In this document: one piece after another, positions 1-41,702 of the stretch
Numbering within the stretch: position 1 is the stretch's first letter
Layout of the letters: every line of letters begins with the position of its first letter
Source of the DNA: a virus
Reading direction: 5' to 3' (one strand)
DNA length: 41,702 bases
Virus record (IMG/VR): IMGVR_UViG_3300034655_000019
Made by a program: the position numbers and the translations under genes
Notes under the pieces: generated by a model
Told to the model about the DNA's origin: nothing
The model's input: the letters and a program-made list of their open reading frames with translations, nothing else
Databases searched by the model: none

Positions 1-127
1 TGATGGGGCTAGACACCACCGGCATGCCCGGCGGCGGCGGCTTCAATCTTGGCTCGCTAGGTTCGCTCTACAGCAGCGCAACGAAATTGCCCTACGTGGG
101 CGATGCCATTAGTGGGGTGGGCAGCGC
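1..127. repeat. Terminal overlap, copy 1 (identical to 41576..41702)
   Basis: Base-by-base reading: tgatggggctagacaccaccggcatgcccggcggcggcggcttcaatc...ggtgggcagcgc at both ends. Confidence 0.95.
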
Positions 128-2423
128 GCTCGGGTTTGGTAGCTCTGCCGCTGCAGGCGGCCTGTACGCCAATGCGCTCACCGGCAGCGCAGCAGCAGGG
201 GGCTTATACGCTGGCGCGTCAACGGGTGCTGCCGTGGGTGGCCTTTACGGCAACGCTTTAACTGGCGCTGCAACTACCGCAGGCGGCGGCTTTATGAGCG
301 CTGCAAGCGCCGCCATGCCGTGGGTAGGTGGCGCGCTGCTGGTCGATAACGTGCTCGGGCTGGGCATTGTTGACGGCATTGTGGGCAGCATTAGCTCCCT
401 CTTCGGCGGCCGCAAAACCGCCCCTAAGTTCGAGTTAGCCACCGTAGGGCAGGACGTAGACCCCACCCGGCATGGTCTGTTTGAAAACTACGGGGAGGGT
501 GTGTACAGCCGTGGGGCGCTGGGTACCGTAGGGTTTTATGACCCTAACACTGCCCGCTTGGAAGAAACGTTCGACGGCTTCGATAACGCCAAGGCGTTTT
601 TAGACGGCATCACCGCGCTAGATAACGCCCTGGTGGGGGCAGCCGCCAACCTAGATAACGGCGCAGAGAAAACGCAGGCCATGGCCAGCGCCGCCCAGGC
701 TGTGCGCTTAAACGCAGGCGATGCCGCCGGGATCGCGAACCAGCTCGCCACGCGTACGCTTGCCGTGGTCGATGTGTTAGATGGTGATTTTTCCGCATCG
801 TTACGCGGACTAGGGTTGGATGCCGAGCAAATTACCGGGCGCGTGGTGCAGGCCGCTAACACCATGCAGCTCCTCGACAGCAATAGCGCGCGCCTTAATT
901 TGCAGTTCGACGCCAGCGCCGCCGGGGCCATGCGCGCCGCCGATGGCATGGCGCAACTCATGGGCGGTGCCGACAACCTGAACGCTTCGCTGGGTAGTTT
1001 CTACGACACGTTCTACACCGAAGAGGAAAAACTACAGCACCTTACGGAAGATCTTTCCAGCACGTTTGCCAGTATGGGGCGCGAACTGCCCACCACCCGC
1101 CAAGGCGTGCGGGATGTGGTCGAAAGCCTGGAGCTCATGGGCGCGGCTGGGCAAGAGCAGCTAGCCACCATTTTGCAAACCACCCCGGCGCTGCGTGAGT
1201 ACGTGGCCGCCATGGAGGCCCAGCAAACCGCCGCACAAACCGCCGCGCAGCTCAGCTACAGCAGCATTGTCGGCATCGACGGCGCGCTAGATGACTACAA
1301 CACCGCTGTTTCTCTCGCTGAACGGCTCGCCAGCCAGCGCCGCCAGCAGTTGCAAGAAGAGCAGCGGGCGTTTGATCAGCTAGGCCAGCTGCTGGATTCA
1401 CTGATGCTCTCCAATCAGTCGATTCTCGATCCGATGGAGCGCCTCAACGAAGCCCAGCGGCAGTATGCCCAGTTAGAGATCAGAGCGCAGGCAGGCGACA
1501 CCCAAGCCGCTGGCCAGCTGCAGGGCGCGTCTAGCGCGTATCTGGACGCAGCGGCGGCGGTGTACGGGCAATCGTCTAGCCAGTACGCGATGATTTTTAA
1601 CGAGGTTACCGCGTCGGTGCGCTCGCTGGAAGATCAATACGGCGATTCCCTCGCCACGCTGGGCAGTATCGAGAGCATCGATCGACAGCTTCTACGTGAG
1701 CAACAGCGTGCACGGGATACACTCACGCGCACGCTTAGCGAGCAGATTCAAGCCAATGCCGAGCTATCCAGCTTGGGCGGCCTACTGGAGCTGCTGCCCA
1801 ATCATCTCGCTAACGCGCTATCGGGCATTTTGGGCCAAGCCGTCACGCCCAATGGCAATACGTACATACCCGGCGGTTTCGATGCCGAGGGTGACGCGCT
1901 GCTAACCGGCGCACGCGGCGGCGTGGCCGACGCGTTCCGCGACGTGTTAGGCCGCGACCCTGACGATTCAGGGCTTGCTTACTACGAGAGTGAATACAGC
2001 TCGGGCCGTATGTCGCTCGATGAAATTCGCCGCCGCTTGAGGGACAGCGACGAGGCGAATAATCGCGTGCATGGCTCGCACGCCACCGGCCTTTGGAACG
2101 TCCCGTTCGATGGCTACATTGCTGAGCTGCACAAAGGCGAGCTTGTCGCGCCTGCCGACACTGCACAGCGGTTACGTGAGCTGCCCATGCCCAACCTGCC
2201 GCCCATGCCGTTTTCAAACATGGGCAGCAATCAAGCCACTGCCGCTCCTGCTATCAACCTGGAACCTCTACTACGCAAAATCGGCGCGTTAACCGCAGAG
2301 CTATCACAGCTTCGCGGGGAACGTGCCGATGATGCGGAGCGTGCAGCGCGTCAGCGTCAGGCTCAGTTACGCGAGCAAGAGCGCGCCCGTGGCCGTGCGA
2401 AAAAAGGAGTGAAAACGGTATGA
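1..2423 (+). CDS. Tail tape measure protein, C-terminal part (5' part is 39211..41702 across the circular junction)
   Basis: Open frame from the window start. Gly/Ala-rich hydrophobic segment (GGLYANALTG repeats), long Ala/Gln coiled-coil. DUF4214-like motif DAFRDVLGRDPDDSGLAYYESEY. C-terminal HKGELVAPA motif typical of lambda-family TMP ends. Confidence 0.9.
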   Translation, partial: MGLDTTGMPGGGGFNLGSLGSLYSSATKLPYVGDAISGVGSALGFGSSAAAGGLYANALTGSAAAGGLYAGASTGAAVGGLYGNALTGAATTAGGGFMSAASAAMPWVGGALLVDNVLGLGIVDGIVGSISSLFGGRKTAPKFELATVGQDVDPTRHGLFENYGEGVYSRGALGTVGFYDPNTARLEETFDGFDNAKAFLDGITALDNALVGAAANLDNGAEKTQAMASAAQAVRLNAGDAAGIANQLATRTLAVVDVLDGDFSASLRGLGLDAEQITGRVVQAANTMQLLDSNSARLNLQFDASAAGAMRAADGMAQLMGGADNLNASLGSFYDTFYTEEEKLQHLTEDLSSTFASMGRELPTTRQGVRDVVESLELMGAAGQEQLATILQTTPALREYVAAMEAQQTAAQTAAQLSYSSIVGIDGALDDYNTAVSLAERLASQRRQQLQEEQRAFDQLGQLLDSLMLSNQSILDPMERLNEAQRQYAQLEIRAQAGDTQAAGQLQGASSAYLDAAAAVYGQSSSQYAMIFNEVTASVRSLEDQYGDSLATLGSIESIDRQLLREQQRARDTLTRTLSEQIQANAELSSLGGLLELLPNHLANALSGILGQAVTPNGNTYIPGGFDAEGDALLTGARGGVADAFRDVLGRDPDDSGLAYYESEYSSGRMSLDEIRRRLRDSDEANNRVHGSHATGLWNVPFDGYIAELHKGELVAPADTAQRLRELPMPNLPPMPFSNMGSNQATAAPAINLEPLLRKIGALTAELSQLRGERADDAERAARQRQAQLREQERARGRAKKGVKTV

Positions 2424-3871
2424 CGGACGCGGAGTACAACGACTGGCTGAGCGACCTAGCCGCGCCTCGTGTGCTGTTGTGTGAGCTGGACTATGCGGGC
2501 GGTACCGAATACCTCGCTAACCGCCCGTATATCTCAAAGCCCACCGATGACCCGCCCAACCGGATCTATGACGACCTGATTGCCGAGGCCATCGACATCA
2601 CCACGCGCATCGATGGCGAGATCGAGTTTGGCGAGATCCAACTGATTAACGATGGCGAGATCACCCATTGGTCTACGCGGGCCTGGGAAGGGCACGCGAT
2701 ACGGCTTTACTTGGGCGGCCCTGGCTGGCCGCTGGCAGATTTTCGGTTGCACGCCCAGGGCATTAACGCGGGGATTAATAACGACCGCCGCGGTGAACTG
2801 TCGTTCGATATGGTGGATCAATCCGCGCTGTTTGATGAGCCGATCGATACCGGGCGGCTTCCCGATGACGCCGGGCCGGTACCGCTGGCATTGGGCACGG
2901 TGTACAACGCCCCGGCGTTTCGCACCAGTGACGGCACGCAGTACGAATACAAAGCCTCTTATCTGCCGTGCGTGTCGCTGACGCCCAAAGAGGGTGGATC
3001 AACCACGCTCAACGTGACGACACACCCAGCGGAAGGCCGGTTTGTGCTGGATGCCCCGACCTCGTTGGATCTCACGGTCGATATTGCCGAGGCCCACAAC
3101 ACGCCTGCGTTAATCGCTGAGTGGGTGGCGGGTTACTACGGCATCACCGTAGGCGAGATCGCGCTACCCGCGTATGCCGCCGGGCTGTACTACTCCGGCG
3201 AAGTGACCGGCAGGCAAGTGCTCGATGACTTGTGTTCAGGTTTGGGGGCGTATTGGTACCTCAATGCGCTGGGTGCGTTGGTGGTACGTCAGCATGTGAT
3301 TCCCGCCACGCCGGAGGTGGTCATTGATGTAGACGACATTGAGTACGACCGCATTGCGATGGTGGACACCCAGCAGCCCTGGCGGCAGCTCACGCTGCAT
3401 TGGGGCCGCAACTACGCGCCCATTCGCACGCTCGCGGCGATTGTCGAAACCGACACGCCCACCGAGGCGGCGCGGCTGCAGCGTGAGTGGTCATCATCGG
3501 TGGCCACGCAACCCGTGGATGATCACCCCCAAGCGGAAGCCGTAACGCGTGATAGCTGCATCCAAGACGACGCGGACGCGGCCACCGAACGCGACCGGTT
3601 GCTAACGCTTCGCTGTGTGCGCGCCGATGTGTGGGAGATGGATGCACGGTTTCCGCCGGTGTTTCTCGGGCAAGGCGTCGAGATTGACCACCCGCGTACA
3701 TCGGGATTGATCGGGCTGATTATTTCGGTTAGCCGTTCGCCCACGCGCTCTACTACCACGATTCAAGTTTGGTTCCCGGCCCCGTGGGTGCCGGGGCAGT
3801 TCACGGCCTCGGTCGATGCCCTCGACATTGCCGTACAAGACACCCTTCCCGCGCTATTTGAAGAGGCGTAA
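2420..3871 (+). CDS. Tail-tip structural protein directly after the tape measure (distal tail/hub position), family not recognised
   Basis: ATGA start/stop overlap with the TMP gene; 483 aa; synteny only. Confidence 0.6.
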   Translation: MTDAEYNDWLSDLAAPRVLLCELDYAGGTEYLANRPYISKPTDDPPNRIYDDLIAEAIDITTRIDGEIEFGEIQLINDGEITHWSTRAWEGHAIRLYLGGPGWPLADFRLHAQGINAGINNDRRGELSFDMVDQSALFDEPIDTGRLPDDAGPVPLALGTVYNAPAFRTSDGTQYEYKASYLPCVSLTPKEGGSTTLNVTTHPAEGRFVLDAPTSLDLTVDIAEAHNTPALIAEWVAGYYGITVGEIALPAYAAGLYYSGEVTGRQVLDDLCSGLGAYWYLNALGALVVRQHVIPATPEVVIDVDDIEYDRIAMVDTQQPWRQLTLHWGRNYAPIRTLAAIVETDTPTEAARLQREWSSSVATQPVDDHPQAEAVTRDSCIQDDADAATERDRLLTLRCVRADVWEMDARFPPVFLGQGVEIDHPRTSGLIGLIISVSRSPTRSTTTIQVWFPAPWVPGQFTASVDALDIAVQDTLPALFEEA

Positions 3872-3873
3872 CG

Positions 3874-5436
3874 ATGCCCACTATCCCGCAAGAGATCAGT
3901 CAGTCAACGAAAACGCTGACGGATAACGCCACCATCGTCGAGCAGTTCGCTCAAGGGGCCGCGAACACGTTCATTCCCGTGCGCGGCGGCACCCTGCGCC
4001 CGCTGCTCTACTGGCAAGGCACGTTTCAAAACAAAGTGACCGAGCTGGCACAGCCCTATGTTGACCATCTGGTTCAGGCTAATCAGGTGGCAGATTCAAA
4101 AGTTCAGGCCGCGTCTGACAGCGCCGCCGCTGCTAATCAATCCGCACAGGAGGCCGCTGCGAGCGCGGCGTCAGTGGATTTTCCCACGCGGTTAGCAGAG
4201 CTCAACGCACAGCAAACCCGGCTGGCCCGGTCGCTGGCAGCGATTGGCGACCACGGCCAATCCATGCACATGGACTTTCTGCGTCAGGCGTTCGCGCTGG
4301 GGAATCTGGAAGGGCTGAACCGCACATTATCGTTCACTGAGCTGTTCCCGGACTTTACGCGGGAAAGCCCGAAATGGGTGTTTGATGCCACTGGCACTCT
4401 GGTTGAGGTGGGGATCGATGAGCCTGCGTTTGATCATGATCCATTAACGGGTGAGCCCCTAGGGCCGTTGATTGAGAGAGGGGCGACGAATCTGCTGAGC
4501 AGTTCAACGTTACATTCCTCAGTGAGGGGAGTCGAGTTAGTCGGAGCTGCTCCTATTAGCGCCCCCGATGGATCATCGGATGCGAAAGCGTATAGGGTCA
4601 CAGATTTGGGCGTACTTCCTTTTTTGCGATATGGATCTCCTATTTCTGGCGACGATGGGATTGGAAAGGCGTCTAGTATATTTGTTAGGGCTCCAGCCGG
4701 GGCTAGCGTTTCTGTAAAAATTGAATCTGATGACCGTGGGATTAAAACATTCTCTTTAAATGGCGCGGAATGGTTACGCATAGCGACTGATAGTGTCGGT
4801 ATGAGCAAGCCCTTCAGTGGCTTTTTTGATCTAGAGTTTCGTGGGTCTGACGGCTGGCAGGTTGGCGATGAAATTTATGTTTGGGGCGCCCAGCTAGAAG
4901 AAGGCAGCAAGCCCACCTCCTACATTCCAACAACAAACGGACCTGTAACCCGCGCACCTGACAACCTTGGCCGCTTGCTGGGCGATGAGTACCGGCAGGA
5001 TGAGGGCACTATTGTATTCAGCTATAGCCCCCCTGCGCTGTCGCAGGGTGACACCCCCTTTATCTATAGCATTAATGATGGCACACACAACAATTCAATG
5101 AGTTTGGTGTTCAGTAACAGCACGCTAACGTCGGTCAGCTACGCAGATATGCGTGCTGATGGCTTTCCAGCGGTGTACTTCGGCACTGGCTCAACGGCAT
5201 TCGGGCCGTTCGAAAAAAACGCTATTAGATATAGCCGTGACGGCTCATTGGCGCTTGCTAAAAAAGGTGATTTGTACAAAGCGACAGGCGAGCCACTTTC
5301 TACGCTTGGGCTAAATAACCTAATTTTAGGTGGGCGCGTGCAGTCAACCGCTAACAACCTGAATGGCCACCTTCGTTACCTGCTTTATATCCCCCGCGCT
5401 GTCTCTGACGCAAAGCTCCAGGAGTTGATCACATGA
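3874..5436 (+). CDS. Tail fibre / receptor-binding protein with LamG/ConA-like C-terminal domain
   Basis: Ala/Gln-rich coiled N-terminus. Motif VWGAQLEEGSKPTSYIPTTNGPVTRAPDNL, typical of phage fibre jelly-roll domains. C-terminal half is visibly AT-richer. Confidence 0.7.
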   Translation: MPTIPQEISQSTKTLTDNATIVEQFAQGAANTFIPVRGGTLRPLLYWQGTFQNKVTELAQPYVDHLVQANQVADSKVQAASDSAAAANQSAQEAAASAASVDFPTRLAELNAQQTRLARSLAAIGDHGQSMHMDFLRQAFALGNLEGLNRTLSFTELFPDFTRESPKWVFDATGTLVEVGIDEPAFDHDPLTGEPLGPLIERGATNLLSSSTLHSSVRGVELVGAAPISAPDGSSDAKAYRVTDLGVLPFLRYGSPISGDDGIGKASSIFVRAPAGASVSVKIESDDRGIKTFSLNGAEWLRIATDSVGMSKPFSGFFDLEFRGSDGWQVGDEIYVWGAQLEEGSKPTSYIPTTNGPVTRAPDNLGRLLGDEYRQDEGTIVFSYSPPALSQGDTPFIYSINDGTHNNSMSLVFSNSTLTSVSYADMRADGFPAVYFGTGSTAFGPFEKNAIRYSRDGSLALAKKGDLYKATGEPLSTLGLNNLILGGRVQSTANNLNGHLRYLLYIPRAVSDAKLQELIT

Positions 5437-5852
5437 TCGATGCCATTCTGTATGTCGCAAATTTCCCCGCGTTAGTTGGCCATCTTGATACTCACCACTC
5501 CGAGATGCTGGAGCGCGATGAAACCGGCGCGCTAACGCAACCGCCGGTGGTCACCGGCTTTGCACGAACACCCGCCGCCATGACGGGTATTGAGCTGATG
5601 GTGTACGCCCGGCTGAAAGATCAATTGGCCGATCAATGGCGCGGCATGCAAGGGGTGCGCGTACTGGCTGAGGCACCGTTTGATGGGCCGGGCACGACCG
5701 ATGCGGTCTATGCCGCGCTGTTCGCTGACCCGGAAGCGAAAGCCATTTATGACCGTGTTTACCCTCATGAGCCGTACACCATTACTGACCCCGATATGGG
5801 TGAAGTAGTGGTAATGCCACCCGAGCGTTTCGGCGCGATGGCAGGAGGGTGA
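5433..5852 (+). CDS. Hypothetical tail-module protein
   Basis: ATGA overlap with the upstream fibre gene; 139 aa; no family recognised. Confidence 0.5.
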   Translation: MIDAILYVANFPALVGHLDTHHSEMLERDETGALTQPPVVTGFARTPAAMTGIELMVYARLKDQLADQWRGMQGVRVLAEAPFDGPGTTDAVYAALFADPEAKAIYDRVYPHEPYTITDPDMGEVVVMPPERFGAMAGG

Positions 5853-5855
5853 TGG

Positions 5856-6674
5856 ATGGCTAACAACCTACGCATGATCGTCAACAACGCACACGATGGC
5901 GCCCTGTTGTCCGCTACCACCAACGCCTTACCGATTGCCTACACACAGCAATCAAAACGTGTGAAGCCGTGGCGCTCTGACGGCACTGGTGAGCAGGTGA
6001 TAGAGGGCACGCTACCCGCCCCGACGCTGTTATCCGGCGGCATCCTGTATCGAAACAACCTCTCTGCGGGTTCGCGGGTGCGCCTTGAGATTTTGAACGG
6101 CATCGGCACCGCTTGGGATTCAGGGCTTAGGTCGGTGTCAGGCGTGATACCGCTGGGGGAATTCCGGTTCGGTATCGACAAGTGGGGCGCTACGTCCACC
6201 GATGACCTGCCCGTTAAAGAGTCACGGTTCTGGTTTCCATCAACGCTGGCCACGGGCTACCGCTGGACCATCACCGATGCGGATAACCCGGATGGGTACA
6301 TCGAGATTGGCCGTATCGTCATGGGGCCGGTCATCTCACCGAAATTTAACCCTAGCTTTGGGCTGAGTCTCGAAGCCGAGGATTTTAGCCAGCACCGGCG
6401 TACTGAGGGGCTTTCGCTTTATACGATCGGCGACGGAGAGGCGCGGCGGCTTGAGTTTGATTTAAACCACCTGATCGACACCGATCGCCAGAATTTGACT
6501 AGAGCGTTTCGGCGTGCCGGTAAGCGTACCGATATTTACGTGAGCGTTTTTCCCGAGGCTGGCGGCTTTGATGAAGCGGAGTATGCGTTCCTGGGGCGTC
6601 GAGAAAACAACTGGAAGCACACCCATAACCGGCCCAGAAACTGGCAATCCAAAATAGTCATTATCGAGGTGTAA
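5856..6674 (+). CDS. Hypothetical tail/baseplate-module protein
   Basis: GGAGGG RBS before the ATG; 272 aa; tightly packed in the tail operon. Confidence 0.5.
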   Translation: MANNLRMIVNNAHDGALLSATTNALPIAYTQQSKRVKPWRSDGTGEQVIEGTLPAPTLLSGGILYRNNLSAGSRVRLEILNGIGTAWDSGLRSVSGVIPLGEFRFGIDKWGATSTDDLPVKESRFWFPSTLATGYRWTITDADNPDGYIEIGRIVMGPVISPKFNPSFGLSLEAEDFSQHRRTEGLSLYTIGDGEARRLEFDLNHLIDTDRQNLTRAFRRAGKRTDIYVSVFPEAGGFDEAEYAFLGRRENNWKHTHNRPRNWQSKIVIIEV

Positions 6675-6676
6675 CC

Positions 6677-7417
6677 ATGGCCACCGCGCCCGCAGTCCCC
6701 AATTTTGCAGCAACAAATTTCGCGCTTGGCGACGATGACGAAGCCATCGACAAGCAGAACGCACAGAACGCCATGATGGTGAGCTATTTCAGCCAGTTCG
6801 GTGCGTTCGCCCACCAGCTCGAAACCGAGCAGCAACAGACGCTAGACAGCGCCAATCAGCTCCTGCAATCAATGAACGGCGTGTATCAAAACGTTGTTCA
6901 GGAACGTCAAGCCGCACAAACCGCCCGGCAGGAAGCCGAGGCCGCCCGCGATCAGGCACAGCAAATTGCCGTGGGCACGGTGGGAGTGACCGAGCTACAG
7001 CCGGGCGCGCTAGAAAATGCAATGGACTATGTGAGCGCTGAAGACGGTTCACTGACGGTGCGCAATCTGGATGTCGACTTTTCCACGCTGCTGGCGGGCG
7101 GGTATAAGCGCGCATCCCTGGCTAGATATGATGTTGCGTGGCAAATGGGCAATACCGGTTTCGACCTGGGGGGGCGGCAGGTATTCCGTGTTGATGCGAC
7201 GCAGCAGCGCACGCTAACGATCGTGAACCACCCCGGCGAAGATCGGGCGATGGTGGTGGTCATCAAGGTGTACGGCACGGTGCCGCCCATTTGGCCAAGC
7301 CAGTGGCAAGGCGCGTGGGTAGAAGGCGTGGAGCCGCTGCTAGGGGCCACTAAAACCACCATTGTGGGTTGGTGGGATGGTGACGAATGGGAGCTCTCAG
7401 TGGTGTCAAAGCTATGA
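6677..7417 (+). CDS. Second fibre-like protein (coiled-coil N-terminus)
   Basis: N-terminal Gln/Ala-rich heptad-like region (QERQAAQTARQEAEAARDQAQQ) resembling the N-terminus of 3874..5436. Confidence 0.5.
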   Translation: MATAPAVPNFAATNFALGDDDEAIDKQNAQNAMMVSYFSQFGAFAHQLETEQQQTLDSANQLLQSMNGVYQNVVQERQAAQTARQEAEAARDQAQQIAVGTVGVTELQPGALENAMDYVSAEDGSLTVRNLDVDFSTLLAGGYKRASLARYDVAWQMGNTGFDLGGRQVFRVDATQQRTLTIVNHPGEDRAMVVVIKVYGTVPPIWPSQWQGAWVEGVEPLLGATKTTIVGWWDGDEWELSVVSKL

Positions 7418-8043
7418 TGGAACTGATGATGATGCGGGGGGGAAACCGAGGACTGGAAACCCCCTGGCAATACGTGGGGTATGGGTACGAATACAGCTCA
7501 GCGCTGGCCATCACCGGGGCGCTCCCCACGAACGCTCAGCCGGGCGACCTGGTGGTATCGGTGATTTCAGCGCGGGCGTATAACGGTGATGTACGGGATC
7601 TCGACATGACCACCCCCGGCTGGACAGTGTTTAAAGCAGGGACGGTGGCCTGGGTCGCGGCCACGATTTACAGAGCAGGCATGGCCCCACCGGTGTGGGA
7701 ACAACCGTATTCCCGCTACGTGCGCGTGTTAACGTTTTGCTACCGCAATCCAGGGTGGTCGTCTATCAAGCTGGTCAGCTTACTGCCAGTTCAATCACCG
7801 GTCGATGTGGATGTGCAGGCACGTAATAGCCTGATTCTCAACATTGGTAGCACGACCGGTACATCCGGCTATTGGCGATTACCGAACACTGGAGAGTCGT
7901 TTTCTCAACGCTACAATACCCGTTCGTCACCCTCGCTGTACGTGACGTATGCAAATATCGCCACCCCGCGGCTGGTGGAAAACGTTTATGCGTACACGTC
8001 AGACGGCGGGGCTATTAGGAACATTATTTTAGTGGCGTATTAG
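7414..8043 (+). CDS. Hypothetical protein, last gene of the tail operon (alternative start 7387)
   Basis: ATG at 7414 overlaps the upstream TGA (ATGA); followed by a terminator at 8136. Confidence 0.45.
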   Translation: MMELMMMRGGNRGLETPWQYVGYGYEYSSALAITGALPTNAQPGDLVVSVISARAYNGDVRDLDMTTPGWTVFKAGTVAWVAATIYRAGMAPPVWEQPYSRYVRVLTFCYRNPGWSSIKLVSLLPVQSPVDVDVQARNSLILNIGSTTGTSGYWRLPNTGESFSQRYNTRSSPSLYVTYANIATPRLVENVYAYTSDGGAIRNIILVAY

Positions 8044-8135
8044 AAGGGAGTGGCCACCTAAGGTGCGGGATGCTGGGACGTTAGAGGCGCTCGACGCTAT
8101 CAGATGGTAAGGGCAATAAAGCGTAGTCGCACACC

Positions 8136-8156
8136 ACCGCCTTGAGCGGTTTTTTT
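8136..8156 (+). terminator. Rho-independent terminator ending the late/tail operon
   Basis: ACCGC-cttga-GCGGT stem followed by TTTTTT. Confidence 0.7.
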
Positions 8157-8163
8157 GTGCCTG

Positions 8164-8190
8164 AAAAACGCCCCGGTGGGTGCCGGGGCG
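8164..8190 (-). terminator. Hairpin with T-run on the minus strand (back-to-back with 8136 terminator)
   Basis: CGCCCCGG-tgggtg-CCGGGGCG; the minus strand reads hairpin then TTTTT. Confidence 0.45.
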
Positions 8191-8512
8191 GTGATTGCCG
8201 TTGCTGGTAAGTGTCGCTTATATGTTGCCTAAGTGTCTGCTGTTTGCGCCTAAGATTATGAATAAATTCAGCAGGTTAGTTTTAAGTTGCACTTTGAGAA
8301 TGCGTGTTTTAATAAAGGGGTAGGCGAAGCGATAGCGGCCTATTCTGCACAGAAGTCGCTCGGATTCTTGCCCAGGGCGTGCGTCGTGTTTTTATAGAGG
8401 TGTGCTGATTTGAGCATTATTTCGGGTAAACGGCGGTGCCCAGTAGGATCACTACCAAGCGCATAAACCCGCTTAGCAATTTTCCATTAGCGTCATGCGG
8501 TGTAGTATGATG

Positions 8513-8528
8513 CTGTATGTATACACAG
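8513..8528. promoter_or_regulatory. LexA (SOS) box
   Basis: CTGTATGTATACACAG = CTGT-N8-ACAG, 14/16 to CTGTATATATATACAG. Lies immediately after the TATGAT hexamer (8506-8511). Confidence 0.7.
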
Positions 8529-8568
8529 TTTTTAGGTGTGCGCAAACGCGCGCCGGGGAGGCGACACA

Positions 8569-8781
8569 ATGAGCGAGCAGCAGGGAACGACGCAGCGATA
8601 TAACACTAACGTACTGGTAGGCATTAACCAGCGCGATACGCTGCAGAACATTGATGTGATGATGGAATTTATGCAGGTGACCGGCGAAGAGTCGCACGCG
8701 GGCAGCCACATGATTCTAGCCATGGTGCGCGATGCGCTGGGGCATGAGCTGCAGCGCGCGGGCAAGCACGGCCCCCACTAG
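8569..8781 (+). CDS. Small (70 aa) hypothetical protein downstream of the LexA box; candidate SOS-inducible antirepressor
   Basis: ATG 8569 with GGAGG RBS 8 nt upstream. Product MSEQQGTTQRYNTNVLVGINQRDTLQNIDVMMEF...; no family recognised. Confidence 0.55.
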   Translation: MSEQQGTTQRYNTNVLVGINQRDTLQNIDVMMEFMQVTGEESHAGSHMILAMVRDALGHELQRAGKHGPH

Positions 8782-8948
8782 CCCCGCATTCACTCAGGCC
8801 CGGAGCGTTTTGAGAAAATTTTTTTAACACAGTTCGTGTCAAAACGCTTTTGGGATGCTAGGATTGGCAAACAGTGAATTGATGACCACCGCCGGACGGC
8901 GTTGGTTGGAAGGCAAAAAAGACATACAAATTAACTAGATAGACACCC

Positions 8949-8978
8949 AAAAGAAAAGCCCCAGTTGGCGCTGGGGCT
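8949..8978 (-). terminator. Orphan minus-strand rho-independent terminator inside the repA leader
   Basis: AGCCCCAG-ttggcg-CTGGGGCT 8-bp stem; the minus strand continues TTTTCTTTTGGG. No minus-strand CDS feeds it. Confidence 0.6.
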
Positions 8979-9035
8979 TCTCGGATGTTTTGGGCAGCAG
9001 ACTCTTAAGACTGGGCACAAAACCGACTCCCAAGA
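8949..9035 (-). ncRNA. Candidate antisense (CopA-like) countertranscript of the repA leader; 5' end not defined
   Basis: Terminator above plus a second imperfect stem-loop (ACTCTT...AAGAGT, 9000-9037). Only a weak -10-like TTAAAC near 9040-9045 on the minus strand. Confidence 0.3.
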
Positions 9036-9084
9036 GTTTAACTGTTGCACGAAGCGCGGGCAAGTCTCTACAGAGATTTTGCAA

Positions 9085-10050
9085 ATGGATGCTGCAGCAG
9101 AGAACGCGCAGCCCCTCACGTGGGGGCGCGTGCCGTACGAACACCCAGGCAAGTGGTGGGGCACTGGTAACCGGTGTGGCCACGACCCCGCTAAAGGGGA
9201 ATTTGACCGCTATTGCCAACCGCTGAAAAAGGGCAGGCTACCCGCCACCCTGCAGGCGTTGGTAGACGGTGCAAAAGCCTACTACACCAGCCCCGGCTTA
9301 TTACCCACCCTGGCCAATCTGAATGGCAAGGCCAACGCCGATGGCAACCCCCGTTGTAACCGATCCGAGGCCCGCGCCGCTGAGTCGCTGGTGCTTTCTG
9401 CCATCATTCAGTTTACCGAGTTCGCCAGCCTGCGGGTGGGCACCCCGCTAGCCGATGGTGGTTTCAAGCACCGCAGCTGCGCTGAAATTGCCCGCGTGGC
9501 GGGCCTGCTGGCACCCGGCAGCACACCAGAAGCCCCCGAGCCTAGCCAACGCTTTTGGCGCGCCTTCCGGCGCTTGAAGCTGGCTGGCGCGTTCACCGTG
9601 CATTTGCAGCATGAAGTCAAAGCCGACGGCACGAAGCGGGCGCGGCCTGCTGTGAAGCTACTCAACCCGGATTTTCTGCTGGCGCTGGGGCGTGTGGGCT
9701 ACCAGAAGTTTAAGGAGTTCCGCGACTGGTGCAGCAACCGCATTAAGAAAGCCCGCCGTAAGCACCGCGAACAGCACCCCAAGGCGTACGACGCCGCCCA
9801 GGCCCGTAGCCGCCTAGCGATGGCAGGCAGCGGCCCCAGAGCGATGCAGAAGCAGCGCCGGGGTAAGAAGGATCTACCCGACGCCAACGATGAAAAAGAA
9901 CTGCAGCGCCGCTATAACCAAGAGGCAAACGCCTACTTTGCCCAGGTGGTGCGCGATAACCCCGGTGCCAGCCATGCCGAGGTGAACAAGCTGGTGCGCA
10001 TCAAGTACCCGCCGTATGAAGAGTGGCTAGACCGGCAGCGACGTTACTAG
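9085..10050 (+). CDS. repA: Plasmid replication initiator, IncFII RepA-like
   Basis: By-eye colinearity with R100/R1 RepA: SEARAAESLVLSAIIQF..RSCAEIARVAGLL..RFWRAFRRLKLAGAFTV, then a basic C-terminal tail. First ATG in the frame is at 9085. An ori-like region lies directly downstream. Confidence 0.6.
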   Translation: MDAAAENAQPLTWGRVPYEHPGKWWGTGNRCGHDPAKGEFDRYCQPLKKGRLPATLQALVDGAKAYYTSPGLLPTLANLNGKANADGNPRCNRSEARAAESLVLSAIIQFTEFASLRVGTPLADGGFKHRSCAEIARVAGLLAPGSTPEAPEPSQRFWRAFRRLKLAGAFTVHLQHEVKADGTKRARPAVKLLNPDFLLALGRVGYQKFKEFRDWCSNRIKKARRKHREQHPKAYDAAQARSRLAMAGSGPRAMQKQRRGKKDLPDANDEKELQRRYNQEANAYFAQVVRDNPGASHAEVNKLVRIKYPPYEEWLDRQRRY

Positions 10051-10235
10051 CCCGCTGCTAACCCCACCTAAAAACGCCACATAGCGCCCACGCCGGGCGC
10101 ATCGCCCGTGGTTAAGCGTTGCCCTGCCCTCACTTCCCCGCCTGTTTTAGCGCCGCGCTGGCGCAAAATCTCCCCGATCTAAGCCCGATAACACCCCCGG
10201 AAAGCCCAAACCCCGCCGCTGATTCGAACCCCCTT

Positions 10236-10340
10236 TAAAGATGTAAAATTAAGTGATTTGAAAATAGAATTAGGTAATATGAGATTAAATTAGCTGTACA
10301 CCGTTAATATGCTTCTCTTATGTAATTAAATAGGTTCAGC
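10236..10340. other. oriV AT-rich tract (candidate DNA unwinding element)
   Basis: About 105 bp, strongly AT-rich (aaagatgtaaaattaagtgatttgaaaatagaattaggtaatatgagattaaattag...) in a GC-rich replicon, next to a DnaA box. Confidence 0.6.
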
Positions 10341-10361
10341 TAACCCCCACTAACGTGGGGT

Positions 10362-10370
10362 TTATCCACA
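10362..10370 (+). promoter_or_regulatory. DnaA box, perfect consensus TTATCCACA
   Basis: Exact 9-mer read at 10362-10370, flanked by hairpin CCCCAC-taac-GTGGGG. Confidence 0.7.
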
Positions 10371-10390
10371 ATGCCCGCGCAAGCGCGGAA
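10371..10390. repeat. ori palindromic repeat copy 1 (ATGCCCGCGCAAGCGCGGAA)
   Basis: CCGCGC-AA-GCGCGG palindrome; second copy 53 bp away. Confidence 0.7.
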
Positions 10391-10423
10391 GCTCTTTTAA
10401 GGGCACAAGGTCAAGGGCTTTAA

Positions 10424-10443
10424 ATGCCTGCGCAAGCGCAGAA
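10424..10443. repeat. ori palindromic repeat copy 2 (ATGCCTGCGCAAGCGCAGAA)
   Basis: Differs from copy 1 at two symmetric positions (C:G to T:A), preserving the palindrome. Confidence 0.7.
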
Positions 10444-10671
10444 CCGCTCTACACTGACGCCCAGCCCTGCCGGGCTGGTTGTCCCAGGGGTTGCACCCCT
10501 GGACCCCGCTAAAAACCACCCCAAACCCCGTTTAGCAGTGGCAAGGGGTGCCGCATAGTTGGGCGGGCTAACGCCCGTTCGCCGCGCAGGTATAATTCCT
10601 GTTTATAGTTCAGTGGGCGGCTTGCATGTCGCTAGCGCGACATAACCCACAACCCCCGGTAAACTAAGCGC

Positions 10672-10956
10672 ATGACGCTACCGCCTTCCCTTCCCCGCAC
10701 GCTTGCCCAACTGCAGGCCACCACTTGCACGCACTGCAACGGCCACGGCTTTACGCATGGGCTTTTTCACCGCTTCCCATGCGCTGCGTGTGCCGAGGTG
10801 GGTTATGTGCAGCACCCAGGCAGCCGCCGGTTAGATCGCTTGGCCATTGGCGTGATTGCCCGCACCCGATCACAGCAGGCAGCGGCCCACGCCCGGCGTC
10901 AAAACACCGGCACGCCGGATAACTGGATACTCAAAAACAATTTCCGGGGTGATTAG
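10672..10956 (+). CDS. Small zinc-finger protein (DnaJ-type CxxCxGxG motif)
   Basis: CTHCNGHGF and CAACAEVGY motifs; perfect TATAAT at 10591-10596 upstream. Confidence 0.45.
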   Translation: MTLPPSLPRTLAQLQATTCTHCNGHGFTHGLFHRFPCAACAEVGYVQHPGSRRLDRLAIGVIARTRSQQAAAHARRQNTGTPDNWILKNNFRGD

Positions 10957-10999
10957 CGGCTGCTATAGTGGGAATATGTCACGCTAACAGGTGCCCGCT

Positions 11000-11272
11000 A
11001 TGCCCCGCCCCAAGCAAATGAACGCCGATGAAGTGGCCACGTGGTTAGCTGTGCTGCTAGATGCTGCCTTTGACCCCGCCCACGATGCCGTAGAACAGCA
11101 AGGCAAGGCCCAACTGCTGGCGCTGGCCAGCGACTTTACCCACTACCCCGACGATTACCCGGACGCCCGCCGGGCTGAATTGCTATTGCGGTGGGTGTCG
11201 ATCTGGCTACCCGGCGAATGGTGGCAGCGGTTGCAGGGCCGGGTAAGAAAGCGGCGTTCACGTGGCGCTTAG
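11000..11272 (+). CDS. Hypothetical protein
   Basis: ATG 11000 with AGGTG 7 nt upstream (the track starts at GTG 10991); 90 aa. Confidence 0.4.
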   Translation: MPRPKQMNADEVATWLAVLLDAAFDPAHDAVEQQGKAQLLALASDFTHYPDDYPDARRAELLLRWVSIWLPGEWWQRLQGRVRKRRSRGA

Positions 11273-11916
11273 TGTGCCTTTTCGCGCATAGCCCGCTTTA
11301 CCTTTTTCACAGTGGTTTCACCGCACCCGGCTAGCTCGCAAATGCGCGCCGTGGTGAACGGTTTGCCTTCACCATCGCGGGCGTTCAATAGCGCTTCAAT
11401 TCGCTGGTGTAGTGCCTTGTTGGGCCGCTTGCCCTGGTACTTGCCTTCCTTCTTTGCTTGCTCTATCCCCTGGCGCTGGCGCGTTCGCCGGTCGTCGTAG
11501 TCTTTGCGGGCTACCGCTGCGAGTACGTCTAGCATCATGGTATTCAGCGCATCGAGCATGCGGGCGGTAAAATCCTCGCCCTGGCTGGGCGTGGCCATGG
11601 CTGCGTAGCTAGTGGGAAGGTCCAGCGACACCACCCGTAACCCTAGCGCCTCAATCTGCCCCCGCAGGTGCCGCCACTCTGCCGCCCCCAGGCGGGAAAG
11701 ACGGTCTACCGATTCTATCAGCAGCACATCACCTTGCTTGGCATCTTCCAGAAGCCTCCTGAGTTCTGGGCGCTGGCTGCTAGCGCCGCTCACATTCTCG
11801 ATATACCAGCTCACTACCTCACGGCGATGTTCAGCGGCGAAGTGTTCTAGCGTGCTGCGTGCCCGCTGGGCGTTCTGTTCTGCCGTGCTGGCGCGTAGGT
11901 ATCCCCTGACGTACAT
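11269..11916 (-). CDS. Serine recombinase (resolvase/invertase family), probable multimer resolvase
   Basis: N-terminal YLRASTAEQ catalytic-Ser motif, DRLSR motif, C-terminal HTH FTTARICELAGCGETTVKKV. Confidence 0.85.
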   Translation of the reverse strand: MYVRGYLRASTAEQNAQRARSTLEHFAAEHRREVVSWYIENVSGASSQRPELRRLLEDAKQGDVLLIESVDRLSRLGAAEWRHLRGQIEALGLRVVSLDLPTSYAAMATPSQGEDFTARMLDALNTMMLDVLAAVARKDYDDRRTRQRQGIEQAKKEGKYQGKRPNKALHQRIEALLNARDGEGKPFTTARICELAGCGETTVKKVKRAMREKAH

Positions 11917-11938
11917 GCGTTCCCCCTGGCGGTGTTTT

Positions 11939-11983
11939 GGGCGTTTTGGGTGGGCAGTTTAGCAGGTGGGCGTTTTGGGTGGG
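11939..11983. repeat. Two perfect 16-bp direct repeats GGGCGTTTTGGGTGGG (11939-11954, 11968-11983) upstream of the resolvase
   Basis: Read directly; a third degenerate copy GGTGTTTTGGG is at 11931-11941. Confidence 0.75.
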
Positions 11984-11996
11984 GGTTTGGCTAAAA

Positions 11997-12014
11997 CGCC
12001 TGATTGATCAGGCG
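11997..12014. repeat. Inverted repeat CGCCTGAT-TG-ATCAGGCG (candidate recombinase site)
   Basis: 8-bp perfect arms, 2-bp centre. Confidence 0.6.
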
Positions 12015-12052
12015 GGCCACCAGTGGGCGCTTAGGGAGTACCTAAAGTGACG

Positions 12053-12090
12053 TGTAGCTAAAAGCTATACGTGTATAGCTTTTAGCTACA
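12053..12090. promoter_or_regulatory. 38-bp near-perfect palindrome (18-bp arms), candidate TA operator
   Basis: TGTAGCTAAAAGCTATAC-GT-GTATAGCTTTTAGCTACA, ends 5 bp before an extended -10. Confidence 0.6.
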
Positions 12091-12095
12091 TGGCG

Positions 12096-12104
12096 TGTTA
12101 TAAT
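12096..12104 (+). promoter_or_regulatory. Extended -10 promoter element TGtTATAAT
   Basis: Perfect TATAAT (12099-12104) preceded by TGt. Confidence 0.55.
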
Positions 12105-12301
12105 CTTATCGTCGTCGCATTCCGTGGCGACTCGAAGGCGAGCTGAACGCGACCTTTCGAACATAAAAAAGGAGAGCAACCCATGCAACCAACTCAACAA
12201 GGCGCTACCGAGCCCATACGATAATCGCCTTGCAGGCAGCAACAAGCTGCTTAGCAAGGCTAAGGAGAGAAACACCCTTAAACAGCGATAGGACATACAT
12301 C

Positions 12302-12607
12302 ATGAAAAGCACAGCTGCTGAGGCAGTGGCTAAGCCACTGGCCCTCAATATGCGTGTTGACCCTAAAAAACGCGCCTTGATCGATAGAGCCGTAGCGGAG
12401 CTGGGGGGAGACCGAACCAGCTTTATAGTTGAAGCCGCCTGTAGACGCGCCGAAGATGTTTTGATGGATCGACGTTACTACATGCTGGATGAAGACGACT
12501 ACGCGTTCTTCGAGCAGGCCATTAACAAGCCTATATCGGAGAGACCGTGTCTACAGAAACTTTTACGAAAAGTCCCTTCATGGGAGTCAGTGCACCCGAA
12601 CGCCTAA
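12302..12607 (+). CDS. DUF1778 RHH antitoxin (TacA/AtaR/KacA type)
   Basis: LNMRVDPKKRALIDRAVAELGGDRTSFIVEAACRRAEDVLMDRR closely parallels TacA; overlaps the toxin gene. Confidence 0.85.
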   Translation: MKSTAAEAVAKPLALNMRVDPKKRALIDRAVAELGGDRTSFIVEAACRRAEDVLMDRRYYMLDEDDYAFFEQAINKPISERPCLQKLLRKVPSWESVHPNA

Positions 12608-13062
12608 CGCAAGAGCATGACTTGTCAGCTTTCGACTGCGATAAGTCTTCACTCAATGGCTTTTTAAAAGAGCGAGCGTTAGAAAATACTGCAACCAAAG
12701 CGACAATTACCTACGTGGTGTGCCGCCCAGGAACAAAGCAAGTGGTCGGCTATTTTAGCGTTTGTCCTGGCGGCGTTGATCGAAACGAATTGCCGGGCAA
12801 ATATAAGAAAAACATGCCGAGCATGGTGCCTGTCATCATTCTAGCGAGGCTTGCAATAGATAATTCTATTAAGGGCAATGGAGTTGGTCAGGATTTATTG
12901 CAGGCCGCGTTACTGATGGCTATTGAAAGCTCTTACCACATGGGTGCAGTGGGTATGATGGTTAATGCTGCCGATGATGCGATAGATTTTTATCTAAAGC
13001 ATGACTTCGACGCTTTCCCAAAAGATCCATCGAAGCTAATCACCTCGCTGAAGCTAGAGTGA
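12580..13062 (+). CDS. GNAT acetyltransferase toxin (TacT/AtaT/KacT type)
   Basis: MGVSAPERLTQEHDLSAFDC..., NMPSMVPVIILARLAIDNSIKGNGVGQDLL, colinear with Salmonella TacT. Start at ATG 12580 rather than GTG 12547. Confidence 0.85.
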   Translation: MGVSAPERLTQEHDLSAFDCDKSSLNGFLKERALENTATKATITYVVCRPGTKQVVGYFSVCPGGVDRNELPGKYKKNMPSMVPVIILARLAIDNSIKGNGVGQDLLQAALLMAIESSYHMGAVGMMVNAADDAIDFYLKHDFDAFPKDPSKLITSLKLE

Positions 13063-13075
13063 GATGTGTTTGCCA

Positions 13076-13098
13076 CCCCGCCACCCGGCGGGGTTTTT
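13076..13098 (+). terminator. Rho-independent terminator after the TA operon
   Basis: CCCCGCC-accc-GGCGGGG then TTTTT. Confidence 0.8.
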
Positions 13099-13163
13099 AT
13101 TTATATACCGTTATTTTCCTTGCCCGCTGCTTAGCCAGGTCATTAACCTGATTGATTGCGACG

Positions 13164-13189
13164 AAAAAGCCCGGCGCATAGGCCGGGCT
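13164..13189 (-). terminator. Rho-independent terminator ending the minus-strand par operon
   Basis: AGCCCGGC-gcatag-GCCGGGCT; TTTTT follows on the minus strand. Confidence 0.75.
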
Positions 13190-13196
13190 TGTTAGA

Positions 13197-13433
13197 TTAG
13201 GTGTACGTCTCAATGCTAAATTCCTTGCCCTCTAGGTTGCCTGCTTTCCATGCTTCCGCTTGGCAGGTGCCGAGCTTGTAAGGCATTGCGTCTAATTCGC
13301 CCTTTGGCTTTCCCGCTAAACGCCAGGCTAAGGTTGAGCGCATACCGTTCATGTGTTCGACACTGCGCGTGTGGGACTTCATAAACTCGTCTGCAATACG
13401 ATTGGCTTTTTGCCGATGCTCGATGGTGATCAT
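13197..13433 (-). CDS. Hypothetical protein
   Basis: 78 aa, followed by a terminator. Only a weak resemblance to the RMF-type motif (AG..G....PY......AW..G). Confidence 0.45.
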   Translation of the reverse strand: MITIEHRQKANRIADEFMKSHTRSVEHMNGMRSTLAWRLAGKPKGELDAMPYKLGTCQAEAWKAGNLEGKEFSIETYT

Positions 13434-13443
13434 ATTTTAGCCC

Positions 13444-13587
13444 TCAGTGAATACGCACGATGCGCTCTAACGCCCGCCTGCTAGCGGCCGGGCACTGGTA
13501 TAGGTAGGCGCACAGCAGGTGCAGCGGCAGCGTATGCAGCTGGTTTAACGGTGTGCGGGCAATCGTGGTATATTCGTTTGCTGACAT
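13444..13587 (-). CDS. Small hypothetical protein (47 aa; the track extends to 13644)
   Basis: ATG at 13587 (MSANEYTTIART...); the upstream extension looks non-coding. Confidence 0.3.
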   Translation of the reverse strand: MSANEYTTIARTPLNQLHTLPLHLLCAYLYQCPAASRRALERIVRIH

Positions 13588-13672
13588 GATAGCTAATCCC
13601 CATTGGTATTGTGTCGTTGCGTAACGCCCGCCCGGTCTAGCCACCGGGTGGGCGTTTTAGTGTGGCTCACTT

Positions 13673-14032
13673 TCAGAAGCTCACCAGCTCAAAGCCGTAG
13701 CGGGCTTTGAGGTCTTCGTGGTGCTGGTCCCACCACTCCTCATCTTTCCATGCCGCCCGGCCTTCGTAGCGGGCGGTAATGTCGTCTAGCATCGCGCCGA
13801 AGGCGCTTAACGCGTCTCGATAGCTGTTGTACGGCGCTTCCTGCAGGGTGAATCCCACTAGGGCGGGGCCGGTGTCGCAAGCGACCGCGACGGCATAGCC
13901 GCCTTCGCATGGGCCTATCGAGGTGCTTTCTAGCACGCTCTTATAGTGGTGCGACATAAGCTCGGCAATGGCGCACAGTGCCAGCTCATAGCTAGGTATC
14001 AGGCGGTCAAACTGCTGGATCTCATTGTTCAT
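13673..14032 (-). CDS. Hypothetical protein
   Basis: 119 aa, starts 3 nt after the parG-like stop; acidic/Trp-rich C-terminus. Confidence 0.5.
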   Translation of the reverse strand: MNNEIQQFDRLIPSYELALCAIAELMSHHYKSVLESTSIGPCEGGYAVAVACDTGPALVGFTLQEAPYNSYRDALSAFGAMLDDITARYEGRAAWKDEEWWDQHHEDLKARYGFELVSF

Positions 14033-14034
14033 GG

Positions 14035-14277
14035 CTAGCCCTTCCCTTTTTCCCGCTTGTACGCTGCCCAGGCTTCCTTGAGTACGTCCACCATTTGCAT
14101 GTCATGCTCTACGGCAAACGCTTTAAACTCCCGGCGCATTTCAGGATCAACGCGGAAATTCAGCGGCACCTTTTCGCCGCTTTCCGGTTTGCTGGTGTTG
14201 TTGCCCACTACCGGGCCGGGGGTGGCTGCCGTGGGCGGTGCGCCTTTGCTGCTGGGTTTCATGCTTGGCTTTGCCAT
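14035..14277 (-). CDS. Ribbon-helix-helix centromere-binding/regulatory protein (ParG/omega-like)
   Basis: Disordered basic N-terminus, then RHH pattern KVPLNFRVDPEMRREFKAFAVEHDMQMVDVLKEAWAAY. Immediately downstream of parA. Confidence 0.7.
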   Translation of the reverse strand: MAKPSMKPSSKGAPPTAATPGPVVGNNTSKPESGEKVPLNFRVDPEMRREFKAFAVEHDMQMVDVLKEAWAAYKREKGKG

Positions 14278-14298
14278 GGTGTTAGCTCCTGCGTTTTA

Positions 14299-14322
14299 GC
14301 GTGCTAGCGTTATATAACGCTT
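14299..14322. repeat. ATAACGC heptad locus A (GCGTGCTAGCGTTATATAACGC), between parA and the parG-like gene
   Basis: Contains the 14-bp perfect palindrome GCGTTATATAACGC (14307-14320) and the rc of ATAACGCTAGCACGC. Confidence 0.8.
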
Positions 14323-14965
14323 AATTAACAAGCGATTCAAAGCGGTTGATGATGTTTTGTATCAGTTCATCCGCTTGGGCCTTCGGGCCTTTGAATGGGG
14401 TTTCAACAATCGACAGCCCTTTATCTTGGGCTAATACAAACGCGTCGCGCTCGGGTACTTGGCCATCGAGTACAAAATAGGGCGTATGGGCGAGGTAGGC
14501 GCGGGCATCCTGCAGCTGCGTTTTACTCTTGCCCACTTTGCTCAGCGCGATGGCGATGCGCTCAATGGGTACGCCCTCTTGGCCGGTGAGTGTGTTGGCC
14601 AGCCTTACGGTGGGTTCAAGGTCGTCAACGCTTAACGCGGTGGGTAGAACGACGAGATCCGCAAGCCGGGCCACTTCGGCGGTGGCTTTGGTGGCATGGG
14701 GCGCGCCGTCGAAAATCATTAGGTCGTAGGTATCGGCTACCTTTAGAGCGCTGGCCACCGTGCCGAACGTCTCTACGGCCACCTCTGGCGTTACGCCGCT
14801 TTTGAGGCGGCGTTGTAACCAGGTGAAAGAGGTGGATTGGTTAATATCGAGATCCGCTATTTTTACATTCCAGCCCGCAGCGGCGTAGGTGGTGCCCAGC
14901 GCCCGGCTTAGGGTGCTTTTGCTGACGCCGCCCTTTTGGCTAACGAAGGCTATCTTGTGTCCCAT
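14321..14965 (-). CDS. parA: ParA partition ATPase (small type Ib, deviant Walker A)
   Basis: KIAFVSQKGGVSKSTL deviant Walker A; 214 aa without an N-terminal HTH; AAGGGGA RBS. Confidence 0.9.
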   Translation of the reverse strand: MGHKIAFVSQKGGVSKSTLSRALGTTYAAAGWNVKIADLDINQSTSFTWLQRRLKSGVTPEVAVETFGTVASALKVADTYDLMIFDGAPHATKATAEVARLADLVVLPTALSVDDLEPTVRLANTLTGQEGVPIERIAIALSKVGKSKTQLQDARAYLAHTPYFVLDGQVPERDAFVLAQDKGLSIVETPFKGPKAQADELIQNIINRFESLVN

Positions 14966-15005
14966 TGGTGTTTCCCCTTATATGTTCGTTGCGTTTTTGC
15001 GCGCT

Positions 15006-15116
15006 GGCGTTACAGCGTGAAATAACGCTAGCACGCAATAACGCTAGTATAGGAAAGCGCCGCTAGGGGTGCAAGATAAAACGCTATAACGCTAGCGTTA
15101 TTTAACGCTTGGCGTT
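15006..15116. repeat. ATAACGC heptad locus B, about 8 heptads in both orientations upstream of parA (candidate centromere/operator)
   Basis: GCGTTAC..AATAACGCTAGCACGCAATAACGCTAG...AAAACGCTATAACGCTAGCGTTATTTAACGCTTGGCGTT. Confidence 0.8.
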
Positions 15117-15124
15117 CAGGCAGC

Positions 15125-15148
15125 AAAAAGCCCGCGCGGTGGCGGGCT
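15125..15148 (-). terminator. Rho-independent terminator after the ORF6N gene
   Basis: AGCCCGC-gcggtg-GCGGGCT; TTTTT on the minus strand. Confidence 0.75.
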
Positions 15149-15171
15149 TGGGTGGGCTGGCGCGGGTGGGC

Positions 15172-15954
15172 TTACTGTTTGGCGAGTAAGCCGTTGTGGA
15201 TTAGCACTTGCTTGGCTATCGCTTTCCAGTTGGGGCGCTGGCCGATGTGGTGTTGGCCACCGGCTAGCTTGCTGATCCATGCGGTGTAGGGCTGGCCTTC
15301 GCCTACCACCTCTTTTAAAAACGACTGTTGGAAGTCATACCTAAAATCTTCGTATTGGCGCACCTTGGGGCGTAGGGCTTGGAGGCGTTCCATCACCGCC
15401 GGGAAGTCGTCCTGGCTTAAATCTTCGATGCGTTTTAGGCAGTAGTCGGTGCGGACGCCGTTGTAAAACCAGCCGGTGGCGCTTTGGCGCATGCCGTGGA
15501 AGTTGCGAAACACGGCGTTAGCCGCGTTGGTGAGCTGTTCGCGCTGGCGGTGGTCGATGGGCGTAGGGATGGGCTCGGCGGTGGTGGGCTGCATCGCGCC
15601 TTTGACGCGGAAATAGCTTTTGACGAGCTGGCGCTGCACTTGCCATGCGAGGTCGTCGGTAAACGATTTGACCAGCATAAGGTAGCCGGTTTCGGTCACT
15701 AGGTTGGTTGCCCGCGCCTTGGCTGGGAATAGGTCTGCGTAGCGCGTACGAAATTCGTACGCGCAACTTAATTCGATTGGGTGAAAGTCCTCGCCTTCAA
15801 TCATGTGGCGTTTGTTTTTATGGAAAGTACGTCGCGCTGTTCCTTCTGGCCGCTGGTGTACAGCGTCAATCATGGCGAAGGTAACAACGGGTTCGTTTTG
15901 GTATTCGATATAAGGCAGGGAGGTGCCAGAGATAGAAATGGTGGGTGTGTTCAT
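15172..15954 (-). CDS. ORF6N/KilA-N domain DNA-binding protein (antirepressor-like)
   Basis: EPVVTFAMIDAVHQRPEGTARRTFHKNKRHMIEGEDFHPI...TETGYLMLVKSFTDDLAWQVQRQLVKSYF fits the ORF6N pattern. ATG 15954 with AAGGAAG RBS; the track's upstream extension is rejected. Confidence 0.6.
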   Translation of the reverse strand: MNTPTISISGTSLPYIEYQNEPVVTFAMIDAVHQRPEGTARRTFHKNKRHMIEGEDFHPIELSCAYEFRTRYADLFPAKARATNLVTETGYLMLVKSFTDDLAWQVQRQLVKSYFRVKGAMQPTTAEPIPTPIDHRQREQLTNAANAVFRNFHGMRQSATGWFYNGVRTDYCLKRIEDLSQDDFPAVMERLQALRPKVRQYEDFRYDFQQSFLKEVVGEGQPYTAWISKLAGGQHHIGQRPNWKAIAKQVLIHNGLLAKQ

Positions 15955-16267
15955 TTTGGGGCTTCCTTTGATTTGAGGAAGTCCGCCGCATCGCTTCCAA
16001 CCGATGGTGGCGAACCGTACGCAGGTTGGAAGACCGGCCAAAGGTAACCGGCGCGCCGAAGCGCCCCACGCACGGCCCGCCATAGTCATCATGCGGGCAT
16101 AAAAAAACGCCTACACGATAAAACGGGGCGCTGTGCGCCTTTGGTTGCGGGCTTCCAAACCCGGTCGCTGATTTTGCAGCGACACGGGGAGAGTAGCGCT
16201 AGGGCGGGTGGGCGTCAATGGCTGGCCTCGCTGGCGCGCTTCATCGCGGCTAGGCAGCGGCGGCAGT

Positions 16268-17086
16268 TCACGGCTTTGGCCTCTTTGTTTCGGTCATGTC
16301 GGCTTGCTCGATCAGCTGGTCGCTAAAGCGCAGCCCTTTTAGTTGCAGGGTGTCGGTGAGTACGCCGCTGACGCGTTCATCAATGGTGATGGCGAGGTTG
16401 GTGGCTTGTCGCCCGCTTTCGAGTAGCTGCTGTATTTCGTCGCTGTCGAGATCCACTTGCGTGGCGGCTATTTTGCCGTCGTCGCCTTTGGCTTTGAGCG
16501 TGGCTTTGTCGCCTAGCTGCAGGTTGGCGGGGCGGCTTTGGGCGTCGCTTACCCAGGTGGTCATGGCGCGGATGGGTAGCGTTTGGGTGCTGAGCGGGGT
16601 GGCTTTGAGGCTGCCGAGGGTTTCGCGTAGCAGGTCTAACAGCTCTTCGCAGCGGGCGCGGCTGCCGCTGTTGATGATGATGCGGTTTTTTTCTACGTCC
16701 CACCATGCGTCGATTTTGACGCTATCGATAAAGGCGCGGGGTAGCAGCTCCTCGGTGATCTGTTCTTTGAAGGCGGTTTTTTCTTTGCGCGTGACCTTGC
16801 GGCCTTCGTTGGCTTCGACCTCCGCTGCCTTTTCCTCTACCGCTGCTTTCACCACTTTGGGTGGCAGCATGCGTTGCTGTTTGAGCATGCTGAGCAGGCG
16901 GTGGCCTTGGCTTTCGTGCAGATAGGCGTTGCTGGCGCGGCCTGCTGGGGGGGTCCAGCCGTGGCGCTTGGCATCGGTATTGCCTAACGGCTTGGCGGCT
17001 TCTGCTTGCAGCGTTTCATGCAACGTTATGCTGTCGATCGCTTGGGCGTTGTGGAGCTGGTAAACGGTGATGTTGGTAAACCACAT
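16268..17086 (-). CDS. rdgC: Recombination-associated protein RdgC homologue
   Basis: MWFTNITVYQL..., GWTPP, LPRAFIDS and LGSLKATPLS are colinear with E. coli RdgC (MLWFKNLMVYRL, GWVPP, LPRAFSRF, LGSLPVVPLS). Confidence 0.8.
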   Translation of the reverse strand: MWFTNITVYQLHNAQAIDSITLHETLQAEAAKPLGNTDAKRHGWTPPAGRASNAYLHESQGHRLLSMLKQQRMLPPKVVKAAVEEKAAEVEANEGRKVTRKEKTAFKEQITEELLPRAFIDSVKIDAWWDVEKNRIIINSGSRARCEELLDLLRETLGSLKATPLSTQTLPIRAMTTWVSDAQSRPANLQLGDKATLKAKGDDGKIAATQVDLDSDEIQQLLESGRQATNLAITIDERVSGVLTDTLQLKGLRFSDQLIEQADMTETKRPKP

Positions 17087-17114
17087 GGCTGGGCTTCCTG
17101 TTTCGGTTTTGTTT

Positions 17115-17147
17115 GCGTTATTGCGTGCTAGCGTTTTTTAACGCTGC
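17115..17147. repeat. ATAACGC heptad locus C, upstream of rdgC
   Basis: GCGTTATTGCGTGCTAGCGTTTTTTAACGC. Its 21-nt core (17115-17135) is the exact rc of 15024-15044. Confidence 0.8.
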
Positions 17148-17633
17148 TTGCTGGAGCCGCTGCTGGCGGCGTTCGCGCTTTTGCTGGGCGCGGGCTTTGC
17201 CACCTAGGCGGGCGGCTTGGCTAGTGGGCATTACCGGGGTGTTGAGCGCTTTATCTAGCGGCCAGTTGCGGCTAATGCGGTGATACACCAGCTGGGGGCT
17301 TAGCCCTGCTGCAAGGGCGCGTTCGCGTAGGGTGTTTTGCAGTTTGGCTTTGCGCGCCTGCAGAAAGGCGAGGGCGTCTTCATCGCTTAGCTGGCTTTCG
17401 GGGTGTTCGCGGCGGTAGCGGCTTAGGGCGCATTCATCTAGCCCGGCGGCTAGGCTCTTTTGGCGCTTGCTGGTGGCGATGGGCTTTATGCCACCCTTTT
17501 TGAGTGGTTTGGTGGCGGCTTTTTTCGCGTCCATGGTTTTCAGGCGATAGAGAAACGTTCTGCGCTGAATGCCGTTTTGCTCTGCGATGCGCTGCCAGTG
17601 GCTTAGTGGTAGGTCGGTCGCCATAATTTTCAT
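17118..17633 (-). CDS. Putative DNA-binding protein with repeated HTH-like segments
   Basis: Three AAGL/..Y.R-type helix-turn-helix-like repeats; basic C-terminus; ATGA coupling with the upstream gene. Confidence 0.4.
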   Translation of the reverse strand: MKIMATDLPLSHWQRIAEQNGIQRRTFLYRLKTMDAKKAATKPLKKGGIKPIATSKRQKSLAAGLDECALSRYRREHPESQLSDEDALAFLQARKAKLQNTLRERALAAGLSPQLVYHRISRNWPLDKALNTPVMPTSQAARLGGKARAQQKRERRQQRLQQAALKNASTQ

Positions 17634-17932
17634 GCCATCACCCCGTAGGCGGTTAACCGGCGTTCTTCGTGGTCGCCGTAGTGTGGGTTTTCAAAACAGA
17701 ATTCTGAGCGGATGCGGTGCGGGAAGTGGTAGCCGTCGCAGTAGCACGTGTATTTACGCCAGCCCCGGTTATCGGCCCATTTGTCGACTACCAGCGTGTT
17801 GAATTGGCCGCAGTGTTTGCAGCGGATGCGGCGGGTGTAGTCATTCGGGTGCTTGGCCTTGACCTGCCGCCCACGGCAGACGCGACAGCGGCAGTGCCTA
17901 CGGCGCGGGCCTGTGAGGATGTGCGGTTTCAT
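17630..17932 (-). CDS. Cys-rich zinc-binding hypothetical protein
   Basis: CRCRVC, CKHC and CYCDGYHFPH motifs; 100 aa. Confidence 0.45.
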   Translation of the reverse strand: MKPHILTGPRRRHCRCRVCRGRQVKAKHPNDYTRRIRCKHCGQFNTLVVDKWADNRGWRKYTCYCDGYHFPHRIRSEFCFENPHYGDHEERRLTAYGVMA

Positions 17933-18330
17933 GTGCGGCGACCCCCTGCGCTACTGCCCCGCTGAGTACGCATTAGGCGGGCGCTGGCGGTTTGCGTGGG
18001 GCGGCGGGGTAGGCGCTGGGCGATGGCATCTTGTTGGGCGCCATTGCCGAGTGTGGCGACGATCAGTAGCACGGTGAGGCAGCGAGGTAGCAGCACGCCC
18101 AGCACGAACGCGCGGGTAATGAGGTGCGCTTTGCTGAACGCGCCCAGCTTGGCCCGCAGGCTGCTTTCGAGCTGCTGCTGTTGGGCGCGGCTGGTGCCGT
18201 TGATGGCGGCAATGGCGCTGGGGGCGTTGCCGTTGGCGAGGGCGAGCAGGTGGGATAGCTCTTGCTCGCTGAGGGCTTGGCCGGGTTGGGCTAGGGCGTC
18301 GTCGTCGCGCCATGGGGTGGTGTTAGTCAT
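17929..18330 (-). CDS. LuxR/GerE-type HTH protein with hydrophobic C-terminal segment
   Basis: LSEQELSHLLALANGNAPSAIAAINGTSRAQQQQLESSLRAKLGAFSKAHLITRA fits GerE spacing. Followed by LLPRCLTVLLIVATLG. ATG 18330 overlaps the upstream stop. Confidence 0.55.
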   Translation of the reverse strand: MTNTTPWRDDDALAQPGQALSEQELSHLLALANGNAPSAIAAINGTSRAQQQQLESSLRAKLGAFSKAHLITRAFVLGVLLPRCLTVLLIVATLGNGAQQDAIAQRLPRRPTQTASARLMRTQRGSSAGGRRT

Positions 18331-18580
18331 GGTGGCCACCCGTGGCGAGTTCGGCTAGCGCGGCCTTGATCTCTTCTAAATCGCGGCGGTGGCGGTTAAT
18401 GAGAGCAAAAAGGTTGTCGAGTTCTTCCGCTGGGTACTCGCCTTCATCTAGCGCGCATTGGGCCATTTTTTCGAGGCCGCAGGCGATAGCCACGCTTTCG
18501 CGCAAGGCTTGGTGTAGCGCTTGGGGCGTGCAGGCGATGGGGGGCGAGGCGGTAACGGGGGCTAGCGCGTGCGTGGTCAT
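18323..18580 (-). CDS. Hypothetical protein, first gene of the leftward early operon
   Basis: AAGAGGG RBS; 85 aa; directly downstream of operators 18598-18634. Confidence 0.5.
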   Translation of the reverse strand: MTTHALAPVTASPPIACTPQALHQALRESVAIACGLEKMAQCALDEGEYPAEELDNLFALINRHRRDLEEIKAALAELATGGHHD

Positions 18581-18597
18581 TAGTGAAACCCTCTTGA

Positions 18598-18614
18598 TTA
18601 CACAGTCTGTGTAA
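18598..18614. promoter_or_regulatory. Operator OL-1: TTACAC-AGTCT-GTGTAA
   Basis: Perfect 8-bp arms TTACACAG/CTGTGTAA. Confidence 0.65.
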
Positions 18615-18617
18615 GAG

Positions 18618-18634
18618 TGACACTAAATGTGTTA
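18618..18634. promoter_or_regulatory. Operator OL-2: TGACAC-TAAAT-GTGTTA
   Basis: Same ACAC-N5-GTGT core, centre 20 bp from OL-1. Confidence 0.6.
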
Positions 18635-18645
18635 TTCGGCAAGCC

Positions 18646-18673
18646 AAAAAAACGGCACTTTGTGGGTGCCGTT
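18646..18673 (-). terminator. Rho-independent terminator after the repressor gene
   Basis: AACGGCAC-loop-GTGCCGTT; 7 T on the minus strand. Confidence 0.8.
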
Positions 18674-18707
18674 CTAGGATTGGGGTGTTTTTCCGCTGGG
18701 CGGGGGC

Positions 18708-19361
18708 TTAGCGTTCGTGCTCGATGATGGCGACGCGGCCGATGATGTTGAGCTGTTGTAGCTGCCCGGTGGTGAGGGTTTCATCCGGGTATTGGTGGCT
18801 GTTTTCGGCGCTCATGGTGTAGCTGCCGTTGATTTCCGGGCGTATCCAGCGCAGCCAAATGCGGTCGCCTACGAGGATGGCGAAGAGGTCGCGCACGGCA
18901 TCGGGCTTGCGGCTCATGTCGATTAGCGCTAAATCGCCCTTGCTGATAACCCCTTCCATGGCGTCATCTTCGGCTTTGACGGTGATAATACTGCTGGGTT
19001 TTAGCCCTTTTTCGGCTAGGTAGTCGTCGCGGTAGGCGGCTACATCGGTGGCGTTTTGCACGGTGATCGAGCCGCCACGGGTTTTAACCGTGGTGCGGTC
19101 TAGCACGACGTAGCTGCTGTCGATCATGCGGTTTGTCCAGCCGACAAAATAGCCGGGGTTGCAGCCAGTTACGTTGCCGATGTCTTCCAATTCTTGATAG
19201 CCGGGCATGCGAATGCCTAGCTCCCAGTTGGTATAACGAGAGCGCACGTAGCCGAGCGCTTCGACTGCGTCGCGGATCGACCACCCTAAGTGGGTGCGCA
19301 CTTCCACTAGTCGCTGTGCGATTAGCTCTTTTTTGTCCTGTCTGTCGCTTTGCTGTGACAT
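18708..19361 (-). CDS. CI-like repressor (XRE HTH + S24/LexA-like domain with apparently substituted catalytic dyad)
   Basis: N-terminal HTH (LGWSIRDAVEALGYVRSRYTNWELG). C-terminus aligns to UmuD/LexA/CI: VKAEDDAMEGVISKGDLALID versus [22 protein letters not shown], and RIWLRWI versus EFTVKKL. Confidence 0.8.
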   Translation of the reverse strand: MSQQSDRQDKKELIAQRLVEVRTHLGWSIRDAVEALGYVRSRYTNWELGIRMPGYQELEDIGNVTGCNPGYFVGWTNRMIDSSYVVLDRTTVKTRGGSITVQNATDVAAYRDDYLAEKGLKPSSIITVKAEDDAMEGVISKGDLALIDMSRKPDAVRDLFAILVGDRIWLRWIRPEINGSYTMSAENSHQYPDETLTTGQLQQLNIIGRVAIIEHER

Positions 19362-19456
19362 TTTCCGCTTCCCGTTATCTATCCCGCCGTTGATGCCGTC
19401 CGTGTGCGCCTTCGGTGATTAATTTTCGGGTAAATATTACCTCTTAGGCAATAGTA

Positions 19457-19473
19457 ATACACAAAGCGTGTAA
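19457..19473. promoter_or_regulatory. Operator OR-1: ATACAC-AAAGC-GTGTAA
   Basis: In the cI/cro divergent region. Confidence 0.6.
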
Positions 19474-19492
19474 GTGTGGAATAAAAAAACCT

Positions 19493-19777
19493 TTGTACGT
19501 GGGCAATCTTCGCGCTAGGCTTAACACACTTCGTGTTAAATGGTGCGCTAAAGTGTTGCTAAATGATTGGATTGATCAAGTGGGCGGGCCGGACTGTGCG
19601 GGCGCGCTGCTCAGCGAGAAGCCCCGTACGGTGATGAGCTGGTATCGCTTTGATCGTGCCCCGAGTTTACGCACCGCTGGGCGCATCGTGCGGTTGACCG
19701 CTGGCGCGGTGGATTATAACGGCATCTATGGCCCTTGGGCGGCGGTGCTGGCTGAGCGTGATGGGGTGGCGGCGTGA
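19493..19777 (+). CDS. Cro/YdaS-like DNA-binding protein (true start probably downstream, e.g. GTG 19556)
   Basis: LNDWIDQVGGPDCAGALLSEKPRTVMSWYRFDRAPSLRTAGRIVRLTAGAVD fits the Cro/YdaS HTH family pattern. The track start is TTG and would include operator OR-2. Confidence 0.6.
   Translation: MYVGNLRARLNTLRVKWCAKVLLNDWIDQVGGPDCAGALLSEKPRTVMSWYRFDRAPSLRTAGRIVRLTAGAVDYNGIYGPWAAVLAERDGVAA
19522..19538. promoter_or_regulatory. Operator OR-2: TAACAC-ACTTC-GTGTTA
   Basis: Perfect arms (7 bp with flanks TTAACAC/GTGTTAA). Confidence 0.6.
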
Positions 19778-20340
19778 GTGGGTTTGTTCACCCCGCCGGG
19801 CTTGCGCACAGCGAGGGCGTGGCCACCGTGGCGGCTGAGTATGGGTTGATTGGTTATGCCCGCTATTTGCTGGTGCTGGAAACCCTAGCCGCCGCTACCG
19901 GGCCGGTACAAAAAACCTATGTGGCGTGGGGCGATTTGATGCAGGCCGACGACGATAGCGCCCGTGAGTTCATGGCGTTTTACCAAGCGCAGGGGCTGTT
20001 GATCGTCGAGGATGATGGCGAATCACTCACGGTGCATTGCCCGACGCTTGAACGCGCAGACCCTGCCCAGGCACCCGCCGATGACACGCTTTACCACCAT
20101 GCCGAGCAGTGGGCGGCGTGGTTTATCAATGATCTGGCTTACCCGCCCCACGTGGCGAATCACCCCGACAACTTGCGCTATTTCGCCCGCTGGTGCGTTT
20201 CCCGCGTGACCGTGGGGGATATGAGCGCGGCAGTCGAGGCGGCGTTACGTCAGGGCGATGCGGCCAAGGTGACCGTGTTGCACGACATTTTGCAGGCGCA
20301 CCGCGCCCAACGACTCAGAGAGGCCGTCGAATGCTATTGA
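19774..20340 (+). CDS. Early protein with DUF4373-like N-terminus (possibly replication-associated)
   Basis: VATVAAEYGLIGYARYLLVLETLA resembles the DUF4373 core; GTGA coupling to cro. Confidence 0.35.
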   Translation: MSGFVHPAGLAHSEGVATVAAEYGLIGYARYLLVLETLAAATGPVQKTYVAWGDLMQADDDSAREFMAFYQAQGLLIVEDDGESLTVHCPTLERADPAQAPADDTLYHHAEQWAAWFINDLAYPPHVANHPDNLRYFARWCVSRVTVGDMSAAVEAALRQGDAAKVTVLHDILQAHRAQRLREAVECY

Positions 20341-20741
20341 TTGGAATTGCTGGCGCTAACGCGACGGCACGCGAGCGCGTGGCGCGGGCAATGCGTGATG
20401 CGCAGATTTGTACCGTGTCGGTCTACACCGATGCGCCCGCGCAGCGCTTTGGCTCTCATGCCGAAGTGGCCCGCCGCATGCAGCGCTTGGAGGGGATGAT
20501 TAGCGCGACCCCGGCCAAGGGCGCGGAGTGCTTGGTGGTGGCCCACGTGGTGCATCGCGTAGAAGCCGAGCGCATCCGTAAACTGGGTGGCCATGTAGTG
20601 CATGTAGAGGGCGTGCCGAGCGACGAGGTGCCCATTGTGCGCGGGGATCTGCTGGCCACCGCCACCAAAGACGGCCACCGCCATTTTATCGATGGTGAGG
20701 CGGCGCTGTCTGAGCTGTGGGCTAAGCGGGGTGTGGCGTGA
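20331..20741 (+). CDS. dNMP-kinase-like protein with degenerate P-loop
   Basis: MLLIGIAGANATARE (no GK[ST]) and LVVAHVVHRVEAERIRKLGGHVVHV resemble the phage dNMP kinase layout. ATG 20331 overlaps the upstream stop. Confidence 0.3.
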   Translation: MLLIGIAGANATARERVARAMRDAQICTVSVYTDAPAQRFGSHAEVARRMQRLEGMISATPAKGAECLVVAHVVHRVEAERIRKLGGHVVHVEGVPSDEVPIVRGDLLATATKDGHRHFIDGEAALSELWAKRGVA

Positions 20742-20977
20742 GCCGTTACGCCAAAGGCGCGGCGATGCTGTGCAATAACCCCCTATTTCGTGACTATCTT
20801 ACGGCTACCACCGGGCGCAGTGTGCCGGATGCCGCCACGGCGGCGGCAGAGGTGCGTCTGGCGTGTGGGGTGCTGAGCCGCCGTGAATTAGACGGAAACG
20901 AGCAAGCCGGGCGCGAATACCTGGCGCTGGTGGAGCGGTTTAACGATTGGCTGGGGGCGCGCAATGCAACGGCATAA
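20738..20977 (+). CDS. Hypothetical protein
   Basis: 79 aa, GTGA coupled. Confidence 0.4.
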   Translation: MSRYAKGAAMLCNNPLFRDYLTATTGRSVPDAATAAAEVRLACGVLSRRELDGNEQAGREYLALVERFNDWLGARNATA

Positions 20978-21296
20978 CATGCGCCGCCGTGCGCCCAATG
21001 CGGCTAAGTACAACAACAAGAAAGTGACCATTCACGGCCATACGTTCGACTCGAAAAAAGAGGCGAATTACTACCTTTACCTGCTGAGCGAGCAGCAAGC
21101 CGACCGCGTGACCATGTTCCTGATGCAAGTGCCTATCGCCCTACCGGGTGGGGTGAAATACATCGTTGATTTTGTGGTGTTCCGCGCTGATGGCTCGGTG
21201 GAGTGGATCGACGTTAAAGGCGTGCGCACTGATATGTACAAGCTGAAAAAGCGGCAGGTCGAGGAGCTGTACCCGCTGACGATTGTGGAGGCGTAG
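20964..21296 (+). CDS. DUF1064 family nuclease-like protein (putative Holliday-junction resolvase)
   Basis: KYNNKKVTIHGHTFDSKKEANYYLYL...YIVDFVVFRADGSVEWIDVKG matches the DUF1064 signature. Confidence 0.7.
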   Translation: MQRHNMRRRAPNAAKYNNKKVTIHGHTFDSKKEANYYLYLLSEQQADRVTMFLMQVPIALPGGVKYIVDFVVFRADGSVEWIDVKGVRTDMYKLKKRQVEELYPLTIVEA

Positions 21297-21298
21297 CG

Positions 21299-21724
21299 GT
21301 GGGGCGTCGGGCGGCAAATGATCTGGATGATCTGTTAGAGCGCTGGGCGCGCTGGTGCCTGCACGGTGGCGGCGCTGCGCTGGGTACGTCGCTGCTGGGC
21401 GTGTTGATCGATAACGGCGGGGTAGTGAGCCGTTCGACCGTGGGCGGGTCGGTCCCCATGGGCGCGGAGTCGTACCCGCTCGAAGAGCGCATCGAGTATG
21501 CGGTGGTATCGCTGGCGCGTGAGGATCTGTTGACCGCCGACGTGTTGCGCTTGGAGTACAACGCGGGCGTGGCGCGGGTGGTGAGCCGCCGCAAGCTGCG
21601 TGGCTATGACCACCGCAATATAGGGCAGCTGCAGAAGGCCCACGCGTTAGAAATGGGGGTGAGAACGTACAAGCGGCGGTTGGCTAAGGCCCGTTTGCAT
21701 GTTGAGCAGGTGCTAGGGCTGTGA
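21299..21724 (+). CDS. Putative late-gene regulator (antiterminator Q-like / sigma region-4-like HTH)
   Basis: LERWARWC..., VLRLEYNAG..., C-terminal GVRTYKRRLAKARLHVEQVL; GTG start with GGAGG RBS; last gene of the early-right block. Confidence 0.35.
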   Translation: MGRRAANDLDDLLERWARWCLHGGGAALGTSLLGVLIDNGGVVSRSTVGGSVPMGAESYPLEERIEYAVVSLAREDLLTADVLRLEYNAGVARVVSRRKLRGYDHRNIGQLQKAHALEMGVRTYKRRLAKARLHVEQVLGL

Positions 21725-21870
21725 CTTCCAAAGCGGTTAACTGTGTATTCCGCGTGACCGTTTTGGAAGGCAGGAAGCCTAAGACGTTTTCTATGGTAGT
21801 GCCTGCCAGCACGACCAAGAAGGCAGCAAGAACAAGCGTTATCGCCCGCTTTGGGGCGCATCGAGTGGTA

Positions 21871-21903
21871 AGCGTGAAATAACGCTAGCACGCTATAACG
21901 CAG
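21871..21903. repeat. ATAACGC heptad locus D, upstream of the 21959 gene
   Basis: AGCGTGAAATAACGCTAGCACGCTATAACGC, about 30 nt shared with 15014-15043 (1 mismatch). Confidence 0.8.
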
Positions 21904-21958
21904 ACACTGGCAATGAGCGTTGGCGCGCTATTCAAAACCGACAGTAGGAGTTACGGCC

Positions 21959-22615
21959 ATGATTGAAGCCGTTGAAGTGGCAAGAGAGAAGGATGGTAGC
22001 TTTACGCACCCTGATTGGGAGGCTCTGTTAGATTCGTTGGGTGATATGGAGCACTTGCCCCGATACATTAAATCGCTTTTTGAAAAGTCGCATGGATGCA
22101 CTATTGAGGTAGTGACCTTTGAGGGCTCTGTTGATGAAGATAGTCCCGCATACCAAGAGTATGTTGAGGAAGGCGGGGGCTTTGCGCTATGGGAGCTAGA
22201 GAAGCCTACTGCAGGTGCGGTGCTGCTTTCTATTCACGATACGGAAGATGGCCCTGTTCAGTGGTGGGCGGTGCCTTCCGCTTCATTTTCTTACGACTTG
22301 GTAGCGCATCTTGATCGGCAGCGGGCCTTTTCGGTTAAAGCCTTTGGCCCTGGTGCCCGCGCTGAGGGGATTAGCGACCACATTATAAAAGAGCTTGCCG
22401 AGGTGGCAGCTGCCCCAGAGGATCTTTCCGAGTGGATTGATATTGTTCTGCTGGGTTTCGATGGCGCTTGGCGCGCTGGCCATAGTTCAGCCGCTATTGC
22501 TGGCGCTTTAGCCGGTAAGCTGGCAAAGAATGAGCAACGGGACTGGCCTGATTGGCGAACGGCAGACCCTAACAAAGCCATTGAGCATAACCGGGAGGCG
22601 TCTGCTAATGCCTAA
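21959..22615 (+). CDS. DUF550/MazG-like dATP/dGTP pyrophosphohydrolase domain protein with extra N-terminal domain
   Basis: C-terminal half GISDHIIKELAEV...LSEWIDIVLLGFDGAWRAGHS...KNEQRDWPDWR...AIEH. ATG 21959 with TAGGAG RBS. Confidence 0.55.
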   Translation: MIEAVEVAREKDGSFTHPDWEALLDSLGDMEHLPRYIKSLFEKSHGCTIEVVTFEGSVDEDSPAYQEYVEEGGGFALWELEKPTAGAVLLSIHDTEDGPVQWWAVPSASFSYDLVAHLDRQRAFSVKAFGPGARAEGISDHIIKELAEVAAAPEDLSEWIDIVLLGFDGAWRAGHSSAAIAGALAGKLAKNEQRDWPDWRTADPNKAIEHNREASANA

Positions 22616-22994
22616 TCTCAATCAGCCCCGATTAGTGACCGGCCATGCCGTGAGCCGCAACGGGCGCGGTGACATGGGCCAAGCGGTGATCGCTCACGGG
22701 CCGTACTCCCCAGGCGGTGCCCAAAACCATTACCTCATTGGTGTGGGCGCTGAGTGCGAATTGATGACTGGCGGTGCCCAGGTGTTGGGGTGTATCAGCT
22801 TTCAGGACGGCAACCCGCAAGAGGTTGGGCCTAATGGCGTGACGCTGGAAGCGGTGCTGGCGGTGTGTGCCGACCGCCTGGAGCGCTTTCAAGATGGGCC
22901 GCATGCGAACCTCTATAACGCTGAGGCACTGCTAGGGATTGAGCGTGCGCTAGAGGCGTTGAAAGATCGCACGCGGGAGCGTGATGGCTTATGA
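22608..22994 (+). CDS. Conserved-looking hypothetical phage protein
   Basis: ATG 22608 overlaps the upstream stop; C-terminal RLERFQDGPHANLYNAEALLGIERALEALKDRTRER motif; family not recognised. Confidence 0.45.
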   Translation: MPNLNQPRLVTGHAVSRNGRGDMGQAVIAHGPYSPGGAQNHYLIGVGAECELMTGGAQVLGCISFQDGNPQEVGPNGVTLEAVLAVCADRLERFQDGPHANLYNAEALLGIERALEALKDRTRERDGL

Positions 22995-23509
22995 GCGTCG
23001 CAGTTAAGCCGATTCTTGATCCTTGTTGCGGCGGGCGCATGATGTGGCATGACCGTGATAATCCATCGGTAGTGTTTGGCGATTGCCGATCAGAAAAAAT
23101 CACAGTTACTGACCGCAGCCACGGTAAGCATGAAGGCACGCGAACGTTGCTCATTGAGCCAGACGTGTTGCTCGACTTCCGAAACCTTCCGTATGCCGAT
23201 GGCACGTTTAAGCTCGTCGCTTTTGACCCACCGCATCTATGTCGAGCAGGGCCGCGAAGCTGGCTAGCAGCGAAGTACGGAAAGTTGAGCGACAACTGGC
23301 AAGACGATATTCGCAAAGGTTTTGAAGAGTGCCTGAGAGTGCTGGAGCCCGGCGGCACCCTGGTTTTCAAGTGGAACGAAACGCAGGTCAAGATAGGCGA
23401 AGTCATAAAGCTTGCCCCGCAGCCGCCGCTATTTGGCCATCTATCAGGCCGTAAGGGGCTAACGCACTGGCTAGTGTTTATGAAGCATGATGAGAACGAC
23501 GGCCTTTAA
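22991..23509 (+). CDS. SAM-dependent DNA methyltransferase (N6-A/N4-C type, DPPH motif), orphan
   Basis: Motif I ILDPCCGG, motif IV FDPPH; no adjacent endonuclease. Confidence 0.7.
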   Translation: MSVAVKPILDPCCGGRMMWHDRDNPSVVFGDCRSEKITVTDRSHGKHEGTRTLLIEPDVLLDFRNLPYADGTFKLVAFDPPHLCRAGPRSWLAAKYGKLSDNWQDDIRKGFEECLRVLEPGGTLVFKWNETQVKIGEVIKLAPQPPLFGHLSGRKGLTHWLVFMKHDENDGL

Positions 23510-23517
23510 ACCAGTCT

Positions 23518-23563
23518 TTTAAAACGCTATAACGCTAGCGTCATATAACGCAATAACGCAACG
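23518..23563. repeat. ATAACGC heptad locus E, upstream of the integrase
   Basis: AAAACGCTATAACGCTAGCGTCATATAACGCAATAACGCAAC; the first 21 nt are shared with 15078-15098. Confidence 0.8.
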
Positions 23564-23621
23564 GCTCAGCCCGGCGCATTGACCCCCGAGCGGGGGCGTT
23601 GCTGTCTCGGAGTTTGAGCCA

Positions 23622-24890
23622 ATGCCTAAAACCCTCGCTGTTACCCTGTCTGATGCTGCGATTAAGCGGCACCTACCTGACCCTGATATTTTCCAGTTGC
23701 GCGACCCGCGCTACCCGGTGCGGGTGCGCTTTCATGCGAGCCGTGATCGTGCCAGCTGGTACGTGGTGCGCTACGCGGGCGGGCGTGGCCACTGGCACCG
23801 GGTGGGCAATTACCCGGAGTTGACGACCCGCGCTTTGCTGGCGCGTTTGCCTGAGTTGGAGGCCAAGCTGGCGCTTGACCCGGCGGGGCCGGTGGGCGTC
23901 GATGCGTGGGAAACCGTGGCCGACCTGCTGTGTTGGTATCGTGACCGTTCGGCTTCCCATGGCCGTTTATCCGCTACTCGAAAATCATCGATCAAAACCG
24001 CCGTTAATCGTCACTTGCTGCCCCTGTTCGGTGCCCGGCCGCTGGCGGGCATTACCCCGGCGTGTATCGACAGTGGCTTGGTGTGGCCGCTGCAAGAGCA
24101 TTATTCGGTGGCCTATGTGCGCCTGATTTTCGGGGTGATCAAGGCCGCGTTTAAGCAAGCCCGCAAGCTGAACCTGCTGGATACTGACCCCTTCGCTGGG
24201 GTGAATGTGGGTGATTTCATCGACGCAAAAACCCCAGCTAAGGCGGGGGCGCTGACCGCTTCCGATGTGCCTGATCTGATAAGCGCGTTGCGTTCGTGCG
24301 ATCCGCCGGGGTGTTTCCTGCTGTTGTTAATGCTGCTGTTTGGCACCCGTATTAGCGAGACGCGGCTAGCCAAGTGGGGGCAGTTCGATCTCGAAGCGCG
24401 CACGTGGACCATCCCCACCGACAACACAAAATCAAAGCGACAGCACCGCCTGCCGTTAACGCCCATGGCCGTGACGCTGCTAACCCGTTACCGCGCTTAT
24501 CAGCAAGCCAATGGTTACCGGGGAGTGTATTTGTTCCCTGGTGCATCGAAAGGTAAGCCGCTATCCCGTTCAGCCGTGTTTGATCTGGTGGTGAGTGCCA
24601 GTGGTGCGCGTTGGCATTCTCACGATCTGCGTAAGCTCGCCCGTACCACATGGGCTGACCTCGGGGTCGAGTATCTGGCCGGTGAGTTGTTGCTGAACCA
24701 TGCGCTATCGAAGCTCGACCGTACCTACATTCATACCTACGCTGAGCGGCAGATTCTCGATGCGTTGGAGCGCTGGCATACCTGGCTATGTGAGCGCGGT
24801 TTTAGCGTGTTTCTGACCGAGACAGAGCCGAGATTGTCGTTTTATCACAACAGCGACCAGCCCCAGTGGTGGCAAGGGGTGGCGGGGTAA
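23622..24890 (+). CDS. int: Tyrosine integrase, P4-type (DUF4102-like N-terminal arm-binding domain)
   Basis: GTRISETRLAKWGQFD, HDLRKLARTTWADLG, LLNHALSKLDRTYIHTY (R..HxxR..Y catalytic pattern). Confidence 0.85.
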   Translation: MPKTLAVTLSDAAIKRHLPDPDIFQLRDPRYPVRVRFHASRDRASWYVVRYAGGRGHWHRVGNYPELTTRALLARLPELEAKLALDPAGPVGVDAWETVADLLCWYRDRSASHGRLSATRKSSIKTAVNRHLLPLFGARPLAGITPACIDSGLVWPLQEHYSVAYVRLIFGVIKAAFKQARKLNLLDTDPFAGVNVGDFIDAKTPAKAGALTASDVPDLISALRSCDPPGCFLLLLMLLFGTRISETRLAKWGQFDLEARTWTIPTDNTKSKRQHRLPLTPMAVTLLTRYRAYQQANGYRGVYLFPGASKGKPLSRSAVFDLVVSASGARWHSHDLRKLARTTWADLGVEYLAGELLLNHALSKLDRTYIHTYAERQILDALERWHTWLCERGFSVFLTETEPRLSFYHNSDQPQWWQGVAG

Positions 24891-24974
24891 TGAGCAAACC
24901 TATCTGTTAAGAGTATCCAGCACCTGCCGCGATGGTGGTTGGCATGCTGGTGTGTAACACTCTTGAGGGGCATT

Positions 24975-24991
24975 TAACACTCAACGTGTTG
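24975..24991. promoter_or_regulatory. Fifth operator-like site TAACAC-TCAAC-GTGTTG, upstream of the lysis/late genes
   Basis: Same ACAC-N5-GTGT core as the immunity-region operators. Confidence 0.5.
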
Positions 24992-25017
24992 CATCCGGTG
25001 GCACTTTGATCTATCGT
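24989..25017 (+). promoter_or_regulatory. Candidate late promoter (TTGCAT-17-TATCGT)
   Basis: -35 overlaps the operator-like palindrome; the hexamers are only moderate matches. Confidence 0.3.
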
Positions 25018-25088
25018 TTATGGCATGTGGGGTATTTCCGTTCCCTTGGCCCCGCAGCAAGCCCTTTAATGTTCTCTGCTTAGACATG

Positions 25089-25112
25089 CCGCCCCTCACC
25101 GGGCGGTTTTTT
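25089..25112 (+). terminator. Rho-independent terminator just upstream of the holin (tR'-like)
   Basis: CCGCCC-ctcacc-GGGCGG + TTTTTT, extended by AGACAT/ATGTCT. Confidence 0.8.
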
Positions 25113-25136
25113 ATGTCTGCGATTTGGTGATTGCTT

Positions 25137-25430
25137 ATGAAAGTCGACGCTGGCCGTGTGATTGCGTACGTGGGCGGCAGTGGCGTGTCTGCTGTGTCGC
25201 AAACGTCCAAGGCCAGCGCGGCCGCCGTCATGGATATTTCACCCTCGCCCGGCGAGGTGGTGTCGCTACTGAATGCGCCATGGTTTGAGATGGGAGGCGT
25301 TCACGTGGTGACGGCTGATGTGGTGAGCGTGGGCGGCTTGGTGTTCGTCGGGCTGCGCTTGGCGTTCGATATTTGGAAGCATTTTGACAACCGCAGGAGA
25401 GAGCGCAATGGCCAACAAGAGAGCGATTAG
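25137..25430 (+). CDS. Putative holin/pinholin
   Basis: Hydrophobic segments (VVSVGGLVFVGLRLAF) and charged C-tail KHFDNRRRERNGQQESD; directly upstream of the endolysin. Confidence 0.5.
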   Translation: MKVDAGRVIAYVGGSGVSAVSQTSKASAAAVMDISPSPGEVVSLLNAPWFEMGGVHVVTADVVSVGGLVFVGLRLAFDIWKHFDNRRRERNGQQESD

Positions 25431-25974
25431 CGCCGGAGTGGGCGCAGTAATGGCGATAGCGGCGGGCATCATCGTGCCGTTCGAGGGCACCAAGCTGGAG
25501 AGCTACCGAGACGCGGTAGGCGTGTGGACGGTTTGCACCGGGCACACGGCCACCGCAGCCCCAGGCCAAACGCTCACCCCGGCAGAGTGTGACGCGTTGC
25601 TAGAGCAGGACATGCGCGAGGCGCTGAGCGCGGTGGATCGCATCATTACCGCGCCCCTTCCCGATGATACCCGCGCCGCGTTCGTTTCGTTCACGTTCAA
25701 CGTGGGCGCGGGCAACCTGCAGCGTTCGACGCTGGCCCGGCTGGCGAATGCTGGGGAGCTTGAGGCTGCATGCAATGAGTTGTCCCGCTGGGTGTATGCC
25801 GGTGGTGAGCGGTTGCGCGGGCTGGCAAGACGCCGCGCCGTTGAGCGTGATGTGTGTTTAGAGGGGGTGCGGGATGCTGAGCAGGATGCTAACGAAGCTG
25901 ATTCCGTGGGCGCTGGTGATAGCGCTGGTCGCTGGCATTGGTTTGATGTGGCGACTCAGTGGGTTACAGGCTGA
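25408..25974 (+). CDS. SAR endolysin, GH24 lysozyme family
   Basis: N-terminal signal-anchor AISAGVGAVMAIAAGIIV. Catalytic E-x8-D-x5-T in FEGTKLESYRDAVGVWTVCTGHT. AGGAGAGAG RBS. Confidence 0.85.
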   Translation: MANKRAISAGVGAVMAIAAGIIVPFEGTKLESYRDAVGVWTVCTGHTATAAPGQTLTPAECDALLEQDMREALSAVDRIITAPLPDDTRAAFVSFTFNVGAGNLQRSTLARLANAGELEAACNELSRWVYAGGERLRGLARRRAVERDVCLEGVRDAEQDANEADSVGAGDSAGRWHWFDVATQWVTG

Positions 25975-26296
25975 GTTAGAGCAGGCCCAGCAGCAGCACG
26001 CGAAAGCACAAGCCGCGCTTGATGTGACCGCCGCGACGTTGGCGGTGCAGGTAGAGCGTAACCGGCTGTTAGTTGAAGCGTTAGATGTGCGCGAACGTGA
26101 ATTAAACGACGGCGCGCAGCGCATCGACCGACTGCGCGCCCAGGCCGAAGCCATGGGGGTGAACGATGCGGATTCAGATTCTAGGGCGTGGGCTGGCCAG
26201 CCTGTGCCTATCGGCGTTGCTGATTGGGTGCGCCGCCTCACCCGCCCCGACACCAGCGGAGCCGACACCCCAAGCGCTGCCGTGGTTCCTGATTGA
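25874..26296 (+). CDS. i-spanin (Rz-like)
   Basis: N-terminal TM LIPWALVIALVAGIGLMW, then a coiled-coil periplasmic domain. Confidence 0.75.
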   Translation: MLSRMLTKLIPWALVIALVAGIGLMWRLSGLQAELEQAQQQHAKAQAALDVTAATLAVQVERNRLLVEALDVRERELNDGAQRIDRLRAQAEAMGVNDADSDSRAWAGQPVPIGVADWVRRLTRPDTSGADTPSAAVVPD

Positions 26297-26438
26297 TCCA
26301 CGCCCCGCGCCCGTCCGAGAGATCCACACCAACCGCGACCTGCTGCAGCTGCTAGCCGACTACGAAGCCCTGCGCATCCGCTTCAACGCCGACCGCCGCG
26401 CCGTGGCGTTGATATTCCGCAATCGGCAGGCCGAGTAA
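26166..26438 (+). CDS. o-spanin lipoprotein (Rz1-like), overlapped architecture
   Basis: Lipobox LLIGC, Pro-rich mature N-terminus. Starts inside Rz in another frame and extends past it. Confidence 0.75.
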   Translation: MRIQILGRGLASLCLSALLIGCAASPAPTPAEPTPQALPWFLIDPRPAPVREIHTNRDLLQLLADYEALRIRFNADRRAVALIFRNRQAE

Positions 26439-26681
26439 TGCACCAACGCGGTGCAAAAAAAACGCGGGTCCTTCCTAGCAAGTGATGCCTAGACCACGGG
26501 GGCAGGCAGTCGCGGATTTCGGGAAATTTTCGGGTTTTCAGGATGTACCACCGCAGGTGGGGTTAATCCCGTGTGGTTGCTCAGCGCGTTAACTGTGCAA
26601 GTTGTACATCGAGCAGCTTGTTTTTAATCGAATCATGTACAGCTGAGCGGGGGTTATCAGCGCCGCAAGAGGTGGGCATCT

Positions 26682-27182
26682 ATGGGTGAAGTGGTCGAGA
26701 GCAAAGATGCCTATAACTGGTCGGTGAGCAGGATTGGTCAAGCGTTCGGATTAGACCGCCGCACGGTGGCTAAACGGTTGCAAGAGAGCGGCGTCATGCC
26801 CGCCGGGACGCGTCGAGGAAACCCCACGTATGCACTTTCAGACGTTGGCCCGGCGCTGTTCGGAGAAAAGACGCCGGTAGCGGGCGGGCTGGATTTAGAC
26901 CAGTTCCCCGATGCGCGTAAGGCTTGGTATCAGTCGGAAAACGAGCGCCTTAAATTTGAGGTGGCCATAAAGCAGCTGATACCGGCGCATGAGTTTGCCC
27001 GCGAGTTAAGCACCCTGGCCAAGACGGTGGCGGCGGGCCTGGATTCATTGCCCGATGCGTTGGAGCGTGACGCCGGGCTAGACCCTGACGCCATCGAACG
27101 TGTACAGCACGTTATCGACGCGCTGCGCGAGCAGATGTACCAAGCGGCAACGGCGGATATGGAGAGCCCAGAAAATGGCTAA
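26682..27182 (+). CDS. Terminase small subunit
   Basis: N-terminal HTH SVSRIGQAFGLDRRTVAKRLQESGV; 8-nt overlap with terL; AAGAGGTGGG RBS. Confidence 0.7.
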   Translation: MGEVVESKDAYNWSVSRIGQAFGLDRRTVAKRLQESGVMPAGTRRGNPTYALSDVGPALFGEKTPVAGGLDLDQFPDARKAWYQSENERLKFEVAIKQLIPAHEFARELSTLAKTVAAGLDSLPDALERDAGLDPDAIERVQHVIDALREQMYQAATADMESPENG

Positions 27183-29256
27183 CACCGCTAACGCTGCCGC
27201 CATTCGCCATGACATAGCCACGCTGTTACGCCCGCCGCGCCGGGTGCGTGTGAGTGAGGCGGTGGCCGAGTCGATGTACGTTGTACACGGCAACGGCACC
27301 AAAACGCTTTGGAAACCGGACAAAACCCCCTACATGATCGAGCCCATGGACTGCATGGGCTCCCGCAAATATGACGCGGTGATTTTCGTAGGCCCGGCGC
27401 GAACAGGTAAAACCATCGGCCTCGTTGACGGCTTTATTTGCTACAAGATCATCAACGACCCTGGTGATGGGCTGGTCGTACAAATTACCGAAACCAAGGC
27501 AGCGGAGTACAGCAAAAAGCGCTTGCGCCGTAGCTTCAACGCTTCGCCCGAAATTACCAAGCGGTTAAGCCCGCGTGGCCACGACAACAACGTTCACGAC
27601 ATCATTTTTCGCGCTGGCAACATGTTGGCGATTAAGCACCCATCGAAGAACGTTTTTGCATCGTCTGATTACCAATTTGTGCTACTGACCGACTACGACC
27701 GTATGACGGAAAACGTAGGCGGTGAGGGTTCCGGCTGGGTGCTGGCGAGCAAACGTACCCAAACGTTCGGCAGTACCGGCATGACGCTGGTGGAGAGTTC
27801 GCCCGGCAGGCCGGTGCTCGATGCCGATTGGCAGCAGCCCGACGACGAGCCGCACCGGGCACCGCCCACCACCGGCATACTGGATCTTTACAACCAAGGC
27901 GACCGCCGCCGCTTGTACTGGCAGTGTCCAGAAAGCGCCTGCCGCCGCTGGTTTCAGCCGATTCAAGAGAATTTCAGCATGAAAAGCGGGTGTGTGTTTT
28001 GCCCGCACTGTGGCGCTGAGGTCGACCAGCGAGTTAAGCGCGAGCTTAACCAGCGTGGCCGCTGGGTGCCGGAAGGCTGCGAGCTGACGTTAGACGGCGA
28101 GCTGCTAGGCACCCCGCGTGAAACCCGCATCGCGTCATTCTGGATGGAAGGTCCGGCGGCATCGGATCAAACATGGCAATCGCTGGTGAGCAAGCTGCGC
28201 GCCGCCGAAGAGACGTTTCAGGCCACGGGCAACCAAAAAGATTTGCAGTCGGTCACCAACGTCGATTGGGGCCGCCCCTATGTAAACCGCACGCCGGGGG
28301 AGAAGCGCTCAGGTCAGCGCCTGAAAGATCGAGGCGAAGCCTACCAGCATCGAACCGTGCCCCACGGTGTGCGCTTTCTTACGGCAGCGGTAGACGTACA
28401 GGGCGGCAAAAACCGCCGGTTCGTGGTGCAGGTGCATGGCTGGGGGCCGAACCGCGAAACGTGGCTAGTGGACCGCTTCAACATCAAAGAGGATCGCGGC
28501 CCCGACGGCGACCAGCCACCCAGGCAGATTAACCCTATGACGCAGCCCGAGGATTGGGACTTGCTGACCCGCGACGTGCTCAAGCGCACCTATAAGCTGG
28601 GCGACGGCAGCGGGCGGCGTATGCCGATTCTCGCCATGGGCGTGGATACCGGCGGGGAAGGCAAAGGCACTGAAAGCGTGACCTCGCAGGCGTACGAATA
28701 CCACCGCCGGTTAAGAGCCGGGGGCGATGGCCTGCAAGGCCGCGTGTACCTGCTGAAAGGCGGTAGTAGCAAAACTAATAGCCGCATCCGTAAAACCGAG
28801 CCCGACAACACCAAGCGCAAAAGCCGCAGCAGTGGGGCGCGTGGCGATGTGCCGTTGTACCTGTTGGGCACCGATCTGTTGAAAGACACCGTAGCGGCGA
28901 TGATCGACCGCGAACAGCCCGGCGCGGGCTACATGCACACCCCTGATTGGTTGGGTATGTGGTGGTTTGACGAGCTGACCTACGAAGTACGCGACCCCGC
29001 CACCGGCAAATGGGCGCGCCCTGGCAGCAAGCCAAACGAAGCCTTCGACCTGTTCGTTTACAACCTCGCCATTTTCATTCTGCTGGGGGGCGAGAAGATC
29101 AACTGGCAAGCCCCGCCCACGTGGGCCGACCACTGGGACGCTAACTTGCTGCTAAGCGCGCCCACCACCGGCACCGAAGCAAGCCAACCACCACCCCAGG
29201 CACAACCCGCGCCCCAAGCGCGTCGCCGCCGTCGCGTTGTTAAGCCCCGAATTTAG
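27175..29256 (+). CDS. Terminase large subunit, lambda GpA family
   Basis: Walker A FVGPARTGKT, zinc-ribbon CPESACRRW...CPHCG, GpA-like order. ATG 27175 (the track start 27100 is rejected). Confidence 0.9.
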   Translation: MANTANAAAIRHDIATLLRPPRRVRVSEAVAESMYVVHGNGTKTLWKPDKTPYMIEPMDCMGSRKYDAVIFVGPARTGKTIGLVDGFICYKIINDPGDGLVVQITETKAAEYSKKRLRRSFNASPEITKRLSPRGHDNNVHDIIFRAGNMLAIKHPSKNVFASSDYQFVLLTDYDRMTENVGGEGSGWVLASKRTQTFGSTGMTLVESSPGRPVLDADWQQPDDEPHRAPPTTGILDLYNQGDRRRLYWQCPESACRRWFQPIQENFSMKSGCVFCPHCGAEVDQRVKRELNQRGRWVPEGCELTLDGELLGTPRETRIASFWMEGPAASDQTWQSLVSKLRAAEETFQATGNQKDLQSVTNVDWGRPYVNRTPGEKRSGQRLKDRGEAYQHRTVPHGVRFLTAAVDVQGGKNRRFVVQVHGWGPNRETWLVDRFNIKEDRGPDGDQPPRQINPMTQPEDWDLLTRDVLKRTYKLGDGSGRRMPILAMGVDTGGEGKGTESVTSQAYEYHRRLRAGGDGLQGRVYLLKGGSSKTNSRIRKTEPDNTKRKSRSSGARGDVPLYLLGTDLLKDTVAAMIDREQPGAGYMHTPDWLGMWWFDELTYEVRDPATGKWARPGSKPNEAFDLFVYNLAIFILLGGEKINWQAPPTWADHWDANLLLSAPTTGTEASQPPPQAQPAPQARRRRRVVKPRI

Positions 29257-29267
29257 GAGGCCCACCC

Positions 29268-29495
29268 ATGGCCAACACCCCCGAACAGCTTGCCGAGGTT
29301 CGCCAAGCCATCGTAGACCTGGCAACGGGTAAACGCGTCGTATCCATTAACCAAAACGGGCGGCAGGTGCAGTTTGCCCAAGCCGACTTACCTGCGCTGC
29401 AGTCGCTGGAAAATCAGATAGCCGAACGCCTGCAGGCGCTCAGCAAGCGCCGCCGTAGCCGTACCCGCCTAGTGATGACCAACAAGGGGCTTTGA
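29268..29495 (+). CDS. Head-tail joining protein, gpW family
   Basis: 75 aa, between terL and the portal as in lambda; QLAEVRQAIVDLATGKRVVSINQNGRQVQF pattern. Confidence 0.75.
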   Translation: MANTPEQLAEVRQAIVDLATGKRVVSINQNGRQVQFAQADLPALQSLENQIAERLQALSKRRRSRTRLVMTNKGL

Positions 29496-29496
29496 C

Positions 29497-30993
29497 ATGA
29501 TCGCCAGTAAGCCCCGAATCCGTATGACCGTGAGGGACGGGCGGCAAGTGCCGGTGCGCGCCTACTACGAGGGCGGCAGCACCCGCCGCCGTATGGCAGG
29601 CAAAGGAACGATGGTTACCGGCCCTAACGGGCCTATTGAAAACTCGCTGCCCATCCTGCAGGCGCGCAGCCACTACGCCATTAGAAACAACGCCTACGCC
29701 GCCAGTGCGAAAGAGAAATACGTCTCCAACCTAGTGGGCACCGGCATTAAGCCCCAATGGGGTAACCCGGTCATCCAAGCGCTTTGGGATCAGTGGGTCG
29801 AAGAGAGCGACGCGGACGGCGTAGACAATTTCTATGGCCAACAGGCGTTGGCCGCTGGCGCGCAGTTTGAAGCCGGGGAGGTGCTGGGGCGCTTTCGCTA
29901 CCGGCGCACAAGCGACGGCCTAAGCGTGCCCCTGCAGCTGCAGGTGGTGGAGTCCGAACACCTTGACCCCGCCTACTCGCAAGCCTTTGGCGGTCGAACG
30001 ATCAAAATGGGCATCGAGTTTAACGGCATCGGCCAGCGAACCGCCTTCCACCTATGGCGCTATCACCCCAACGAGCAGTTGACCGCCGCGTACAACGAAC
30101 GGGTGCCGGTGCCAGCCGATAACGTGATTCACATGTACCGCCGCACCCGGCCCGGCCAGCTGCGCGGGGTGCCCGAGCTAACCAGCGTCATCGTGCGGCT
30201 GTACGAAATTGACGAAATGCAGGACGCCACGCTAGCACGGCAAAAGCTGGCGCAGCTGTTCGGCGCGTTCGTCAAACGCAAGACGAACCAAGACCCCGAA
30301 GAGGACGGCCCAGCGTTCGGCGAGCTGGTGAAAAAGCCCGGCGAAGTGGAGCCGCTAGAAGAGTTCACCCCCGGCGGCATCCACTACATGGAGGATGACG
30401 AAGAGGTCACGTTCTCAACGCCGCCCGATATTCAAGGGCAATACACCGAGTGGCTGCGTACCGAGCTGTTGGCGGTGGGCGCGGGTGCGGGCCTGACTTA
30501 TGAGCAGATGACCGGCGACCTAAAGGGCGTCAATTACAGCTCGATACGGGCCGGGCTTTTAGAGTTCCGTCGCCGCGCTGAAATGCTGCAAGCCTCGCTG
30601 ATGGTTCACCAGTGGTGCCGCCGGGTGGCGGCCAAGTGGCTTGATGTGGCCGTGACCAGCGGGGCGCTGCTCATTCCCGGTTACTGGCAACGGCGCAAGG
30701 AGCTGCTGGCCATCGACTGGATCGCGCCGAAGTGGAGCTGGGTAGACCCGCTGAAAGAAGTCAGCGCCGACCTACTGGAAGTGCGCGCCGGTTTTGCCCC
30801 GCGCAGCGAGAAAGCGGGGGAACGCGGCTGGTCGCTCGACCTGCTGGATGCCGAGATTGCCCATGGCAACCAAAGCGCCGACCGCCACGGGCTGGCGCTG
30901 GATTCAGACCCGCGCATCACCGCCAAAAACGGGGCACTGCAGAAAGCGCTCGAAGCCCTGGCCACCACCGACGAAGACAACGAGGACGACTAA
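29497..30993 (+). CDS. Portal protein, lambda family
   Basis: 498 aa, position and conserved stretches (YAIRNNAYA, GIKPQ, WRYH) typical of gpB-like portals. Confidence 0.85.
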   Translation: MIASKPRIRMTVRDGRQVPVRAYYEGGSTRRRMAGKGTMVTGPNGPIENSLPILQARSHYAIRNNAYAASAKEKYVSNLVGTGIKPQWGNPVIQALWDQWVEESDADGVDNFYGQQALAAGAQFEAGEVLGRFRYRRTSDGLSVPLQLQVVESEHLDPAYSQAFGGRTIKMGIEFNGIGQRTAFHLWRYHPNEQLTAAYNERVPVPADNVIHMYRRTRPGQLRGVPELTSVIVRLYEIDEMQDATLARQKLAQLFGAFVKRKTNQDPEEDGPAFGELVKKPGEVEPLEEFTPGGIHYMEDDEEVTFSTPPDIQGQYTEWLRTELLAVGAGAGLTYEQMTGDLKGVNYSSIRAGLLEFRRRAEMLQASLMVHQWCRRVAAKWLDVAVTSGALLIPGYWQRRKELLAIDWIAPKWSWVDPLKEVSADLLEVRAGFAPRSEKAGERGWSLDLLDAEIAHGNQSADRHGLALDSDPRITAKNGALQKALEALATTDEDNEDD

Positions 30994-30995
30994 CC

Positions 30996-32180
30996 ATGCC
31001 TTGGTTTACAGCTCAAGCAATGGCGGAAAATCCGCGTATTGCACATATCGCTATTGATAACCCGATTGGCTCGGATTGGGCACCGGATTGGATTAGCGAT
31101 TTTACCGGCGAAAAGCCCGCCCGTGAGTTCATCGCCGCGATTGATGCGCTTGGCGAGCTAGACGAGATCCATGTAGAGCTGAATTGCCCCGGCGGCGATG
31201 TGGCCAGCGGCGTTCGCATTTACAACTACCTCAAAAATCACCGGGCCAAGGTGCACACCAAAGTAACCGGCATGGCGGCCAGTATCGCGGTAACGATCAT
31301 GATGGCGGGTGATACCCGCACCATGGGCGTGGGCACCACGGTAATGACCCACCGGGCCAGCTCGCTGATGGTGGGTTTCTACAACGCCAAGGAAATGCAG
31401 GAAACCGCCGCCAACCTCACGAAATTCGATGATGCCATCGTTGATGTGTTCGTAGGGGTGACCGGCAAGACCACCGAAGAGATTAACGGCTTGCTGGATC
31501 AGGGCGACACGGTAATGGGCGCGGATGAGGCGCTGGCGTGGGGCATTGCCACCGCTAAAGATGCCCAACTGCAGGCGGTGGCCTGTGCTGATATGTCCAA
31601 GTTCAAAAAGCAGCTAGAAGAGCATGGCGAGCTGATTAACCTGCGCGCCCAGCTAGCCGGGCAGCAAACCACCATGAGCGCCGCCGATGCCCTCGCCCTG
31701 GCGTTCGATCTGACTCCCGAAGAGGCCGAAGCCCAAGCCGCTGATTTGGGAGACCAGATTATCGCCCTACGGCAGCAAGCCCCCACGGCTAACGCCGAAG
31801 GGCAGCCGCTGGCAGTTATTGCCAAGGCGCTCAGCTTAGACCCTGCTGATATTCAGCAAGCGCCGGAAAGCGCCGTTCAGGCTATCCAGCGGTTGCAGGC
31901 GGCACAGCCGGAGCAGGTGCTGGCCACCGAGCGTACCCGCGTGACCAGCATCATTAAAGCCTGCCAGACCACCGGGCAACCCCAGCTTATGGAAAAGCTG
32001 ATTAGCAACGGCATGGATACCGAGCAGGCCACCGGCTACGTGTTCGACGTGGCCGCCGCCCACGGCGAAGGCCAGCACATTCATAACAGCCACTCCCCCG
32101 AAGGCGGGCAAGCGAGACAGGCGAAGGTTAACTATGCCAACGCCTACGCCCGTTTTAACCGCAAGCCAGCCAAGGCGTAA
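30996..32180 (+). CDS. ClpP-like head maturation protease fused to scaffold domain
   Basis: IHVELNCPGGDVASGVRIYNYL, TGMAASIAVTIMMAG (Ser), MTHRAS (His); Ala/Gln-rich C-terminal scaffold. ATG 30996. Confidence 0.85.
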   Translation: MPWFTAQAMAENPRIAHIAIDNPIGSDWAPDWISDFTGEKPAREFIAAIDALGELDEIHVELNCPGGDVASGVRIYNYLKNHRAKVHTKVTGMAASIAVTIMMAGDTRTMGVGTTVMTHRASSLMVGFYNAKEMQETAANLTKFDDAIVDVFVGVTGKTTEEINGLLDQGDTVMGADEALAWGIATAKDAQLQAVACADMSKFKKQLEEHGELINLRAQLAGQQTTMSAADALALAFDLTPEEAEAQAADLGDQIIALRQQAPTANAEGQPLAVIAKALSLDPADIQQAPESAVQAIQRLQAAQPEQVLATERTRVTSIIKACQTTGQPQLMEKLISNGMDTEQATGYVFDVAAAHGEGQHIHNSHSPEGGQARQAKVNYANAYARFNRKPAKA

Positions 32181-32217
32181 GCCTGTGATGGTGTAACCCC
32201 AACCTTGGAGCATTCTC

Positions 32218-32583
32218 ATGCCAACGACCTACACCGAAGGCACCCGCACGGGTGAACACGTTTTATCAGAAGCCAATGGTGCCCGTTCCCGTGAAGTGGG
32301 CACCCTGGCCAGTGGCAACCTGCCAGCGGGTGCCGTACTGGCGCTTAACGGCGCGGGTGACTACGTCCCGCTAGCGCCTGCCGCCGCCGATGGTACAGAG
32401 GTAGCTAAGGCCGTGCTTTACGGTGCAGCCGATGCCACCGAAGCCCCACAGCCGATTACCGTGCATGTTCGCGCCTGCGAGGTTCACGGCGCGCTGCTGG
32501 GCTGGCCAGAGGGGGCCGACGAGGCCGCCATTACCGCAGGCACCAACGATTTGGTAAGCCGTGGCGTGATCGTCCGCGATTGA
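32218..32583 (+). CDS. Head decoration protein, gpD-like
   Basis: 121 aa between the protease and the capsid gene; N-terminal pattern TGEHVLSEANGARSRE and V..L.G.G.YVPL typical of the HDPD family. Confidence 0.7.
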   Translation: MPTTYTEGTRTGEHVLSEANGARSREVGTLASGNLPAGAVLALNGAGDYVPLAPAAADGTEVAKAVLYGAADATEAPQPITVHVRACEVHGALLGWPEGADEAAITAGTNDLVSRGVIVRD

Positions 32584-32634
32584 CGCCACGCACTGCCAAA
32601 CCACCTGTACACCCCTTATTGAGAGAGGCACCCC

Positions 32635-33639
32635 ATGCCTGGAAGTATTTTTGAAAGCGATGCGTTTAGCCTTAAATCCCTAACCGCATCCATTAACGAA
32701 GTGGAATACGCCCCCCGCCGCCTTGGCGAGATGGGCGTATTTGACGCCCAAGGCATTACCACTACGCAAGTCGTTATTGAGAAGGATGGCGACAAGCTGG
32801 CGCTGGTAGAAAACAAGCCGCGCGGTGGCGTTGGCCAAGTCGTGGCAGGCTCCAAGCGTACCGGCGTGCCGTTTATGACGGCGCACCTGCCAACGCGAGC
32901 TACCATCCTGGCCGATGAGGTGCAGAACGTCCGCGCCTTTGGTTCTCAAGATAGCGCCGAACAGCTGCAGGTAGTCATCAATAACCGCTTGGCCATGATG
33001 GCCCGCCGCATTGACGTTACCCATGAGTTTCACCGGGTAGGTGCGGTCAAAGGGCAAGTGATCGATGCCAACGGCACAGTGCTTTATGACCTGTTCCAAG
33101 CCTTCGGGATGACCCAAACCGTGGTGCCGATGGATTTGGGCACCGCCAGTACTGAGCTGCAAGGCAAGTGCCTGGATATTCTCGAAGCCATGGAGCTGGG
33201 GCTGGGCGACCTGTTCTTTGATGGGGCAACGGTCCTGTGTGGTAAGAATTTCTGGCGTAAGTTCATCACTCATAAAGCGGTTAAAACGGCTTATGAGCGC
33301 TGGGAAAACGGCTCACGTTTGCGGGCGGATGGCCGCGAAGCCTTCCCGTTTGGCGGGCTGATGTGGGAGCGCTACCGGGGTACGGTAGGCACCACTAAGT
33401 TTGTTGCCGATGAAGAAGCCTACGCGTTCCCCATGGGTAGCGAAGAGCTGTTCTTGAGCCGCTTCGCACCGGGTGACTATGGTGCAACGGTCAACACGCT
33501 GGGGCTGCCGTTCTACAGTTCTTCCAAGCTGCTTGACCATGATAAGGGGGTAGAGCTGGAAGCGCAGTCCAACCCGGCGCACCTCAACACCCGCCCCAAA
33601 GCCAGCATTAAGCTAGTGTCTGGCGCGACCGCCCCATAG
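32635..33639 (+). CDS. Major capsid protein, lambda gpE family
   Basis: MPGSIFESDAFSLKSLTASINEVEYAPRRLGEMGVFD matches the gpE-family N-terminus; 334 aa. Confidence 0.85.
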   Translation: MPGSIFESDAFSLKSLTASINEVEYAPRRLGEMGVFDAQGITTTQVVIEKDGDKLALVENKPRGGVGQVVAGSKRTGVPFMTAHLPTRATILADEVQNVRAFGSQDSAEQLQVVINNRLAMMARRIDVTHEFHRVGAVKGQVIDANGTVLYDLFQAFGMTQTVVPMDLGTASTELQGKCLDILEAMELGLGDLFFDGATVLCGKNFWRKFITHKAVKTAYERWENGSRLRADGREAFPFGGLMWERYRGTVGTTKFVADEEAYAFPMGSEELFLSRFAPGDYGATVNTLGLPFYSSSKLLDHDKGVELEAQSNPAHLNTRPKASIKLVSGATAP

Positions 33640-33646
33640 GTGGCCT

Positions 33647-33952
33647 ATGGCCTTCTTTGACCAGTACGCCAACCGCCTCAATGAGGCGGTTGTGAAACAC
33701 CTCACCGACGGCCTATGCACCTACACCCCCACCAGCGGCCCCGCGCTGCTGGCGGTGCCGTATCAGCTGGATCTAAGCCACGAAGTTTACGATCAGGACC
33801 AAGTGGCCATGCGTGTGGCCACCATCCTGTTGCCTGTTGAGCGGGTGCCGGAATCCCGGCAGGGCGATACCGTCGCGGTGCCGGGGCGGGCGTGGCGGGT
33901 ACAGCAGGTGCTGGAGGACGATGGCCAGTGGAGGCGGGTGTGGGTCTCCTAA
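33647..33952 (+). CDS. Head-tail adaptor/head completion protein (putative)
   Basis: 101 aa, position after the capsid gene; C-terminal GDTVAVPGRAWRVQQVLEDDG pattern of adaptor proteins. Confidence 0.5.
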   Translation: MAFFDQYANRLNEAVVKHLTDGLCTYTPTSGPALLAVPYQLDLSHEVYDQDQVAMRVATILLPVERVPESRQGDTVAVPGRAWRVQQVLEDDGQWRRVWVS

Positions 33953-33967
33953 CGCCAAGGGGGAAGT

Positions 33968-34570
33968 ATGCCCAACCTACAGTTTGATGTTCGCGAACTG
34001 CAGGAGCTGAAACAGCAGTTCGACCCCAAAGACGTAGAAACTGCTCTAAAGCGTGCGGTGAATGCGGCGTCCAAACAAGCGGCCACCCGCCTAACCAAAG
34101 AGACGTTTAATCGCTATGACGTCAAATCGGGTGATATTCGTAAACGCCTGCGTATTGAGCGGTACCGCCGCGACGTCGACCGCGCCGTTCTCTATACGGG
34201 CCGCCGTTTGCCGCTGGTTCAGTTCAAACCCACTGAGCGCTGGGTGTCTGTGAATCCCAAGCGCCGCGTTCAAAGCGGCCCCCGCAAAGGCAGTATGGCC
34301 CGCCGCCGGGGCGTCAGCGTAAGGATCCGCAAAGACAAAGGGCGGAAACTTGTTCAGGGCGGCTGGTTGGCGAAGGGCCATATCCTGCGGCGTAAAGATA
34401 AAGGGGATACGCAAAGCCAGCCCATCATGCGCTTTGGCCCATCAATCCCCGAAATGGTGGACAACCCGCAAGTGATTGAGTCGGCACAGGATCTAGTGCG
34501 AGAAGTGTTGCCTAAGGAGTTCAGCCGATCACTTGATTACATACTCCGCAAAAAGGCAGGCCTGACATGA
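33968..34570 (+). CDS. Minor tail protein Z-like
   Basis: Architecture parallels lambda gpZ (RAVNAASKQAATRLTKET...RKRLRIER...LPLVQFKP, basic middle, KEFSRSLDYILRK end). Confidence 0.6.
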   Translation: MPNLQFDVRELQELKQQFDPKDVETALKRAVNAASKQAATRLTKETFNRYDVKSGDIRKRLRIERYRRDVDRAVLYTGRRLPLVQFKPTERWVSVNPKRRVQSGPRKGSMARRRGVSVRIRKDKGRKLVQGGWLAKGHILRRKDKGDTQSQPIMRFGPSIPEMVDNPQVIESAQDLVREVLPKEFSRSLDYILRKKAGLT

Positions 34571-34965
34571 CCGACCCGGACATTATCGACGACCTGTTAA
34601 CCCATTTGCGCGAACAGTGCCCAGGCATGGCCACCGTACAAGAAGCGTGGTTTGCCGACCCCATCGACAACTTCGAAGCCCAAACCCCCGCCGCGCTGGC
34701 CTATTTTGCGGAGGATGCCGCCAAAGGCGATGCCCAGACCACGCGCCCGGTGCAGGAAGTACGGCTGACCTACGGCATTTGGCTGGTGTGCAAACGTGAC
34801 CAGTTCAAAGCCCAGCGGCAAGCATTGCGCGAAGCGCTGATGGGGCACGGCTTTAGCCCCCAGCACAACCCGATGCAGTACCGGGGAGGGCAAACGACCG
34901 ACATTCGCGGCGAGCTCATTTGGTGGCGAGAGTTCTGGACCACCGACACCTGGCTGCGCAATTAG
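34567..34965 (+). CDS. Tail completion/terminator-like protein (putative)
   Basis: ATGA coupling; 132 aa; synteny only. Confidence 0.45.
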   Translation: MTDPDIIDDLLTHLREQCPGMATVQEAWFADPIDNFEAQTPAALAYFAEDAAKGDAQTTRPVQEVRLTYGIWLVCKRDQFKAQRQALREALMGHGFSPQHNPMQYRGGQTTDIRGELIWWREFWTTDTWLRN

Positions 34966-34991
34966 CTATCACCACCACTGAACACCCAAAC

Positions 34992-35013
34992 CCCGCCGCG
35001 TGCGGGTTTTTTT
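34992..35013 (+). terminator. Intra-operon terminator-like hairpin
   Basis: CCCGC-cgcgt-GCGGG followed by 7 T. Confidence 0.55.
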
Positions 35014-35031
35014 ATGCCTGGAGGAAACCCC

Positions 35032-35217
35032 ATGCCCAATGCAGGAGGCCGCTACGAAATCCGTGGCGGCAAGCGTGTGCTCGTGCACAACACGCAGCCC
35101 ACGCCCGCCAAGCCCGTCACGGCGGCAACGAAGCAACCCGCCGCACCGGTGAAAACCGATGCAGCACCCAAGCCCGCTAAGGCAGCGGCCAAGCAAGAGG
35201 TAGATACCAATGAGTAA
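35032..35217 (+). CDS. Small Pro/Ala/Lys-rich hypothetical protein
   Basis: GGAGGA RBS before ATG 35032; MPNAGGRYEIRGGKRVLVHN then a low-complexity tail. Confidence 0.45.
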   Translation: MPNAGGRYEIRGGKRVLVHNTQPTPAKPVTAATKQPAAPVKTDAAPKPAKAAAKQEVDTNE

Positions 35218-36157
35218 GCAATGGCGCCGCCGCCTAGCCGTGGTGGCCGTAGAAACCCAGTACGGCGTAGCGCCTGACCCCGCCACCGCCACCATTCTAG
35301 AAGTGGTCATGCTGGATGCAGGCAACCCCTACGCAGGTAACACCGTCGAGCGTGAGCGCATGCGCTACGGCTTCGGCAACTTTGAGCAGATCAACACCGG
35401 CCCCAGCGTTGAGCGCCAAATTCGCGTGCCGTTCTCCGGTTCCGGCACCGCTGGCGAGCCGCCTGCGTATTCCCCACTGCTGCGTGCCTGTGGGCTCTCC
35501 GAAACCATCGACAACACCGTCGATAGCGAAAGCGTCACCTACCAGCCCGTTTCTCAGGGCATGGATAGCGTGACGATCTGGTGGTATGAAGACGGCCAAG
35601 TGCAGGAAATTCGCGGCGCGCGTGGCACCTACGAAATCGGCGCGGATGCCCAAAGCCTACCGTACTGGCAGTTCAACCTAACCGGCCTTTACAGCCGCCC
35701 CGAAAACGCCCCCACTGTGCAGGGCGTAGAAAGCACGATTGCCGGAGAAGTGCCGATCAACAAACAGAACAGCACGTTCACCATGTTCGGCTACCCGGCG
35801 CGCCTGCAAGCGTTTAGCCAAAACGCAGGCAACCAAGTGGAATACCGCAATCTCGTCGGCTACGAAGGCGTACACATCACCGACCGCCGCGTAACGGGCA
35901 ACATCACCATCGAAGCCCCGGCCCTGGCAGACTTCAACGCCTTCGAGAAAGTTGAAAGTCACCAGCTGGTGACCCTGGGTGAAGTCACACTGACCCACGG
36001 CACAGCTCCCGGCAACATCATCAAGGCCGAAGGGCTGCAGGCGCAGGCGGCGAACATCACGCCCAGCGATAACCAAGGCATCATGCACTACGGCATGGAA
36101 ATCCGTTACCTGCCCACCGGCAGCAACGACGACGACGTGAAATACGTCTTCACCTAA
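35210..36157 (+). CDS. Major tail (tube) protein
   Basis: 315 aa, immediately upstream of the chaperone pair and TMP; followed by an attenuator hairpin. Confidence 0.7.
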   Translation: MSKQWRRRLAVVAVETQYGVAPDPATATILEVVMLDAGNPYAGNTVERERMRYGFGNFEQINTGPSVERQIRVPFSGSGTAGEPPAYSPLLRACGLSETIDNTVDSESVTYQPVSQGMDSVTIWWYEDGQVQEIRGARGTYEIGADAQSLPYWQFNLTGLYSRPENAPTVQGVESTIAGEVPINKQNSTFTMFGYPARLQAFSQNAGNQVEYRNLVGYEGVHITDRRVTGNITIEAPALADFNAFEKVESHQLVTLGEVTLTHGTAPGNIIKAEGLQAQAANITPSDNQGIMHYGMEIRYLPTGSNDDDVKYVFT

Positions 36158-36180
36158 CCCAACCAACCAACCAGCCACAC

Positions 36181-36210
36181 CACGCCGTCCAATGGGCGGC
36201 GTGTTTGTTC
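36181..36210 (+). terminator. Terminator/attenuator after the tail tube gene
   Basis: CACGCCG-tccaatggg-CGGCGTG then TTTGTTC. Confidence 0.55.
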
Positions 36211-36238
36211 TACCCCTACCCATTTCAAGGAAAACACC

Positions 36239-36580
36239 ATGTCATTAGTGCTGAAAAAGATCCCCACCACCACCGTGGATGTACCTGTTCAAGTGCCGGG
36301 CGAAGAGAAGCCCGCCACCATCCAAGCCACGTGGAAGCTGCACGACTGGGACACCTACCGCGCTACGGTCGAAGCGCAGCAGAAGGGCGAGAAAAACGAC
36401 GAAGAGCTGCTAGATGATTTGGAAAACGTGAGCGGCATCAAGGACGAAAACGGCAACGACATGCCGTTCAACAAAGAGCTGGTCGAACAGCTCATGCAGG
36501 CCACCTACATTCGCCGCCCGCTGATTCTCAGCTGGTTCGCTGCCCAAGAAGGCCGCAGCCAGGCCGCTGCAAAAAACTAA
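36239..36580 (+). CDS. Tail assembly chaperone (gpG equivalent)
   Basis: 113 aa acidic protein ending at the slippery site; position before the TMP. Confidence 0.75.
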   Translation: MSLVLKKIPTTTVDVPVQVPGEEKPATIQATWKLHDWDTYRATVEAQQKGEKNDEELLDDLENVSGIKDENGNDMPFNKELVEQLMQATYIRRPLILSWFAAQEGRSQAAAKN

Positions 36581-37089
36581 CCGGCGCTGGCCGGTGGTGG
36601 GCGGGTGCCCGGTCGATCAAAGACCACACCGAGGAAGACGCCAAGGCGTGGGGCATCACGCGTAGTAAGCCCCGCGCTCCCGCGCCGGAAACCTACGGCG
36701 TATGGGAGGAACACTGGCCAGCGCTGGAACTGTTTCTCGCCATGCGCACCCAGTGGCGCGTGGTCGCAGGCATGGGCGGCGCCCATCACCAGGGGATTGA
36801 CTACACCGCCCTCTACGGCCACCCCAAGTTCGCCCGACTGGGGTTCGACGAGCAAGACGTGCTGCTGGCGCAGGTGCAGCACATAGAAGCGGGGGCGCTC
36901 GACGCCCTGAGCGAACACCACGCCCTGGCACAGCAGGAGGCCGAAGAGCAGCAGCGAATCACCCAGGCCATCGAGGAACGCGCCGAGCTGAGCTATCAGC
37001 TGGAATGCCAGCAGCGTATCAACGCGCAGGAGCTGATGAATGTGCAGCACCTGCACGCTGGTTATGGCGATGGGGCGTTTGTGGCGTAA
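36239..37089 (+). CDS. Tail assembly chaperone G-T fusion (gpGT equivalent) made by a -1 frameshift at 36571-36577
   Basis: -1 frame reads KKLTGAGRWWAGARSIKDHTEEDAKAWGI...WPALELFLAMRTQW (DUF1799-like), with no independent RBS/start near its beginning. Confidence 0.7.
36571..36577 (+). promoter_or_regulatory. -1 programmed frameshift slippery heptamer A_AAA_AAC
   Basis: Zero-frame gcA AAA AAC taa. The -1 frame is open from here to 37089. Confidence 0.75.
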
Positions 37090-37275
37090 GAGTTTAAATC
37101 TACTTTGACTGAGGCTAGTATGAATGCGCTCCTATCAAATAACGAGGCTCGCCACGCGGGCCATTGAAACACTGGGCCCTGGCTGCCCAGGCATAGCCCA
37201 TGGATGAAAGAAAATTAGCAAAGTTGCCCTTGCTCCTTTATGGTTTTGATGGGAACCATTACAAGGGGAAGGGGC

Positions 37276-38658
37276 ATGGATTGGTCGCTGTATGAGGATC
37301 CTCAGACAGGTCGTTTTAAGCCTAAAAAACTGTCGATTACAAAAAGCCCAATAAAAATCAAAGAAGTGACAGACCTTTACAACATGCGGCAGGACCTTAA
37401 AGGGCTGCCGATGGATGAGGCAAAGCTTGTATTCAAGCAGTTTTTCAATGACGAATATGCCCATGAGCTTGAAGTAGAAGAGCTAGAGGTCGCTTTCAAC
37501 CGGGCAACAAAAGCGACATTGGGCAAGGCGTTCTGTTTCAAGGGGCATTTTTCTGCCATCGAAGAGCTATTGGATATGCACCCAGGGATAGAGTCGATTC
37601 CTCTACCTTTATCAGATGCTCAGACGCACCAAGCGGTGAGGTTTAATCTCATCAAAAGATGGACCCCCACTGACCAAGAAGAGTGGGAGTCATTGCTATT
37701 GGGTGGGTATAAAGCGACAGAACTCAAAGCGATGATGATAGAAAACGGCCTAGAGCCGAAGGGTAGAAAAGCCGACTTGGCCCGTGACTTAGCCGCCTTT
37801 GCGATGTGCAATCCTGAAAAAATGCCTCCGTCTTATGAGTTTTTGCCAGGTGATGAACTTAAGCCTGCCTTACAGGAGGCGATCACCAATATGGTGCGTG
37901 GTTTAAAAGATGAGATCGAAAACCACCCCTACTATTACCAATACATCGCTTGGCAGGAGTTGCTGATGACTTGGCCAAGCTATGATTGGCCCTGGCTTCC
38001 TGAGCTCATAAAATCACATGGTGGAGCCCCTGCGGCGGCGGCAGTGAGCGCTCGCCTCATAGGCCAAAAAGTGTCGTCTAGTGAGCCGTTCGAACCTGAC
38101 GATTGGAAAGGGTCGGCCACTTCCACGGCGCGCCTAGAAATAGCGGTGCCTGAACAAAAGGTTGAGCCGCCCAGCGTCACTTCAACGCCTCAACCAGCAA
38201 AGCCATCTCCTTCGCCAGCGCCCTCAAAGAGCGAGAGCACCTGGGCCGCCAATGACTTTGACGAGCCGATAGAGGTGCTTTTTAAGTATCAAGGCGAGCG
38301 GGATGCAGCCCCTAAAGAAAGGCATGTTCAAATTGAGCGAGTCTCTACGAAAGGCGGCCGCGTATTCCTGAAAGGCATGTGTTTGAAAAGCCAGGGCATG
38401 AAGATGTTTATGGTTGACCGGATTAAGGGGGATATTGTTAGCCCTATTACAGGGGAGCTGGTTAGGCCGAGTGATCATACTCGAGTTGAAATATTGAGAG
38501 AGGCGCTGCAAGCGCTGGCAGTCGCACACCCCGTTGTTACGCCTGTCATCGATGCCCCCGACAATCTGCCACCCGAAGCTCCTGCGCCCAATAAGCCACC
38601 TGGAAAGCTGGGCATTATGCGGCGTTTCTTCAATAAGCTGGGGCTGAAAAATGAATAG
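37276..38658 (+). CDS. SAP-motif + WYL-like domain protein with C-terminal amphipathic helix (moron gene 1)
   Basis: AAGGGGA RBS. SAP-like KATELKAMMIENGLEPKGRKADLARDL; PSA-rich linker. WYL-like ERHVQIERVSTKGGRVFLKGMCLKSQGMKMFMVDRIKGDIVSPITGEL. Terminal KLGIMRRFFNKLGLK. Confidence 0.6.
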   Translation: MDWSLYEDPQTGRFKPKKLSITKSPIKIKEVTDLYNMRQDLKGLPMDEAKLVFKQFFNDEYAHELEVEELEVAFNRATKATLGKAFCFKGHFSAIEELLDMHPGIESIPLPLSDAQTHQAVRFNLIKRWTPTDQEEWESLLLGGYKATELKAMMIENGLEPKGRKADLARDLAAFAMCNPEKMPPSYEFLPGDELKPALQEAITNMVRGLKDEIENHPYYYQYIAWQELLMTWPSYDWPWLPELIKSHGGAPAAAAVSARLIGQKVSSSEPFEPDDWKGSATSTARLEIAVPEQKVEPPSVTSTPQPAKPSPSPAPSKSESTWAANDFDEPIEVLFKYQGERDAAPKERHVQIERVSTKGGRVFLKGMCLKSQGMKMFMVDRIKGDIVSPITGELVRPSDHTRVEILREALQALAVAHPVVTPVIDAPDNLPPEAPAPNKPPGKLGIMRRFFNKLGLKNE

Positions 38659-39142
38659 CATGCGATGCTTCGCTTTGTTTCTGGGCTTCCCTGTCTTTGC
38701 TATGGCAGATTGCGGTAATCCTGAGTGTGTAGCGGTAGAGTATTTCAAGGCTCATATAAGCCAAGATGTAGAGACACTTTACACACTAACGGTAGAGTCA
38801 AAGCGAGGTGATTTAGAAGAATTTGCGGACTCGTACTACGAGATGCACTACACACCTTCCGTATTTAAAGAGTACTGGGAGGAAAATGCTCATATTGAAG
38901 TTGCTGGTGTTGAGACAGGTGACAAAGTTTCAAGGGTCAATATTGAGGGGCGCTATCCTGACTGGATTAGCGTTGCCACCGACCGGACGATGATGGGGAA
39001 AGACCTTATTTCGGATAGCGATTGGCTTTCTTTTGTTGACGCGCTGGAAAATATGGATGTTGAAATGATTACTCAGTATGACGATGTTTTTCTTATCCAT
39101 GACGAGGGACGCTGGCGCGTCTTAAGGCCTGTTTTCCATTAA
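38651..39142 (+). CDS. Secreted NTF2/DUF4878-like protein (moron gene 2)
   Basis: Signal peptide MNSMRCFALFLGFPVFAMA, Cys right after (ADCGNPECVAVEYFKAHISQD); 8-nt overlap with gene 1. Confidence 0.55.
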   Translation: MNSMRCFALFLGFPVFAMADCGNPECVAVEYFKAHISQDVETLYTLTVESKRGDLEEFADSYYEMHYTPSVFKEYWEENAHIEVAGVETGDKVSRVNIEGRYPDWISVATDRTMMGKDLISDSDWLSFVDALENMDVEMITQYDDVFLIHDEGRWRVLRPVFH

Positions 39143-39163
39143 CTGATCAACTTGATTAAATGT

Positions 39164-39186
39164 GCCCGCCACGTGCGGGCTTTTTT
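39164..39186 (+). terminator. Rho-independent terminator closing the moron cassette
   Basis: GCCCGC-cacgt-GCGGGC + TTTTTT. Confidence 0.8.
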
Positions 39187-39210
39187 GTGCCCGCAATTTG
39201 AGGTGGCCCC

Positions 39211-41702
39211 ATGGCTCAAACCTATAAAACTGGCTTAATCATCACCGGGGATGCCAGTGGTGGCATTCGGGCCATTAAGGCTACCGAGGACGAACTCGGC
39301 AAGCTCAACCAAGGCTTTGACCGCGGCTCACGTCGTAGCCGTCAGTTTAACCAAGACGTTAACGCCACTAGCCAAGGTTTGGCCGTGCTGCGCCGCGCCG
39401 CTGCGCCTATTGCCGGTGCTATTGCGGGCATGTTTGCGGCTAACTCGCTGCAAAACCAGATCAACTGGGCCGACCAGCTGCAGAAAACCAACCTGCGCAT
39501 TGGAGCCAGCACAGAAGCGCTGAGCCAGTACAACTACGTCGCCAGCCTTTCCGGCGTCGAGTTCAACCAGCTGACGACGGCATGGCAGCGCCAAACCCGG
39601 CGTATTGCCGAAGCCGCTGCAGGCACAGGGGTAGCCGTCGCGGCGCTGGATCGCCTCAATCTTAGCGCCCAAGAGCTGAACCAACTGGCCCCAGAAGACC
39701 AGTTCGAGCGCATCGCGGAAGCCATGCAGGGCGTGGAAAACAGCAGTGAGCGCGTGCGCCTTGCCCAGCAGCTTTGGGATAGCGAGGGCGTAAAACTGGT
39801 GCAGATCGTCAACAGTGGCACCGATGCCATTGCTGCCATGCGCGCGGAGGCTGACGCGCTGGGCCTAACGATCAGCCAAGACACCGCCAACGCCATGGCA
39901 AGCTATAACGATGAAGTCGATCGCCTAAAGTTTGCCGCGCAGGGTGTCAGCCAAACGCTGCTTTCTGAGCTAGTGCCTGCGATGACGGCAGGGCTACAAA
40001 ACGTCAATGCGTTTATCCAAGAGGCGGGCGGCGCGGCCAGCATTTTGAATGAAGTGAAAGACGTAGCCGCCATCACCGCCGCTGTGCTGGCGGGCCGTTA
40101 CGCCGCGGCCATGGTGACGGCTAGCCAAGCCACGTTACAGAAGCTAGCCGCTGACCGTGCGGCTGCAGCGCAGTCTGCTCTCAGCATGGAGGCAGAAGCG
40201 GGGCGCGCCGCCATGCAGGCCCGCACAACCGCAGCAGAACTGAACACGGCGGCGGTACGTGCCACCATTGCGGCTCAAGAGGCGGCGCAGGAGCGCGCCG
40301 CAGCAGCGCAAGACGTGCAGCGGTTGCAGCGCCTGCAAGCACAGCTAGCCGCAGAGAAAACCCTGGCCGCCCAGCGCTTAGCCGAACAATCCAATGCCGC
40401 AGGCCGTATGCAGGTGCAGGCGCGCATCAACCAGTTACATACCGCAGAACTGACGGCCACTAACCAGCTAACCGCGGCAACCACCCGGCTCAACCAGGCA
40501 GAAGCCGCCGCCGTATCAACCAAGCGGCTAGCCACTACTGCCAGTATCGAGAAAACCAGAGCGGATACTGCCGCCACTGCCGCCGTGGGCCGCTACACTG
40601 CTGCAACGCATGCGACCACCAATGCCAATACGCTGCTGGCCGCTTCTGGGCGCGCTGCATCGAGTGCGCTGGCGCTGGTGGGTGGGCCGCTGGGTCTTCT
40701 AGTCGGTGCAGGTGGCTTGTTGTATGCCTTCCGTGAGGAGATTGGGCTGGTTCGTCAAGCGGTCGAGCCGACGACACGGCGTATCGACAACCTGACCGAT
40801 GCCATCAACCGTAACAGCGTGGCAGCGGTTGAAGCGGGTATCGTTAACCTGTCGGCTGAGTATTTCACGCTAGGGCAGCGTGCAGCGGCGACAACGGCTC
40901 AGATTGAGCGGCTAAACGCTGCTCAAGAGAATGACCGCCAAGGCGCTCAGGCCCGCTTGCAAAACAACATGCGTTTGCGCGACTTGCGCGAAGAACTAGC
41001 GCAGATTGTCGCCGAGCAGGAAGCGGCGGGCGAAGCGTCTACACGCCTGCGTGAAACGCTGGAAGGGCTAGGCGAGACAGCGGTTCCTGCTACCAGCTCA
41101 TTAACGGATTTAGGCGACACCACCCGCGAAGCCGCCAAACAAACCACCACGCTCGCCAACAGCTACGAAAACCTGCTCGACCGCATCCAGCCCAACCGTC
41201 GCGCCGCACGGCAGTACGCGCAGGATGTGGGCACGCTGAACCTAGCCCTGGCCACGGGCCGCATGACCACCGTGCAGTACATGCAGGCCATGGGCATGCT
41301 GCAGGAGTCGTTTCAGGCGGCGCAGCGGGAAACAGAAAACACCGCTAATGCCTCAGAAGACGCCAGCCAGCGCATCGCCAACAGCTTCCTCAGCTGGGAA
41401 ACCGTCGCGGATAACACGCTGCGCCGTATTGATGATTCCGGCCAAAGCTTGTGGCTTGGCTTGATCGATGGTTCTGAAAGTGCGCTCGATACTGTGAAGC
41501 GGGGCTTCCAGCAAACGCTGGCAGAAATCGCCCACATGCTCACCACGCAAAAACTGACCTTCCAAGTCGCGGGCATGATGGGGCTAGACACCACCGGCAT
41601 GCCCGGCGGCGGCGGCTTCAATCTTGGCTCGCTAGGTTCGCTCTACAGCAGCGCAACGAAATTGCCCTACGTGGGCGATGCCATTAGTGGGGTGGGCAGC
41701 GC
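39211..41702 (+). CDS. Tail tape measure protein, N-terminal part (continues at 1..2423); absent from the supplied ORF track because no stop precedes the window end
   Basis: ATG 39211 after GAGGTGG. Own translation: MAQTYKTGLIITGDASGGIRAIKATEDELGKLNQ...LSAQELNQLAPEDQFERIAEAMQGVENSSERVRLAQQLWDSEGVKLV (lambda-family TMP N-terminal motif). Open to the window end. Confidence 0.9.
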   Translation, partial: MAQTYKTGLIITGDASGGIRAIKATEDELGKLNQGFDRGSRRSRQFNQDVNATSQGLAVLRRAAAPIAGAIAGMFAANSLQNQINWADQLQKTNLRIGASTEALSQYNYVASLSGVEFNQLTTAWQRQTRRIAEAAAGTGVAVAALDRLNLSAQELNQLAPEDQFERIAEAMQGVENSSERVRLAQQLWDSEGVKLVQIVNSGTDAIAAMRAEADALGLTISQDTANAMASYNDEVDRLKFAAQGVSQTLLSELVPAMTAGLQNVNAFIQEAGGAASILNEVKDVAAITAAVLAGRYAAAMVTASQATLQKLAADRAAAAQSALSMEAEAGRAAMQARTTAAELNTAAVRATIAAQEAAQERAAAAQDVQRLQRLQAQLAAEKTLAAQRLAEQSNAAGRMQVQARINQLHTAELTATNQLTAATTRLNQAEAAAVSTKRLATTASIEKTRADTAATAAVGRYTAATHATTNANTLLAASGRAASSALALVGGPLGLLVGAGGLLYAFREEIGLVRQAVEPTTRRIDNLTDAINRNSVAAVEAGIVNLSAEYFTLGQRAAATTAQIERLNAAQENDRQGAQARLQNNMRLRDLREELAQIVAEQEAAGEASTRLRETLEGLGETAVPATSSLTDLGDTTREAAKQTTTLANSYENLLDRIQPNRRAARQYAQDVGTLNLALATGRMTTVQYMQAMGMLQESFQAAQRETENTANASEDASQRIANSFLSWETVADNTLRRIDDSGQSLWLGLIDGSESALDTVKRGFQQTLAEIAHMLTTQKLTFQVAGMMGLDTTGMPGGGGFNLGSLGSLYSSATKLPYVGDAISGVGS
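41576..41702. repeat. Terminal overlap, copy 2 (identical to 1..127)
   Basis: Same 127 nt as the window start; lies inside the tape-measure reading frame. Confidence 0.95.

Follow-up and report, generated by a model that had tools for sequence, protein, structure and literature searches.

The 70-codon open reading frame (ORF) that lies just upstream of repA in a marine phage-plasmid of 41.7 kb is best read as the gene of an SOS-induced antirepressor, that is, a small protein that would act against a repressor predicted to be non-cleavable. We assign this full chain a probability of about 0.6. It is the preferred reading because the small gene co-occurs with one clade of repressors and not with RepA, and because its allele switches together with that of the repressor. 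The individual parts differ in strength. Taken by itself, control of the 70-codon ORF by LexA through the putative operator described below is very probable, while the link from the small protein to its cognate repressor, and with it the antirepressor role, is supported indirectly, by the genomic comparisons.

The element

The window, i.e. the whole 41.7-kb stretch of DNA that was analysed, is a temperate phage-plasmid, complete or nearly so, of a Halomonadaceae host. Its genes for terminase, portal, capsid and tail are lambda-like, and it also carries genes for lysis, a tyrosine recombinase, ParA, a RepA-family protein and a CI/Cro-type immunity region in which the CI-like repressor faces the rightward early operon. 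At both ends ORFs run off inside the tape-measure region, and host flanks are not visible. The nearest sequenced relative is a plasmid of Halomonas qaidamensis XH36 (CP080628), which is complete, circular and 45.9 kb long and shares its layout with the window; a search of the locus DNA against GenBank phages gave no match. The features that are needed for the discussion are the following:

8503-8511, + strand: -10-like hexamers TAGTAT (8503-8508) and TATGAT (8506-8511), overlapping; read directly
8511-8530, no strand assigned: putative LexA (SOS) operator, TG-CTGTATGTATACACAG-TT, with the 16-mer core at 8513-8528; sole copy, outlier in a weighted scan, conserved
8557-8561, + strand: Shine-Dalgarno sequence GGAGG; invariant in alignments A1 and A6
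8569-8781, + strand: 70-aa ORF, candidate SOS-induced antirepressor; dN/dS, ribosome-binding site (RBS), AlphaFold model, allele linkage
8836-8864, + strand: promoter-like element, presumably for repA, with GTGTCA/TGTCAA, a 16-nt spacer and an extended -10, TGcTAGGAT
8944-8995, no strand assigned: hairpin (stem 8953-8982) with an A-tract on one side and a T-rich tract on the other; terminator scan, folding
9085-10050, + strand: RepA-family replication protein, 321 aa (homologues 315-334 aa)
14321-14965, - strand: ParA-type partition ATPase (phrog_164, E 1.5e-33; relatives with CbiA/ParA Pfam matches)
18708-19361, - strand: CI-like repressor, 217 aa, with HTH and S24 fold, catalytically inactivated, proposed target of the small protein; Pfam, alignments

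The start of repA was taken as ATG 9085, the mechanical ORF call beginning at TTG 8965. RepA matches phrog_20951 as well as Aeromonas plasmid genes annotated as 'plasmid replication protein repA'. The small ORF is flanked by tail genes upstream and by repA downstream, the latter as described in the initial annotation, and has no regulator gene next to it. It is located outside the immunity region, ca 10 kb from the CI gene, and it always adjoins repA.

The small gene and its product

Direct reading confirms the 70-codon ORF at 8569-8781. Its pairwise dN/dS values of 0.11-0.27 and an excess of third-position changes indicate purifying selection, and it is thus a real, selected protein-coding gene. 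The proposed GGAGG RBS is found at 8557-8561, 7 nt before the ATG at 8569, and either GGAGG or AGGAG occurs at the equivalent place in Salinicola and in contig L040. A start at GTG 8536 was also considered and rejected, as the RBS precedes ATG 8569 and the plasmid relative has a frame-breaking indel upstream of it.

Immediately before the box there is indeed a TATGAT hexamer, ending one base upstream of 8511-8530's core at 8513, and -10-like hexamers abut the box in Salinicola and in Pseudomonas phage PARCL1pr as well. Although this -10 is good, TTTCCA at 8481-8486 makes a weak or ambiguous -35, and a consensus promoter scanner returned no sigma-70 promoter at its thresholds, so that the promoter of the small gene can only be called putative. 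The box lies upstream of the ORF, as had been claimed, but it ends 40 nt before the ATG and not 41.

In the AlphaFold model (pLDDT 71.5) the small protein is a two-helix hairpin with helices at residues 13-38 and 41-66, preceded by a disordered N-terminus. The family to which it belongs has the signature NxLV..(D/E)TL..HxG..A(L/V)G, and the motifs common to its members are NPL(V/I), (D/E)T(L/I), HxG and A(L/V)G. This family is very rare, unannotated and new: it amounts to 12 clusters among 5.8 billion proteins and, at full HMMER sensitivity, to 9 representatives among 1.84 billion proteins. Pfam and PHROG scans with the small protein from six lineages (E <= 0.1-1) gave nothing, DinI included, and a profile search against PDB sequences gave only noise (ClpA, E 0.3). 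Foldseek comparisons with PDB and BFVD returned generic helical hairpins only (E > 0.5), and neither sequence nor fold similarity to known antirepressors was found. A scan of the genome collection with the small-protein alignment gave no match, and a metagenome scan with RepA yielded only duplicates of known alleles.

The order of box, small ORF and repA recurs in six lineages, found in Halomonas, Salinicola, Pseudomonas, Aeromonas and contig L040, the distant elements having been located via RepA or repressor searches. The arrangement is carried by contigs of Salinicola salarius and S. corii (RepA identity 58%), by PARCL1pr, of which a literature search found no mention, by L040, a 38.6-kb contig with a P2-like tail module, and by a 37-kb element of Aeromonas veronii, called a 'plasmid' but clearly a phage. 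In the distant elements, an RBS and an ORF of 61-78 aa follow 70-85 nt past the box, and then comes repA.

The region between the small gene and repA

The pattern at 8836-8864 is kept in six lineages while its surroundings diverge, and repA probably has its own promoter and expression signals. Further downstream, the hairpin, likewise kept in all lineages, folds with -30.1 kcal/mol (z -5.97) on the minus strand and -26 kcal/mol (z -2.79) on the plus strand, and its stem shows compensatory changes between lineages. As an intrinsic terminator it is strong on the minus strand, where it is followed by UUUUCUUUU, and weaker on the plus strand; it may terminate a counter-transcript or attenuate transcription of the plus strand.

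It had been suggested that SOS-driven read-through from the small gene could boost repA expression. This is doubtful, because repA has a conserved promoter-like element of its own and because the hairpin stem at 8953-8982 also stands between the two genes. Read-through into repA is in any case not needed for the mechanism proposed here.

The CI-like repressor

Two domains are recognized by Pfam in the repressor, HTH_3 (26.2 bits) and Peptidase_S24 (37.9 bits), both above the cut-offs. To compare the catalytic residues, the S24 domain alone was aligned with LexA, lambda CI and UmuD, since a full-length MAFFT alignment of three sequences was too gappy. The nucleophile column (Ser119 in LexA) holds Ala134 and the general-base column (Lys156 in LexA) holds Arg171, which bears out the degenerate S24 dyad of the initial annotation. 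The column of the Ala-Gly bond holds Gly-Gly; the homologue on the plasmid, 93% identical, has Ser-Asp there. The features of an autocleaving S24 protein, namely Ser, Lys and Ala-Gly, are thus missing, while the HTH and Peptidase_S24 folds are kept.

Of 84 relatives in the databases, 83 have Arg in the Lys column, whereas the Ser column is variable (S/A/T/G/L/V). Since this K-to-R clade also includes the type-B repressors discussed below and those of PARCL1pr and A. veronii, the dead dyad is a property of the whole clade. From its sequence the repressor is predicted to be incapable of self-cleavage and, with both dyad residues and the scissile Ala-Gly bond lost, RecA* would be unable to inactivate it by that route.

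Linkage of the small gene to the repressor

All four complete elements carry a member of the small-ORF family, a K-to-R repressor and a single LexA box together. Aeromonas phage AhyVDH1 has a RepA-like gene, and the small ORF, the K-to-R repressor and the box are all absent from it. The same holds for two conjugative Aeromonas plasmids with homologous repA regions as regards the small gene and its operator: no family member was found there in any frame, and no box upstream. This phylogenetic profile shows that the small gene goes with the phage repressor and not with the replicon.

A second line of evidence comes from the alleles of the small ORF, which are of type A (the window and several IMG/VR contigs), type A' (70% identity) and type B (48%). 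They agree with the repressor type in every contig in which both genes are visible. An A or A' small ORF is accompanied by CI-A (93-100% identity); this holds for the window, for three IMG/VR contigs and for the plasmid of H. qaidamensis. Two contigs, unlike each other in ParA and exonuclease, pair a B small ORF with CI-B (41-44%). Between types A and B the small ORF is only 48% identical, while RepA is 85-89% and ParA up to 97% identical. The segment that differs is the following:

8600-8918, no strand assigned: allele-variable cassette of ca 320 bp, comprising the ORF body from about codon 11 and part of the intergenic region; sliding identity, alignment A6

When the window is compared with the type-B contig L024, the identity is 40-60% over ca 8600-8918, but 83-100% over most of 8266-8435 and 90-100% over 8452-8600 and from 8919 onwards. 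The difference is a clean cassette replacement that covers the body of the ORF.

It is important to point out that the allele switch counts as about one independent event, effectively one A/B swap with one A/A' step in addition. RepA, too, is slightly more similar within types (89 and 92% identity) than between them (81-89%), so linkage alone could contribute to the concordance. Over the six lineages, the divergence of the small ORF correlates with that of RepA at least as well as with that of CI, and such identity correlations fail to separate coupling to CI from coupling to RepA because the overall phylogeny dominates. Of the Salinicola elements, contig L036 ends just before the repressor gene, and no Salinicola repressor appeared in the CI family search; the contigs of CI clusters P0034 and P0023 stop short of the repA region.

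These data bear directly on the possibility that the small protein belongs to the replication module and, once induced by SOS, modulates RepA or the repA leader or antisense control, for example to raise the copy number for lytic replication. The gene does sit immediately 5' of repA in six lineages, its identity follows that of RepA across them, and the conserved hairpin and promoter-like element suggest an elaborate control of repA. However, the conjugative Aeromonas plasmids and AhyVDH1 have the replication gene without the small ORF or the box, the small ORF drops to 48% between types A and B where RepA still is at 85-89%, and repA appears to have its own promoter. We therefore regard a replication role as unlikely.

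Somewhat less probable still is a host-directed accessory function, in which the SOS-induced protein would be a division inhibitor, a toxin or a modulator of RecA or LexA of the DinI, PsiB or gp7 type. Functions of this sort are frequent among phage genes under LexA control. In the Gifsy phages the LexA-controlled operon begins with dinI homologues (PMC3121763), in N15 a LexA box precedes a umuD homologue, and small helical proteins fit such roles. Against this, no match to DinI or to any other Pfam or PHROG family was obtained in any lineage, and the co-occurrence with a single repressor clade is strict. A host-directed protein would also be expected to be conserved among elements that share a host, and instead the cassette is replaced along with the immunity type.

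The window encodes another candidate for the antirepressor, an ORF6N-domain protein at 15172-16092, which matches Pfam ORF6N and seven PHROG 'anti-repressor' families (best E 2.6e-39) and whose gene is conserved in the relatives. If this were the real antirepressor, the LexA-controlled small protein would be an accessory or an upstream regulator. There is, however, no LexA box near the ORF6N gene, and since it is part of the leftward operon downstream of CI, it would probably be expressed only after derepression. Its identity is 70-85% independently of the CI type, and the label 'anti-repressor' is an annotation by homology. We give this scenario about the same low weight as the host-directed one.

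The putative LexA operator

The palindromic motif CTGT-N8-ACAG, whose spacer is rich in A and T, defines gammaproteobacterial LexA sites (PMC8565304). The box CTGTATGTATACACAG is present at 8513-8528 as reported, with 14 of 16 matches to CTGTATATATATACAG, and the 20-mer at 8511-8530 matches the consensus at 16 of 20 positions, with A or T at 6 of the 8 spacer positions. A pattern scan confirms that the window holds no second copy of CTGT-N8-ACAG. The consensus is that of the E. coli-type, gammaproteobacterial LexA, and its use by the LexA of Halomonadaceae was assumed; a literature search for Halomonas SOS-box or LexA data found none.

The expectation that less than one such motif would occur by chance is borne out by a mean of 0.52 per shuffle. 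At least one match was present in 39 of 100 shuffles, however, and the bare motif is therefore not significant alone. The scan of the whole window with a weighted 20-mer consensus, TACTGTATATATATACAGTA, is more discriminating: the site scores 30 and the runner-up 24, while the best of 200 shuffles reaches 28 and none of them 30. The significance of the box rests on this outlier score together with its conservation at the same place in every related locus.

The box is present in all loci that cover the region. Exactly one box, at an identical offset from the gene, was found in each of the 13 loci compared, and the four complete elements carry a single box apiece. The Halomonas-type loci share the block TGTAGTATGATG-CTGTAT..ATACACAG without change, although the sequence on either side diverges. 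The -10 block TGTAGTATGATG is invariant in all of them, and changes inside the box are confined to the N8 spacer, where GT has become AA in the plasmid and C has become A in L024. In the distant elements the upstream DNA is unalignable, and yet the box matches 16-17 of the 20 consensus positions.

The half-sites remain fixed while the repressors of the elements diverge, in the HTH domain, to ca 34% identity. Given this constancy, the factor that binds the box would most simply be a host protein, LexA. That the palindrome instead arose by chance, or serves a phage-encoded regulator as its operator, is very improbable: the 39% of shuffles with the bare motif and the lack of Halomonas LexA data in the literature can be cited for it, but they are outweighed by the 20-mer score, by the recurrence of a single copy at the same place amid unrelated flanks in six lineages, and by the fixed half-sites.

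Comparison with known systems

LexA-controlled small antirepressors encoded outside the immunity region are known from Gifsy, 186 and N15 (PMC3121763). The initial annotation named 186 Tum and the Gifsy antirepressors as precedents. The mechanistic logic of this parallel holds, whereas homology does not, as there is no Pfam or PHROG match; the precedent is mechanistic only, because the small protein is not homologous to Tum, to the Gifsy antirepressors or to anything in N15. With this restriction, the functional class of small antirepressors (Tum, AntC, GfoA/GftA) fits every feature that can be tested in silico.

The closest known system is N15, in which the CB repressor is paired with AntC, an antirepressor under LexA control (Mardanov and Ravin 2007, cited by PMC3121763 and PMC11652158); the N15 repressor is non-proteolytic (PMC10432266). 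As far as these secondary accounts describe it, N15 is likewise a plasmid prophage with a non-proteolytic repressor, induced via a LexA-repressed antirepressor gene outside the immunity region. CB also resembles the repressor of the window in having an S24-like C-terminal domain with both dyad positions altered, in this case to Gln and Gln. The differences are considerable. The two repressors share only a weak HTH similarity (BLASTP E 0.009), and an HMM of the small-protein family, run on the right arm of N15 (20000-46375) translated in six frames, gave no match at E <= 10, i.e. no homology to the AntC family was detected in that arm. Furthermore, the N15 genome is linear and encodes a protelomerase and a RepA of 1324 aa, whereas in the window group RepA has 321 aa and the sequenced relative is a circular plasmid.

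GfoA, GftA and GfhA of Gifsy-1/-2/-3 are small, LexA-controlled and encoded outside the immunity region, and they bind repressors that are not cleaved (PMC3121763), with a specificity that varies with the repressor type (Lemire et al. 2011, PMC3121763). In contrast to the present case, the Gifsy repressors, of 136 aa, have no S24-type domain at the C-terminus, the antirepressor gene comes second in an operon led by dinI, and the prophages are integrated (PMC3121763). The small protein has no sequence relationship to these antirepressors and no PHROG match. Tum of phage 186 is a LexA-repressed antirepressor that inactivates a non-cleavable CI. It is, however, 146 aa long with a DinI-like second half (PMC3121763), while the small protein has 70 aa and no match to DinI or Pfam.

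Also similar are Qtip of VP882 and the Vibrio TF-smORF proteins, which have 57-79 aa and are encoded beside repA or par in plasmid-like phages (PMC10432266). They are specific for the cognate cI, which they inactivate non-proteolytically (Silpe et al. 2023, PMC10432266). The Vibrio modules are driven by an adjacent phage transcription factor and are SOS-independent, and their cI is autoproteolytic (PMC10432266), whereas in the window the input is a LexA box, no regulator gene is adjacent and the repressor is catalytically dead. The divergent transcription-factor gene that adjoins members of the TF-smORF group was accordingly not found at the small ORF.

Proposed mechanism

Starting from the lysogenic state, the antirepressor mechanism would proceed as follows. 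The CI-like repressor, predicted to be immune to RecA*-stimulated self-cleavage, would leave the phage to sense DNA damage indirectly. Host LexA, bound to the single operator at 8511-8530 that abuts the putative -10, would keep the 70-codon gene silent. Upon damage, RecA* would cause the cleavage of LexA, and the two-helix small protein would be made. This protein would then bind its cognate repressor without cleaving it, and removal of the repressor from its operators would lead to lytic development.

One can speculate about where the contact takes place. In the K-to-R S24 'pseudo-protease' clade (84 clusters, from Halomonas, Aeromonas, Pseudomonas and Shewanella), the vestigial self-cleavage cleft of the repressor might have been converted into a receptor for the small protein, with its invariant NPL(V/I) segment near the N-terminus docking as a pseudo-substrate at the site of the former Ala-Gly loop and the variable helices setting the allele specificity. 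This is a long shot. If true, it would represent a direct path from RecA-triggered autoproteolysis to LexA-triggered antirepression within one domain.

Implications

The logic of the switch is that of N15, Gifsy and 186, while the parts are non-homologous and the protein family is new. If the antirepressor mechanism is confirmed, the SOS-antirepression switches would gain a protein family that has had no annotation, together with a whole clade of S24 repressors that are catalytically dead, and among marine and halophilic Gammaproteobacteria the N15-type logic would be found in circular phage-plasmids too. Allele pairs A and B occur in otherwise similar backgrounds and would offer a natural system for the study of antirepressor specificity and of the cross-talk between co-resident prophages. 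A rule for annotation is also possible, by which a single LexA box and a small ORF with the NPL(V/I) motif upstream of repA would predict SOS inducibility in this group of elements.

Repressor Clade and ORF6N Protein

The CI-like repressor of the window (18708-19361, minus strand) belongs to a clade of HTH-S24 repressors in which the nucleophile position is unconstrained, as judged from this protein and 84 database relatives (P0013-P0096), and in 83 of these relatives the catalytic lysine is replaced by arginine, within the motif W-x-R-W-I-R-P-E. Members occur in Halomonas, Aeromonas, Pseudomonas, Shewanella and Endozoicomonas, and the genes are frequently found on contigs of 35-45 kb. We have not found this clade described in the literature as a pseudo-protease clade. 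The CB repressor of phage N15 (14110-14718) aligns to the S24 domain and has glutamine at both the serine and the lysine positions of the dyad. This fits the non-proteolytic nature published for that repressor (PMC10432266).

The window also encodes an ORF6N-domain protein (15172-16092, minus strand, 306 aa), which matches seven PHROG "anti-repressor" families. Its gene is without a LexA box in the window, and the identity of the protein among the relatives does not track their CI type (repressor allele A or B).

Region Between the Small ORF and repA

Two elements were located between the 70-codon ORF (8569-8781) and repA (9085-10050):

8836-8864, promoter-like element with extended -10, GTGTCA-N16-TGcTAGGAT
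8944-8995, hairpin region with stem 8953-8982

The pattern of the first is kept in six of six lineages, and it is probably repA's own promoter, a prediction. The hairpin, flanked by AAAAGAAAA and TTCTCGGATG, recurs in every lineage, its stem maintained by compensatory changes, with counterparts in the Salinicola contig L036 (ca 2095-2140), in L038 (ca 3505-3550) and in the Logan SRR32584025 contig L040 (ca 19050-19090). Read on the minus strand, it is a strong intrinsic terminator (-30.1 kcal/mol, z -6.0), which together with the conservation suggests either that copy number is controlled by a counter-transcript antisense to the repA leader, or that the hairpin acts as an attenuator or as a terminator in both directions.

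Accessory Genes, Element State and Modular Exchange

The genes concerned are the following:

11269-13062, cargo block
11269-11916, minus strand, serine recombinase/resolvase
12230-12607, TacA-like antitoxin, after the recombinase
12547-13062, GNAT acetyltransferase, overlapping the antitoxin gene
23622-24890, tyrosine recombinase ("integrase"), 422 aa
7081-8762 in the circular Halomonas qaidamensis plasmid L001, diversity-generating-retroelement-like pair of a bAvd four-helix-bundle protein and a reverse transcriptase

The antitoxin and the acetyltransferase are predicted probably to form a TacAT-type toxin-antitoxin pair. The cargo block is found in some relatives only (L019 and the type-B contig L024), and its place in L040 is occupied by YoeB/Phd. 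In L001 the retroelement-like pair separates the tail genes from the LexA module; the matching place in the window showed no ORF for a reverse transcriptase.

The tyrosine recombinase may serve dimer resolution instead of integration, and the sequenced relative of the element is a free circular plasmid. Alternatively, the element may switch between integrated and free plasmid states. At the window ends, the open frames of the tape-measure region (39202-41702 and 1-2423) run out in different frames, and a simple circular join therefore gives no single uninterrupted gene. Part of the sequence may be absent from the junction, or the two frames may belong to separate genes.

The comparison of L040, Aeromonas veronii AP022265 (L046), Aeromonas phage AhyVDH1 (L037) and the window finds a shared RepA/ParA/immunity backbone, joined in the window to siphovirus-type tails and in some of the relatives to P2-like contractile-tail modules. 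Judging from these sequences, modules are exchanged extensively within this phage-plasmid group.

What the first reader, a model, noticed from the sequence alone, without database searches (positions are those of the whole stretch)
8500..15150. Full plasmid maintenance backbone inside a complete siphovirus genome (phage-plasmid)
Five plasmid modules are present. They are a RepA-like initiator with oriV, a ParA/RHH pair with repeat arrays, a serine resolvase with repeats, and a TacA/TacT-type addiction module. They sit in one block between the tail genes and the immunity region. No phage-type O/P, helicase, primase or protelomerase gene is visible, so both prophage maintenance and lytic replication may depend on the plasmid initiator. 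The combination with lambda-type head genes and a P4-type integrase is not a phage-plasmid group I recognise (P1, N15, SSU5 and VP882 types differ).
Basis: partly seen in the sequence, partly recalled or inferred. Interest (0 to 1): 0.7.

Follow-up and report, generated by a model that had tools for sequence, protein, structure and literature searches.

The report
Phage-plasmid with a pRA2-type plasmid replicon
This circular 41.6 kb element is a complete tailed phage whose only recognisable replication system is a plasmid replicon, flanked by partition, dimer-resolution and addiction genes, and it belongs to a widespread but so far unnamed family of phages that live as plasmids in aquatic Gammaproteobacteria.

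Summary
Between the last tail gene (ends 8043) and the immunity region lie: repA (9085-10050) with a downstream origin; a serine recombinase with upstream repeats; TacA/TacT; and a ParF-like ParA with a ribbon-helix-helix partner flanked by 8-bp repeat arrays.

RepA has no Pfam, NCBIfam or PDB match. It is 46% identical to RepA of Pseudomonas plasmid pP27494_2 and distantly related to RepA of pRA2. It shares with those plasmids a leader hairpin, a conserved AT-rich origin core and a DnaA box.

The rest of the window is a complete lambda-head siphovirus. No O/P, helicase, primase or protelomerase gene was found.

The contig closes on itself through a 127-nt terminal overlap. Relatives with the same backbone are deposited as closed circular plasmids of Halomonas, Aeromonas and Edwardsiella isolates, and as stand-alone 36-43 kb contigs in other isolates.

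The phage-plasmid reading is well supported. The element matches none of the ten defined phage-plasmid types. Unexpectedly, a tyrosine integrase is conserved across the family, and the par repeat unit recurs just upstream of it and co-varies with lineage.

Plasmid state, autonomous replication and infectivity remain untested for this element.

The parts
8569..8781 (+). Small conserved ORF (70 aa) directly upstream of the repA leader. It occupies the position that repB holds in pRA2. Function unknown.
   Evidence: Conserved upstream of repA in the Halomonas, Aeromonas and Edwardsiella plasmids and in Pseudomonas phage PARCL1pr. No detectable similarity to the small ORF upstream of pRA2 repA. 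The pRA2 layout is described in PMC5304414.
8953..8982 (-). Leader stem-loop of repA. On the + strand the loop reads UUGGCG. On the - strand it is an intrinsic terminator. Candidate terminator and target loop of a copy-number antisense RNA (the REx-C 'SaL 1' element).
   Evidence: Terminator scan finds 12 pairs followed by TTTTGGG. The hairpin is conserved at about -120 nt before repA in nine replicons. In 9 of 13 pairs both sides change and pairing is kept. It matches the description of SaL 1 in PMC5304414. The antisense RNA itself is inferred.
9085..10050 (+). repA, a plasmid-type replication initiator of the RepA-Pa family, distantly related to pRA2 RepA.
   Evidence: 46% identity over the full length to RepA of pP27494_2. 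31% over 177 aa to pRA2 RepA. 176 PLSDB plasmids carry a match. phrog_20951 1e-33. AF2 model pLDDT 85.6 with one winged-helix domain. No significant PDB fold match.
10215..10450 (.). oriV. AT-rich core at about 10236-10345 containing the conserved TTAAGTG...TTAGGT...CACCGT..ATATGCTT string. DnaA box TTATCCACA at 10362-10370. Two AATGCC-hairpin elements at 10370-10395 and 10423-10448.
   Evidence: GC 0.30-0.36. Only perfect DnaA box in the window. The core lies 167-204 nt after the rep stop codon in P-Ps, pAsa6, pP27494_2, pRA2 and a Vibrio ICE. Hairpin repeats were found. The DnaA box downstream of repA is reported as essential in pRA2 (PMC1950889).
10672..11272 (+). Two small ORFs (94 aa with a CxxCxGxG motif; 93 aa) that follow the origin in the Halomonadaceae relatives. 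Function unknown.
   Evidence: Conserved after repA in L001 and L009-L011. phrog_5085 2.5e-10 for the first ORF.
11269..11916 (-). Serine recombinase, a candidate multimer resolvase.
   Evidence: Pfam Resolvase 3.5e-25. PHROG 'DNA invertase' 6e-41. Homologues occupy the same position in the Salinicola, Aeromonas and Edwardsiella elements.
11925..12015 (.). Candidate res or operator region upstream of the recombinase. It holds GGGCGTTTTGGGTGGG x2 plus partial copies, and the palindrome CGCCTGAT-TG-ATCAGGCG (11997-12014).
   Evidence: Three similar motifs at similar spacing lie upstream of the Salinicola homologues. Function is inferred.
12053..12090 (.). Perfect 18-nt inverted repeat, a candidate tacAT operator.
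   Evidence: I8, 100% complementary, 2-nt spacer. It lies just before a TATAAT-like box and tacA.
12302..13062 (+). TacA antitoxin (12302-12607) and TacT-type GNAT toxin (12547-13062), followed by a terminator at 13075-13094.
   Evidence: Pfam TacA1 5e-19 and GNAT hits above cut-off. PDB 5fvj 2e-30, plus matches to other GNAT acetyltransferase chains, one of them named KacT. Terminator. Absent from the H. qaidamensis relative.
14035..14965 (-). Type Ib partition operon: ParF-like ParA (14321-14965) and an RHH centromere-binding partner (14035-14277).
   Evidence: CbiA 5e-13, NCBIfam ParA_partition 7.5e-28 (below its cut-off), PDB ParF 6.6e-7, phrog_164 1.5e-33. RHH_10 6e-4, PrgO 5e-4, phrog_6024 1.7e-13.
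14990..15109 (.). Array of ATAACGC(T) 8-mers, direct and inverted, upstream of parA. A second array lies at 14290-14321 between parA and the RHH gene. Candidate centromere and operator.
   Evidence: 17 copies against about 3.8 expected, clustered. Same positions in L001.
23529..23561 (.). The same ATAACGC repeat unit immediately upstream of the integrase gene. A further copy cluster lies at 21835-21901.
   Evidence: The unit co-varies by lineage: TTAACGA in the A. veronii plasmid and TAAAGAA in Aliivibrio phage H905. In both it lies upstream of parA, in the parA-RHH spacer and upstream of int.
23622..24890 (+). Tyrosine recombinase ('integrase') at the end of the early-right operon. It is conserved across the family. 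Its role is unknown: integration, multimer resolution or something else.
   Evidence: Pfam Phage_integrase 1.4e-15. 81% identical in L001 and 43-45% in the Aeromonas and Edwardsiella elements. Homologues at 50% identity or more occur only on contigs of at most 43 kb.
15172..16196 (-). Context: P1 immI-like module. ORF6N antirepressor (15172-16092) preceded by C4 antisense RNA (16003-16087) and its a1/b1 targets (16144-16196).
   Evidence: Rfam RF01695 68.8 bits and RF03163 64.8 bits. Pfam ORF6N. PHROG anti-repressor 2.6e-39.
18708..19361 (-). Context: CI-like HTH/S24 repressor, the boundary of the immunity region.
   Evidence: Pfam Peptidase_S24 1.6e-9 and HTH_3.

Best explanation
The window is the complete circular genome (41,575 bp) of a temperate lambda-head siphovirus whose prophage is most likely kept as a low-copy circular plasmid.

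**Replication.** Replication starts at an origin 170-400 nt downstream of repA. The origin has an AT-rich conserved core, a host DnaA box and hairpin elements, and is fired by the plasmid-type initiator RepA (RepA-Pa / pRA2 class). repA expression is probably throttled by a counter-transcript that ends at the conserved leader hairpin. This would be antisense control, as proposed for the REx-C module of Pseudomonas plasmids.

**Maintenance.**
- A ParF-like ATPase and its RHH partner segregate copies through arrays of 8-bp ATAACGC(T) repeats.
- A serine recombinase probably resolves multimers at the repeat-rich site upstream of its gene.
- TacAT kills cells that lose the element.

**Lytic growth.** No phage replication module is present, so RepA/oriV probably serves lytic growth too.

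**Shown:** gene content, homologies, conserved cis elements, the circular assembly, and the plasmid state of close relatives.

**Inferred:** the plasmid state of this element, antisense control, resolvase function, and RepA-dependent lytic replication (about 50% likely).
For: - **Circular contig.**
- **Complete phage.**
- **RepA is a plasmid initiator family.**
  - 176 plasmids carry a match, and it is the sole Rep candidate on pAsa6 and pP27494_2.
  - 46% identity to the type member of the 'RepA-Pa' family and 31% to pRA2 RepA.
  - The pRA2 minimal replicon and its essential DnaA box are cited in PMC5304414 and PMC1950889.
- **Conserved replicon elements.**
  - The origin core and DnaA box lie at a homologous position in eight replicons.
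  - The leader hairpin shows compensatory changes and a minus-strand terminator.
- **Maintenance modules.** Par, TacAT and the resolvase.
- **Relatives with the same backbone.**
  - Closed circular plasmids in three complete isolate genomes.
  - Separate 36-43 kb contigs in at least 8 further genomes.
- **Family members form virions.** Plaque-forming Aeromonas phages carry distant RepA and ParA homologues (PMC8001559).
- **No phage replication genes.**
  - None found in the window.
  - The early-right operon of the Aeromonas relatives is only about 3 kb of small ORFs.
  - Unrelated chromosomal prophages that carry the same integrase clade at the same position do have DnaB- or IstB-type genes there.
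Against: - The window comes from a metagenome. No coverage, junction-read or host information is available, so a circular contig could also be an excised or replicating phage genome.
- A tyrosine integrase is conserved in the whole family, which is atypical for phage-plasmids (PMC12977533) and leaves room for integration.
- RepA has no structural or profile link to any biochemically characterised initiator. Its function rests on a distant relative (pRA2) and on distribution.
- orf188 (19774-20340), right after the cro-like gene, has a winged-helix N-terminal domain. It cannot be excluded as a novel phage initiator.
- The resolvase scores best as 'DNA invertase' in PHROGs.
- No antisense promoter was predicted by the consensus scan.
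Confidence: 0.75

Rival explanations
1. Facultative life style. The element is usually a plasmid, but the conserved tyrosine integrase lets it integrate into and excise from the chromosome. The RHH partition protein represses int through the par-type repeats in front of it, so the choice between plasmid and integrated state is regulated.
For: Int is conserved in all relatives. Int relatives at about 45% identity sit in chromosomal prophages. The par repeat unit recurs immediately upstream of int and co-varies in three lineages. Pfeifer et al. note P-Ps that may alternate between states (PMC7969092).
Against: All Int homologues at 50% identity or more lie on contigs of at most 43 kb. No tRNA or tRNA fragment suitable as attP was found. 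In the chromosomal prophages the int gene lies in the middle of the prophage, not at its end, so it may not be the integration enzyme there either. The repeats are absent upstream of int in PARCL1pr.
Confidence: 0.25
2. An ordinary integrative temperate phage. RepA/ori is its lytic replication module, borrowed from plasmids, and ParA and TacAT are morons. The circular contig and the 'plasmids' of relatives are excised or replicating phage DNA.
For: An integrase is present. The window is metagenomic, so its physical state is unknown. Plaque-forming Aeromonas phages described as lytic carry RepA and ParA homologues (PMC8001559).
Against: Three complete isolate genomes report the element as a separate closed replicon rather than inside the chromosome. 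Many draft genomes show it as a stand-alone contig. A full set of partition, resolution and addiction functions plus copy-control elements has no obvious use for an integrated prophage. The ParA/RHH pair and its repeats are backbone features conserved at 51-96% identity.
Confidence: 0.1
3. A plasmid that carries a defective, no longer infectious prophage.
For: No virions have been shown for this element. Some ORF starts and functions are unknown.
Against: All head, tail, packaging and lysis genes are intact and syntenic with relatives. No IS elements or pseudogene debris were seen. The tape-measure ORF is open across the circular junction.
Confidence: 0.07
4. The serine recombinase is a DNA invertase (Gin/Cin-like switch) rather than a multimer resolvase.
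For: The best PHROG is 'DNA invertase' (6e-41). The best NCBIfam hit is Mpi invertase, weak at 1.2e-9. Relatives are annotated as invertase.
Against: It sits inside the plasmid block, 3 kb from the tail-fibre genes. No pair of long inverted repeats flanks a plausible invertible segment. The direct-repeat-rich site upstream is conserved with the gene.
Confidence: 0.2

Closest known systems
pRA2 / 'RepA-Pa' replicons of Pseudomonas plasmids (pRA2 of P. alcaligenes; pP27494_2 of P. antarctica; REx-C + REx-R modules, Bardaji et al. 2017, PMC5304414)
   Same: Homologous RepA: 46% identity to pP27494_2 and 31% to the N-terminal half of pRA2 RepA. The same leader hairpin. The same origin core and hairpin elements downstream of rep. 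A DnaA box TTATCCACA next to the core, as in pRA2.
   Different: Here the replicon sits in a tailed phage and appears to be its only replication system. The DnaA box lies on the other side of the core and in the opposite orientation. The small upstream ORF is not detectably related to the small ORF upstream of pRA2 repA. Function was not tested here.
Unnamed circular 'plasmids' and phages with the same backbone: H. qaidamensis XH36 plasmid CP080628, A. veronii pWP8-S18-ESBL-11_1 (AP022265), E. ictaluri pEI-2083-2 (CP054061), Pseudomonas phage PARCL1pr (MZ496292), Aliivibrio phage vB_Alvi_H905 (PP986400)
   Same: The same gene order: tail - small ORF - rep - (serine recombinase) - RHH/ParA - left operon - CI | cro - short early-right operon - tyrosine integrase - lysis - head.
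   Different: Only CP080628 is close, at 82% nt identity over half of the 13-kb query, and it lacks the resolvase and TacAT. The Aeromonas, Edwardsiella and Aliivibrio members have P2-type contractile tails. PARCL1pr has HK97-type heads. H905 gave no RepA match in the search of phage records and carries an unassigned 361-aa ORF at the rep position. None is described in the literature held here.
N15 / VP882 / phiHAP-1 linear plasmid prophages
   Same: Temperate phages of about 40 kb kept extrachromosomally, some in marine hosts including Halomonas (PMC7969092). My recollection, not checked in the papers read here: they carry a partition system and a single RepA thought to serve both plasmid and lytic replication.
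   Different: No protelomerase was found in the window and the replicon is circular. RepA finds none of them among phage records. My recollection, not checked here: their RepA is a large multidomain primase-helicase type protein rather than a 321-aa one.
P1
   Same: A circular plasmid prophage. A C4 antisense RNA controls an antirepressor, and Rfam matches both the C4 family and its a1/b1 target family here. My recollection, not checked here: P1 carries a RepA-ori replicon, a par system, a site-specific recombinase for dimer resolution and an addiction module.
   Different: No DNA similarity to any phage record, and the RepA search finds no P1-type phage. ParA is the small type Ib form with an RHH partner, closest in PDB to ParF. 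The size is 41.6 kb. My recollection, not checked here: P1 is about 94 kb, uses a type Ia ParA/ParB pair, and has a separate lytic replicon (repL), for which no equivalent was found here.
TP228 ParF/ParG and pSM19035 delta/omega (type Ib partition with RHH centromere-binding proteins)
   Same: A small Walker ATPase with a PDB match to ParF at 6.6e-7, an RHH partner, and arrays of short direct and inverted repeats around the operon.
   Different: The RHH assignment is weak. The repeat unit is 8 bp and also occurs at distant promoters or intergenic sites, including upstream of int. This recalls omega as a global regulator (my recollection of the pSM19035 literature), but binding was not tested.

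Membership tests
Phage-plasmid (as used by Pfeifer et al., PMC7969092 / PMC12977533) | Complete set of temperate-phage functions (packaging, head, tail, lysis, lysogeny control) | tested here: met
   GpA terminase, gpW, portal, ClpP protease, gpD, capsid E, tail tube, tape measure, lysozyme, CI/S24 and an antirepressor.
Phage-plasmid (as used by Pfeifer et al., PMC7969092 / PMC12977533) | Plasmid-type replication and partition genes | tested here: met
   RepA of a plasmid Rep family. ParA with an RHH partner.
Phage-plasmid (as used by Pfeifer et al., PMC7969092 / PMC12977533) | Extrachromosomal maintenance during lysogeny | tested here: inconclusive
   The window is a circular metagenomic contig without host flanks. 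Close and distant relatives are closed plasmids of isolates. Depth and junction reads for this element are not available.
Phage-plasmid (as used by Pfeifer et al., PMC7969092 / PMC12977533) | Production of infectious virions | not testable with these tools
   Only indirect: plaque-forming Aeromonas phages carry homologous RepA and ParA.
Phage-plasmid (as used by Pfeifer et al., PMC7969092 / PMC12977533) | Typically lacks an integrase | tested here: not met
   A tyrosine integrase is present and conserved in the family. This is a tendency of the class, not a strict criterion (PMC12977533).
pRA2 / RepA-Pa replicon class (PMC5304414) | Rep protein homologous to RepA of pP27494_2 / pRA2 | tested here: met
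   46% identity, E 6e-95. 31% over 177 aa, E 2e-18.
pRA2 / RepA-Pa replicon class (PMC5304414) | REx-C control region: conserved SaL 1 hairpin flanked by A runs in the rep leader | tested here: met
   Hairpin at 8953-8982, conserved with compensatory changes, and a minus-strand terminator. SaL 2 and SaL 3 and the antisense promoter were not identified.
pRA2 / RepA-Pa replicon class (PMC5304414) | Origin elements downstream of rep, including a DnaA box | tested here: met
   Conserved core plus TTATCCACA. The box is reported as essential in pRA2 (PMC1950889).
pRA2 / RepA-Pa replicon class (PMC5304414) | Autonomous replication of the rep-ori fragment | not testable with these tools
   Needs cloning of about 8.1-10.7 kb into a non-replicating vector.
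Iteron-type RepA initiators (Rep_3: pPS10 RepA, F RepE, R6K Pi) | Rep_3-type tandem winged-helix protein | tested here: not met
   No Pfam or NCBIfam hit. No PDB sequence or profile hit. Foldseek gives only weak generic winged-helix matches, and the model has a single winged-helix domain.
Iteron-type RepA initiators (Rep_3: pPS10 RepA, F RepE, R6K Pi) | Array of 17-22 bp iterons at the origin | tested here: not met
   No tandem array in 10050-10670. There are only three loose AATTA(A/G)(G/C)T repeats in the core and two hairpin repeats.
Type Ib partition system (ParF/ParG-like) | Small deviant-Walker-A ParA without an N-terminal DNA-binding domain | tested here: met
   214 aa with a KGGVSKST motif. 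PDB ParF 6.6e-7 and ParA 5u1g 2.7e-7. CbiA/ParA profiles.
Type Ib partition system (ParF/ParG-like) | Ribbon-helix-helix centromere-binding partner encoded downstream | tested here: inconclusive
   An 80-aa ORF directly downstream. RHH_10 6e-4 and PrgO 5e-4, both below their cut-offs. No PDB hit.
Type Ib partition system (ParF/ParG-like) | Repeat arrays (centromere) next to the operon | tested here: met
   ATAACGC(T) arrays at 14290-14321 and 14990-15109. The unit co-varies with the proteins in relatives. Binding was not tested.
TacAT (GNAT toxin / RHH antitoxin) type II toxin-antitoxin | TacA/DUF1778 antitoxin followed by an overlapping GNAT toxin related to TacT | tested here: met
   TacA1 5e-19. 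TacT matches PDB 5fvj at 2e-30 and further GNAT acetyltransferase chains, one named KacT. The genes overlap by 61 nt, and an upstream palindrome is present.
Serine resolvase with res site (Tn3 / gamma-delta type) | Small serine recombinase catalytic domain plus C-terminal HTH | tested here: met
   Resolvase 3.5e-25. HTH_29 weak at 1.5e-3.
Serine resolvase with res site (Tn3 / gamma-delta type) | Adjacent res site with a crossover site and accessory sites | tested here: inconclusive
   A repeat-rich region and an 8-2-8 palindrome lie upstream, and the pattern is conserved in Salinicola. No recognisable Tn3-type subsites.
N15 / VP882 telomere phages | Protelomerase and a linear replicon | tested here: not met
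   No protelomerase in any Pfam, PHROG or NCBIfam scan. The contig is circular.
P4-type (CP4-57-like) integrases | Tyrosine recombinase catalytic domain | tested here: met
   PF00589 1.4e-15. phrog_1 5e-51. PRK09692 1.2e-13, far below its cut-off.
P4-type (CP4-57-like) integrases | N-terminal arm-binding domain, and attP adjacent to int matching a tRNA gene | tested here: inconclusive
   No N-terminal domain hit. No tRNA or tRNA-like sequence was found by ARAGORN. attP was not identified.

The most novel reading that the evidence does not exclude
The window represents a large, so far unnamed supergroup of about 36-46 kb phage-plasmids of aquatic Gammaproteobacteria (Halomonadaceae, Aeromonas, Edwardsiella, Pseudomonas, Vibrionaceae). 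In this reading:

- a plasmid replicon under antisense control is the phage's only replication machinery, in lysogeny and in lytic growth;
- head and tail modules are swapped freely around a fixed plasmid / immunity / integrase backbone;
- the RHH partition protein doubles as a regulator of a conserved mid-genome tyrosine recombinase, coupling segregation to a plasmid-versus-integrated (or multimer-resolution) decision.
Probability: 0.25. Interest if true: 0.7.

Novelty: new variant of a known kind. Interest (0 to 1): 0.55.

Why it matters
Phage-plasmids are recognised as important vehicles of gene flow, but the well-defined types are mostly enterobacterial (PMC12977533).

- This element and its relatives point to a distinct, broadly distributed lineage in marine, saline and fish-associated bacteria. 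Standard Rep profiles miss it, because RepA has no Pfam or NCBIfam model.
- It offers a compact model of a tailed phage that has replaced its own replication module by a plasmid replicon.
- It raises a testable link between partition proteins and a conserved integrase, in a class usually defined by lacking integrases.
- It extends the pRA2 / RepA-Pa replicon class from plasmids to phages and ICEs. This helps with annotating 'hypothetical' Rep genes, for example on Aeromonas salmonicida plasmids.

Tried and rejected
- **Megablast of 7-20 kb against phages.** No match.
- **RepA against Pfam, NCBIfam, PDB sequences and a PDB profile.** Nothing.
- **Foldseek of a good RepA model against PDB and BFVD.** Only generic winged-helix hits and one homologue. 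No link to RepE, Pi or ColE2 Rep could be made.
- **Iterons at the origin or in the early-right operon.** None convincing.
- **TAAGTGTC pair at 8208/8230 upstream of the small ORF.** It looked iteron-like but is not conserved in the closest relative, so it is left unexplained.
- **orf188 as a hidden lambda-O-like initiator.**
  - It has only 16 close homologues.
  - The AF2 N-terminal domain is a generic winged helix with E about 0.1 to CAP, ArsR and some plasmid Rep N-domains.
  - Neither confirmed nor excluded.
- **tRNA or attP search.** No tRNA found.
- **Integrated relatives.** The large Vibrio contigs carrying RepA turned out to be an ICE, not a prophage.
- **Chromosomal prophages sharing the integrase clade.** They share nothing else with the window.
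- **Literature.**
  - No paper mentions AP022265, CP054061, PARCL1pr, H905 or VPHZ6. The only paper that mentions CP080628 is a Halomonas PHA genomics study that I did not read.
  - The Pfeifer 2021 supplements are not held, so membership in their loose 'VP882' community could not be checked.
  - The circular Vibrio crassostreae phage-plasmid TG34 (PMC13230959) could not be compared, because no sequence is at hand.

Full report
**What the window is**

The first 127 nt are identical to the last 127 nt, and a long tape-measure-like ORF is open across the junction. The exact RepA protein is on record in an ENA metagenome assembly (ERZ27315309) on a k141 MEGAHIT contig of 41,716 bp. The window is therefore a circularly closed contig of 41,575 bp with no host DNA on either side. 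No tRNA gene is present.

**Phage part**

The phage gene set is complete.

| Function | Coordinates | Evidence |
|---|---|---|
| Small terminase (DUF1441) | 26682-27182 | |
| Large terminase (GpA type) | 27100-29256 | |
| gpW | 29268-29495 | |
| Lambda-family portal | 29497-30993 | |
| ClpP-type protease | 30732-32180 | |
| gpD decoration protein | 32218-32583 | |
| Capsid protein E | 32635-33639 | |
| Tail tube | 35210-36157 | |
| DUF1799 chaperone | 36742-37089 | |
| Tape measure | about 39.2 kb, across the junction, to 2423 | |
| Distal tail genes | up to 8043 | |
| Lysozyme | 25384-25974 | |

No sheath gene was found, so this is a siphovirus.

- **Immunity.** A CI-like HTH/S24 repressor lies at 18708-19361(-). 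An ORF6N antirepressor lies at 15172-16092(-), preceded by a C4 antisense RNA and its a1/b1 targets, which is a P1 immI-type module.
- **Early-left operon.** It carries RdgC.
- **Early-right operon (19.5-23.5 kb).** It encodes:
  - a cro-like protein;
  - two unknown proteins;
  - DUF1064;
  - a protein at the position of an antiterminator;
  - a MazG-like pyrophosphohydrolase;
  - a DNA methyltransferase;
  - then a tyrosine integrase at 23622-24890.

**The block in question (8.5-15.15 kb)**

1. **repA, 9085-10050(+).** The ATG start fits the length of the homologues. It has no Pfam, NCBIfam or PDB match and only an unannotated PHROG.
   - Homologues are abundant. Several sources call them 'plasmid replication protein repA'.
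   - tblastn finds the family on 176 PLSDB plasmids, among them 99 Pseudomonas, 50 Aeromonas and 9 Legionella records.
   - On the 18.5 kb plasmid pAsa6 and on the 30 kb T4SS- and relaxase-carrying plasmid pP27494_2 (typed mobilizable), which carry no phage genes, it is the only Rep candidate.
   - It is 46% identical over its full length to RepA of pP27494_2. Bardaji et al. named the 'RepA-Pa' family after that protein (PMC5304414).
   - It is 31% identical over 177 residues to RepA of pRA2, whose minimal replicon was defined experimentally (Kwong et al. 1998, as cited in PMC5304414 and PMC1950889).
   - The AF2 model is confident (pLDDT 85.6) and shows one winged-helix domain between a conserved N-terminal G-x-GN-x-CGH-x-P segment and a helical C-terminus. 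Foldseek finds no significant relative in PDB.

2. **oriV.**
   - GC falls to 0.30-0.36 at 10200-10350.
   - The only perfect DnaA box of the window is at 10362-10370. One 9-mer alone is not statistically strong.
   - The region aligns with the regions 167-204 nt downstream of rep in the Halomonas, Aeromonas and Edwardsiella elements, pAsa6, pP27494_2, pRA2 and a Vibrio ICE. It shares invariant TTAAGTG and conserved TTAGGT and CAC(T/C)GT..ATATGCTT strings, even though the Rep proteins are only 31-54% identical.
   - Four of these replicons have a perfect DnaA box directly on the other side of the core. In pRA2 that box is reported to be essential (PMC1950889).
   - Downstream follow 'AATGCC + hairpin' elements that are also shared.
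   - There is no classical iteron array.

3. **Copy control.** About 120 nt upstream of repA lies a GC-rich hairpin at 8953-8982.
   - The + strand loop reads UUGGCG.
   - On the minus strand it is a textbook intrinsic terminator.
   - It is conserved in nine replicons with changed stems. In 9 of 13 pairs both sides change and pairing is kept.
   - This matches 'SaL 1' of the REx-C control module, proposed as the terminator of a copy-number antisense RNA (PMC5304414).
   - The antisense RNA here is an inference.
   - A small ORF (8569-8781) precedes the leader in all phage-plasmid relatives. Its role is unknown.

4. **Serine recombinase, 11269-11916(-).** A conserved repeat-rich upstream region lies next to it, with an 8-2-8 palindrome at 11997-12014. 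Multimer resolution is the likely role. An invertase role is not excluded.

5. **TacA/TacT, 12302-13062.** This is a solid assignment. An operator-like perfect palindrome lies upstream. The module is absent from the closest relative, so it is accessory.

6. **ParA and its RHH partner, 14035-14965(-).** ParA is ParF-like. The RHH assignment for the 80-aa partner is weak. ATAACGC(T) arrays lie upstream of parA and in the parA-RHH spacer. There are 17 copies in the window against about 3.8 expected, and they are clustered.

**Absence of phage replication genes**

- Pfam, PHROG and NCBIfam scans of all early ORFs gave no O/P, DnaB/DnaC-type, primase, polymerase or protelomerase hit.
- The early-right operon has no iteron array or AT-rich patch.
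- orf188, in the position where lambda has O, is restricted to close relatives. It has a generic winged-helix N-domain of moderate confidence. It remains a candidate regulator or an unrecognised initiator.
- In the Aeromonas and Edwardsiella relatives the early-right operon is about 3 kb of small ORFs.
- Unrelated chromosomal prophages of P. palmensis and V. albus carry a 45%-identical integrase at the same map position. They do have HTH_36 + DnaB or an IstB-type loader in that operon.
- Together this supports the idea that the family relies on RepA/oriV, probably also for lytic growth. That last step is inferred, and I put it at about even odds.

**Relatives and physical state**

- The only nucleotide-level relative in the phage and plasmid collections is the 45.9 kb circular 'plasmid unnamed' of Halomonas qaidamensis XH36. 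It matches at 82% identity over half of the query. RepA is 88%, ParA 96%, CI 93% and Int 81% identical.
- The same backbone order is found in the following:
  - closed plasmids of A. veronii (37.2 kb) and E. ictaluri (36.7 kb);
  - stand-alone 36-43 kb contigs of Salinicola (two species), Kushneria, A. rivuli and several Pseudomonas isolates;
  - Pseudomonas phage PARCL1pr;
  - Aliivibrio phage H905.
- Around this backbone the virion modules differ. The window and the Halomonas plasmid carry a lambda head with a siphovirus tail. The Aeromonas, Edwardsiella and Aliivibrio members carry a lambda head with a P2-type contractile tail. PARCL1pr carries an HK97 head with a siphovirus tail.
- Plaque-forming Aeromonas myophages (AhyVDH1, Ahp2 and others) carry more distant RepA and ParA homologues that went unnoticed.
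- The phage-plasmid reading is therefore strongly supported for the family and, by extension, for the window. For the window itself, only the circular assembly speaks to the physical state.

**The integrase and the par repeats**

- The tyrosine recombinase is a backbone gene of the family.
- Homologues at 50% identity or more are found only on contigs of at most 43 kb. Homologues at about 45% also occur in chromosomes.
- The 8-bp repeat unit of the par locus recurs directly upstream of int, and it changes in step with the lineage.

| Element | Repeat unit | Positions |
|---|---|---|
| Window and Halomonas plasmid | ATAACGC | upstream of parA, parA-RHH spacer, upstream of int |
| A. veronii plasmid | TTAACGA | upstream of parA, parA-RHH spacer, upstream of int |
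| Aliivibrio phage H905 | TAAAGAA | upstream of parA, parA-RHH spacer, upstream of int |

- Further clusters lie at other intergenic sites.
- PARCL1pr does not show the pattern.
- The simplest reading is that the RHH partner of ParA also binds in front of int, much as the omega protein of pSM19035 is both a centromere-binding protein and a regulator (that comparison is my own knowledge). This is a hypothesis, but it is directly testable.

**Comparison with known groups**

- **P1 type:** no. There is no DNA match and no RepA match. Only the C4 RNA family is shared.
- **N15 / VP882 type:** no. There is no protelomerase and the replicon is circular.
- **Other defined types:** not SSU5 or any other of the ten defined phage-plasmid types (PMC12977533).
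- **VP882 community:** whether it falls into the loose 'VP882' community of Pfeifer et al. (PMC7969092) could not be checked.
- **Replicon:** it belongs to the pRA2 / RepA-Pa class known from Pseudomonas plasmids. A pRA2-type Rep had been noted before in a corticovirus-like prophage (PMC1950889), but I found no report of it in tailed phage-plasmids.

**Verdict**

This is a new variant within the known phenomenon of phage-plasmids. It is a member of an unnamed but widespread family with three notable features: a plasmid replicon as the apparent sole replication system, a conserved integrase, and par-type repeats at the integrase. Interest is moderate to fairly high.

Noticed in passing
window 23529-23561 and 21835-21901 (also 14290-14321, 14990-15109); L002 8652-8668; L093 18852-18876: The 8-bp repeat unit of the par locus recurs immediately upstream of the conserved tyrosine integrase. 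It co-varies by lineage: ATAACGC in the window, TTAACGA in the A. veronii plasmid, TAAAGAA in Aliivibrio phage H905. This suggests the RHH partition protein also binds there.
   Followed up: partly
window 16003-16196 (-) with 15172-16092 (-): A P1 immI-type module. C4 antisense RNA (Rfam RF01695, 68.8 bits) and its a1/b1 targets (RF03163) lie upstream of an ORF6N antirepressor. An isrK match overlaps the region.
   Followed up: no
window 37240-39142 (+): A low-GC insert (0.48-0.52) between the tail chaperone and the tape measure. It encodes a WYL-domain protein (472 aa) and a 163-aa ORF, and may be a defence or regulatory moron. The same pair sits at the same place in the H. qaidamensis plasmid.
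   Followed up: partly
L084 (P. palmensis) 10001-11278; L086 (V. albus) 10001-11251: Integrases 45% identical to the window's sit at the same unusual map position, at the end of the early-right operon and before the lysis genes, in otherwise unrelated chromosomal prophages. In the V. albus contig the gene lies in the middle of the prophage, not at its edge. This questions whether it is the integration enzyme.
   Followed up: partly
L007 / L008 10001-10894 (Vibrio maritimus and another Vibrio): The same RepA family, with the same origin core and DnaA box, sits at the edge of a chromosomal ICE (TraH, TraG, Integrase_1). The replicon class therefore serves plasmids, ICEs and phages.
   Followed up: partly
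window 8208-8241: Two TAAGTGTC motifs 22 nt apart in an AT-rich patch upstream of the small ORF. They resemble the TTAAGTGTCGGG pair in the pRA2 origin. All 5 TAAGTG copies in the window are on the + strand. The pair is not conserved in the closest relative.
   Followed up: partly
L001 25638-27319; L092 1-1533: The H. qaidamensis plasmid and a relative labelled Stutzerimonas xanthomarina carry a reverse transcriptase next to a four-helix-bundle protein or a DUF4376 protein near the tail-fibre genes. This looks like a diversity-generating retroelement. The window lacks it.
   Followed up: no
window 10672-10956 (+): A 94-aa ORF after the origin has a DnaJ-type CxxCxGxG zinc-finger motif and a weak anti-TRAP match. 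It is conserved after repA in the Halomonadaceae relatives. Function unknown.
   Followed up: no

Follow-up and report, generated by a model that had tools for sequence, protein, structure and literature searches.

The viral DNA analyzed here (a stretch of 41,702 nucleotides, called the window) carries six arrays of an 8-bp repeat, with 4-7 units each, at five loci spread over 9.3 kb. These arrays are, very probably, the binding sites of a small RHH protein encoded directly behind the partition gene parA. From their arrangement, we conclude that the two arrays at the parA promoter are a putative operator and centromere, and that the dispersed arrays are putative accessory centromeres and/or elongation blocks. 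The features on which the argument is built are as follows.

14035..14277, minus strand: gene of a predicted ParG-like RHH protein of 80 aa, the proposed array-binding centromere protein
14290..14321, minus strand: array A, 4 units, lying in the 43 nt that separate parA from the RHH gene and ending 12 nt ahead of the RHH ATG
14321..14965, minus strand: parA, a 214-aa Walker-type partition ATPase, type Ib, ParF-like (Pfam, NCBIfam, and PDB matches)
14990..15045, minus strand: array B1, seven units in phase, including a degenerate one, abutting the -10 hexamer and filling the parA leader up to a point 25 nt ahead of the ATG
15046..15074, minus strand: putative parA promoter, with -35 TTGCAC (15074-15069), a 17-nt spacer, and -10 TATACT (15051-15046)
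15078..15109, minus strand: array B2, 4 units, directly upstream of the -35 hexamer
17114..17145, minus strand: array C, 4 units, ending 27 nt ahead of the rdgC ATG (17086)
17929..18339: GerE/LuxR-like small protein, matching a PHROG annotated as sigma factor
21871..21902, plus strand: array D, 4 units, ending 17 nt ahead of the DUF550 gene (21920..22615)
23521..23560, plus strand: array E, 5 units, ending 61 nt ahead of the tyrosine integrase gene int (23622..24890)

Anatomy and statistics of the arrays

The motif clusters pointed out in a sequence-only reading of the window were present at all five loci, as were the near-exact blocks shared between them: positions 15014-15044 and 21871-21901 (31 nt) are 97% identical, and positions 15077-15108 and 23520-23551 (32 nt) are 94% identical. 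The repeat had been taken for a heptad, but its period is 8 bp. The octad consensus, ATAACGCT, joins an invariant ACGC box to four A/T-rich spacer bases, and the units stand head to tail in a strict 8-bp register, in both orientations. Boxes lie 8 bp apart in direct units, 2 bp apart where they converge, and 6 bp apart where they diverge; thus, every unit is a contiguous 8-mer, NNNACGCN. Five arrays occupy intergenic gaps, and array C overlaps the final 28 nt of the open reading frame at 17118..17633. Beside array B2 there is also an off-phase single box (15111-15118), and a terminator of the gene upstream lies at 15125-15146.

WTAACGC occurs 27 times in the window, against 12.2 +/- 3.5 times in dinucleotide-preserving shuffles, none of which (0/100) reached 27. 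Fourteen of these matches fall inside the five loci, and the 13 stray ones correspond to the chance level. When at least three in-phase units were required, a scan of the whole 41.7 kb returned exactly six arrays, all at the reported loci and none elsewhere, which agrees with the restriction to five loci for which an exhaustive motif scan had been suggested as a check. Exact in-phase runs in the window comprise 546 singles, 12 doubles, no triples, 4 quadruples, and 2 quintuples, while third-order Markov simulations gave 0.09 arrays of at least three units per genome and, in 100 runs, none of at least four. The comparison of all 256 four-base cores yielded six arrays for ACGC and four for its complement GCGT (the same sites in the other register); none of the remaining cores gave more than one array.

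The parA-RHH module and its promoter

ParA matches the Pfam families CbiA, AAA_31, and MipZ and has a deviant Walker A motif, KGGVSKST, at residues 11-18. Its best PDB sequence matches are 5u1g (ParA) and 4dzz (ParF of TP228), and the match to NCBIfam ParA_partition reaches an E value of 7.5e-28, yet lies under the equivalog cutoff. Two features of type Ib systems are found here. One is a Walker ParA of short length (about 200-220 aa) that has no N-terminal HTH domain and whose Walker A motif is deviant; the other is arrays of direct and inverted short repeats upstream of the par operon.

The RHH gene begins 43 nt past the parA stop codon. At the sequence level, the RHH assignment of its 80-aa product is weak: Pfam RHH_10 scores 20.5 bits, under the cutoff of 27; NCBIfam PrgO matches weakly (E value of 4.7e-4, under the cutoff); a profile search against the PDB returned only 2kel (E value of 0.22); and the protein is a member of phrog_6024, of unknown function. 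In the AF2 model (pLDDT of 73-81 in the domain, mean of 65), a disordered tail precedes a strand region and two helices (45-57 and 62-77), with residues 1-44 modeled as coil. In Foldseek, RHH proteins make up nearly all of the top PDB matches of this model, and ParG (1p94) ranks fourth, but all E values are above 0.1. The N-tail motifs KGAPP and VVGNNTSKP hardly vary among 18 homologues, and in the strand VPLNFRV, two residues, N40 and R42, do not vary at all. We propose that parA and this gene form a type Ib (ParF/ParG-like) partition module, in which the small protein would bind the centromere as ParG does. By analogy with ParG, one RHH dimer would read each 8-bp unit via a two-stranded beta-sheet (strand VPLNFRV), and stretches of 4-7 contiguous units would be coated cooperatively.

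The putative parA promoter is a good sigma-70-like one and is sandwiched between arrays B2 and B1, with 11 in-phase 8-bp units flanking TTGCAC-17-TATACT. A consensus scan missed it because the -35 hexamer matches at only 3/6 positions. The same sandwich was found in about 15 divergent relatives, with the TTGCAC/TATACT context again in L004-L008 and with TTGCAG or TTGATC plus TATACT in L164, L018, L021, L023, L025, and L026. Bound at B2 and B1, the RHH protein would clamp the promoter from -38 upstream to about +50, repressing its own operon and forming the main ParA-stimulating partition complex. No replication initiator was recognized in the window, and the same phage also encodes a tyrosine integrase; consequently, plasmid life and a need for partition are hypothetical.

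Arrays in related phages

Dispersal of the arrays is a trait of the phage family. The layout, dispersed arrays included, is kept in more than 15 related phage lineages with differing boxes. In four complete genomes, 6-7 arrays were counted per genome, where 0.04-0.09 would be expected. In VPHZ6, PQ189289, and H905, the 6-7 arrays extend over the whole genome, and the neighbors of the dispersed ones include tail, capsid, and baseplate genes. Within IMG/VR, array-borne copies of the exact 14-mer TAACGCTAGCACGC are confined to contigs of this phage group.

Several arrays of the window have direct counterparts. Array B1 is conserved in L004-L008, L200, and L206, array E in L004, L005, and L173, and spacer arrays equivalent to array A are present in L011, L014, L018, L019, L021, L025, and H905. 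Array C is retained in L005 and L008 despite an rdgC just 60-62% identical, and L004 and L005, both of which are without the DUF550 gene (a member of the dATP/dGTP pyrophosphohydrolase family), still have array D behind their o21299 homologue. Some arrays in relatives stand at homologous late-operon positions though their boxes differ. Between orthologous arrays, box positions differ in 12/440 comparisons, spacer positions in 52/440, and the flanks in 8.0%; the boxes evolve about four times slower than the spacers. In L006, a 1.8-kb insertion is bordered by duplicated B2-like arrays, and the homology with L004 stops at the edge of array E.

The genes adjoining dispersed arrays vary widely between relatives; hence, a fixed program of the kind proposed from the window, which would couple partition, recombination control, and integrase expression, is supported only in part. 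In 4/4 complete genomes, the gene string containing int does have an array upstream of it, and in H905, an array at 18851-18882 is upstream of the integrase.

Candidate binding protein

The same ACGC box accompanies identical or near-identical RHH domains (L004-L008 and L164). The beta-strands NFKRS, NFKVD, and NFKPE pair with the box ACGAA, NFKPD in H905 pairs with AAGAA, and the different RHH beta-strands of PQ189289 and L016 go with GAAAG and GAATTC, respectively. All arrays of a genome have switched box along with the RHH protein. The arrays are unchanged in L007 and L008, where identity is only 41-44% for cI, 57-60% for cro, and 65-69% for the GerE-like protein. Furthermore, of the genes in the early region of the window, only parA and the RHH gene have a detectable counterpart in L014. 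This lineage, in which neither cI nor cro nor the GerE-like protein has a detectable homologue, still carries arrays at promoter, spacer, and downstream positions. As judged from these sequence comparisons, the boxes change with the RHH beta-strand and not with the cI repressor. It is important to consider that the links between arrays and RHH protein are all correlative and that the compared lineages are not independent. The protein encoded at 14035..14277 appears to be by far the best candidate binder because of the promoter sandwich, the joint change of box and RHH protein, the independence from cI, cro, and the GerE-like protein, and the persistence in an unrelated backbone.

Position, orientation, and possible functions of the dispersed arrays

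Dispersed arrays are co-oriented with their flanking genes in 29/31 cases (12 genomes and loci), a property absent from the sequence-only reading. They are located in short gaps or at gene ends and mostly end 6-30 nt before the next start codon. Arrays A, C, and D lie inside operons, 12-27 nt ahead of start codons, and direct reading of their 32-nt blocks revealed no sigma-70-like hexamer pair. For A, C, D, and E, the consensus scan, which also missed the parA promoter, did not yield any co-directional promoter, and the 61-nt gap between E and int holds only a weak promoter candidate. This orientation bias points to an elongation block or a cassette history rather than to classical operators. 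It could, historically, be a by-product of cassette exchange at the arrays, or it could arise from selection on A-rich mRNA leaders.

The explanation that we favor with moderate confidence is a joint one, in which all arrays are RHH sites, those at parA act as operator and main partition complex, and the dispersed ones act as extra loading sites and as roadblocks. The four other arrays, placed inside transcription units, co-directionally and 12-61 nt before start codons, would most likely add partition complexes around the genome, like the dispersed sites of N15 and the parS sites of pSM19035. As protein roadblocks, they would most likely also reduce read-through into the RHH gene, rdgC, the DUF550 gene, and int, such that accumulation of the RHH protein would lower the expression of the genes behind them. 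A far more remote explanation, to which we give very little credence, is that the GerE/LuxR-like protein or cI binds the arrays as phage-specific promoters or immunity operators. Co-orientation and closeness to start codons are what promoters would be expected to show, and the GerE-like protein is conserved in most relatives (32-46% identity). However, neither promoters nor HTH operators are made of 3-7 identical 8-bp units in both orientations, the unit number varies from 3 to 7, and the sigma-70-like promoter that arrays flank in inverted orientation is a normal one. Additionally, the cI-cro intergenic region is without arrays, L014 has them without a detectable GerE-like, cI, or cro homologue, and they stay unchanged under the heteroimmune cI of L007 and L008.

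It also seems unlikely that the dispersed arrays are omega-type operators overlapping promoters, with the RHH protein as a global repressor of transcription initiation for partition, rdgC, the DUF550 gene, and int. The repression at several promoters suggested by the sequence-only reading has a recognizable promoter at parA, which is clearly sandwiched by arrays, but none at A, C, and D, and only the weak candidate at E. The omega repeat arrays at three promoters double as parS (PMC9499535), and the array ahead of the int-containing string in 4/4 complete genomes would suit such a role. Nevertheless, the short distance from A, C, and D to their start codons leaves no room for a downstream promoter, arrays of relatives stand between tail, capsid, and baseplate genes in long late operons, and the neighboring gene set is not conserved. 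Somewhat less doubtful, though still improbable, is that the dispersed arrays serve solely as accessory centromeres, loading the RHH protein and aiding segregation or clustering by ParA, or are neutral copies tolerated between genes, with no effect on expression and an orientation derived from their spread. The N15 centromere consists of four separate inverted repeats (PMC7205306), rearranged boxes are tolerated by ParG centromeres (PMC3130281), and every array meets the 4-unit threshold (PMC9499535); array positions also differ between relatives, and arrays lie at mosaic junctions, as in L006 and L004. On the contrary, co-orientation in 29/31 arrays, mostly directly before start codons, is not required by centromere function, and the arrays are not neutral because their boxes changed in step with the RHH protein and are still under purifying selection. 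A pure centromere role leaves the orientation bias unexplained, and a pure regulatory role leaves unexplained the wide variation of neighboring genes between relatives.

Comparison with known systems

In TP228, an E. coli plasmid, the ParG sites have ACTC boxes and 4-bp AT-rich spacers, bind a dimer per box, and function in both orientations (PMC3130281); type Ib centromeres in general lie upstream of the operon and are built of direct and inverted repeats (PMC5016525). The window resembles TP228 in its short Walker ParA (ParF being the best PDB sequence relative), in the protein of about 80 aa encoded directly downstream, with a predicted flexible N-terminal tail and RHH domain, and in the 4-bp boxes with four A/T-rich bases, direct and inverted upstream of the operon, which would serve as operator and centromere. 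It differs in that the box is ACGC and not ACTC, the RHH proteins are without significant sequence similarity, and arrays stand on both sides of the promoter. Moreover, the window belongs to a tailed phage that also encodes an integrase, and it has four more arrays, which follow the direction of transcription and are dispersed over distances of up to 8.5 kb.

For pSM19035, a Streptococcus plasmid, the omega sites are 7-bp heptads, WATCACW, all overlapping promoters and also acting as parS, and at least four contiguous repeats are needed for full ParA ATPase activation (PMC9499535). A predicted RHH centromere protein and short contiguous repeats in both orientations at several loci are shared with the window, where every array has at least four contiguous units, and the dual role of omega as regulator and partition adaptor is the one proposed here. 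Unlike in pSM19035, the period is 8 bp with an ACGC box, and only the parA arrays are visibly tied to a promoter. The centromere and operator role for the RHH protein that had been put forward from the window agrees with the array anatomy, the tie between parA and the RHH gene, and the best candidate binder, but its geometry is that of TP228 ParG and not of omega.

N15 is a temperate phage and linear phage-plasmid with partition sites (IR1-4) that are scattered, not clustered (PMC7205306). Several separate candidate centromere sites across the genome of a temperate phage are common to N15 and the window, whereas N15 is of type Ia (SopA/SopB), its ParB (SopB) being a large HTH protein that binds single palindromes of 16 bp, in contrast to the type Ib ParA, RHH-like protein, and 8-bp arrays described here. 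The dispersed centromere sites of N15 are reportedly the subject of work by Grigoriev and Lobocka from 2001, and Ravin et al. are said to have described Sop effects on late gene expression in 2008.

The stoperators of Cluster A mycobacteriophages (L5 and Bxb1) are single asymmetric 13-bp sites for an HTH immunity repressor, with 20-30 per genome, mostly outside promoters and oriented with transcription, where they block elongation. The similarity to the present arrays lies in the many asymmetric sites, mostly off promoters and co-oriented with transcription (29/31). In contrast to stoperators, the sites here form arrays of 3-7 units, with 6-7 such arrays in each genome, and follow the partition RHH protein and not cI, as seen in L007 and L008.

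Octameric repeat arrays in the window

Clusters of a WTAACGC heptad had been proposed at five loci from the sequence alone, and all five are present as described. The heptad occurs 27 times in the window, compared with 12.2 ± 3.5 times in shuffled sequences; 14 copies lie inside the five loci, and the other 13 correspond to the chance level. The blocks said to be common to several loci were also recovered (31 nt at 97% identity between 15014-15044 and 21871-21901; 32 nt at 94% identity between 15077-15108 and 23520-23551). The unit length, given earlier as 7 bp, had to be revised. After every ACGC and GCGT box was marked, direct boxes were found to repeat every 8 bp, with gaps of 2 bp between converging and 6 bp between diverging boxes. 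Since these spacings fit contiguous 8-mers only, all units are of the form NNN-ACGC-N, and the heptad reading is ruled out. The consensus of 26 units is A(21) T(18) A(19) A C G C T(18), in which we call ACGC the box and the remaining A/T-rich bases the spacer. Defining an array as at least three contiguous in-phase units in either orientation, we found exactly six in 41.7 kb and nothing else, all of them at the loci reported before:

14290-14321: array A, in the spacer between parA and the RHH gene, 4 units
14990-15045: array B1, parA promoter, 7 units, one degenerate
15078-15109: array B2, parA promoter, 4 units
17114-17145: array C, upstream of rdgC, 4 units
21871-21902: array D, upstream of the DUF550 gene, 4 units
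23521-23560: array E, upstream of int, 5 units

Exact in-phase unit runs in the window comprised 546 singles, 12 doubles, no triples, four quadruples, and two quintuples. Third-order Markov simulations yielded 0.09 arrays of at least three units and never one of at least four. When all 256 four-base cores were compared, ACGC gave six arrays and its own complement GCGT gave four, at the same sites in another register; every other core gave at most one array in the window. Three weak matches considered as further degenerate arrays (19755, 20033, and 40603) were rejected, being at simulation level and without A/T-rich spacers, and a supposed remnant array at 16096-16126 belongs to the C4/isrK antisense RNA locus. 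No known RNA families were found at the arrays, and reading them as RNA hairpins is unlikely because the arrays of two related phages, VPHZ6 and PQ189289, consist of direct units only.

The region upstream of parA

Read on the minus strand, the region upstream of parA (14321..14965, minus strand) runs from the terminator of the upstream gene through B2, TTGCAC (15074-15069), a 17-nt spacer, TATACT (15051-15046), B1, and a Shine-Dalgarno sequence to parA itself. B1 begins 1 nt past the -10 hexamer and reaches to 25 nt before the parA ATG. Judged by its layout, this is a putative operator sandwich, with B2 and B1 on either side of a good sigma-70-type putative promoter. At its OF operator and parH centromere, ParG of TP228 uses ACTC boxes with 4-bp AT-rich spacers, both direct and inverted, with one dimer per box and interchangeable box orientation (PMC3130281), and the parA arrays of the window have the same geometry. 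The units of omega, the RHH regulator of pSM19035, are 7-bp heptads (PMC9499535), whereas those of the window are 8 bp. Full activation of the pSM19035 ParA ATPase needs at least four contiguous repeats (PMC9499535), a minimum that every window array reaches.

ParA and the RHH protein

KGGVSKST is the deviant Walker A motif of the 214-aa ParA; among solved structures, the ParA of 5u1g and ParF of TP228 (4dzz) are closest to this protein. The RHH gene (14035..14277, minus strand) encodes an 80-aa putative RHH protein. It belongs to phrog_6024, a PHROG without an annotated function, and matches both Pfam RHH_10 and NCBIfam PrgO (type Ib segregation protein) below their cutoffs. In the AF2 model, residues 1-44 are coil, followed by two helices. 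The Foldseek neighbors of this model are almost all RHH proteins (StnY, CdbA, ParG at rank 4, CopG, Arc, and AmrZ), none of them statistically significant for a domain of this small size. In the strand VPLNFRV, N40 and R42 show no variation among 18 homologues, and the motifs KGAPP and VVGNNTSKP of the tail hardly vary. These tail motifs (residues 7-31, in a supposedly flexible N-terminal tail) are recognizable in distant relatives too and could be the part of the protein through which ParA is contacted and activated.

Arrays in related phages and loci

A scan of species-representative genomes gave a best ParA relative of 52% identity, and a tblastn search with ParA identified Vibrio phage VPHZ6 (58%), Vibrio phage 10N.237.312.C11_PE002A (PQ189289; 52%), and Aliivibrio phage H905 (52%). 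All three share the genome layout of the window and encode an integrase and an RHH homologue of 80-83 aa. Scanning them for ACGC arrays gave nothing, as did scanning the window for ACGA, but each genome has its own top-scoring 8-bp array family, with a chance expectation of 0.04-0.07 arrays per genome:

VPHZ6: typical units ATAACGAA / AGCACGAA, 7 arrays
PQ189289: typical units AAGAAAGC / ACGAAAGG, 7 arrays
H905: typical units ATAAAGAA / TTAAAGAA, 6 arrays

Arrays lie at the parA promoter region in each of these phages (on both sides in VPHZ6), and the remainder are dispersed. Several occupy homologous positions with differing boxes, namely after the tape measure gene (VPHZ6 14825, PQ189289 29732), after the tail tube gene (PQ189289 26381, H905 528), and before a gp25-like gene (PQ189289 20688, H905 35347). 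An array upstream of the gene string containing int is found in all four genomes. In none of the three deposited records are the 6-7 dispersed 8-bp arrays annotated, and the RHH homologue appears there as a hypothetical protein.

A scan of IMG/VR added 80 more loci. Five close relatives (L004-L008; ParA 97-99% identical in four and 73% in one) retain the RHH domain, the ACGC box, and arrays at homologous loci. An RHH protein with just 64% identity (strand PMNLRV) is encoded on a Tara Oceans contig, L164, which retains TAACGC units and the same promoter sandwich. More distant loci (L011, L014, L018, L019, L021, L023, L025, and L026) follow the same plan with other boxes: an upstream array, a -35 hexamer, TATACT, an inverted array, and parA; the parA-RHH spacer usually contains an array too, and others lie at a distance of some kilobases. 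The genes downstream of the extra arrays in relatives had no Pfam match. Below about 44% ParA identity, relatives still encode a small protein of the xLNFKVxPEF type, and an exact-core scan found no 8-bp arrays there.

Which protein binds the arrays

From these comparisons, the RHH protein very probably binds the arrays, as the box appears to track this protein and not other DNA-binding proteins. In two close relatives (L007 and L008), cI is only 41-44%, cro 57-60%, and the GerE-like protein 65-69% identical to the window's, while the RHH domain and the arrays are the same; in L014, parA and the RHH gene are all that is common to it and the early region of the window, yet arrays are present. 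On this distribution, cI and the GerE-like protein were rejected as binders of the arrays. The exact 14-mer TAACGCTAGCACGC occurs in 45 IMG/VR stretches, isolated and without an array in 26 and inside an array in 19. All 19 of the latter come from about ten contigs of this phage group, whose parA and RHH genes are 97-100% identical wherever the stretch reaches them (parA of the L008 contig, 73%). Where K follows NF in the RHH strand, boxes end in GAA; R at this position occurs in three lineages, with boxes ACGC, ACGT, or AGCT. This pairing of strand residue and box type is suggestive, in a small and phylogenetically structured sample. Finally, when orthologous arrays are compared, differences occur in 12/440 comparisons at box positions and in 52/440 at spacer positions, with 8.0% in the flanks, and the boxes are therefore under purifying selection. 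The earlier interpretation, which named the ParG-like RHH protein or another regulator, is partly supported: the arrays look like ParG-type RHH sites tied to the parA module, with a box that changes along with this protein.

What the dispersed arrays may do

Four of the five loci had been placed upstream of genes or operons, with omega binding at several promoters as the parallel; a promoter is visible at parA and not elsewhere. Arrays A, C, and D are 32-nt blocks without an acceptable -35/-10 pair, and the next start codon follows 12, 27, and 17 nt after their respective ends. The gap of 61 nt from the end of array E to int holds only a weak candidate promoter and a GC-rich hairpin. A consensus scan and reading of the sequence gave no convincing sigma-70 promoter in or beside these four arrays. 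The absence of a recognizable promoter argues against classical omega-type operators at the dispersed arrays. Among dispersed arrays whose flanking genes agree in direction, in 12 genomes and loci, 29 of 31 have their TAACGNN-type units in the 5'-to-3' direction of the coding strand, and the distance to the next start codon is usually 6-30 nt. A centromere role by itself does not require such co-orientation with transcription. The stoperators of Cluster A mycobacteriophages are also oriented with transcription, lie mostly outside promoters, and block elongation (PMC6550527); they resemble the window's arrays in this orientation, but the latter do not follow an immunity repressor.

We consider dual use the best reading of the dispersed arrays. 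Each coated array would form an additional partition complex, for which the four separate partition sites of N15 (PMC7205306) offer a parallel, and would also act as a roadblock reducing read-through into the next gene; array A would add a second, elongation-level feedback on the RHH gene. The genes adjoining dispersed arrays vary among lineages, and all arrays of one genome switched box along with the RHH protein. This combination points to selection for continued binding, but not for a fixed regulon. Of the proposed regulon of partition, recombination, and integrase genes, the regulatory role is plausible, whereas a defined regulon is not established because the neighboring genes vary.

Type Ib partition systems are known from plasmids, with the centromere at one locus, or at a few promoters in pSM19035. 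The present comparisons point to a type Ib partition system with dispersed, oriented, and co-evolving putative centromere/operator arrays in a temperate phage family. In these phages, sites of this kind are spread over tailed-phage genomes, oriented with transcription and under selection, and many lineages, marine and other, show them changing jointly with the RHH protein. Our literature coverage was incomplete, and within it no published description of these arrays or of the partition system of this phage group was found. If the arrays are bound as proposed, they provide a natural series for the code between RHH beta-strand and DNA (R42 paired with ACGC, and K with ACGAA or AAGAA), a system in which control of phage gene expression by a partition protein can be tested, a possible explanation for mosaic module swaps at short conserved junctions, and a role for phrog_6024. 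A broader model, which we regard as rather unlikely, is that RHH-coated oriented arrays, set directly before selected genes, gate elongation genome-wide, so that the concentration of one protein sets segregation, read-through silencing, and gene dosage; co-evolution of array and beta-strand would then create incompatibility or "immunity" groups, and the arrays would serve as cassette-exchange junctions within a specificity group.

Mosaic junctions at the arrays

Breakpoints of homology between close relatives coincide with arrays, and for this reason arrays within a specificity group may be short homology patches for cassette exchange. The L004 match stops at 23519, the outer edge of E, and the methyltransferase gene is absent there. 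L006 carries a 1.8-kb insertion with three ORFs of unknown function between two B2-like arrays (L006 5547-5578 and 7378-7409), and its two alignments overlap at window 15092-15112, which suggests a cassette gained through recombination at arrays. In L005 and L008, the rdgC allele is swapped (60-62% identity) and array C retained, and L004 and L005 lack the DUF550 gene but have array D. Cassette exchange at arrays could also contribute to the orientation bias.

The rdgC product is 272 aa in the window (16268-17086), compared with 388-389 aa in L004 and L006 (L004 6441-7610). The alignments with the five close relatives are all interrupted around window 16222-16404, in most cases at 16226/16281, where these relatives carry an extra segment of about 1.5-2.5 kb, including one further 5-unit array (e.g., L004 7734-7773). 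The window's rdgC thus seems to have been C-terminally truncated by deletion of that segment.

Genome context

The window is a temperate myovirus-like phage with structural and lysis genes (terminase, tape measure protein, and endolysin). Since positions 1-127 are identical to 41576-41702, this 127-nt terminal direct repeat marks it as a circularly assembled complete genome of about 41.6 kb without bacterial flanks. No close DNA relatives were found among deposited phages by megablast. The early region is organized as follows:

18708..19361: cI-like S24 repressor, from which the leftward and rightward early operons diverge
Leftward operon: GerE-like protein, HNH-like ORF, rdgC, ORF6N antirepressor, parA, RHH gene
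Rightward operon: Holliday-junction resolvase, DUF550 pyrophosphohydrolase, DNA methyltransferase, tyrosine integrase

No replication initiator was recognized in the window, which tempers confidence in the partition role; the ORFs 8965..10050, 19774..20340, and 20193..20741 had no match in PHROGs, Pfam, or NCBIfam, and the first has no similarity to the PQ189289 RepA or to the VPHZ6 protein at the same position. PQ189289 encodes a clear IncFII-type RepA and is therefore a phage-plasmid, one that carries an integrase as well. The record of H905 is a circular one.

Rfam places, all above the gathering score, a C4 antisense RNA at 16003-16087, its a1/b1 target region at 16144-16196, and isrK at 16103-16183 (minus strand), directly ahead of the ORF6N antirepressor ORF or across its 5' end. 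This arrangement resembles the antirepressor control of P1/P7 ImmI. Since alignments with relatives begin only around residues 43-47, the true start of the antirepressor gene is probably close to 15954.

The 136-aa GerE-like protein (17929-18339, minus strand) matches a PHROG annotated as a sigma factor, has no match in Pfam or NCBIfam, and looks like one lone GerE/LuxR-type HTH domain. Almost all relatives sharing the phage backbone conserve this protein, at 32-46% identity. An accessory region (11269-13062) adjoins the par module:

11269..11916, minus strand: serine recombinase/DNA invertase
12547..13062, plus strand: acetyltransferase

A 35-nt inverted-repeat pair (19523-19557 and 24956-24990; 71% complementary, with AACAC...GTGTT motifs) has its first arm at the very beginning of the cro-like ORF, within the coding sequence, and its second directly after int, and could represent repressor operators or recombination-site arms.

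Follow-up and report, generated by a model that had tools for sequence, protein, structure and literature searches.

Phages whose prophages live as plasmids offer the closest described parallels for the regulatory arrangement examined here. N15 and phiKO2, which are linear telomere phages, use a cI/cro-type switch (PMC4997575, PMC4488713) together with two accessory immunity modules, one a c4-like antisense RNA paired with an antirepressor and the other a small gene preceded by a LexA box. Their prophage repressor CB, which is without self-cleavage motifs, recognizes 16-bp T-A-N10-T-A operators. It occupies a tandem of three at OR (OR1-3) as well as two OL sites, which sit on the repA promoter, and lowers copy number (PMC4997575). 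Phage P1 is likewise a plasmid prophage, and the 22 operators of its C1 repressor, which are asymmetric and 17 bp long, are dispersed over the genome and include those of repL and lpa. The P1 regulon covers replication (repL), late expression, through repression of the activator gene lpa, and the c4-icd-ant module (PMC8546580).

Lambda provides a further point of reference. Its CI repressor combines HTH and S24-type domains, is encoded divergently from cro, and is flanked by operators in three-plus-three tandem arrays with a spacing of about 23-24 bp. Each lambda operator spans 17 bp in a 6-5-6 geometry, with OR2 reading TAACAC-CGTGC-GTGTTG. CI cleaves itself, upon stimulation by RecA, by means of a Ser/Lys dyad and activates pRM from about -41 geometry, and in lambda neither pR' nor a replication gene is known to carry a CI site. 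Cluster A mycobacteriophages carry repressor sites at a great distance from the switch, with a motif that changes along with the repressor between heteroimmune relatives. These stoperators, about 30 asymmetric sites of 13-14 bp within operons, are oriented with transcription and stop elongation (PMC6550527, PMC9283540).

The DNA analyzed here, which we call the window, is a viral sequence of 41,702 nucleotides (IMG/VR record IMGVR_UViG_3300034655_000019). Its 127-bp terminal repeat indicates a circular assembly, and the sequence represents an entire circular phage-plasmid. It encodes ParA, a resolvase and a repA-like replication initiator that is 42-54% identical to proteins annotated as 'plasmid replication protein repA' on Aeromonas and Pseudomonas plasmids, and 88% identical to the product of a Halomonas qaidamensis plasmid gene. 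The H. qaidamensis relative, carried by strain XH36, is recorded as a complete circular plasmid of 45.8 kb and is syntenic with the window; circularity is likewise recorded for the relatives in A. veronii and P. lundensis, and no protelomerase appears in the annotation tables of these three. Members of this phage-plasmid family are found in Halomonas, Aeromonas, Edwardsiella, Pseudomonas, Delftia and marine metagenomes, and a literature search returned no paper on the family or on pPL-38ph. A blastn search of the switch region against GenBank phages gave no match. In comparison with described phages, the best protein match of cI stands at 33%, and in the structural region the terminase alone was matched (about 66%).

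An earlier sequence-only reading of the window had proposed five copies of a palindromic operator in a lambda-like layout around cI, one of them distal. The sequences and coordinates of these five sites are exact, but their total is not, because a pattern search revealed a sixth full site, intergenic and absent from the earlier list, upstream of the repA-like gene. There are consequently six sites at four loci, two of them distal (Table 1). With at most one mismatch, the full 17-mer TWACAC-N5-GTGTWA occurs six times in the window versus 0.07 expected. The ACAC-N5-GTGT core occurs seven times versus 0.48 expected, in keeping with the earlier estimate of fewer than one by chance, and none of 100 shuffles reached seven. 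All six full sites are palindromic, intergenic and at promoters: two at pL, two in the cI/cro region, and one each on the -35 of the late unit and of the repA promoter. A weight matrix trained on the four switch sites alone and scored over the rest of the genome returned the repA-upstream site (19.4 bits) and the late site (15.2 bits) as the two best matches outside the switch, followed by a match of 9.7 bits. The 17-base palindrome probably marks binding sites of the lysogeny repressor, both around the repressor gene and on the promoters of the lysis/late and plasmid replication genes.

The seventh core, at 13358-13374 (CGACAC..GTGTGG), was rejected as an operator, given its poor outer positions, its location in window-specific DNA and its absence from relatives. 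It is probably a chance match. This weak core, in ORF 13197-13433(-), is the only one that falls inside a gene.

Table 1. Candidate operators and associated features of the window
Feature	Position	Strand	Sequence or description	Placement or basis
Candidate OL1 operator	18598..18614		TTACAC-AGTCT-GTGTAA	at about +1 of inferred leftward promoter pL
Candidate OL2 operator	18618..18634		TGACAC-TAAAT-GTGTTA	in spacer of inferred pL
Candidate OR2 operator	19457..19473		ATACAC-AAAGC-GTGTAA	cI side, centre about -63 of pR
Candidate OR1 operator	19522..19538		TAACAC-ACTTC-GTGTTA	adjoins pR -10, covers inferred start site
Candidate late-promoter operator	24975..24991		TAACAC-TCAAC-GTGTTG	terminal TTG is start of -35
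Candidate repA-upstream operator	8825..8841		TAACAC-AGTTC-GTGTCA	right half coincides with inferred -35
Inferred pL	18643-18638 (-35)	-	-35 TTGCCG	hand-assigned
cI terminator	18649..18675	-	intrinsic	terminator search
cI-like repressor	18708..19361	-	217 aa	HTH_3-type N-domain, Peptidase_S24 C-domain
Inferred pR	19493..19521	+	TTGTAC-17-TAGGCT	by eye, cross-lineage layout
cro-like gene	19550..19777	+	75 aa, GTG start	divergent from cI
Inferred late unit	24988..25113	+	promoter TTGCAT-17-TATCGT, conserved leader, intrinsic terminator 25088-25113
holin-like gene	25131-25430	+		first late genes
phage lysozyme gene	25384-25974	+		first late genes
Inferred repA promoter	8836..8864	+	GTGTCA-17-TAGGAT	by eye
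repA-like gene	9085..10050	+	plasmid-type replication initiator	PHROG 20951 and homology

Four further genomes (G002, G003, G004 and the H. qaidamensis plasmid) carry a cI that is 93-100% identical to that of the window (93% in H. qaidamensis XH36), and each has exactly six cores, at the homologous positions, such that all six sites are kept in the five same-repressor (type-A) genomes. Across these five genomes, variation is found in one of the 72 half-site columns versus 8 of 30 in the spacers and 40 of 180 in the flanks (Fisher p=3e-6). The OL1 and repA-upstream operators are invariant, OL2 varies in its spacer (TAAAT or TAATT) with constant half-sites, and the late operator has four different spacers between identical half-sites.

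A second group of relatives (G001, L034 and L038; type B) is 75-94% identical to the window in DNA outside the switch but has a cI that is only 41-44% identical. The switch sites of these genomes read CCAC-N5-GTGT, and the ACAC-N5-GTGT core has zero copies in G001, the sole type-B genome scanned whole. At the late position, all three type-B genomes have GTCCAC-ATTAT-GTGTTG, whose left half is that of OR1 in G001 and L038. At the repA position, which was recovered in G001 and L038 among the type-B genomes, the sequence is GTTCAC-AAATA-GTGGCA, which is composed of type-B half-sites; the repA -10 element TAGGAT is kept in both types. Because the flank to the right of the late site assorts independently of immunity type, simple linkage is an unlikely explanation for the switch in motif. 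The difference between types is subtle, amounting mainly to one base per site. When a type-B matrix was built from three sites, the distal sites came only second and fourth among matches outside the switch, and because this matrix discriminated poorly, the type-B argument rests on homologous positions rather than on genome-wide ranking.

These data bear on the possibility that the distal copies arose by chance, are passengers of recombination, or serve a host factor, the integrase (as attP arms) or the Cro-like protein only. About 55 bp separate the late site from a conserved candidate attP core of 26 bp, the left half of this late site falls inside a block with differing sequence in the two immunity types, and the repA site shares a divergent block with a neighbouring small gene. 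Chance, a host factor and an integrase arm site were nonetheless all rejected, on the grounds of statistics, type switching and gene order. The enrichment and the conservation in five lineages exclude chance, and a host-factor site would not switch its motif with the cI allele of the phage. Between types A and B the integrase stays about 94% conserved while the late site switches, which argues against an arm site, as do the other genes that lie between site and int in other lineages. With regard to Cro, the proteins of phiKO2 and PY54 bind a single OR site only (PMC4997575, PMC4488713). Since cI and cro sit in one divergent cassette, co-variation fits binding by either protein. Overall, we consider this group of explanations extremely improbable.

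The same four loci recur in more distant members of the family. The A. veronii/E. ictaluri (cI 36%) and P. lundensis (cI 33%) relatives repeat the four-locus pattern with ACAC-N5-GTGT sites, and in both of these lineages other genes separate int from the late site, which travels with a promoter-leader-terminator-holin unit. A Delftia phage-plasmid (cI 32%) has switch and repA sites of a TTCCAC-type motif, and a late site was not recognizable in this genome. Equivalents of the repA-upstream site are seen in A. veronii, P. lundensis and Delftia.

We also considered whether the distal sites might be anchors for long-range looping with OL and OR, in which case they would have no direct promoter role and would only strengthen repression at the switch, in the manner of lambda OL-OR octamerization. 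An S24-like C-domain could mediate oligomerization, and the OR1-OR2 spacing of 63-65 bp, which is kept in four lineages, hints at cooperative contacts. Against this, both distal sites lie on a -35 element in the same register in several otherwise diverged lineages, a placement that a mere anchor would not need, and the 5.4 and 9.8 kb that separate them from the switch in the window are not kept across lineages. Looping is pure conjecture, and as the only role of these sites it seems to us very unlikely.

A sigma-70 consensus scan found no promoter at the switch (pL included), the late unit or repA, and all promoter positions were accordingly assigned by hand from weak hexamers and cross-lineage register. 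The putative pR has counterparts in type B (TTGTTA-17-TAGTTT) and in A. veronii (TTGTAA-18-TAGAAT), and a type-B relative has its own operator after TTGCTA in the same register as OL2. As the sequence-only reading had stated, two sites fall in the interval from the cI terminator to the ATG (18580) of the first leftward gene, and two between cI and the cro-like ORF. Its description of the layout as lambda-like holds in that operators flank cI, but the arrangement is two plus two rather than three plus three: OL1 and OL2 are 20 bp apart centre-to-centre, the OR pair brackets pR at a distance of 65 bp instead of standing in tandem, and pattern and matrix scans of the window revealed no third site above background at OL or OR. 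Neither of two -10 candidates for pRM, TATTAC (overlapping OR2) and TAATAT (17 bp beyond), shows consistent conservation across lineages A, B and C.

The presumed repressor matches PF00717 (1.6e-9) as well as HTH_3, HTH_31 and HTH_19; a PDB sequence search gave only a marginal HTH match, and the domain matches are all to generic HTH and S24 families. In pairwise alignments, DDAM occupies the position of GDSM in relatives, the A. veronii homologue included, and the catalytic nucleophile Ser appears to have been replaced by Ala, which would set this protein apart from self-cleaving lambda CI and bring it closer to the N15/phiKO2 repressor. The cro-like gene has a weak PHROG match to phrog_409, a transcriptional regulator (E=1e-3).

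At the late unit, the candidate promoter begins within the operator, which bears out the earlier proposal that this site overlaps a -35. The half-sites of this operator are those of lambda OR2, and the order of promoter, leader and terminator resembles lambda pR'-tR'. The whole unit, from operator to holin-like gene, is also present in A. veronii and P. lundensis. Searches of PHROGs, Pfam and NCBIfam identified no late activator or Q-type antiterminator; weak sigma-region-4/GerE-like hints were seen for 21299-21724 and 17929-18339.

These sites might be genuine repressor sites from which the repressor activates the late promoter, and possibly repA, with the result that a lysogen makes a short terminated leader RNA or keeps RepA expressed. 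In lineages A, C and D the late operator ends in the TTG that starts the -35, which puts its centre near -41 and makes activation a possible reading. In the window the -35 hexamers are weak, a prophage that persists as a plasmid cannot do without RepA in the lysogenic state, and with a terminator after the late promoter, transcription there need not be lethal. By contrast, P. lundensis has a strong, near-consensus late promoter (TTGACA-17-TATATT) with two adjacent operators, which is typical of cooperative repression, and at repA a half-site coincides with the entire -35. Moreover, repA is repressed by the N15/phiKO2 repressor (PMC4997575). On balance, activation strikes us as unlikely.

We therefore favour direct repression and consider it likely that the six palindromes are operators of the cI-type repressor at four promoters, through which early, late and repA expression would be repressed. 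The sites exist, sit at these loci, are conserved and co-vary with the repressor allele; from this we infer the binding protein, the promoter positions and repression as the outcome. The earlier proposal that these are the phage's own repressor operators, the late one included, draws support from enrichment, promoter-proximal placement, conservation and co-variation alike. In the mechanism we envisage, dimers formed through the S24-like domain would bind all six sites by their HTH domains, and Cro may also bind some. The OL pair, in the spacer and at +1, would shut off the leftward early operon from pL, whereas OR1, against the -10 of pR, would block cro and the rightward early operon, with OR2 lying 65 bp upstream. 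Because the late site overlaps the -35, the lysis/late promoter would be silenced directly instead of relying only on a missing early activator. Through the site over the repA -35, the repressor would damp replication of the plasmid in lysogens, in the way that CB acts in N15/phiKO2.

This layout is closer to those of N15/phiKO2 and P1 than to that of lambda, and its wiring, which is well supported, represents a variant of that in N15 and P1. With N15/phiKO2 the window shares a cI/cro-type switch, predicted prophage-repressor operators on a repA promoter, and an immunity set of a C4 RNA with an Ant-like gene plus a small gene behind a LexA box. It differs in being circular, in its 17-bp operators, in its two-site OR, in the extra operator on the late/lysis promoter, and in a repA of another type that lies about 10 kb from cI and hence has a separate operator rather than a shared OL. 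The dispersed operators recall P1, as does an immI-like module in which matches to RF01695 (C4 RNA, 68.8 bits) and RF03163 (c4-a1b1, 64.8 bits), both above gathering, lie upstream of an Ant-like ORF with an ORF6N domain, 15172-16092(-); this module and RdgC belong to the leftward early operon. Unlike P1, the window has a cI/cro cassette, an HTH/S24 protein unrelated to C1, and an operator on the late promoter itself. Its sites resemble stoperators in reaching far beyond the switch and in a motif that changes with the repressor between heteroimmune relatives, but differ from them as six palindromes all at promoters.

The logic is thus already known from N15/phiKO2, where the repressor acts on repA, and from P1, with its dispersed operators and indirect late control, and the window extends known principles without adding a new one. 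What it provides is a regulon map, open to testing, for circular phage-plasmids of a widespread but as yet unstudied family, in which one repressor appears to hold four promoters, namely those of both early operons, the lysis/late genes and the gene for plasmid replication. Its ACAC versus CCAC half-sites, accompanied by corresponding changes at 5 and 10 kb from the switch, make the heteroimmune pair a natural experiment that bears on how immunity specificity evolves under dispersed operators. More tentatively, and with the balance of probability against it, immunity specificity in this family might reach beyond the cI/cro cassette and reside in three unlinked blocks that have to be co-inherited, namely the switch, the small LexA-gated gene plus the repA operator, and the left half of the late operator. 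If so, the repressor would act as a hub that couples lysogeny, plasmid copy number and lysis, perhaps via a multi-site loop or by activation from -41 at one distal promoter, and mosaic recombination would face a constraint for which lambdoid phages offer no described counterpart.

The window opens and closes with an exact 127-bp direct repeat and therefore represents a complete, circularly assembled element of ~41.6 kb, which encodes ParA and a resolvase in addition to a repA-like gene with 42-54% identity to annotated plasmid repA genes. Because a syntenic relative in Halomonas qaidamensis XH36 (RepA 88%, cI 93%) is a complete 45.8-kb circular plasmid, we consider the window to be a phage-plasmid. 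The relative (NZ_CP080628.1) carries at 25015-26696, in an accessory region beside a LexA-gated small gene, a 'reverse transcriptase/maturase family protein' and small neighbours, which may be a retron-like defence insert.

Features of the window
Feature	Coordinates	Strand	Remarks
Direct terminal repeat	1-127 = 41576-41702		
LexA-box-like sequence	8513-8528		CTGTATGTATACACAG
Small gene	8569-8781	+	70 codons
repA-upstream site	8825-8841		TAACAC-AGTTC-GTGTCA
Hairpin in repA leader	8953-8990		
repA-like gene	9085-10050		
Seventh core match	13358-13374		CGACAC-TGCGC-GTGTGG
ORF6N/Ant-like ORF	15172-16092	-	
C4 antisense RNA	16003-16087	-	Rfam, 68.8 bits
isrK	16103-16183	-	Rfam, 50.8 bits
C4 a1/b1 targets	16144-16196	-	Rfam, 64.8 bits
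Leftward operon	from 18580		includes RdgC and ORF6N/Ant-like genes
OL1	18598-18614		
OL2	18618-18634		
cI terminator	18675-18649		
cI-like repressor	18708-19361	-	HTH and Peptidase_S24 domains
OR2	19457-19473		
Putative pR	19493-19521		TTGTAC-17-TAGGCT, assigned by hand
OR1	19522-19538		
cro-like ORF	from ~19550		divergent from cI
Tyrosine integrase	23622-24890		mid-genome
26-bp sequence	24895-24920		CAAACCTATCTGTTAAGAGTATCCAG
Lone half-site	24955-24960		TAACAC
Late site	24975-24991		
Terminator	25088-25113		
Lysis cassette	from 25131		

The sequence-only reading had listed five operator copies, and direct inspection returned the coordinates and sequences of all five, but a sixth full site, upstream of repA, had been overlooked. 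Its estimate that the core should occur fewer than once by chance also holds, since ACAC-N5-GTGT is expected 0.48 times in the window and is found seven times; if up to one mismatch is allowed, the 17-mer TWACAC-N5-GTGTWA has six occurrences versus 0.07 expected. With a weight matrix built solely from the four switch sites (OL1, OL2, OR1 and OR2), the repA-upstream site (19.4 bits) and the late site (15.2 bits) are the top two matches elsewhere in the genome, and the third scores 9.7 bits. The seventh core match was rejected as an operator because it lies inside an ORF (13197-13433, minus strand), has the wrong outer bases and a background-level matrix score, and falls in a stretch (~12563-13441) missing from all relatives. 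It is probably a chance occurrence. We consider it likely that the phage's own repressor uses all six full sites as operators, some of which may be shared by the Cro-like protein.

Exactly six cores, all at homologous positions, are present in each of three IMG/VR genomes (G002-G004, cI identity 99-100%) and in the H. qaidamensis plasmid, and the reversed pattern has 0 matches in the three IMG/VR genomes. Across the six sites of these five homoimmune (type-A) genomes, the window included, 1/72 half-site columns is variable, compared with 8/30 spacer columns and 40/180 columns of the 15-bp flanks (Fisher p = 3e-6). At the late site, for example, the spacers read TCAAC, GCTAA, GTTAC and GCATG while the half-sites are constant.

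Three heteroimmune (type-B) relatives, G001 (=L037), L034 and L038 (=G007), are likewise syntenic with the window, and G001 aligns to it at 75-94% identity nearly throughout (94% over 23519-33772, 88% over 8108-12562). Their cI/cro cassette has been exchanged (cI identity 41-44%), and the recognition helices differ between the two types (GIQRTRVSNWE against GYVRSRYTNWE). ACAC-N5-GTGT is found zero times in the entire G001 genome. The type-B sites instead read GT(C/T)CAC-AATAT-GTGTCA (OR, cro side), ATACAC-TTTTT-GTGGCC (OR, cI side), GTACAC-TTAAA-GTGGCA (OL), GTCCAC-ATTAT-GTGTTG (late, 3/3 genomes) and GTTCAC-AAATA-GTGGCA (repA, G001 and G007). The late site has the same left half as the cro-side OR site (G001, L038) and shares its right half and promoter with type A, and the repA site consists of two type-B half-sites in register with a conserved TAGGAT. 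At the late site the right flank and the immunity type vary independently (the flank is type-B-like in type-A G003 and type-A-like in type-B L038), so linkage alone is insufficient to explain the association. An integrase arm site is disfavoured for the late operator because the integrase is kept between types whereas the site is switched, and a host-factor site is disfavoured because a host factor would not follow the phage's cI allele.

The arrangement extends to distant phage-plasmids. Aeromonas veronii pWP8-S18-ESBL-11_1 (cI 36%, P2-like tail module), to which Edwardsiella ictaluri pEI-2083-2 is near-identical in the compared regions, has five ACAC-N5-GTGT cores versus 0.39 expected: one at OL, two at OR 64 bp apart, one upstream of repA and one late, the late one being accompanied by a weaker tandem partner 19 bp upstream. 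The late site precedes a promoter-leader-terminator unit and then a holin-like gene that shares its PHROG families with window 25131-25430. P. lundensis pPL-38ph (cI 33%, same core) has sites at OL, at OR (two, 63 bp apart) and upstream of repA, the last spanning the record origin; two late sites 18 bp apart lie on a near-consensus TTGACA-17-TATATT, followed by leader, terminator and holin. Delftia lacustris pHQS1 (cI 32%) has TTCCAC-N5-GTGGAA-type sites at the switch and upstream of repA, and no late site is recognisable there. Because int and the late site are separated by other genes in the Aeromonas and Pseudomonas elements, the site belongs to the late unit and not to attP. In the window, the 26-bp sequence right behind the integrase stop shows no difference among any of the type-A and type-B genomes while both its flanks diverge, and is a candidate attP core.

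Within the switch, the two OL sites, 20 bp apart, lie between the cI terminator and the first leftward gene, as had been claimed. OR1 directly adjoins the -10 element of pR and overlies its predicted start, with OR2 65 bp upstream on the cI side; this arrangement recurs in type B (TTGTTA-17-TAGTTT) and A. veronii (TTGTAA-18-TAGAAT), and four lineages have OR1 and OR2 63-65 bp apart. A consensus promoter scanner reported none of the putative pL, pR, late and repA promoters, whose support is their register across lineages. No position could be assigned to the cI promoter. Around residues 131-136 the window repressor reads AEDDAME versus AQGDSMA in the A. veronii homologue. Repressors of type A and type B thus both appear to have Ala in place of the S24 nucleophile Ser, suggesting that they do not self-cleave. 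Rfam matches above gathering thresholds (C4, its a1/b1 targets and isrK) lie immediately upstream of the ORF6N/Ant-like ORF and overlap its 5' end, marking a predicted antirepressor module of the P1 immI / N15 immA type within the pL operon.

As the earlier reading proposed, the late site overlaps a candidate promoter: its terminal TTG opens the -35 of a putative TTGCAT-17-TATCGT. Downstream come a leader, which is conserved, and a strong terminator that ends 18 nt short of the holin-like gene. The lone half-site, located 20 bp before the late operator, lacks a matching right half; A. veronii and P. lundensis carry a second near-full or full operator 18-19 bp upstream, and the half-site may be a remnant of a tandem pair. 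The repA-upstream site lies between the small gene and repA, its right half GTGTCA forming the predicted -35 of GTGTCA-17-TAGGAT. The small protein is 44% identical between types (34/77) beside a RepA that is ~89% identical (287/321), and thus co-varies with cI, as expected of an immunity-specific antirepressor. Its gene follows the LexA-box-like sequence, an arrangement with an equivalent in P. lundensis (box CTGTATATATATCCAG). The strong hairpin between the putative repA promoter and the repA start is kept in types A, B and H. qaidamensis, scores higher when read as a terminator on the minus strand (GAGAAGCCCCAG...CTGGGGCTTTTC followed by a T-run), and might serve in attenuation, as the terminator of an antisense RNA or in copy control.

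The wiring combines features each known separately. As in lambda, operators flank cI/cro; the lambda-like layout proposed earlier is only a loose one, without the 3+3 tandem operators. As in N15/phiKO2, a repressor would control a plasmid replication gene, although the element is not a telomere phage. Dispersed operators and a C4-RNA/Ant module recall P1 (PMC8546580), whose C1 is not the repressor here. Co-variation of operator motif and repressor is known from cluster A mycobacteriophages (PMC6550527), although the present sites are not stoperators. In the literature searched we found no description of a cI-type operator on a pR'/tR'-like late promoter that is kept across several lineages.

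The main uncertainty is the sign of regulation. Lambda CI activates pRM when bound near -41, which is also about where the late operator has its centre, so that activation of the late promoter might be envisaged. Repression at all four promoters is nevertheless the most likely outcome, because the sites would sterically overlap the spacer/+1 of pL, the +1 of pR and the -35 elements of the late and repA promoters, because the P. lundensis late promoter is strong and doubly guarded, and because N15/phiKO2 offers a precedent, its repressor CB reducing both repA transcription and copy number when bound to that gene's promoter (PMC4997575). A repressor that silences the late promoter directly would suit a multicopy episome with a possibly leaky terminator.

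Follow-up and report, generated by a model that had tools for sequence, protein, structure and literature searches.

A phage-plasmid immunity repressor with an S24 fold but no catalytic dyad, and a candidate LexA-controlled antirepressor

The CI-like repressor encoded in the window (the whole 41,702-nucleotide stretch of viral DNA analyzed here, IMG/VR virus record IMGVR_UViG_3300034655_000019) keeps the fold of the S24 peptidases but has no nucleophile, no base, and no scissile Ala-Gly, from which, given established S24 enzymology, we infer that LexA-type self-cleavage is impossible. The best explanation of the whole, which we consider probable although well short of assured, is that this is a non-cleavable CI-type repressor to which DNA damage is relayed via a small, LexA-controlled antirepressor.

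The window represents one complete circular genome, in which the first 127 nt recur at the end, with 41,575 unique bases and a G+C content of 58.5%. It carries terminase, portal, head, tail, and lysis genes, a serine invertase, and a tyrosine integrase, together with a ParA partition ATPase that has ATAACGCTAGC repeats on its flanks. Halomonas qaidamensis XH36 has a circular plasmid, finished at 45.9 kb, that is ~80% identical to it, and we therefore class the element as a ~41.6-kb temperate phage-plasmid whose host would be a Halomonas-like gammaproteobacterium. The contents of its leftward early operon include a sigma-like protein, an exonuclease, and an ORF6N protein. Features discussed below are located in Table 1.

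Table 1. Positions of features of the window bearing on immunity and its proposed release
Feature	Position	Strand	Evidence
LexA (SOS) box CTGTATGTATACACAG, the only perfect CTGT-N8-ACAG in the genome, just 3' of a TATGAT -10-like hexamer	8513..8528	+	
70-aa small ORF with a GGGGAGG ribosome-binding site, candidate SOS-induced antirepressor	8569..8781	+	LexA box, homologues, co-variation, AlphaFold2
Operator-like palindrome TAACACAGTTCGTGTCA between the small ORF and its terminator; TTCACAAATAGTGG instead in heteroimmune relatives	8825..8841	.	
G+C-rich hairpin closing the small-ORF unit, terminator-like on both strands	8953..8984	.	
ORF6N-domain protein in the leftward early operon, labeled "anti-repressor"; secondary, weaker antirepressor candidate	15172..15954	-	PHROG label
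OL-like: two operator-like palindromes, TTACACAGTCTGTGTAA and TGACACTAAATGTGTTA, between the repressor gene and the leftward early operon	18598..18634	.	Pattern search
Terminator-like hairpin and T run directly 3' of the repressor gene	18649..18675	-	
Immunity repressor gene, 217-aa CI-like: N-terminal XRE-type HTH and C-terminal S24-fold pseudo-peptidase	18708..19361	-	ORF list, Pfam, PHROG_4, AlphaFold2, Foldseek
S24-like C-terminal domain, residues 100-210	18732..19064	-	Pfam PF00717; hhalign 97.3% to LexA/CI/UmuD/C2 profile
Codon CGC, Arg171, at the catalytic Lys column (LexA K156, lambda K192, UmuD K97)	18849..18851	-	MAFFT, hhalign, codon from DNA
Codon GCC, Ala134, at the catalytic Ser column (LexA S119, lambda S149, UmuD S60)	18960..18962	-	MAFFT, hhalign, codon read from DNA
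HTH DNA-binding domain, residues 15-72	19146..19319	-	Pfam HTH_3/HTH_19/HTH_31; PDB profile matches
OR-like: two operator-like palindromes, ATACACAAAGCGTGTAA and TAACACACTTCGTGTTA, between the repressor and the cro-like gene	19457..19538	.	Pattern search
Cro-like gene, first of the rightward operon, divergent from the repressor	19493..19777	+	Role inferred from position
Tyrosine integrase	23622..24890		
Operator-like palindrome TAACACTCAACGTGTTG between integrase and lysis genes; position conserved in relatives	24975..24991	.	

The original prediction, made from the DNA letters alone, placed a CI-like repressor with an S24 fold signature at 18708-19361, and on this point Pfam, AlphaFold2, and Foldseek agree. 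The ORF begins with ATG, encodes 217 aa on the minus strand, and fills exactly this interval. Its product has the architecture of an HTH domain, a linker hairpin, and a beta-rich C-terminal domain. Pfam assigns residues 15-72 to HTH_3/HTH_31 of the XRE type and residues 100-210 to Peptidase_S24, the latter with 37.9 bits against a gathering cut-off of 23.3. The protein also matches PHROG_4, "transcriptional repressor" (2.5e-22), as well as PHROGs labeled "CI-like repressor," and a PDB profile search matched its HTH to those of P22 C2, SinR, and ImmR. PDB sequence searches with both the single repressor and a family profile returned HTH domains only and no C-domain match, so that recognizing the C-terminal domain required fold and profile-profile methods. 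In the AlphaFold2 model (mean pLDDT 86.6), the best PDB matches found by Foldseek are 186 CI, Thermotoga LexA, the lambda CI CTD, UmuD', and the C-domain of M. tuberculosis LexA, so the S24 fold has been kept. By profile and by beta fold alike (Pfam, hhalign, and Foldseek), the repressor belongs with the S24 homologous superfamily. A megablast search of the immunity region against a phage collection gave no match.

We aligned an 18-member repressor family with reference proteins (E. coli LexA and UmuD, lambda cI, P22 c2, and 186 cI) using MAFFT L-INS-i. The known residues of the references fell in place: S119/K156 and A84-G85 of LexA, S60/K97 and C24-G25 of UmuD, and S149/K192 and A111-G112 of lambda. 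In the window repressor, E-D-D-A134-M falls under G-x-S-M, and W-L-R171-W-I falls under T-V/F-K-K/R-L. The same two equivalences emerged from a profile-profile comparison of the family with the reference set (hhalign probability 97.3%, E 2.6e-11). Thus the substitutions that had been proposed by eye, Ser to Ala at the first motif and Lys to Arg at the second, were both recovered by two methods. Two residues before the Ser column, the window repressor has Asp in place of the Gly of the canonical motif, and at the Ala-Gly/Cys-Gly scissile column it reads T-R-G-G (MAFFT), in a loop that is hypervariable across the family.

These substitutions do not represent sequencing noise, since other contigs carry copies with them at 99-100% identity, since the finished Halomonas plasmid encodes a 92.6% identical protein that has them as well, and since Arg occupies the Lys column in 96 of 107 distinct relatives. 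As to the checks suggested at the outset, the alignments place no Ser or Lys at the catalytic positions, and the PF00717 match and the structural model show a retained S24 fold. None of the three features of an active S24 peptidase (a Ser nucleophile, a Lys base, and an Ala-Gly or Cys-Gly bond) is present. The repressor passes the fold and profile tests but fails the three catalytic ones, so that listing it among active S24 peptidases would be inappropriate; judged by its residues, it is a non-peptidase homologue within S24. With dyad and scissile dipeptide all missing, the predicted loss of RecA-stimulated self-cleavage is supported, on the strength of S24 enzymology.

The loss extends well beyond the window. 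Within the family, the Lys column is Arg in all 18 members, the 17 homologues spanning 35-99% identity, and the Ser column of these homologues holds S, A, V, or T. A family profile search of 1.84 billion representatives returned 83 proteins below 1e-30 and 3,731 below 1e-10. We then aligned to the family HMM a set of 107 distinct sequences, made up of full-length profile matches and repressors from viral contigs. Among the 96 relatives that bear Arg at the Lys column, the Ser column is variable (S 54, A 23, T 6, V 4, other 9), and 92 have Asp two residues before it. By contrast, all seven Lys-bearing relatives have the Ser, six of them within G-D-S-M. The Ser is therefore invariant only together with Lys and drifts where Lys has become Arg, a pattern of relaxed constraint such as lost catalysis predicts. 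By this reading of the alignment, loss of the dyad is a clade trait, the ancestral state of a large clade of pseudo-peptidases of which the window protein is an ordinary member.

The edge of the Arg clade is marked by three proteins that resemble the window protein by homology at 22-29% identity: the c repressor of D3112, the repressor of Haemophilus SuMu, and the repressor of viral locus L041. The first two differ from it in having a canonical G-(D/S)-S-M, Lys, and an Ala-Gly loop. The third reads M-D-N-S-C ... W-I-K-W-I-R-P-E, with Ser and Lys both present, and looks like an intermediate between Lys- and Arg-bearing repressors. Throughout the clade, D-x-x-M ... R-W-I-R-P-E stands in place of G-D-S-M ... 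K. Set against G-D-S-M with V-K-R-L, this signature would supply a sequence rule for separating non-cleavable from cleavable CI/LexA-like repressors, both of which are now labeled "S24 family peptidase" or "LexA family transcriptional regulator" in databases. When prophage inducibility is judged from sequence, the presence of an S24 domain is accordingly no proof of RecA-dependent cleavage. As a side observation, 56% of Arg-clade members keep the Ser, which may have a residual structural or other role in them.

A repressor of this kind might still be inactivated by proteolysis of its linker, either through residual self-cleavage or in trans by an S24 protein or a dedicated protease. UmuD provides a precedent for intermolecular cleavage, the S24 fold and the hairpin carrying the cleavage loop are retained, and more than half of the Arg clade keeps the Ser. 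We nonetheless judge this route very unlikely for the window repressor, whose nucleophile position holds Ala, whose base position holds Arg, and whose aligned hypervariable loop contains neither Ala-Gly nor Cys-Gly. Nor does the genome offer a partner: no second S24 protein was found in it, and no HExxH motif occurs in any of its open frames of at least 80 aa, which argues against an ImmA-like protease. We rejected an ImmA/IrrE-type protease partner on the latter ground.

We consider that the gene behaves as the CI-type immunity repressor of the phage, as its position, its surrounding palindromes, and its co-variation with them suggest. It lies between the leftward early and the rightward operons, divergent from a cro-like gene. 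The real start of that neighbor is probably the GTG at 19553, giving 74 aa as in the annotated H. qaidamensis homologue; family-profile searches, including NCBIfam, gave no match for it. Palindromes of the form ACAC-N5-GTGT, whose arms are too short for a default repeat finder, were spotted by eye and confirmed by pattern search. Seven occur genome-wide against 0.48 expected, a number reached in 0 of 100 shuffles: two left of the repressor gene (18600 and 18620), two right of it (19459 and 19524), and three elsewhere (8827, 13360, and 24977). The N-terminal HTH, the divergent cro-like gene, and the repeated palindromes on both sides together reproduce a CI-type layout. Relatives have ACAC-N5-GTGT at the same positions, and heteroimmune relatives have there a variant, CAC-(A/T-rich)5-GTG, with other flanks, such that the palindrome sequence changes together with the repressor HTH. 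We take these palindromes to be the repressor's operators. A simple scan for sigma-70 promoters found none at the immunity region or at the small-ORF locus described below.

Were the ORF instead an accessory XRE/S24-like regulator, its catalytic state would be irrelevant to induction, and the fact that NCBIfam gives it no name could be read in that direction. Of the readings considered, we hold this to be the least probable, and highly improbable in itself, in light of the classic CI position between the early operons, the terminator belonging to the repressor gene itself, and the enriched flanking palindromes whose sequence follows the HTH in heteroimmune relatives. The gene is, moreover, the sole HTH+S24-like gene found in the genome.

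Outside the immunity region, a LexA box lies 41 nt upstream of a 70-aa ORF. The box has two mismatches to the 16-mer gammaproteobacterial consensus, and the genome contains a single match to this consensus at up to three mismatches, against 0.04 expected. One perfect CTGT-N8-ACAG would be unremarkable alone, as 39 of 100 shuffles contain it; what gives the box its weight is the match to the full consensus, together with where it lies and how it is conserved. The same LexA pattern recovers the boxes of lexA, umuD, and 186 p95/tum, and the box at 8513..8528 is a predicted LexA-binding site. AlphaFold2 predicts a two-helix hairpin for the small protein (pLDDT 71.5), and a fold search of the PDB with this model returned generic or designed helical hairpins only, with nothing specific. 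The protein has no family match in Pfam, PHROG, or NCBIfam, and no detectable similarity to 186 Tum.

The box-plus-ORF unit recurs in several diverged relatives. A homologue of the small ORF is present in nine viral contigs, with a LexA box at each, and a box with a 70-78-aa ORF is also found in the H. qaidamensis plasmid, where the backbone is ~80%, the repressor 92.6% (D-D-A-M / R), and the small ORF 70% identical to the window. More distantly, in two phages of the Arg clade, a LexA box precedes a 78-aa ORF (Pseudomonas phage PARCL1pr, repressor 33% identical) or a 77-aa ORF (Vibrio phage K303, repressor 29% identical). Four further loci (L077, L079, L080, and L082) have a box before a 78-aa ORF, the comparison there covering this unit alone. 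The unit is thus conserved in at least five diverged lineages. No LexA box was seen in loci L006-L008 and L024-L042, a result without weight, since their 10-kb flanks end slightly before the expected position, which is 10.2 kb away in the window. These small proteins have in common an N-x-L-V...D-T-(L/V) motif, and targeted profile scores of the distant ORFs are weak (12.6 bits for K303 and 3.1 bits for PARCL1pr). As small proteins under LexA control, they would make up a new family of candidate antirepressors, carried by marine and halophile phage-plasmids (Halomonas, Pseudomonas, and Vibrio).

Informative relatives are two contigs, 3300020383_000010 and 3300029260_000512, that are 82-93% identical to the window at the nucleotide level over most genes and in which the immunity region has been replaced. 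Their repressors are only 41-44% identical to that of the window (33-36% in the NTD, 28-30% in the linker, and 51-56% in the CTD). At the small-ORF locus of both contigs, the promoter, the LexA box, the 5' leader, and the first nine codons are identical to those of the window; the rest of the ORF body has 48% identity, and the downstream palindrome is swapped to the heteroimmune type. Conversely, the H. qaidamensis plasmid, whose backbone is more distant, shares the immunity type of the window and has a small ORF 70% identical to that of the window. Conservation of the LexA box unit, combined with an ORF body that tracks immunity type, supports the view that the repressor has an immunity-specific partner under SOS control, an antirepressor, within a sample of two well-resolved immunity types plus distant lineages with weak small-ORF homology. 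It is from this co-variation that the small protein is proposed to be an antirepressor that binds the repressor. Natural heteroimmune pairs of this kind, sharing a backbone and differing by a swapped repressor, small ORF, and operator, lend themselves to easy specificity experiments.

It is possible, if doubtful, that the repressor is non-cleavable and that the 70-aa protein has some other SOS-timed function, as a DinI-/SulA-like modulator or a regulator of the 321-aa gene, with derepression coming from the ORF6N protein, from host ClpXP/Lon, or with SOS induction absent altogether. No similarity links the small ORF to the known antirepressors compared, it always lies ~260 nt upstream of the 321-aa gene, so that a functional link is conceivable, and the genome does encode an ORF6N protein with PHROG "anti-repressor" labels. 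Against this, it is the ORF body and the operator-like site that are exchanged with the immunity region, while the promoter, the flanks, and the 321-aa and ORF6N genes are conserved; K303, furthermore, has the LexA-box/small-ORF unit without a directly adjoining 321-aa gene. The ORF6N gene sits within the leftward early operon, which is presumed to be off in the lysogen, a presumption drawn from position only, by analogy with lambda PL. If silenced by the repressor in this way, the operon could not deliver the protein that starts induction.

As single candidates, we accordingly ranked two genes below the small ORF. The ORF6N "anti-repressor" as primary inducer lies within the presumed repressor-controlled operon and does not co-vary with immunity, its region being 83-88% identical at the nucleotide level in heteroimmune relatives. 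The adjacent 321-aa gene as SOS effector likewise shows no co-variation, with 85-91% identity in the heteroimmune phages.

A relay through the LexA-controlled small protein would operate as follows. The repressor HTH would bind the 17-bp ACAC-N5-GTGT palindromes flanking its gene and a few distant sites, and the S24-fold C-domain would serve oligomerization or partner binding, without self-cleavage on RecA filaments. Host LexA on the SOS box would keep the monocistronic 70-aa gene off. LexA cleavage induced by RecA* would then allow the helical-hairpin protein to be made, and this protein would bind and inactivate its cognate repressor, opening the early promoters. The original prediction went further and held that induction must use another route such as an antirepressor. 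The suggestion itself gains from the conserved LexA box before a small ORF that co-varies with immunity, whereas "must" is too strong, as the prophage could be non-inducible or its repressor could be subject to proteolysis by host proteases.

An unlikely but more far-reaching variant is that the former active-site cleft has been rebuilt around the conserved Asp(-2)...Arg pair and now acts as the receptor for the SOS-induced two-helix protein. If so, an ex-protease would have become a pseudo-enzyme sensor whose "substrate" is supplied in trans, across a large unrecognized clade of phage and phage-plasmid repressors, the members of which are at present annotated as "S24 family peptidase" or "LexA family regulator."

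Relays of this general kind have precedents. Induction of coliphage 186 proceeds via the antirepressor Tum and not via cleavage of its CI, and in the Salmonella Gifsy prophages, LexA-controlled antirepressor genes outside the immunity region have been shown experimentally to act on non-cleaved repressors; a similar LexA-controlled mechanism has been described for 186 and N15 (PMC3121763). The antirepressors GfoA and GftA, roughly half as large as Tum (146 aa), are under direct LexA control, and the Gifsy repressors are short, at 136 aa, with no C-terminal S24-type domain (PMC3121763).

A close parallel to the window repressor is 186 CI, which likewise joins an HTH N-domain to a C-domain that has this fold (Foldseek ranks its structures 7jvt and 2fjr first) and also lacks the dyad, its Ser column holding Gly and its Lys column Arg (MAFFT). 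As in the window, the antirepressor gene of 186 is located far from the immunity region and behind a LexA box. The differences are nonetheless large: 186 CI is only ~10-13% identical to the window repressor and fails to align in the family HMM, and Tum, at 146 aa, includes a DinI-like half, as compared with 70 aa for the window ORF. Moreover, phage 186 is P2-like, integrates, and has convergent promoters, whereas the window element pairs a lambda-like switch layout with a plasmid partition system.

Gifsy-1/-3 GfoR/GfhR with GfoA/GfhA and N15 with AntC resemble the window in combining a non-cleaved repressor with a LexA-controlled small gene, GfoA and AntC being likened to the window protein by their published descriptions. 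N15 is, like the window element, a plasmid prophage. The Gifsy repressors lack an S24-type domain, which the window repressor keeps whole as a pseudo-enzyme. With these systems the window shares a repressor without self-cleavage determinants and, away from the immunity region, a gene that has a LexA box in front of it; its small protein showed no homology to a known antirepressor in comparisons with Tum, Pfam, PHROG, NCBIfam, and PDB folds. By analogy, then, the functional logic is that of 186 CI/Tum, N15 CB/AntC, and Gifsy GfoR/GfoA, and the principle is already known. What is new here is the D-x-x-M ... R-W-I-R-P-E signature of the clade and its breadth, the unrelated small-protein family, and the phage-plasmid setting.

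Among cleavable proteins, LexA, lambda CI, P22 C2, and UmuD share with the window repressor the PF00717 domain, the fold, and the architecture of HTH, linker hairpin, and C-domain, but possess both the Ser/Lys dyad and the Ala-Gly site that it lacks. The operator/cro layout of lambda and P22 also resembles that of the window element.

The first 127 nt of the window (1–127) are repeated identically as its last 127 nt (41576–41702); the window is a circular assembly representing a complete genome, with 41,575 bases of unique sequence and a G+C content of 58.5%. A finished circular plasmid of 45.9 kb from Halomonas qaidamensis XH36 (NZ_CP080628.1) is ~80% identical to this element. The window additionally bears a gene for a ParA-family ATPase, which has centromere-like direct and inverted repeats on either side. 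Although it also encodes a tyrosine integrase, this element is probably a phage-plasmid. In the Pseudomonas phage PARCL1pr, the ParA homologue carries the annotation protochlorophyllide reductase BchL.

Features of the window outside the repressor gene
Feature	Coordinates	Strand	Family or context
ACAC-N5-GTGT operator-like palindrome	8825-8841		3' of the small SOS ORF
321-aa protein gene	9085-10050	(+)	phrog_20951
Serine recombinase/DNA invertase gene	11269-11916	(-)	phrog_125
ACAC-N5-GTGT operator-like palindrome	13358-13374		near 13360
ATAACGCTAGC(G) direct and inverted repeats	14290-14321 and 14990-15109		both sides of the ParA gene
ParA-family ATPase gene	14321-14965	(-)	
PHROG "sigma factor" family match	17929-18339	(-)	phrog_3282, 8.4e-09; leftward early operon
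Tyrosine integrase gene	23622..24890		
ACAC-N5-GTGT operator-like palindrome	24975-24991		between integrase and lysis genes

Three further copies of the operator-like palindrome ACAC-N5-GTGT all lie remote from the immunity region, which includes the CI-like repressor gene and its flanking palindromes. The positions at 8827 and 24977 are kept in relatives, and the sequence found there varies with immunity type, that is, with the class of repressor and its matching operators. These distant copies may serve long-range looping, or they may place other promoters under direct repressor control. One of them follows the small SOS ORF, a 70-aa candidate antirepressor downstream of a LexA box. Both the window and diverged relatives carry, ~260–300 nt downstream of this LexA-box/small-ORF unit, the gene for a 321-aa protein, which contains the conserved motif W-G-R-x-P-Y-E-H-P-G-K-W-W-G-T-G-N-R-C-G-H and may function in plasmid replication or as an SOS effector.

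The invertase gene, located 3' of the tail genes and adjoining small ORFs without assigned function, could operate a tail-fibre or other invertible switch. The sigma-factor-like gene likewise has small proteins without assigned function as its neighbors. Near the tail genes of the H. qaidamensis plasmid, a reverse transcriptase adjoins a "four helix bundle protein" (25638–27319), an arrangement that resembles a diversity-generating retroelement; BLAST comparison found no counterpart of this block in the window.

NCBI annotation gives relatives of the repressor with Arg at the catalytic Lys column of the S24 fold the name "LexA family transcriptional regulator" or else "S24 family peptidase", as exemplified by the database relative P0008 and by WP_264431621.1 of the H. 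qaidamensis plasmid. These relatives are nevertheless without the catalytic Lys, and the Ser is often missing as well.
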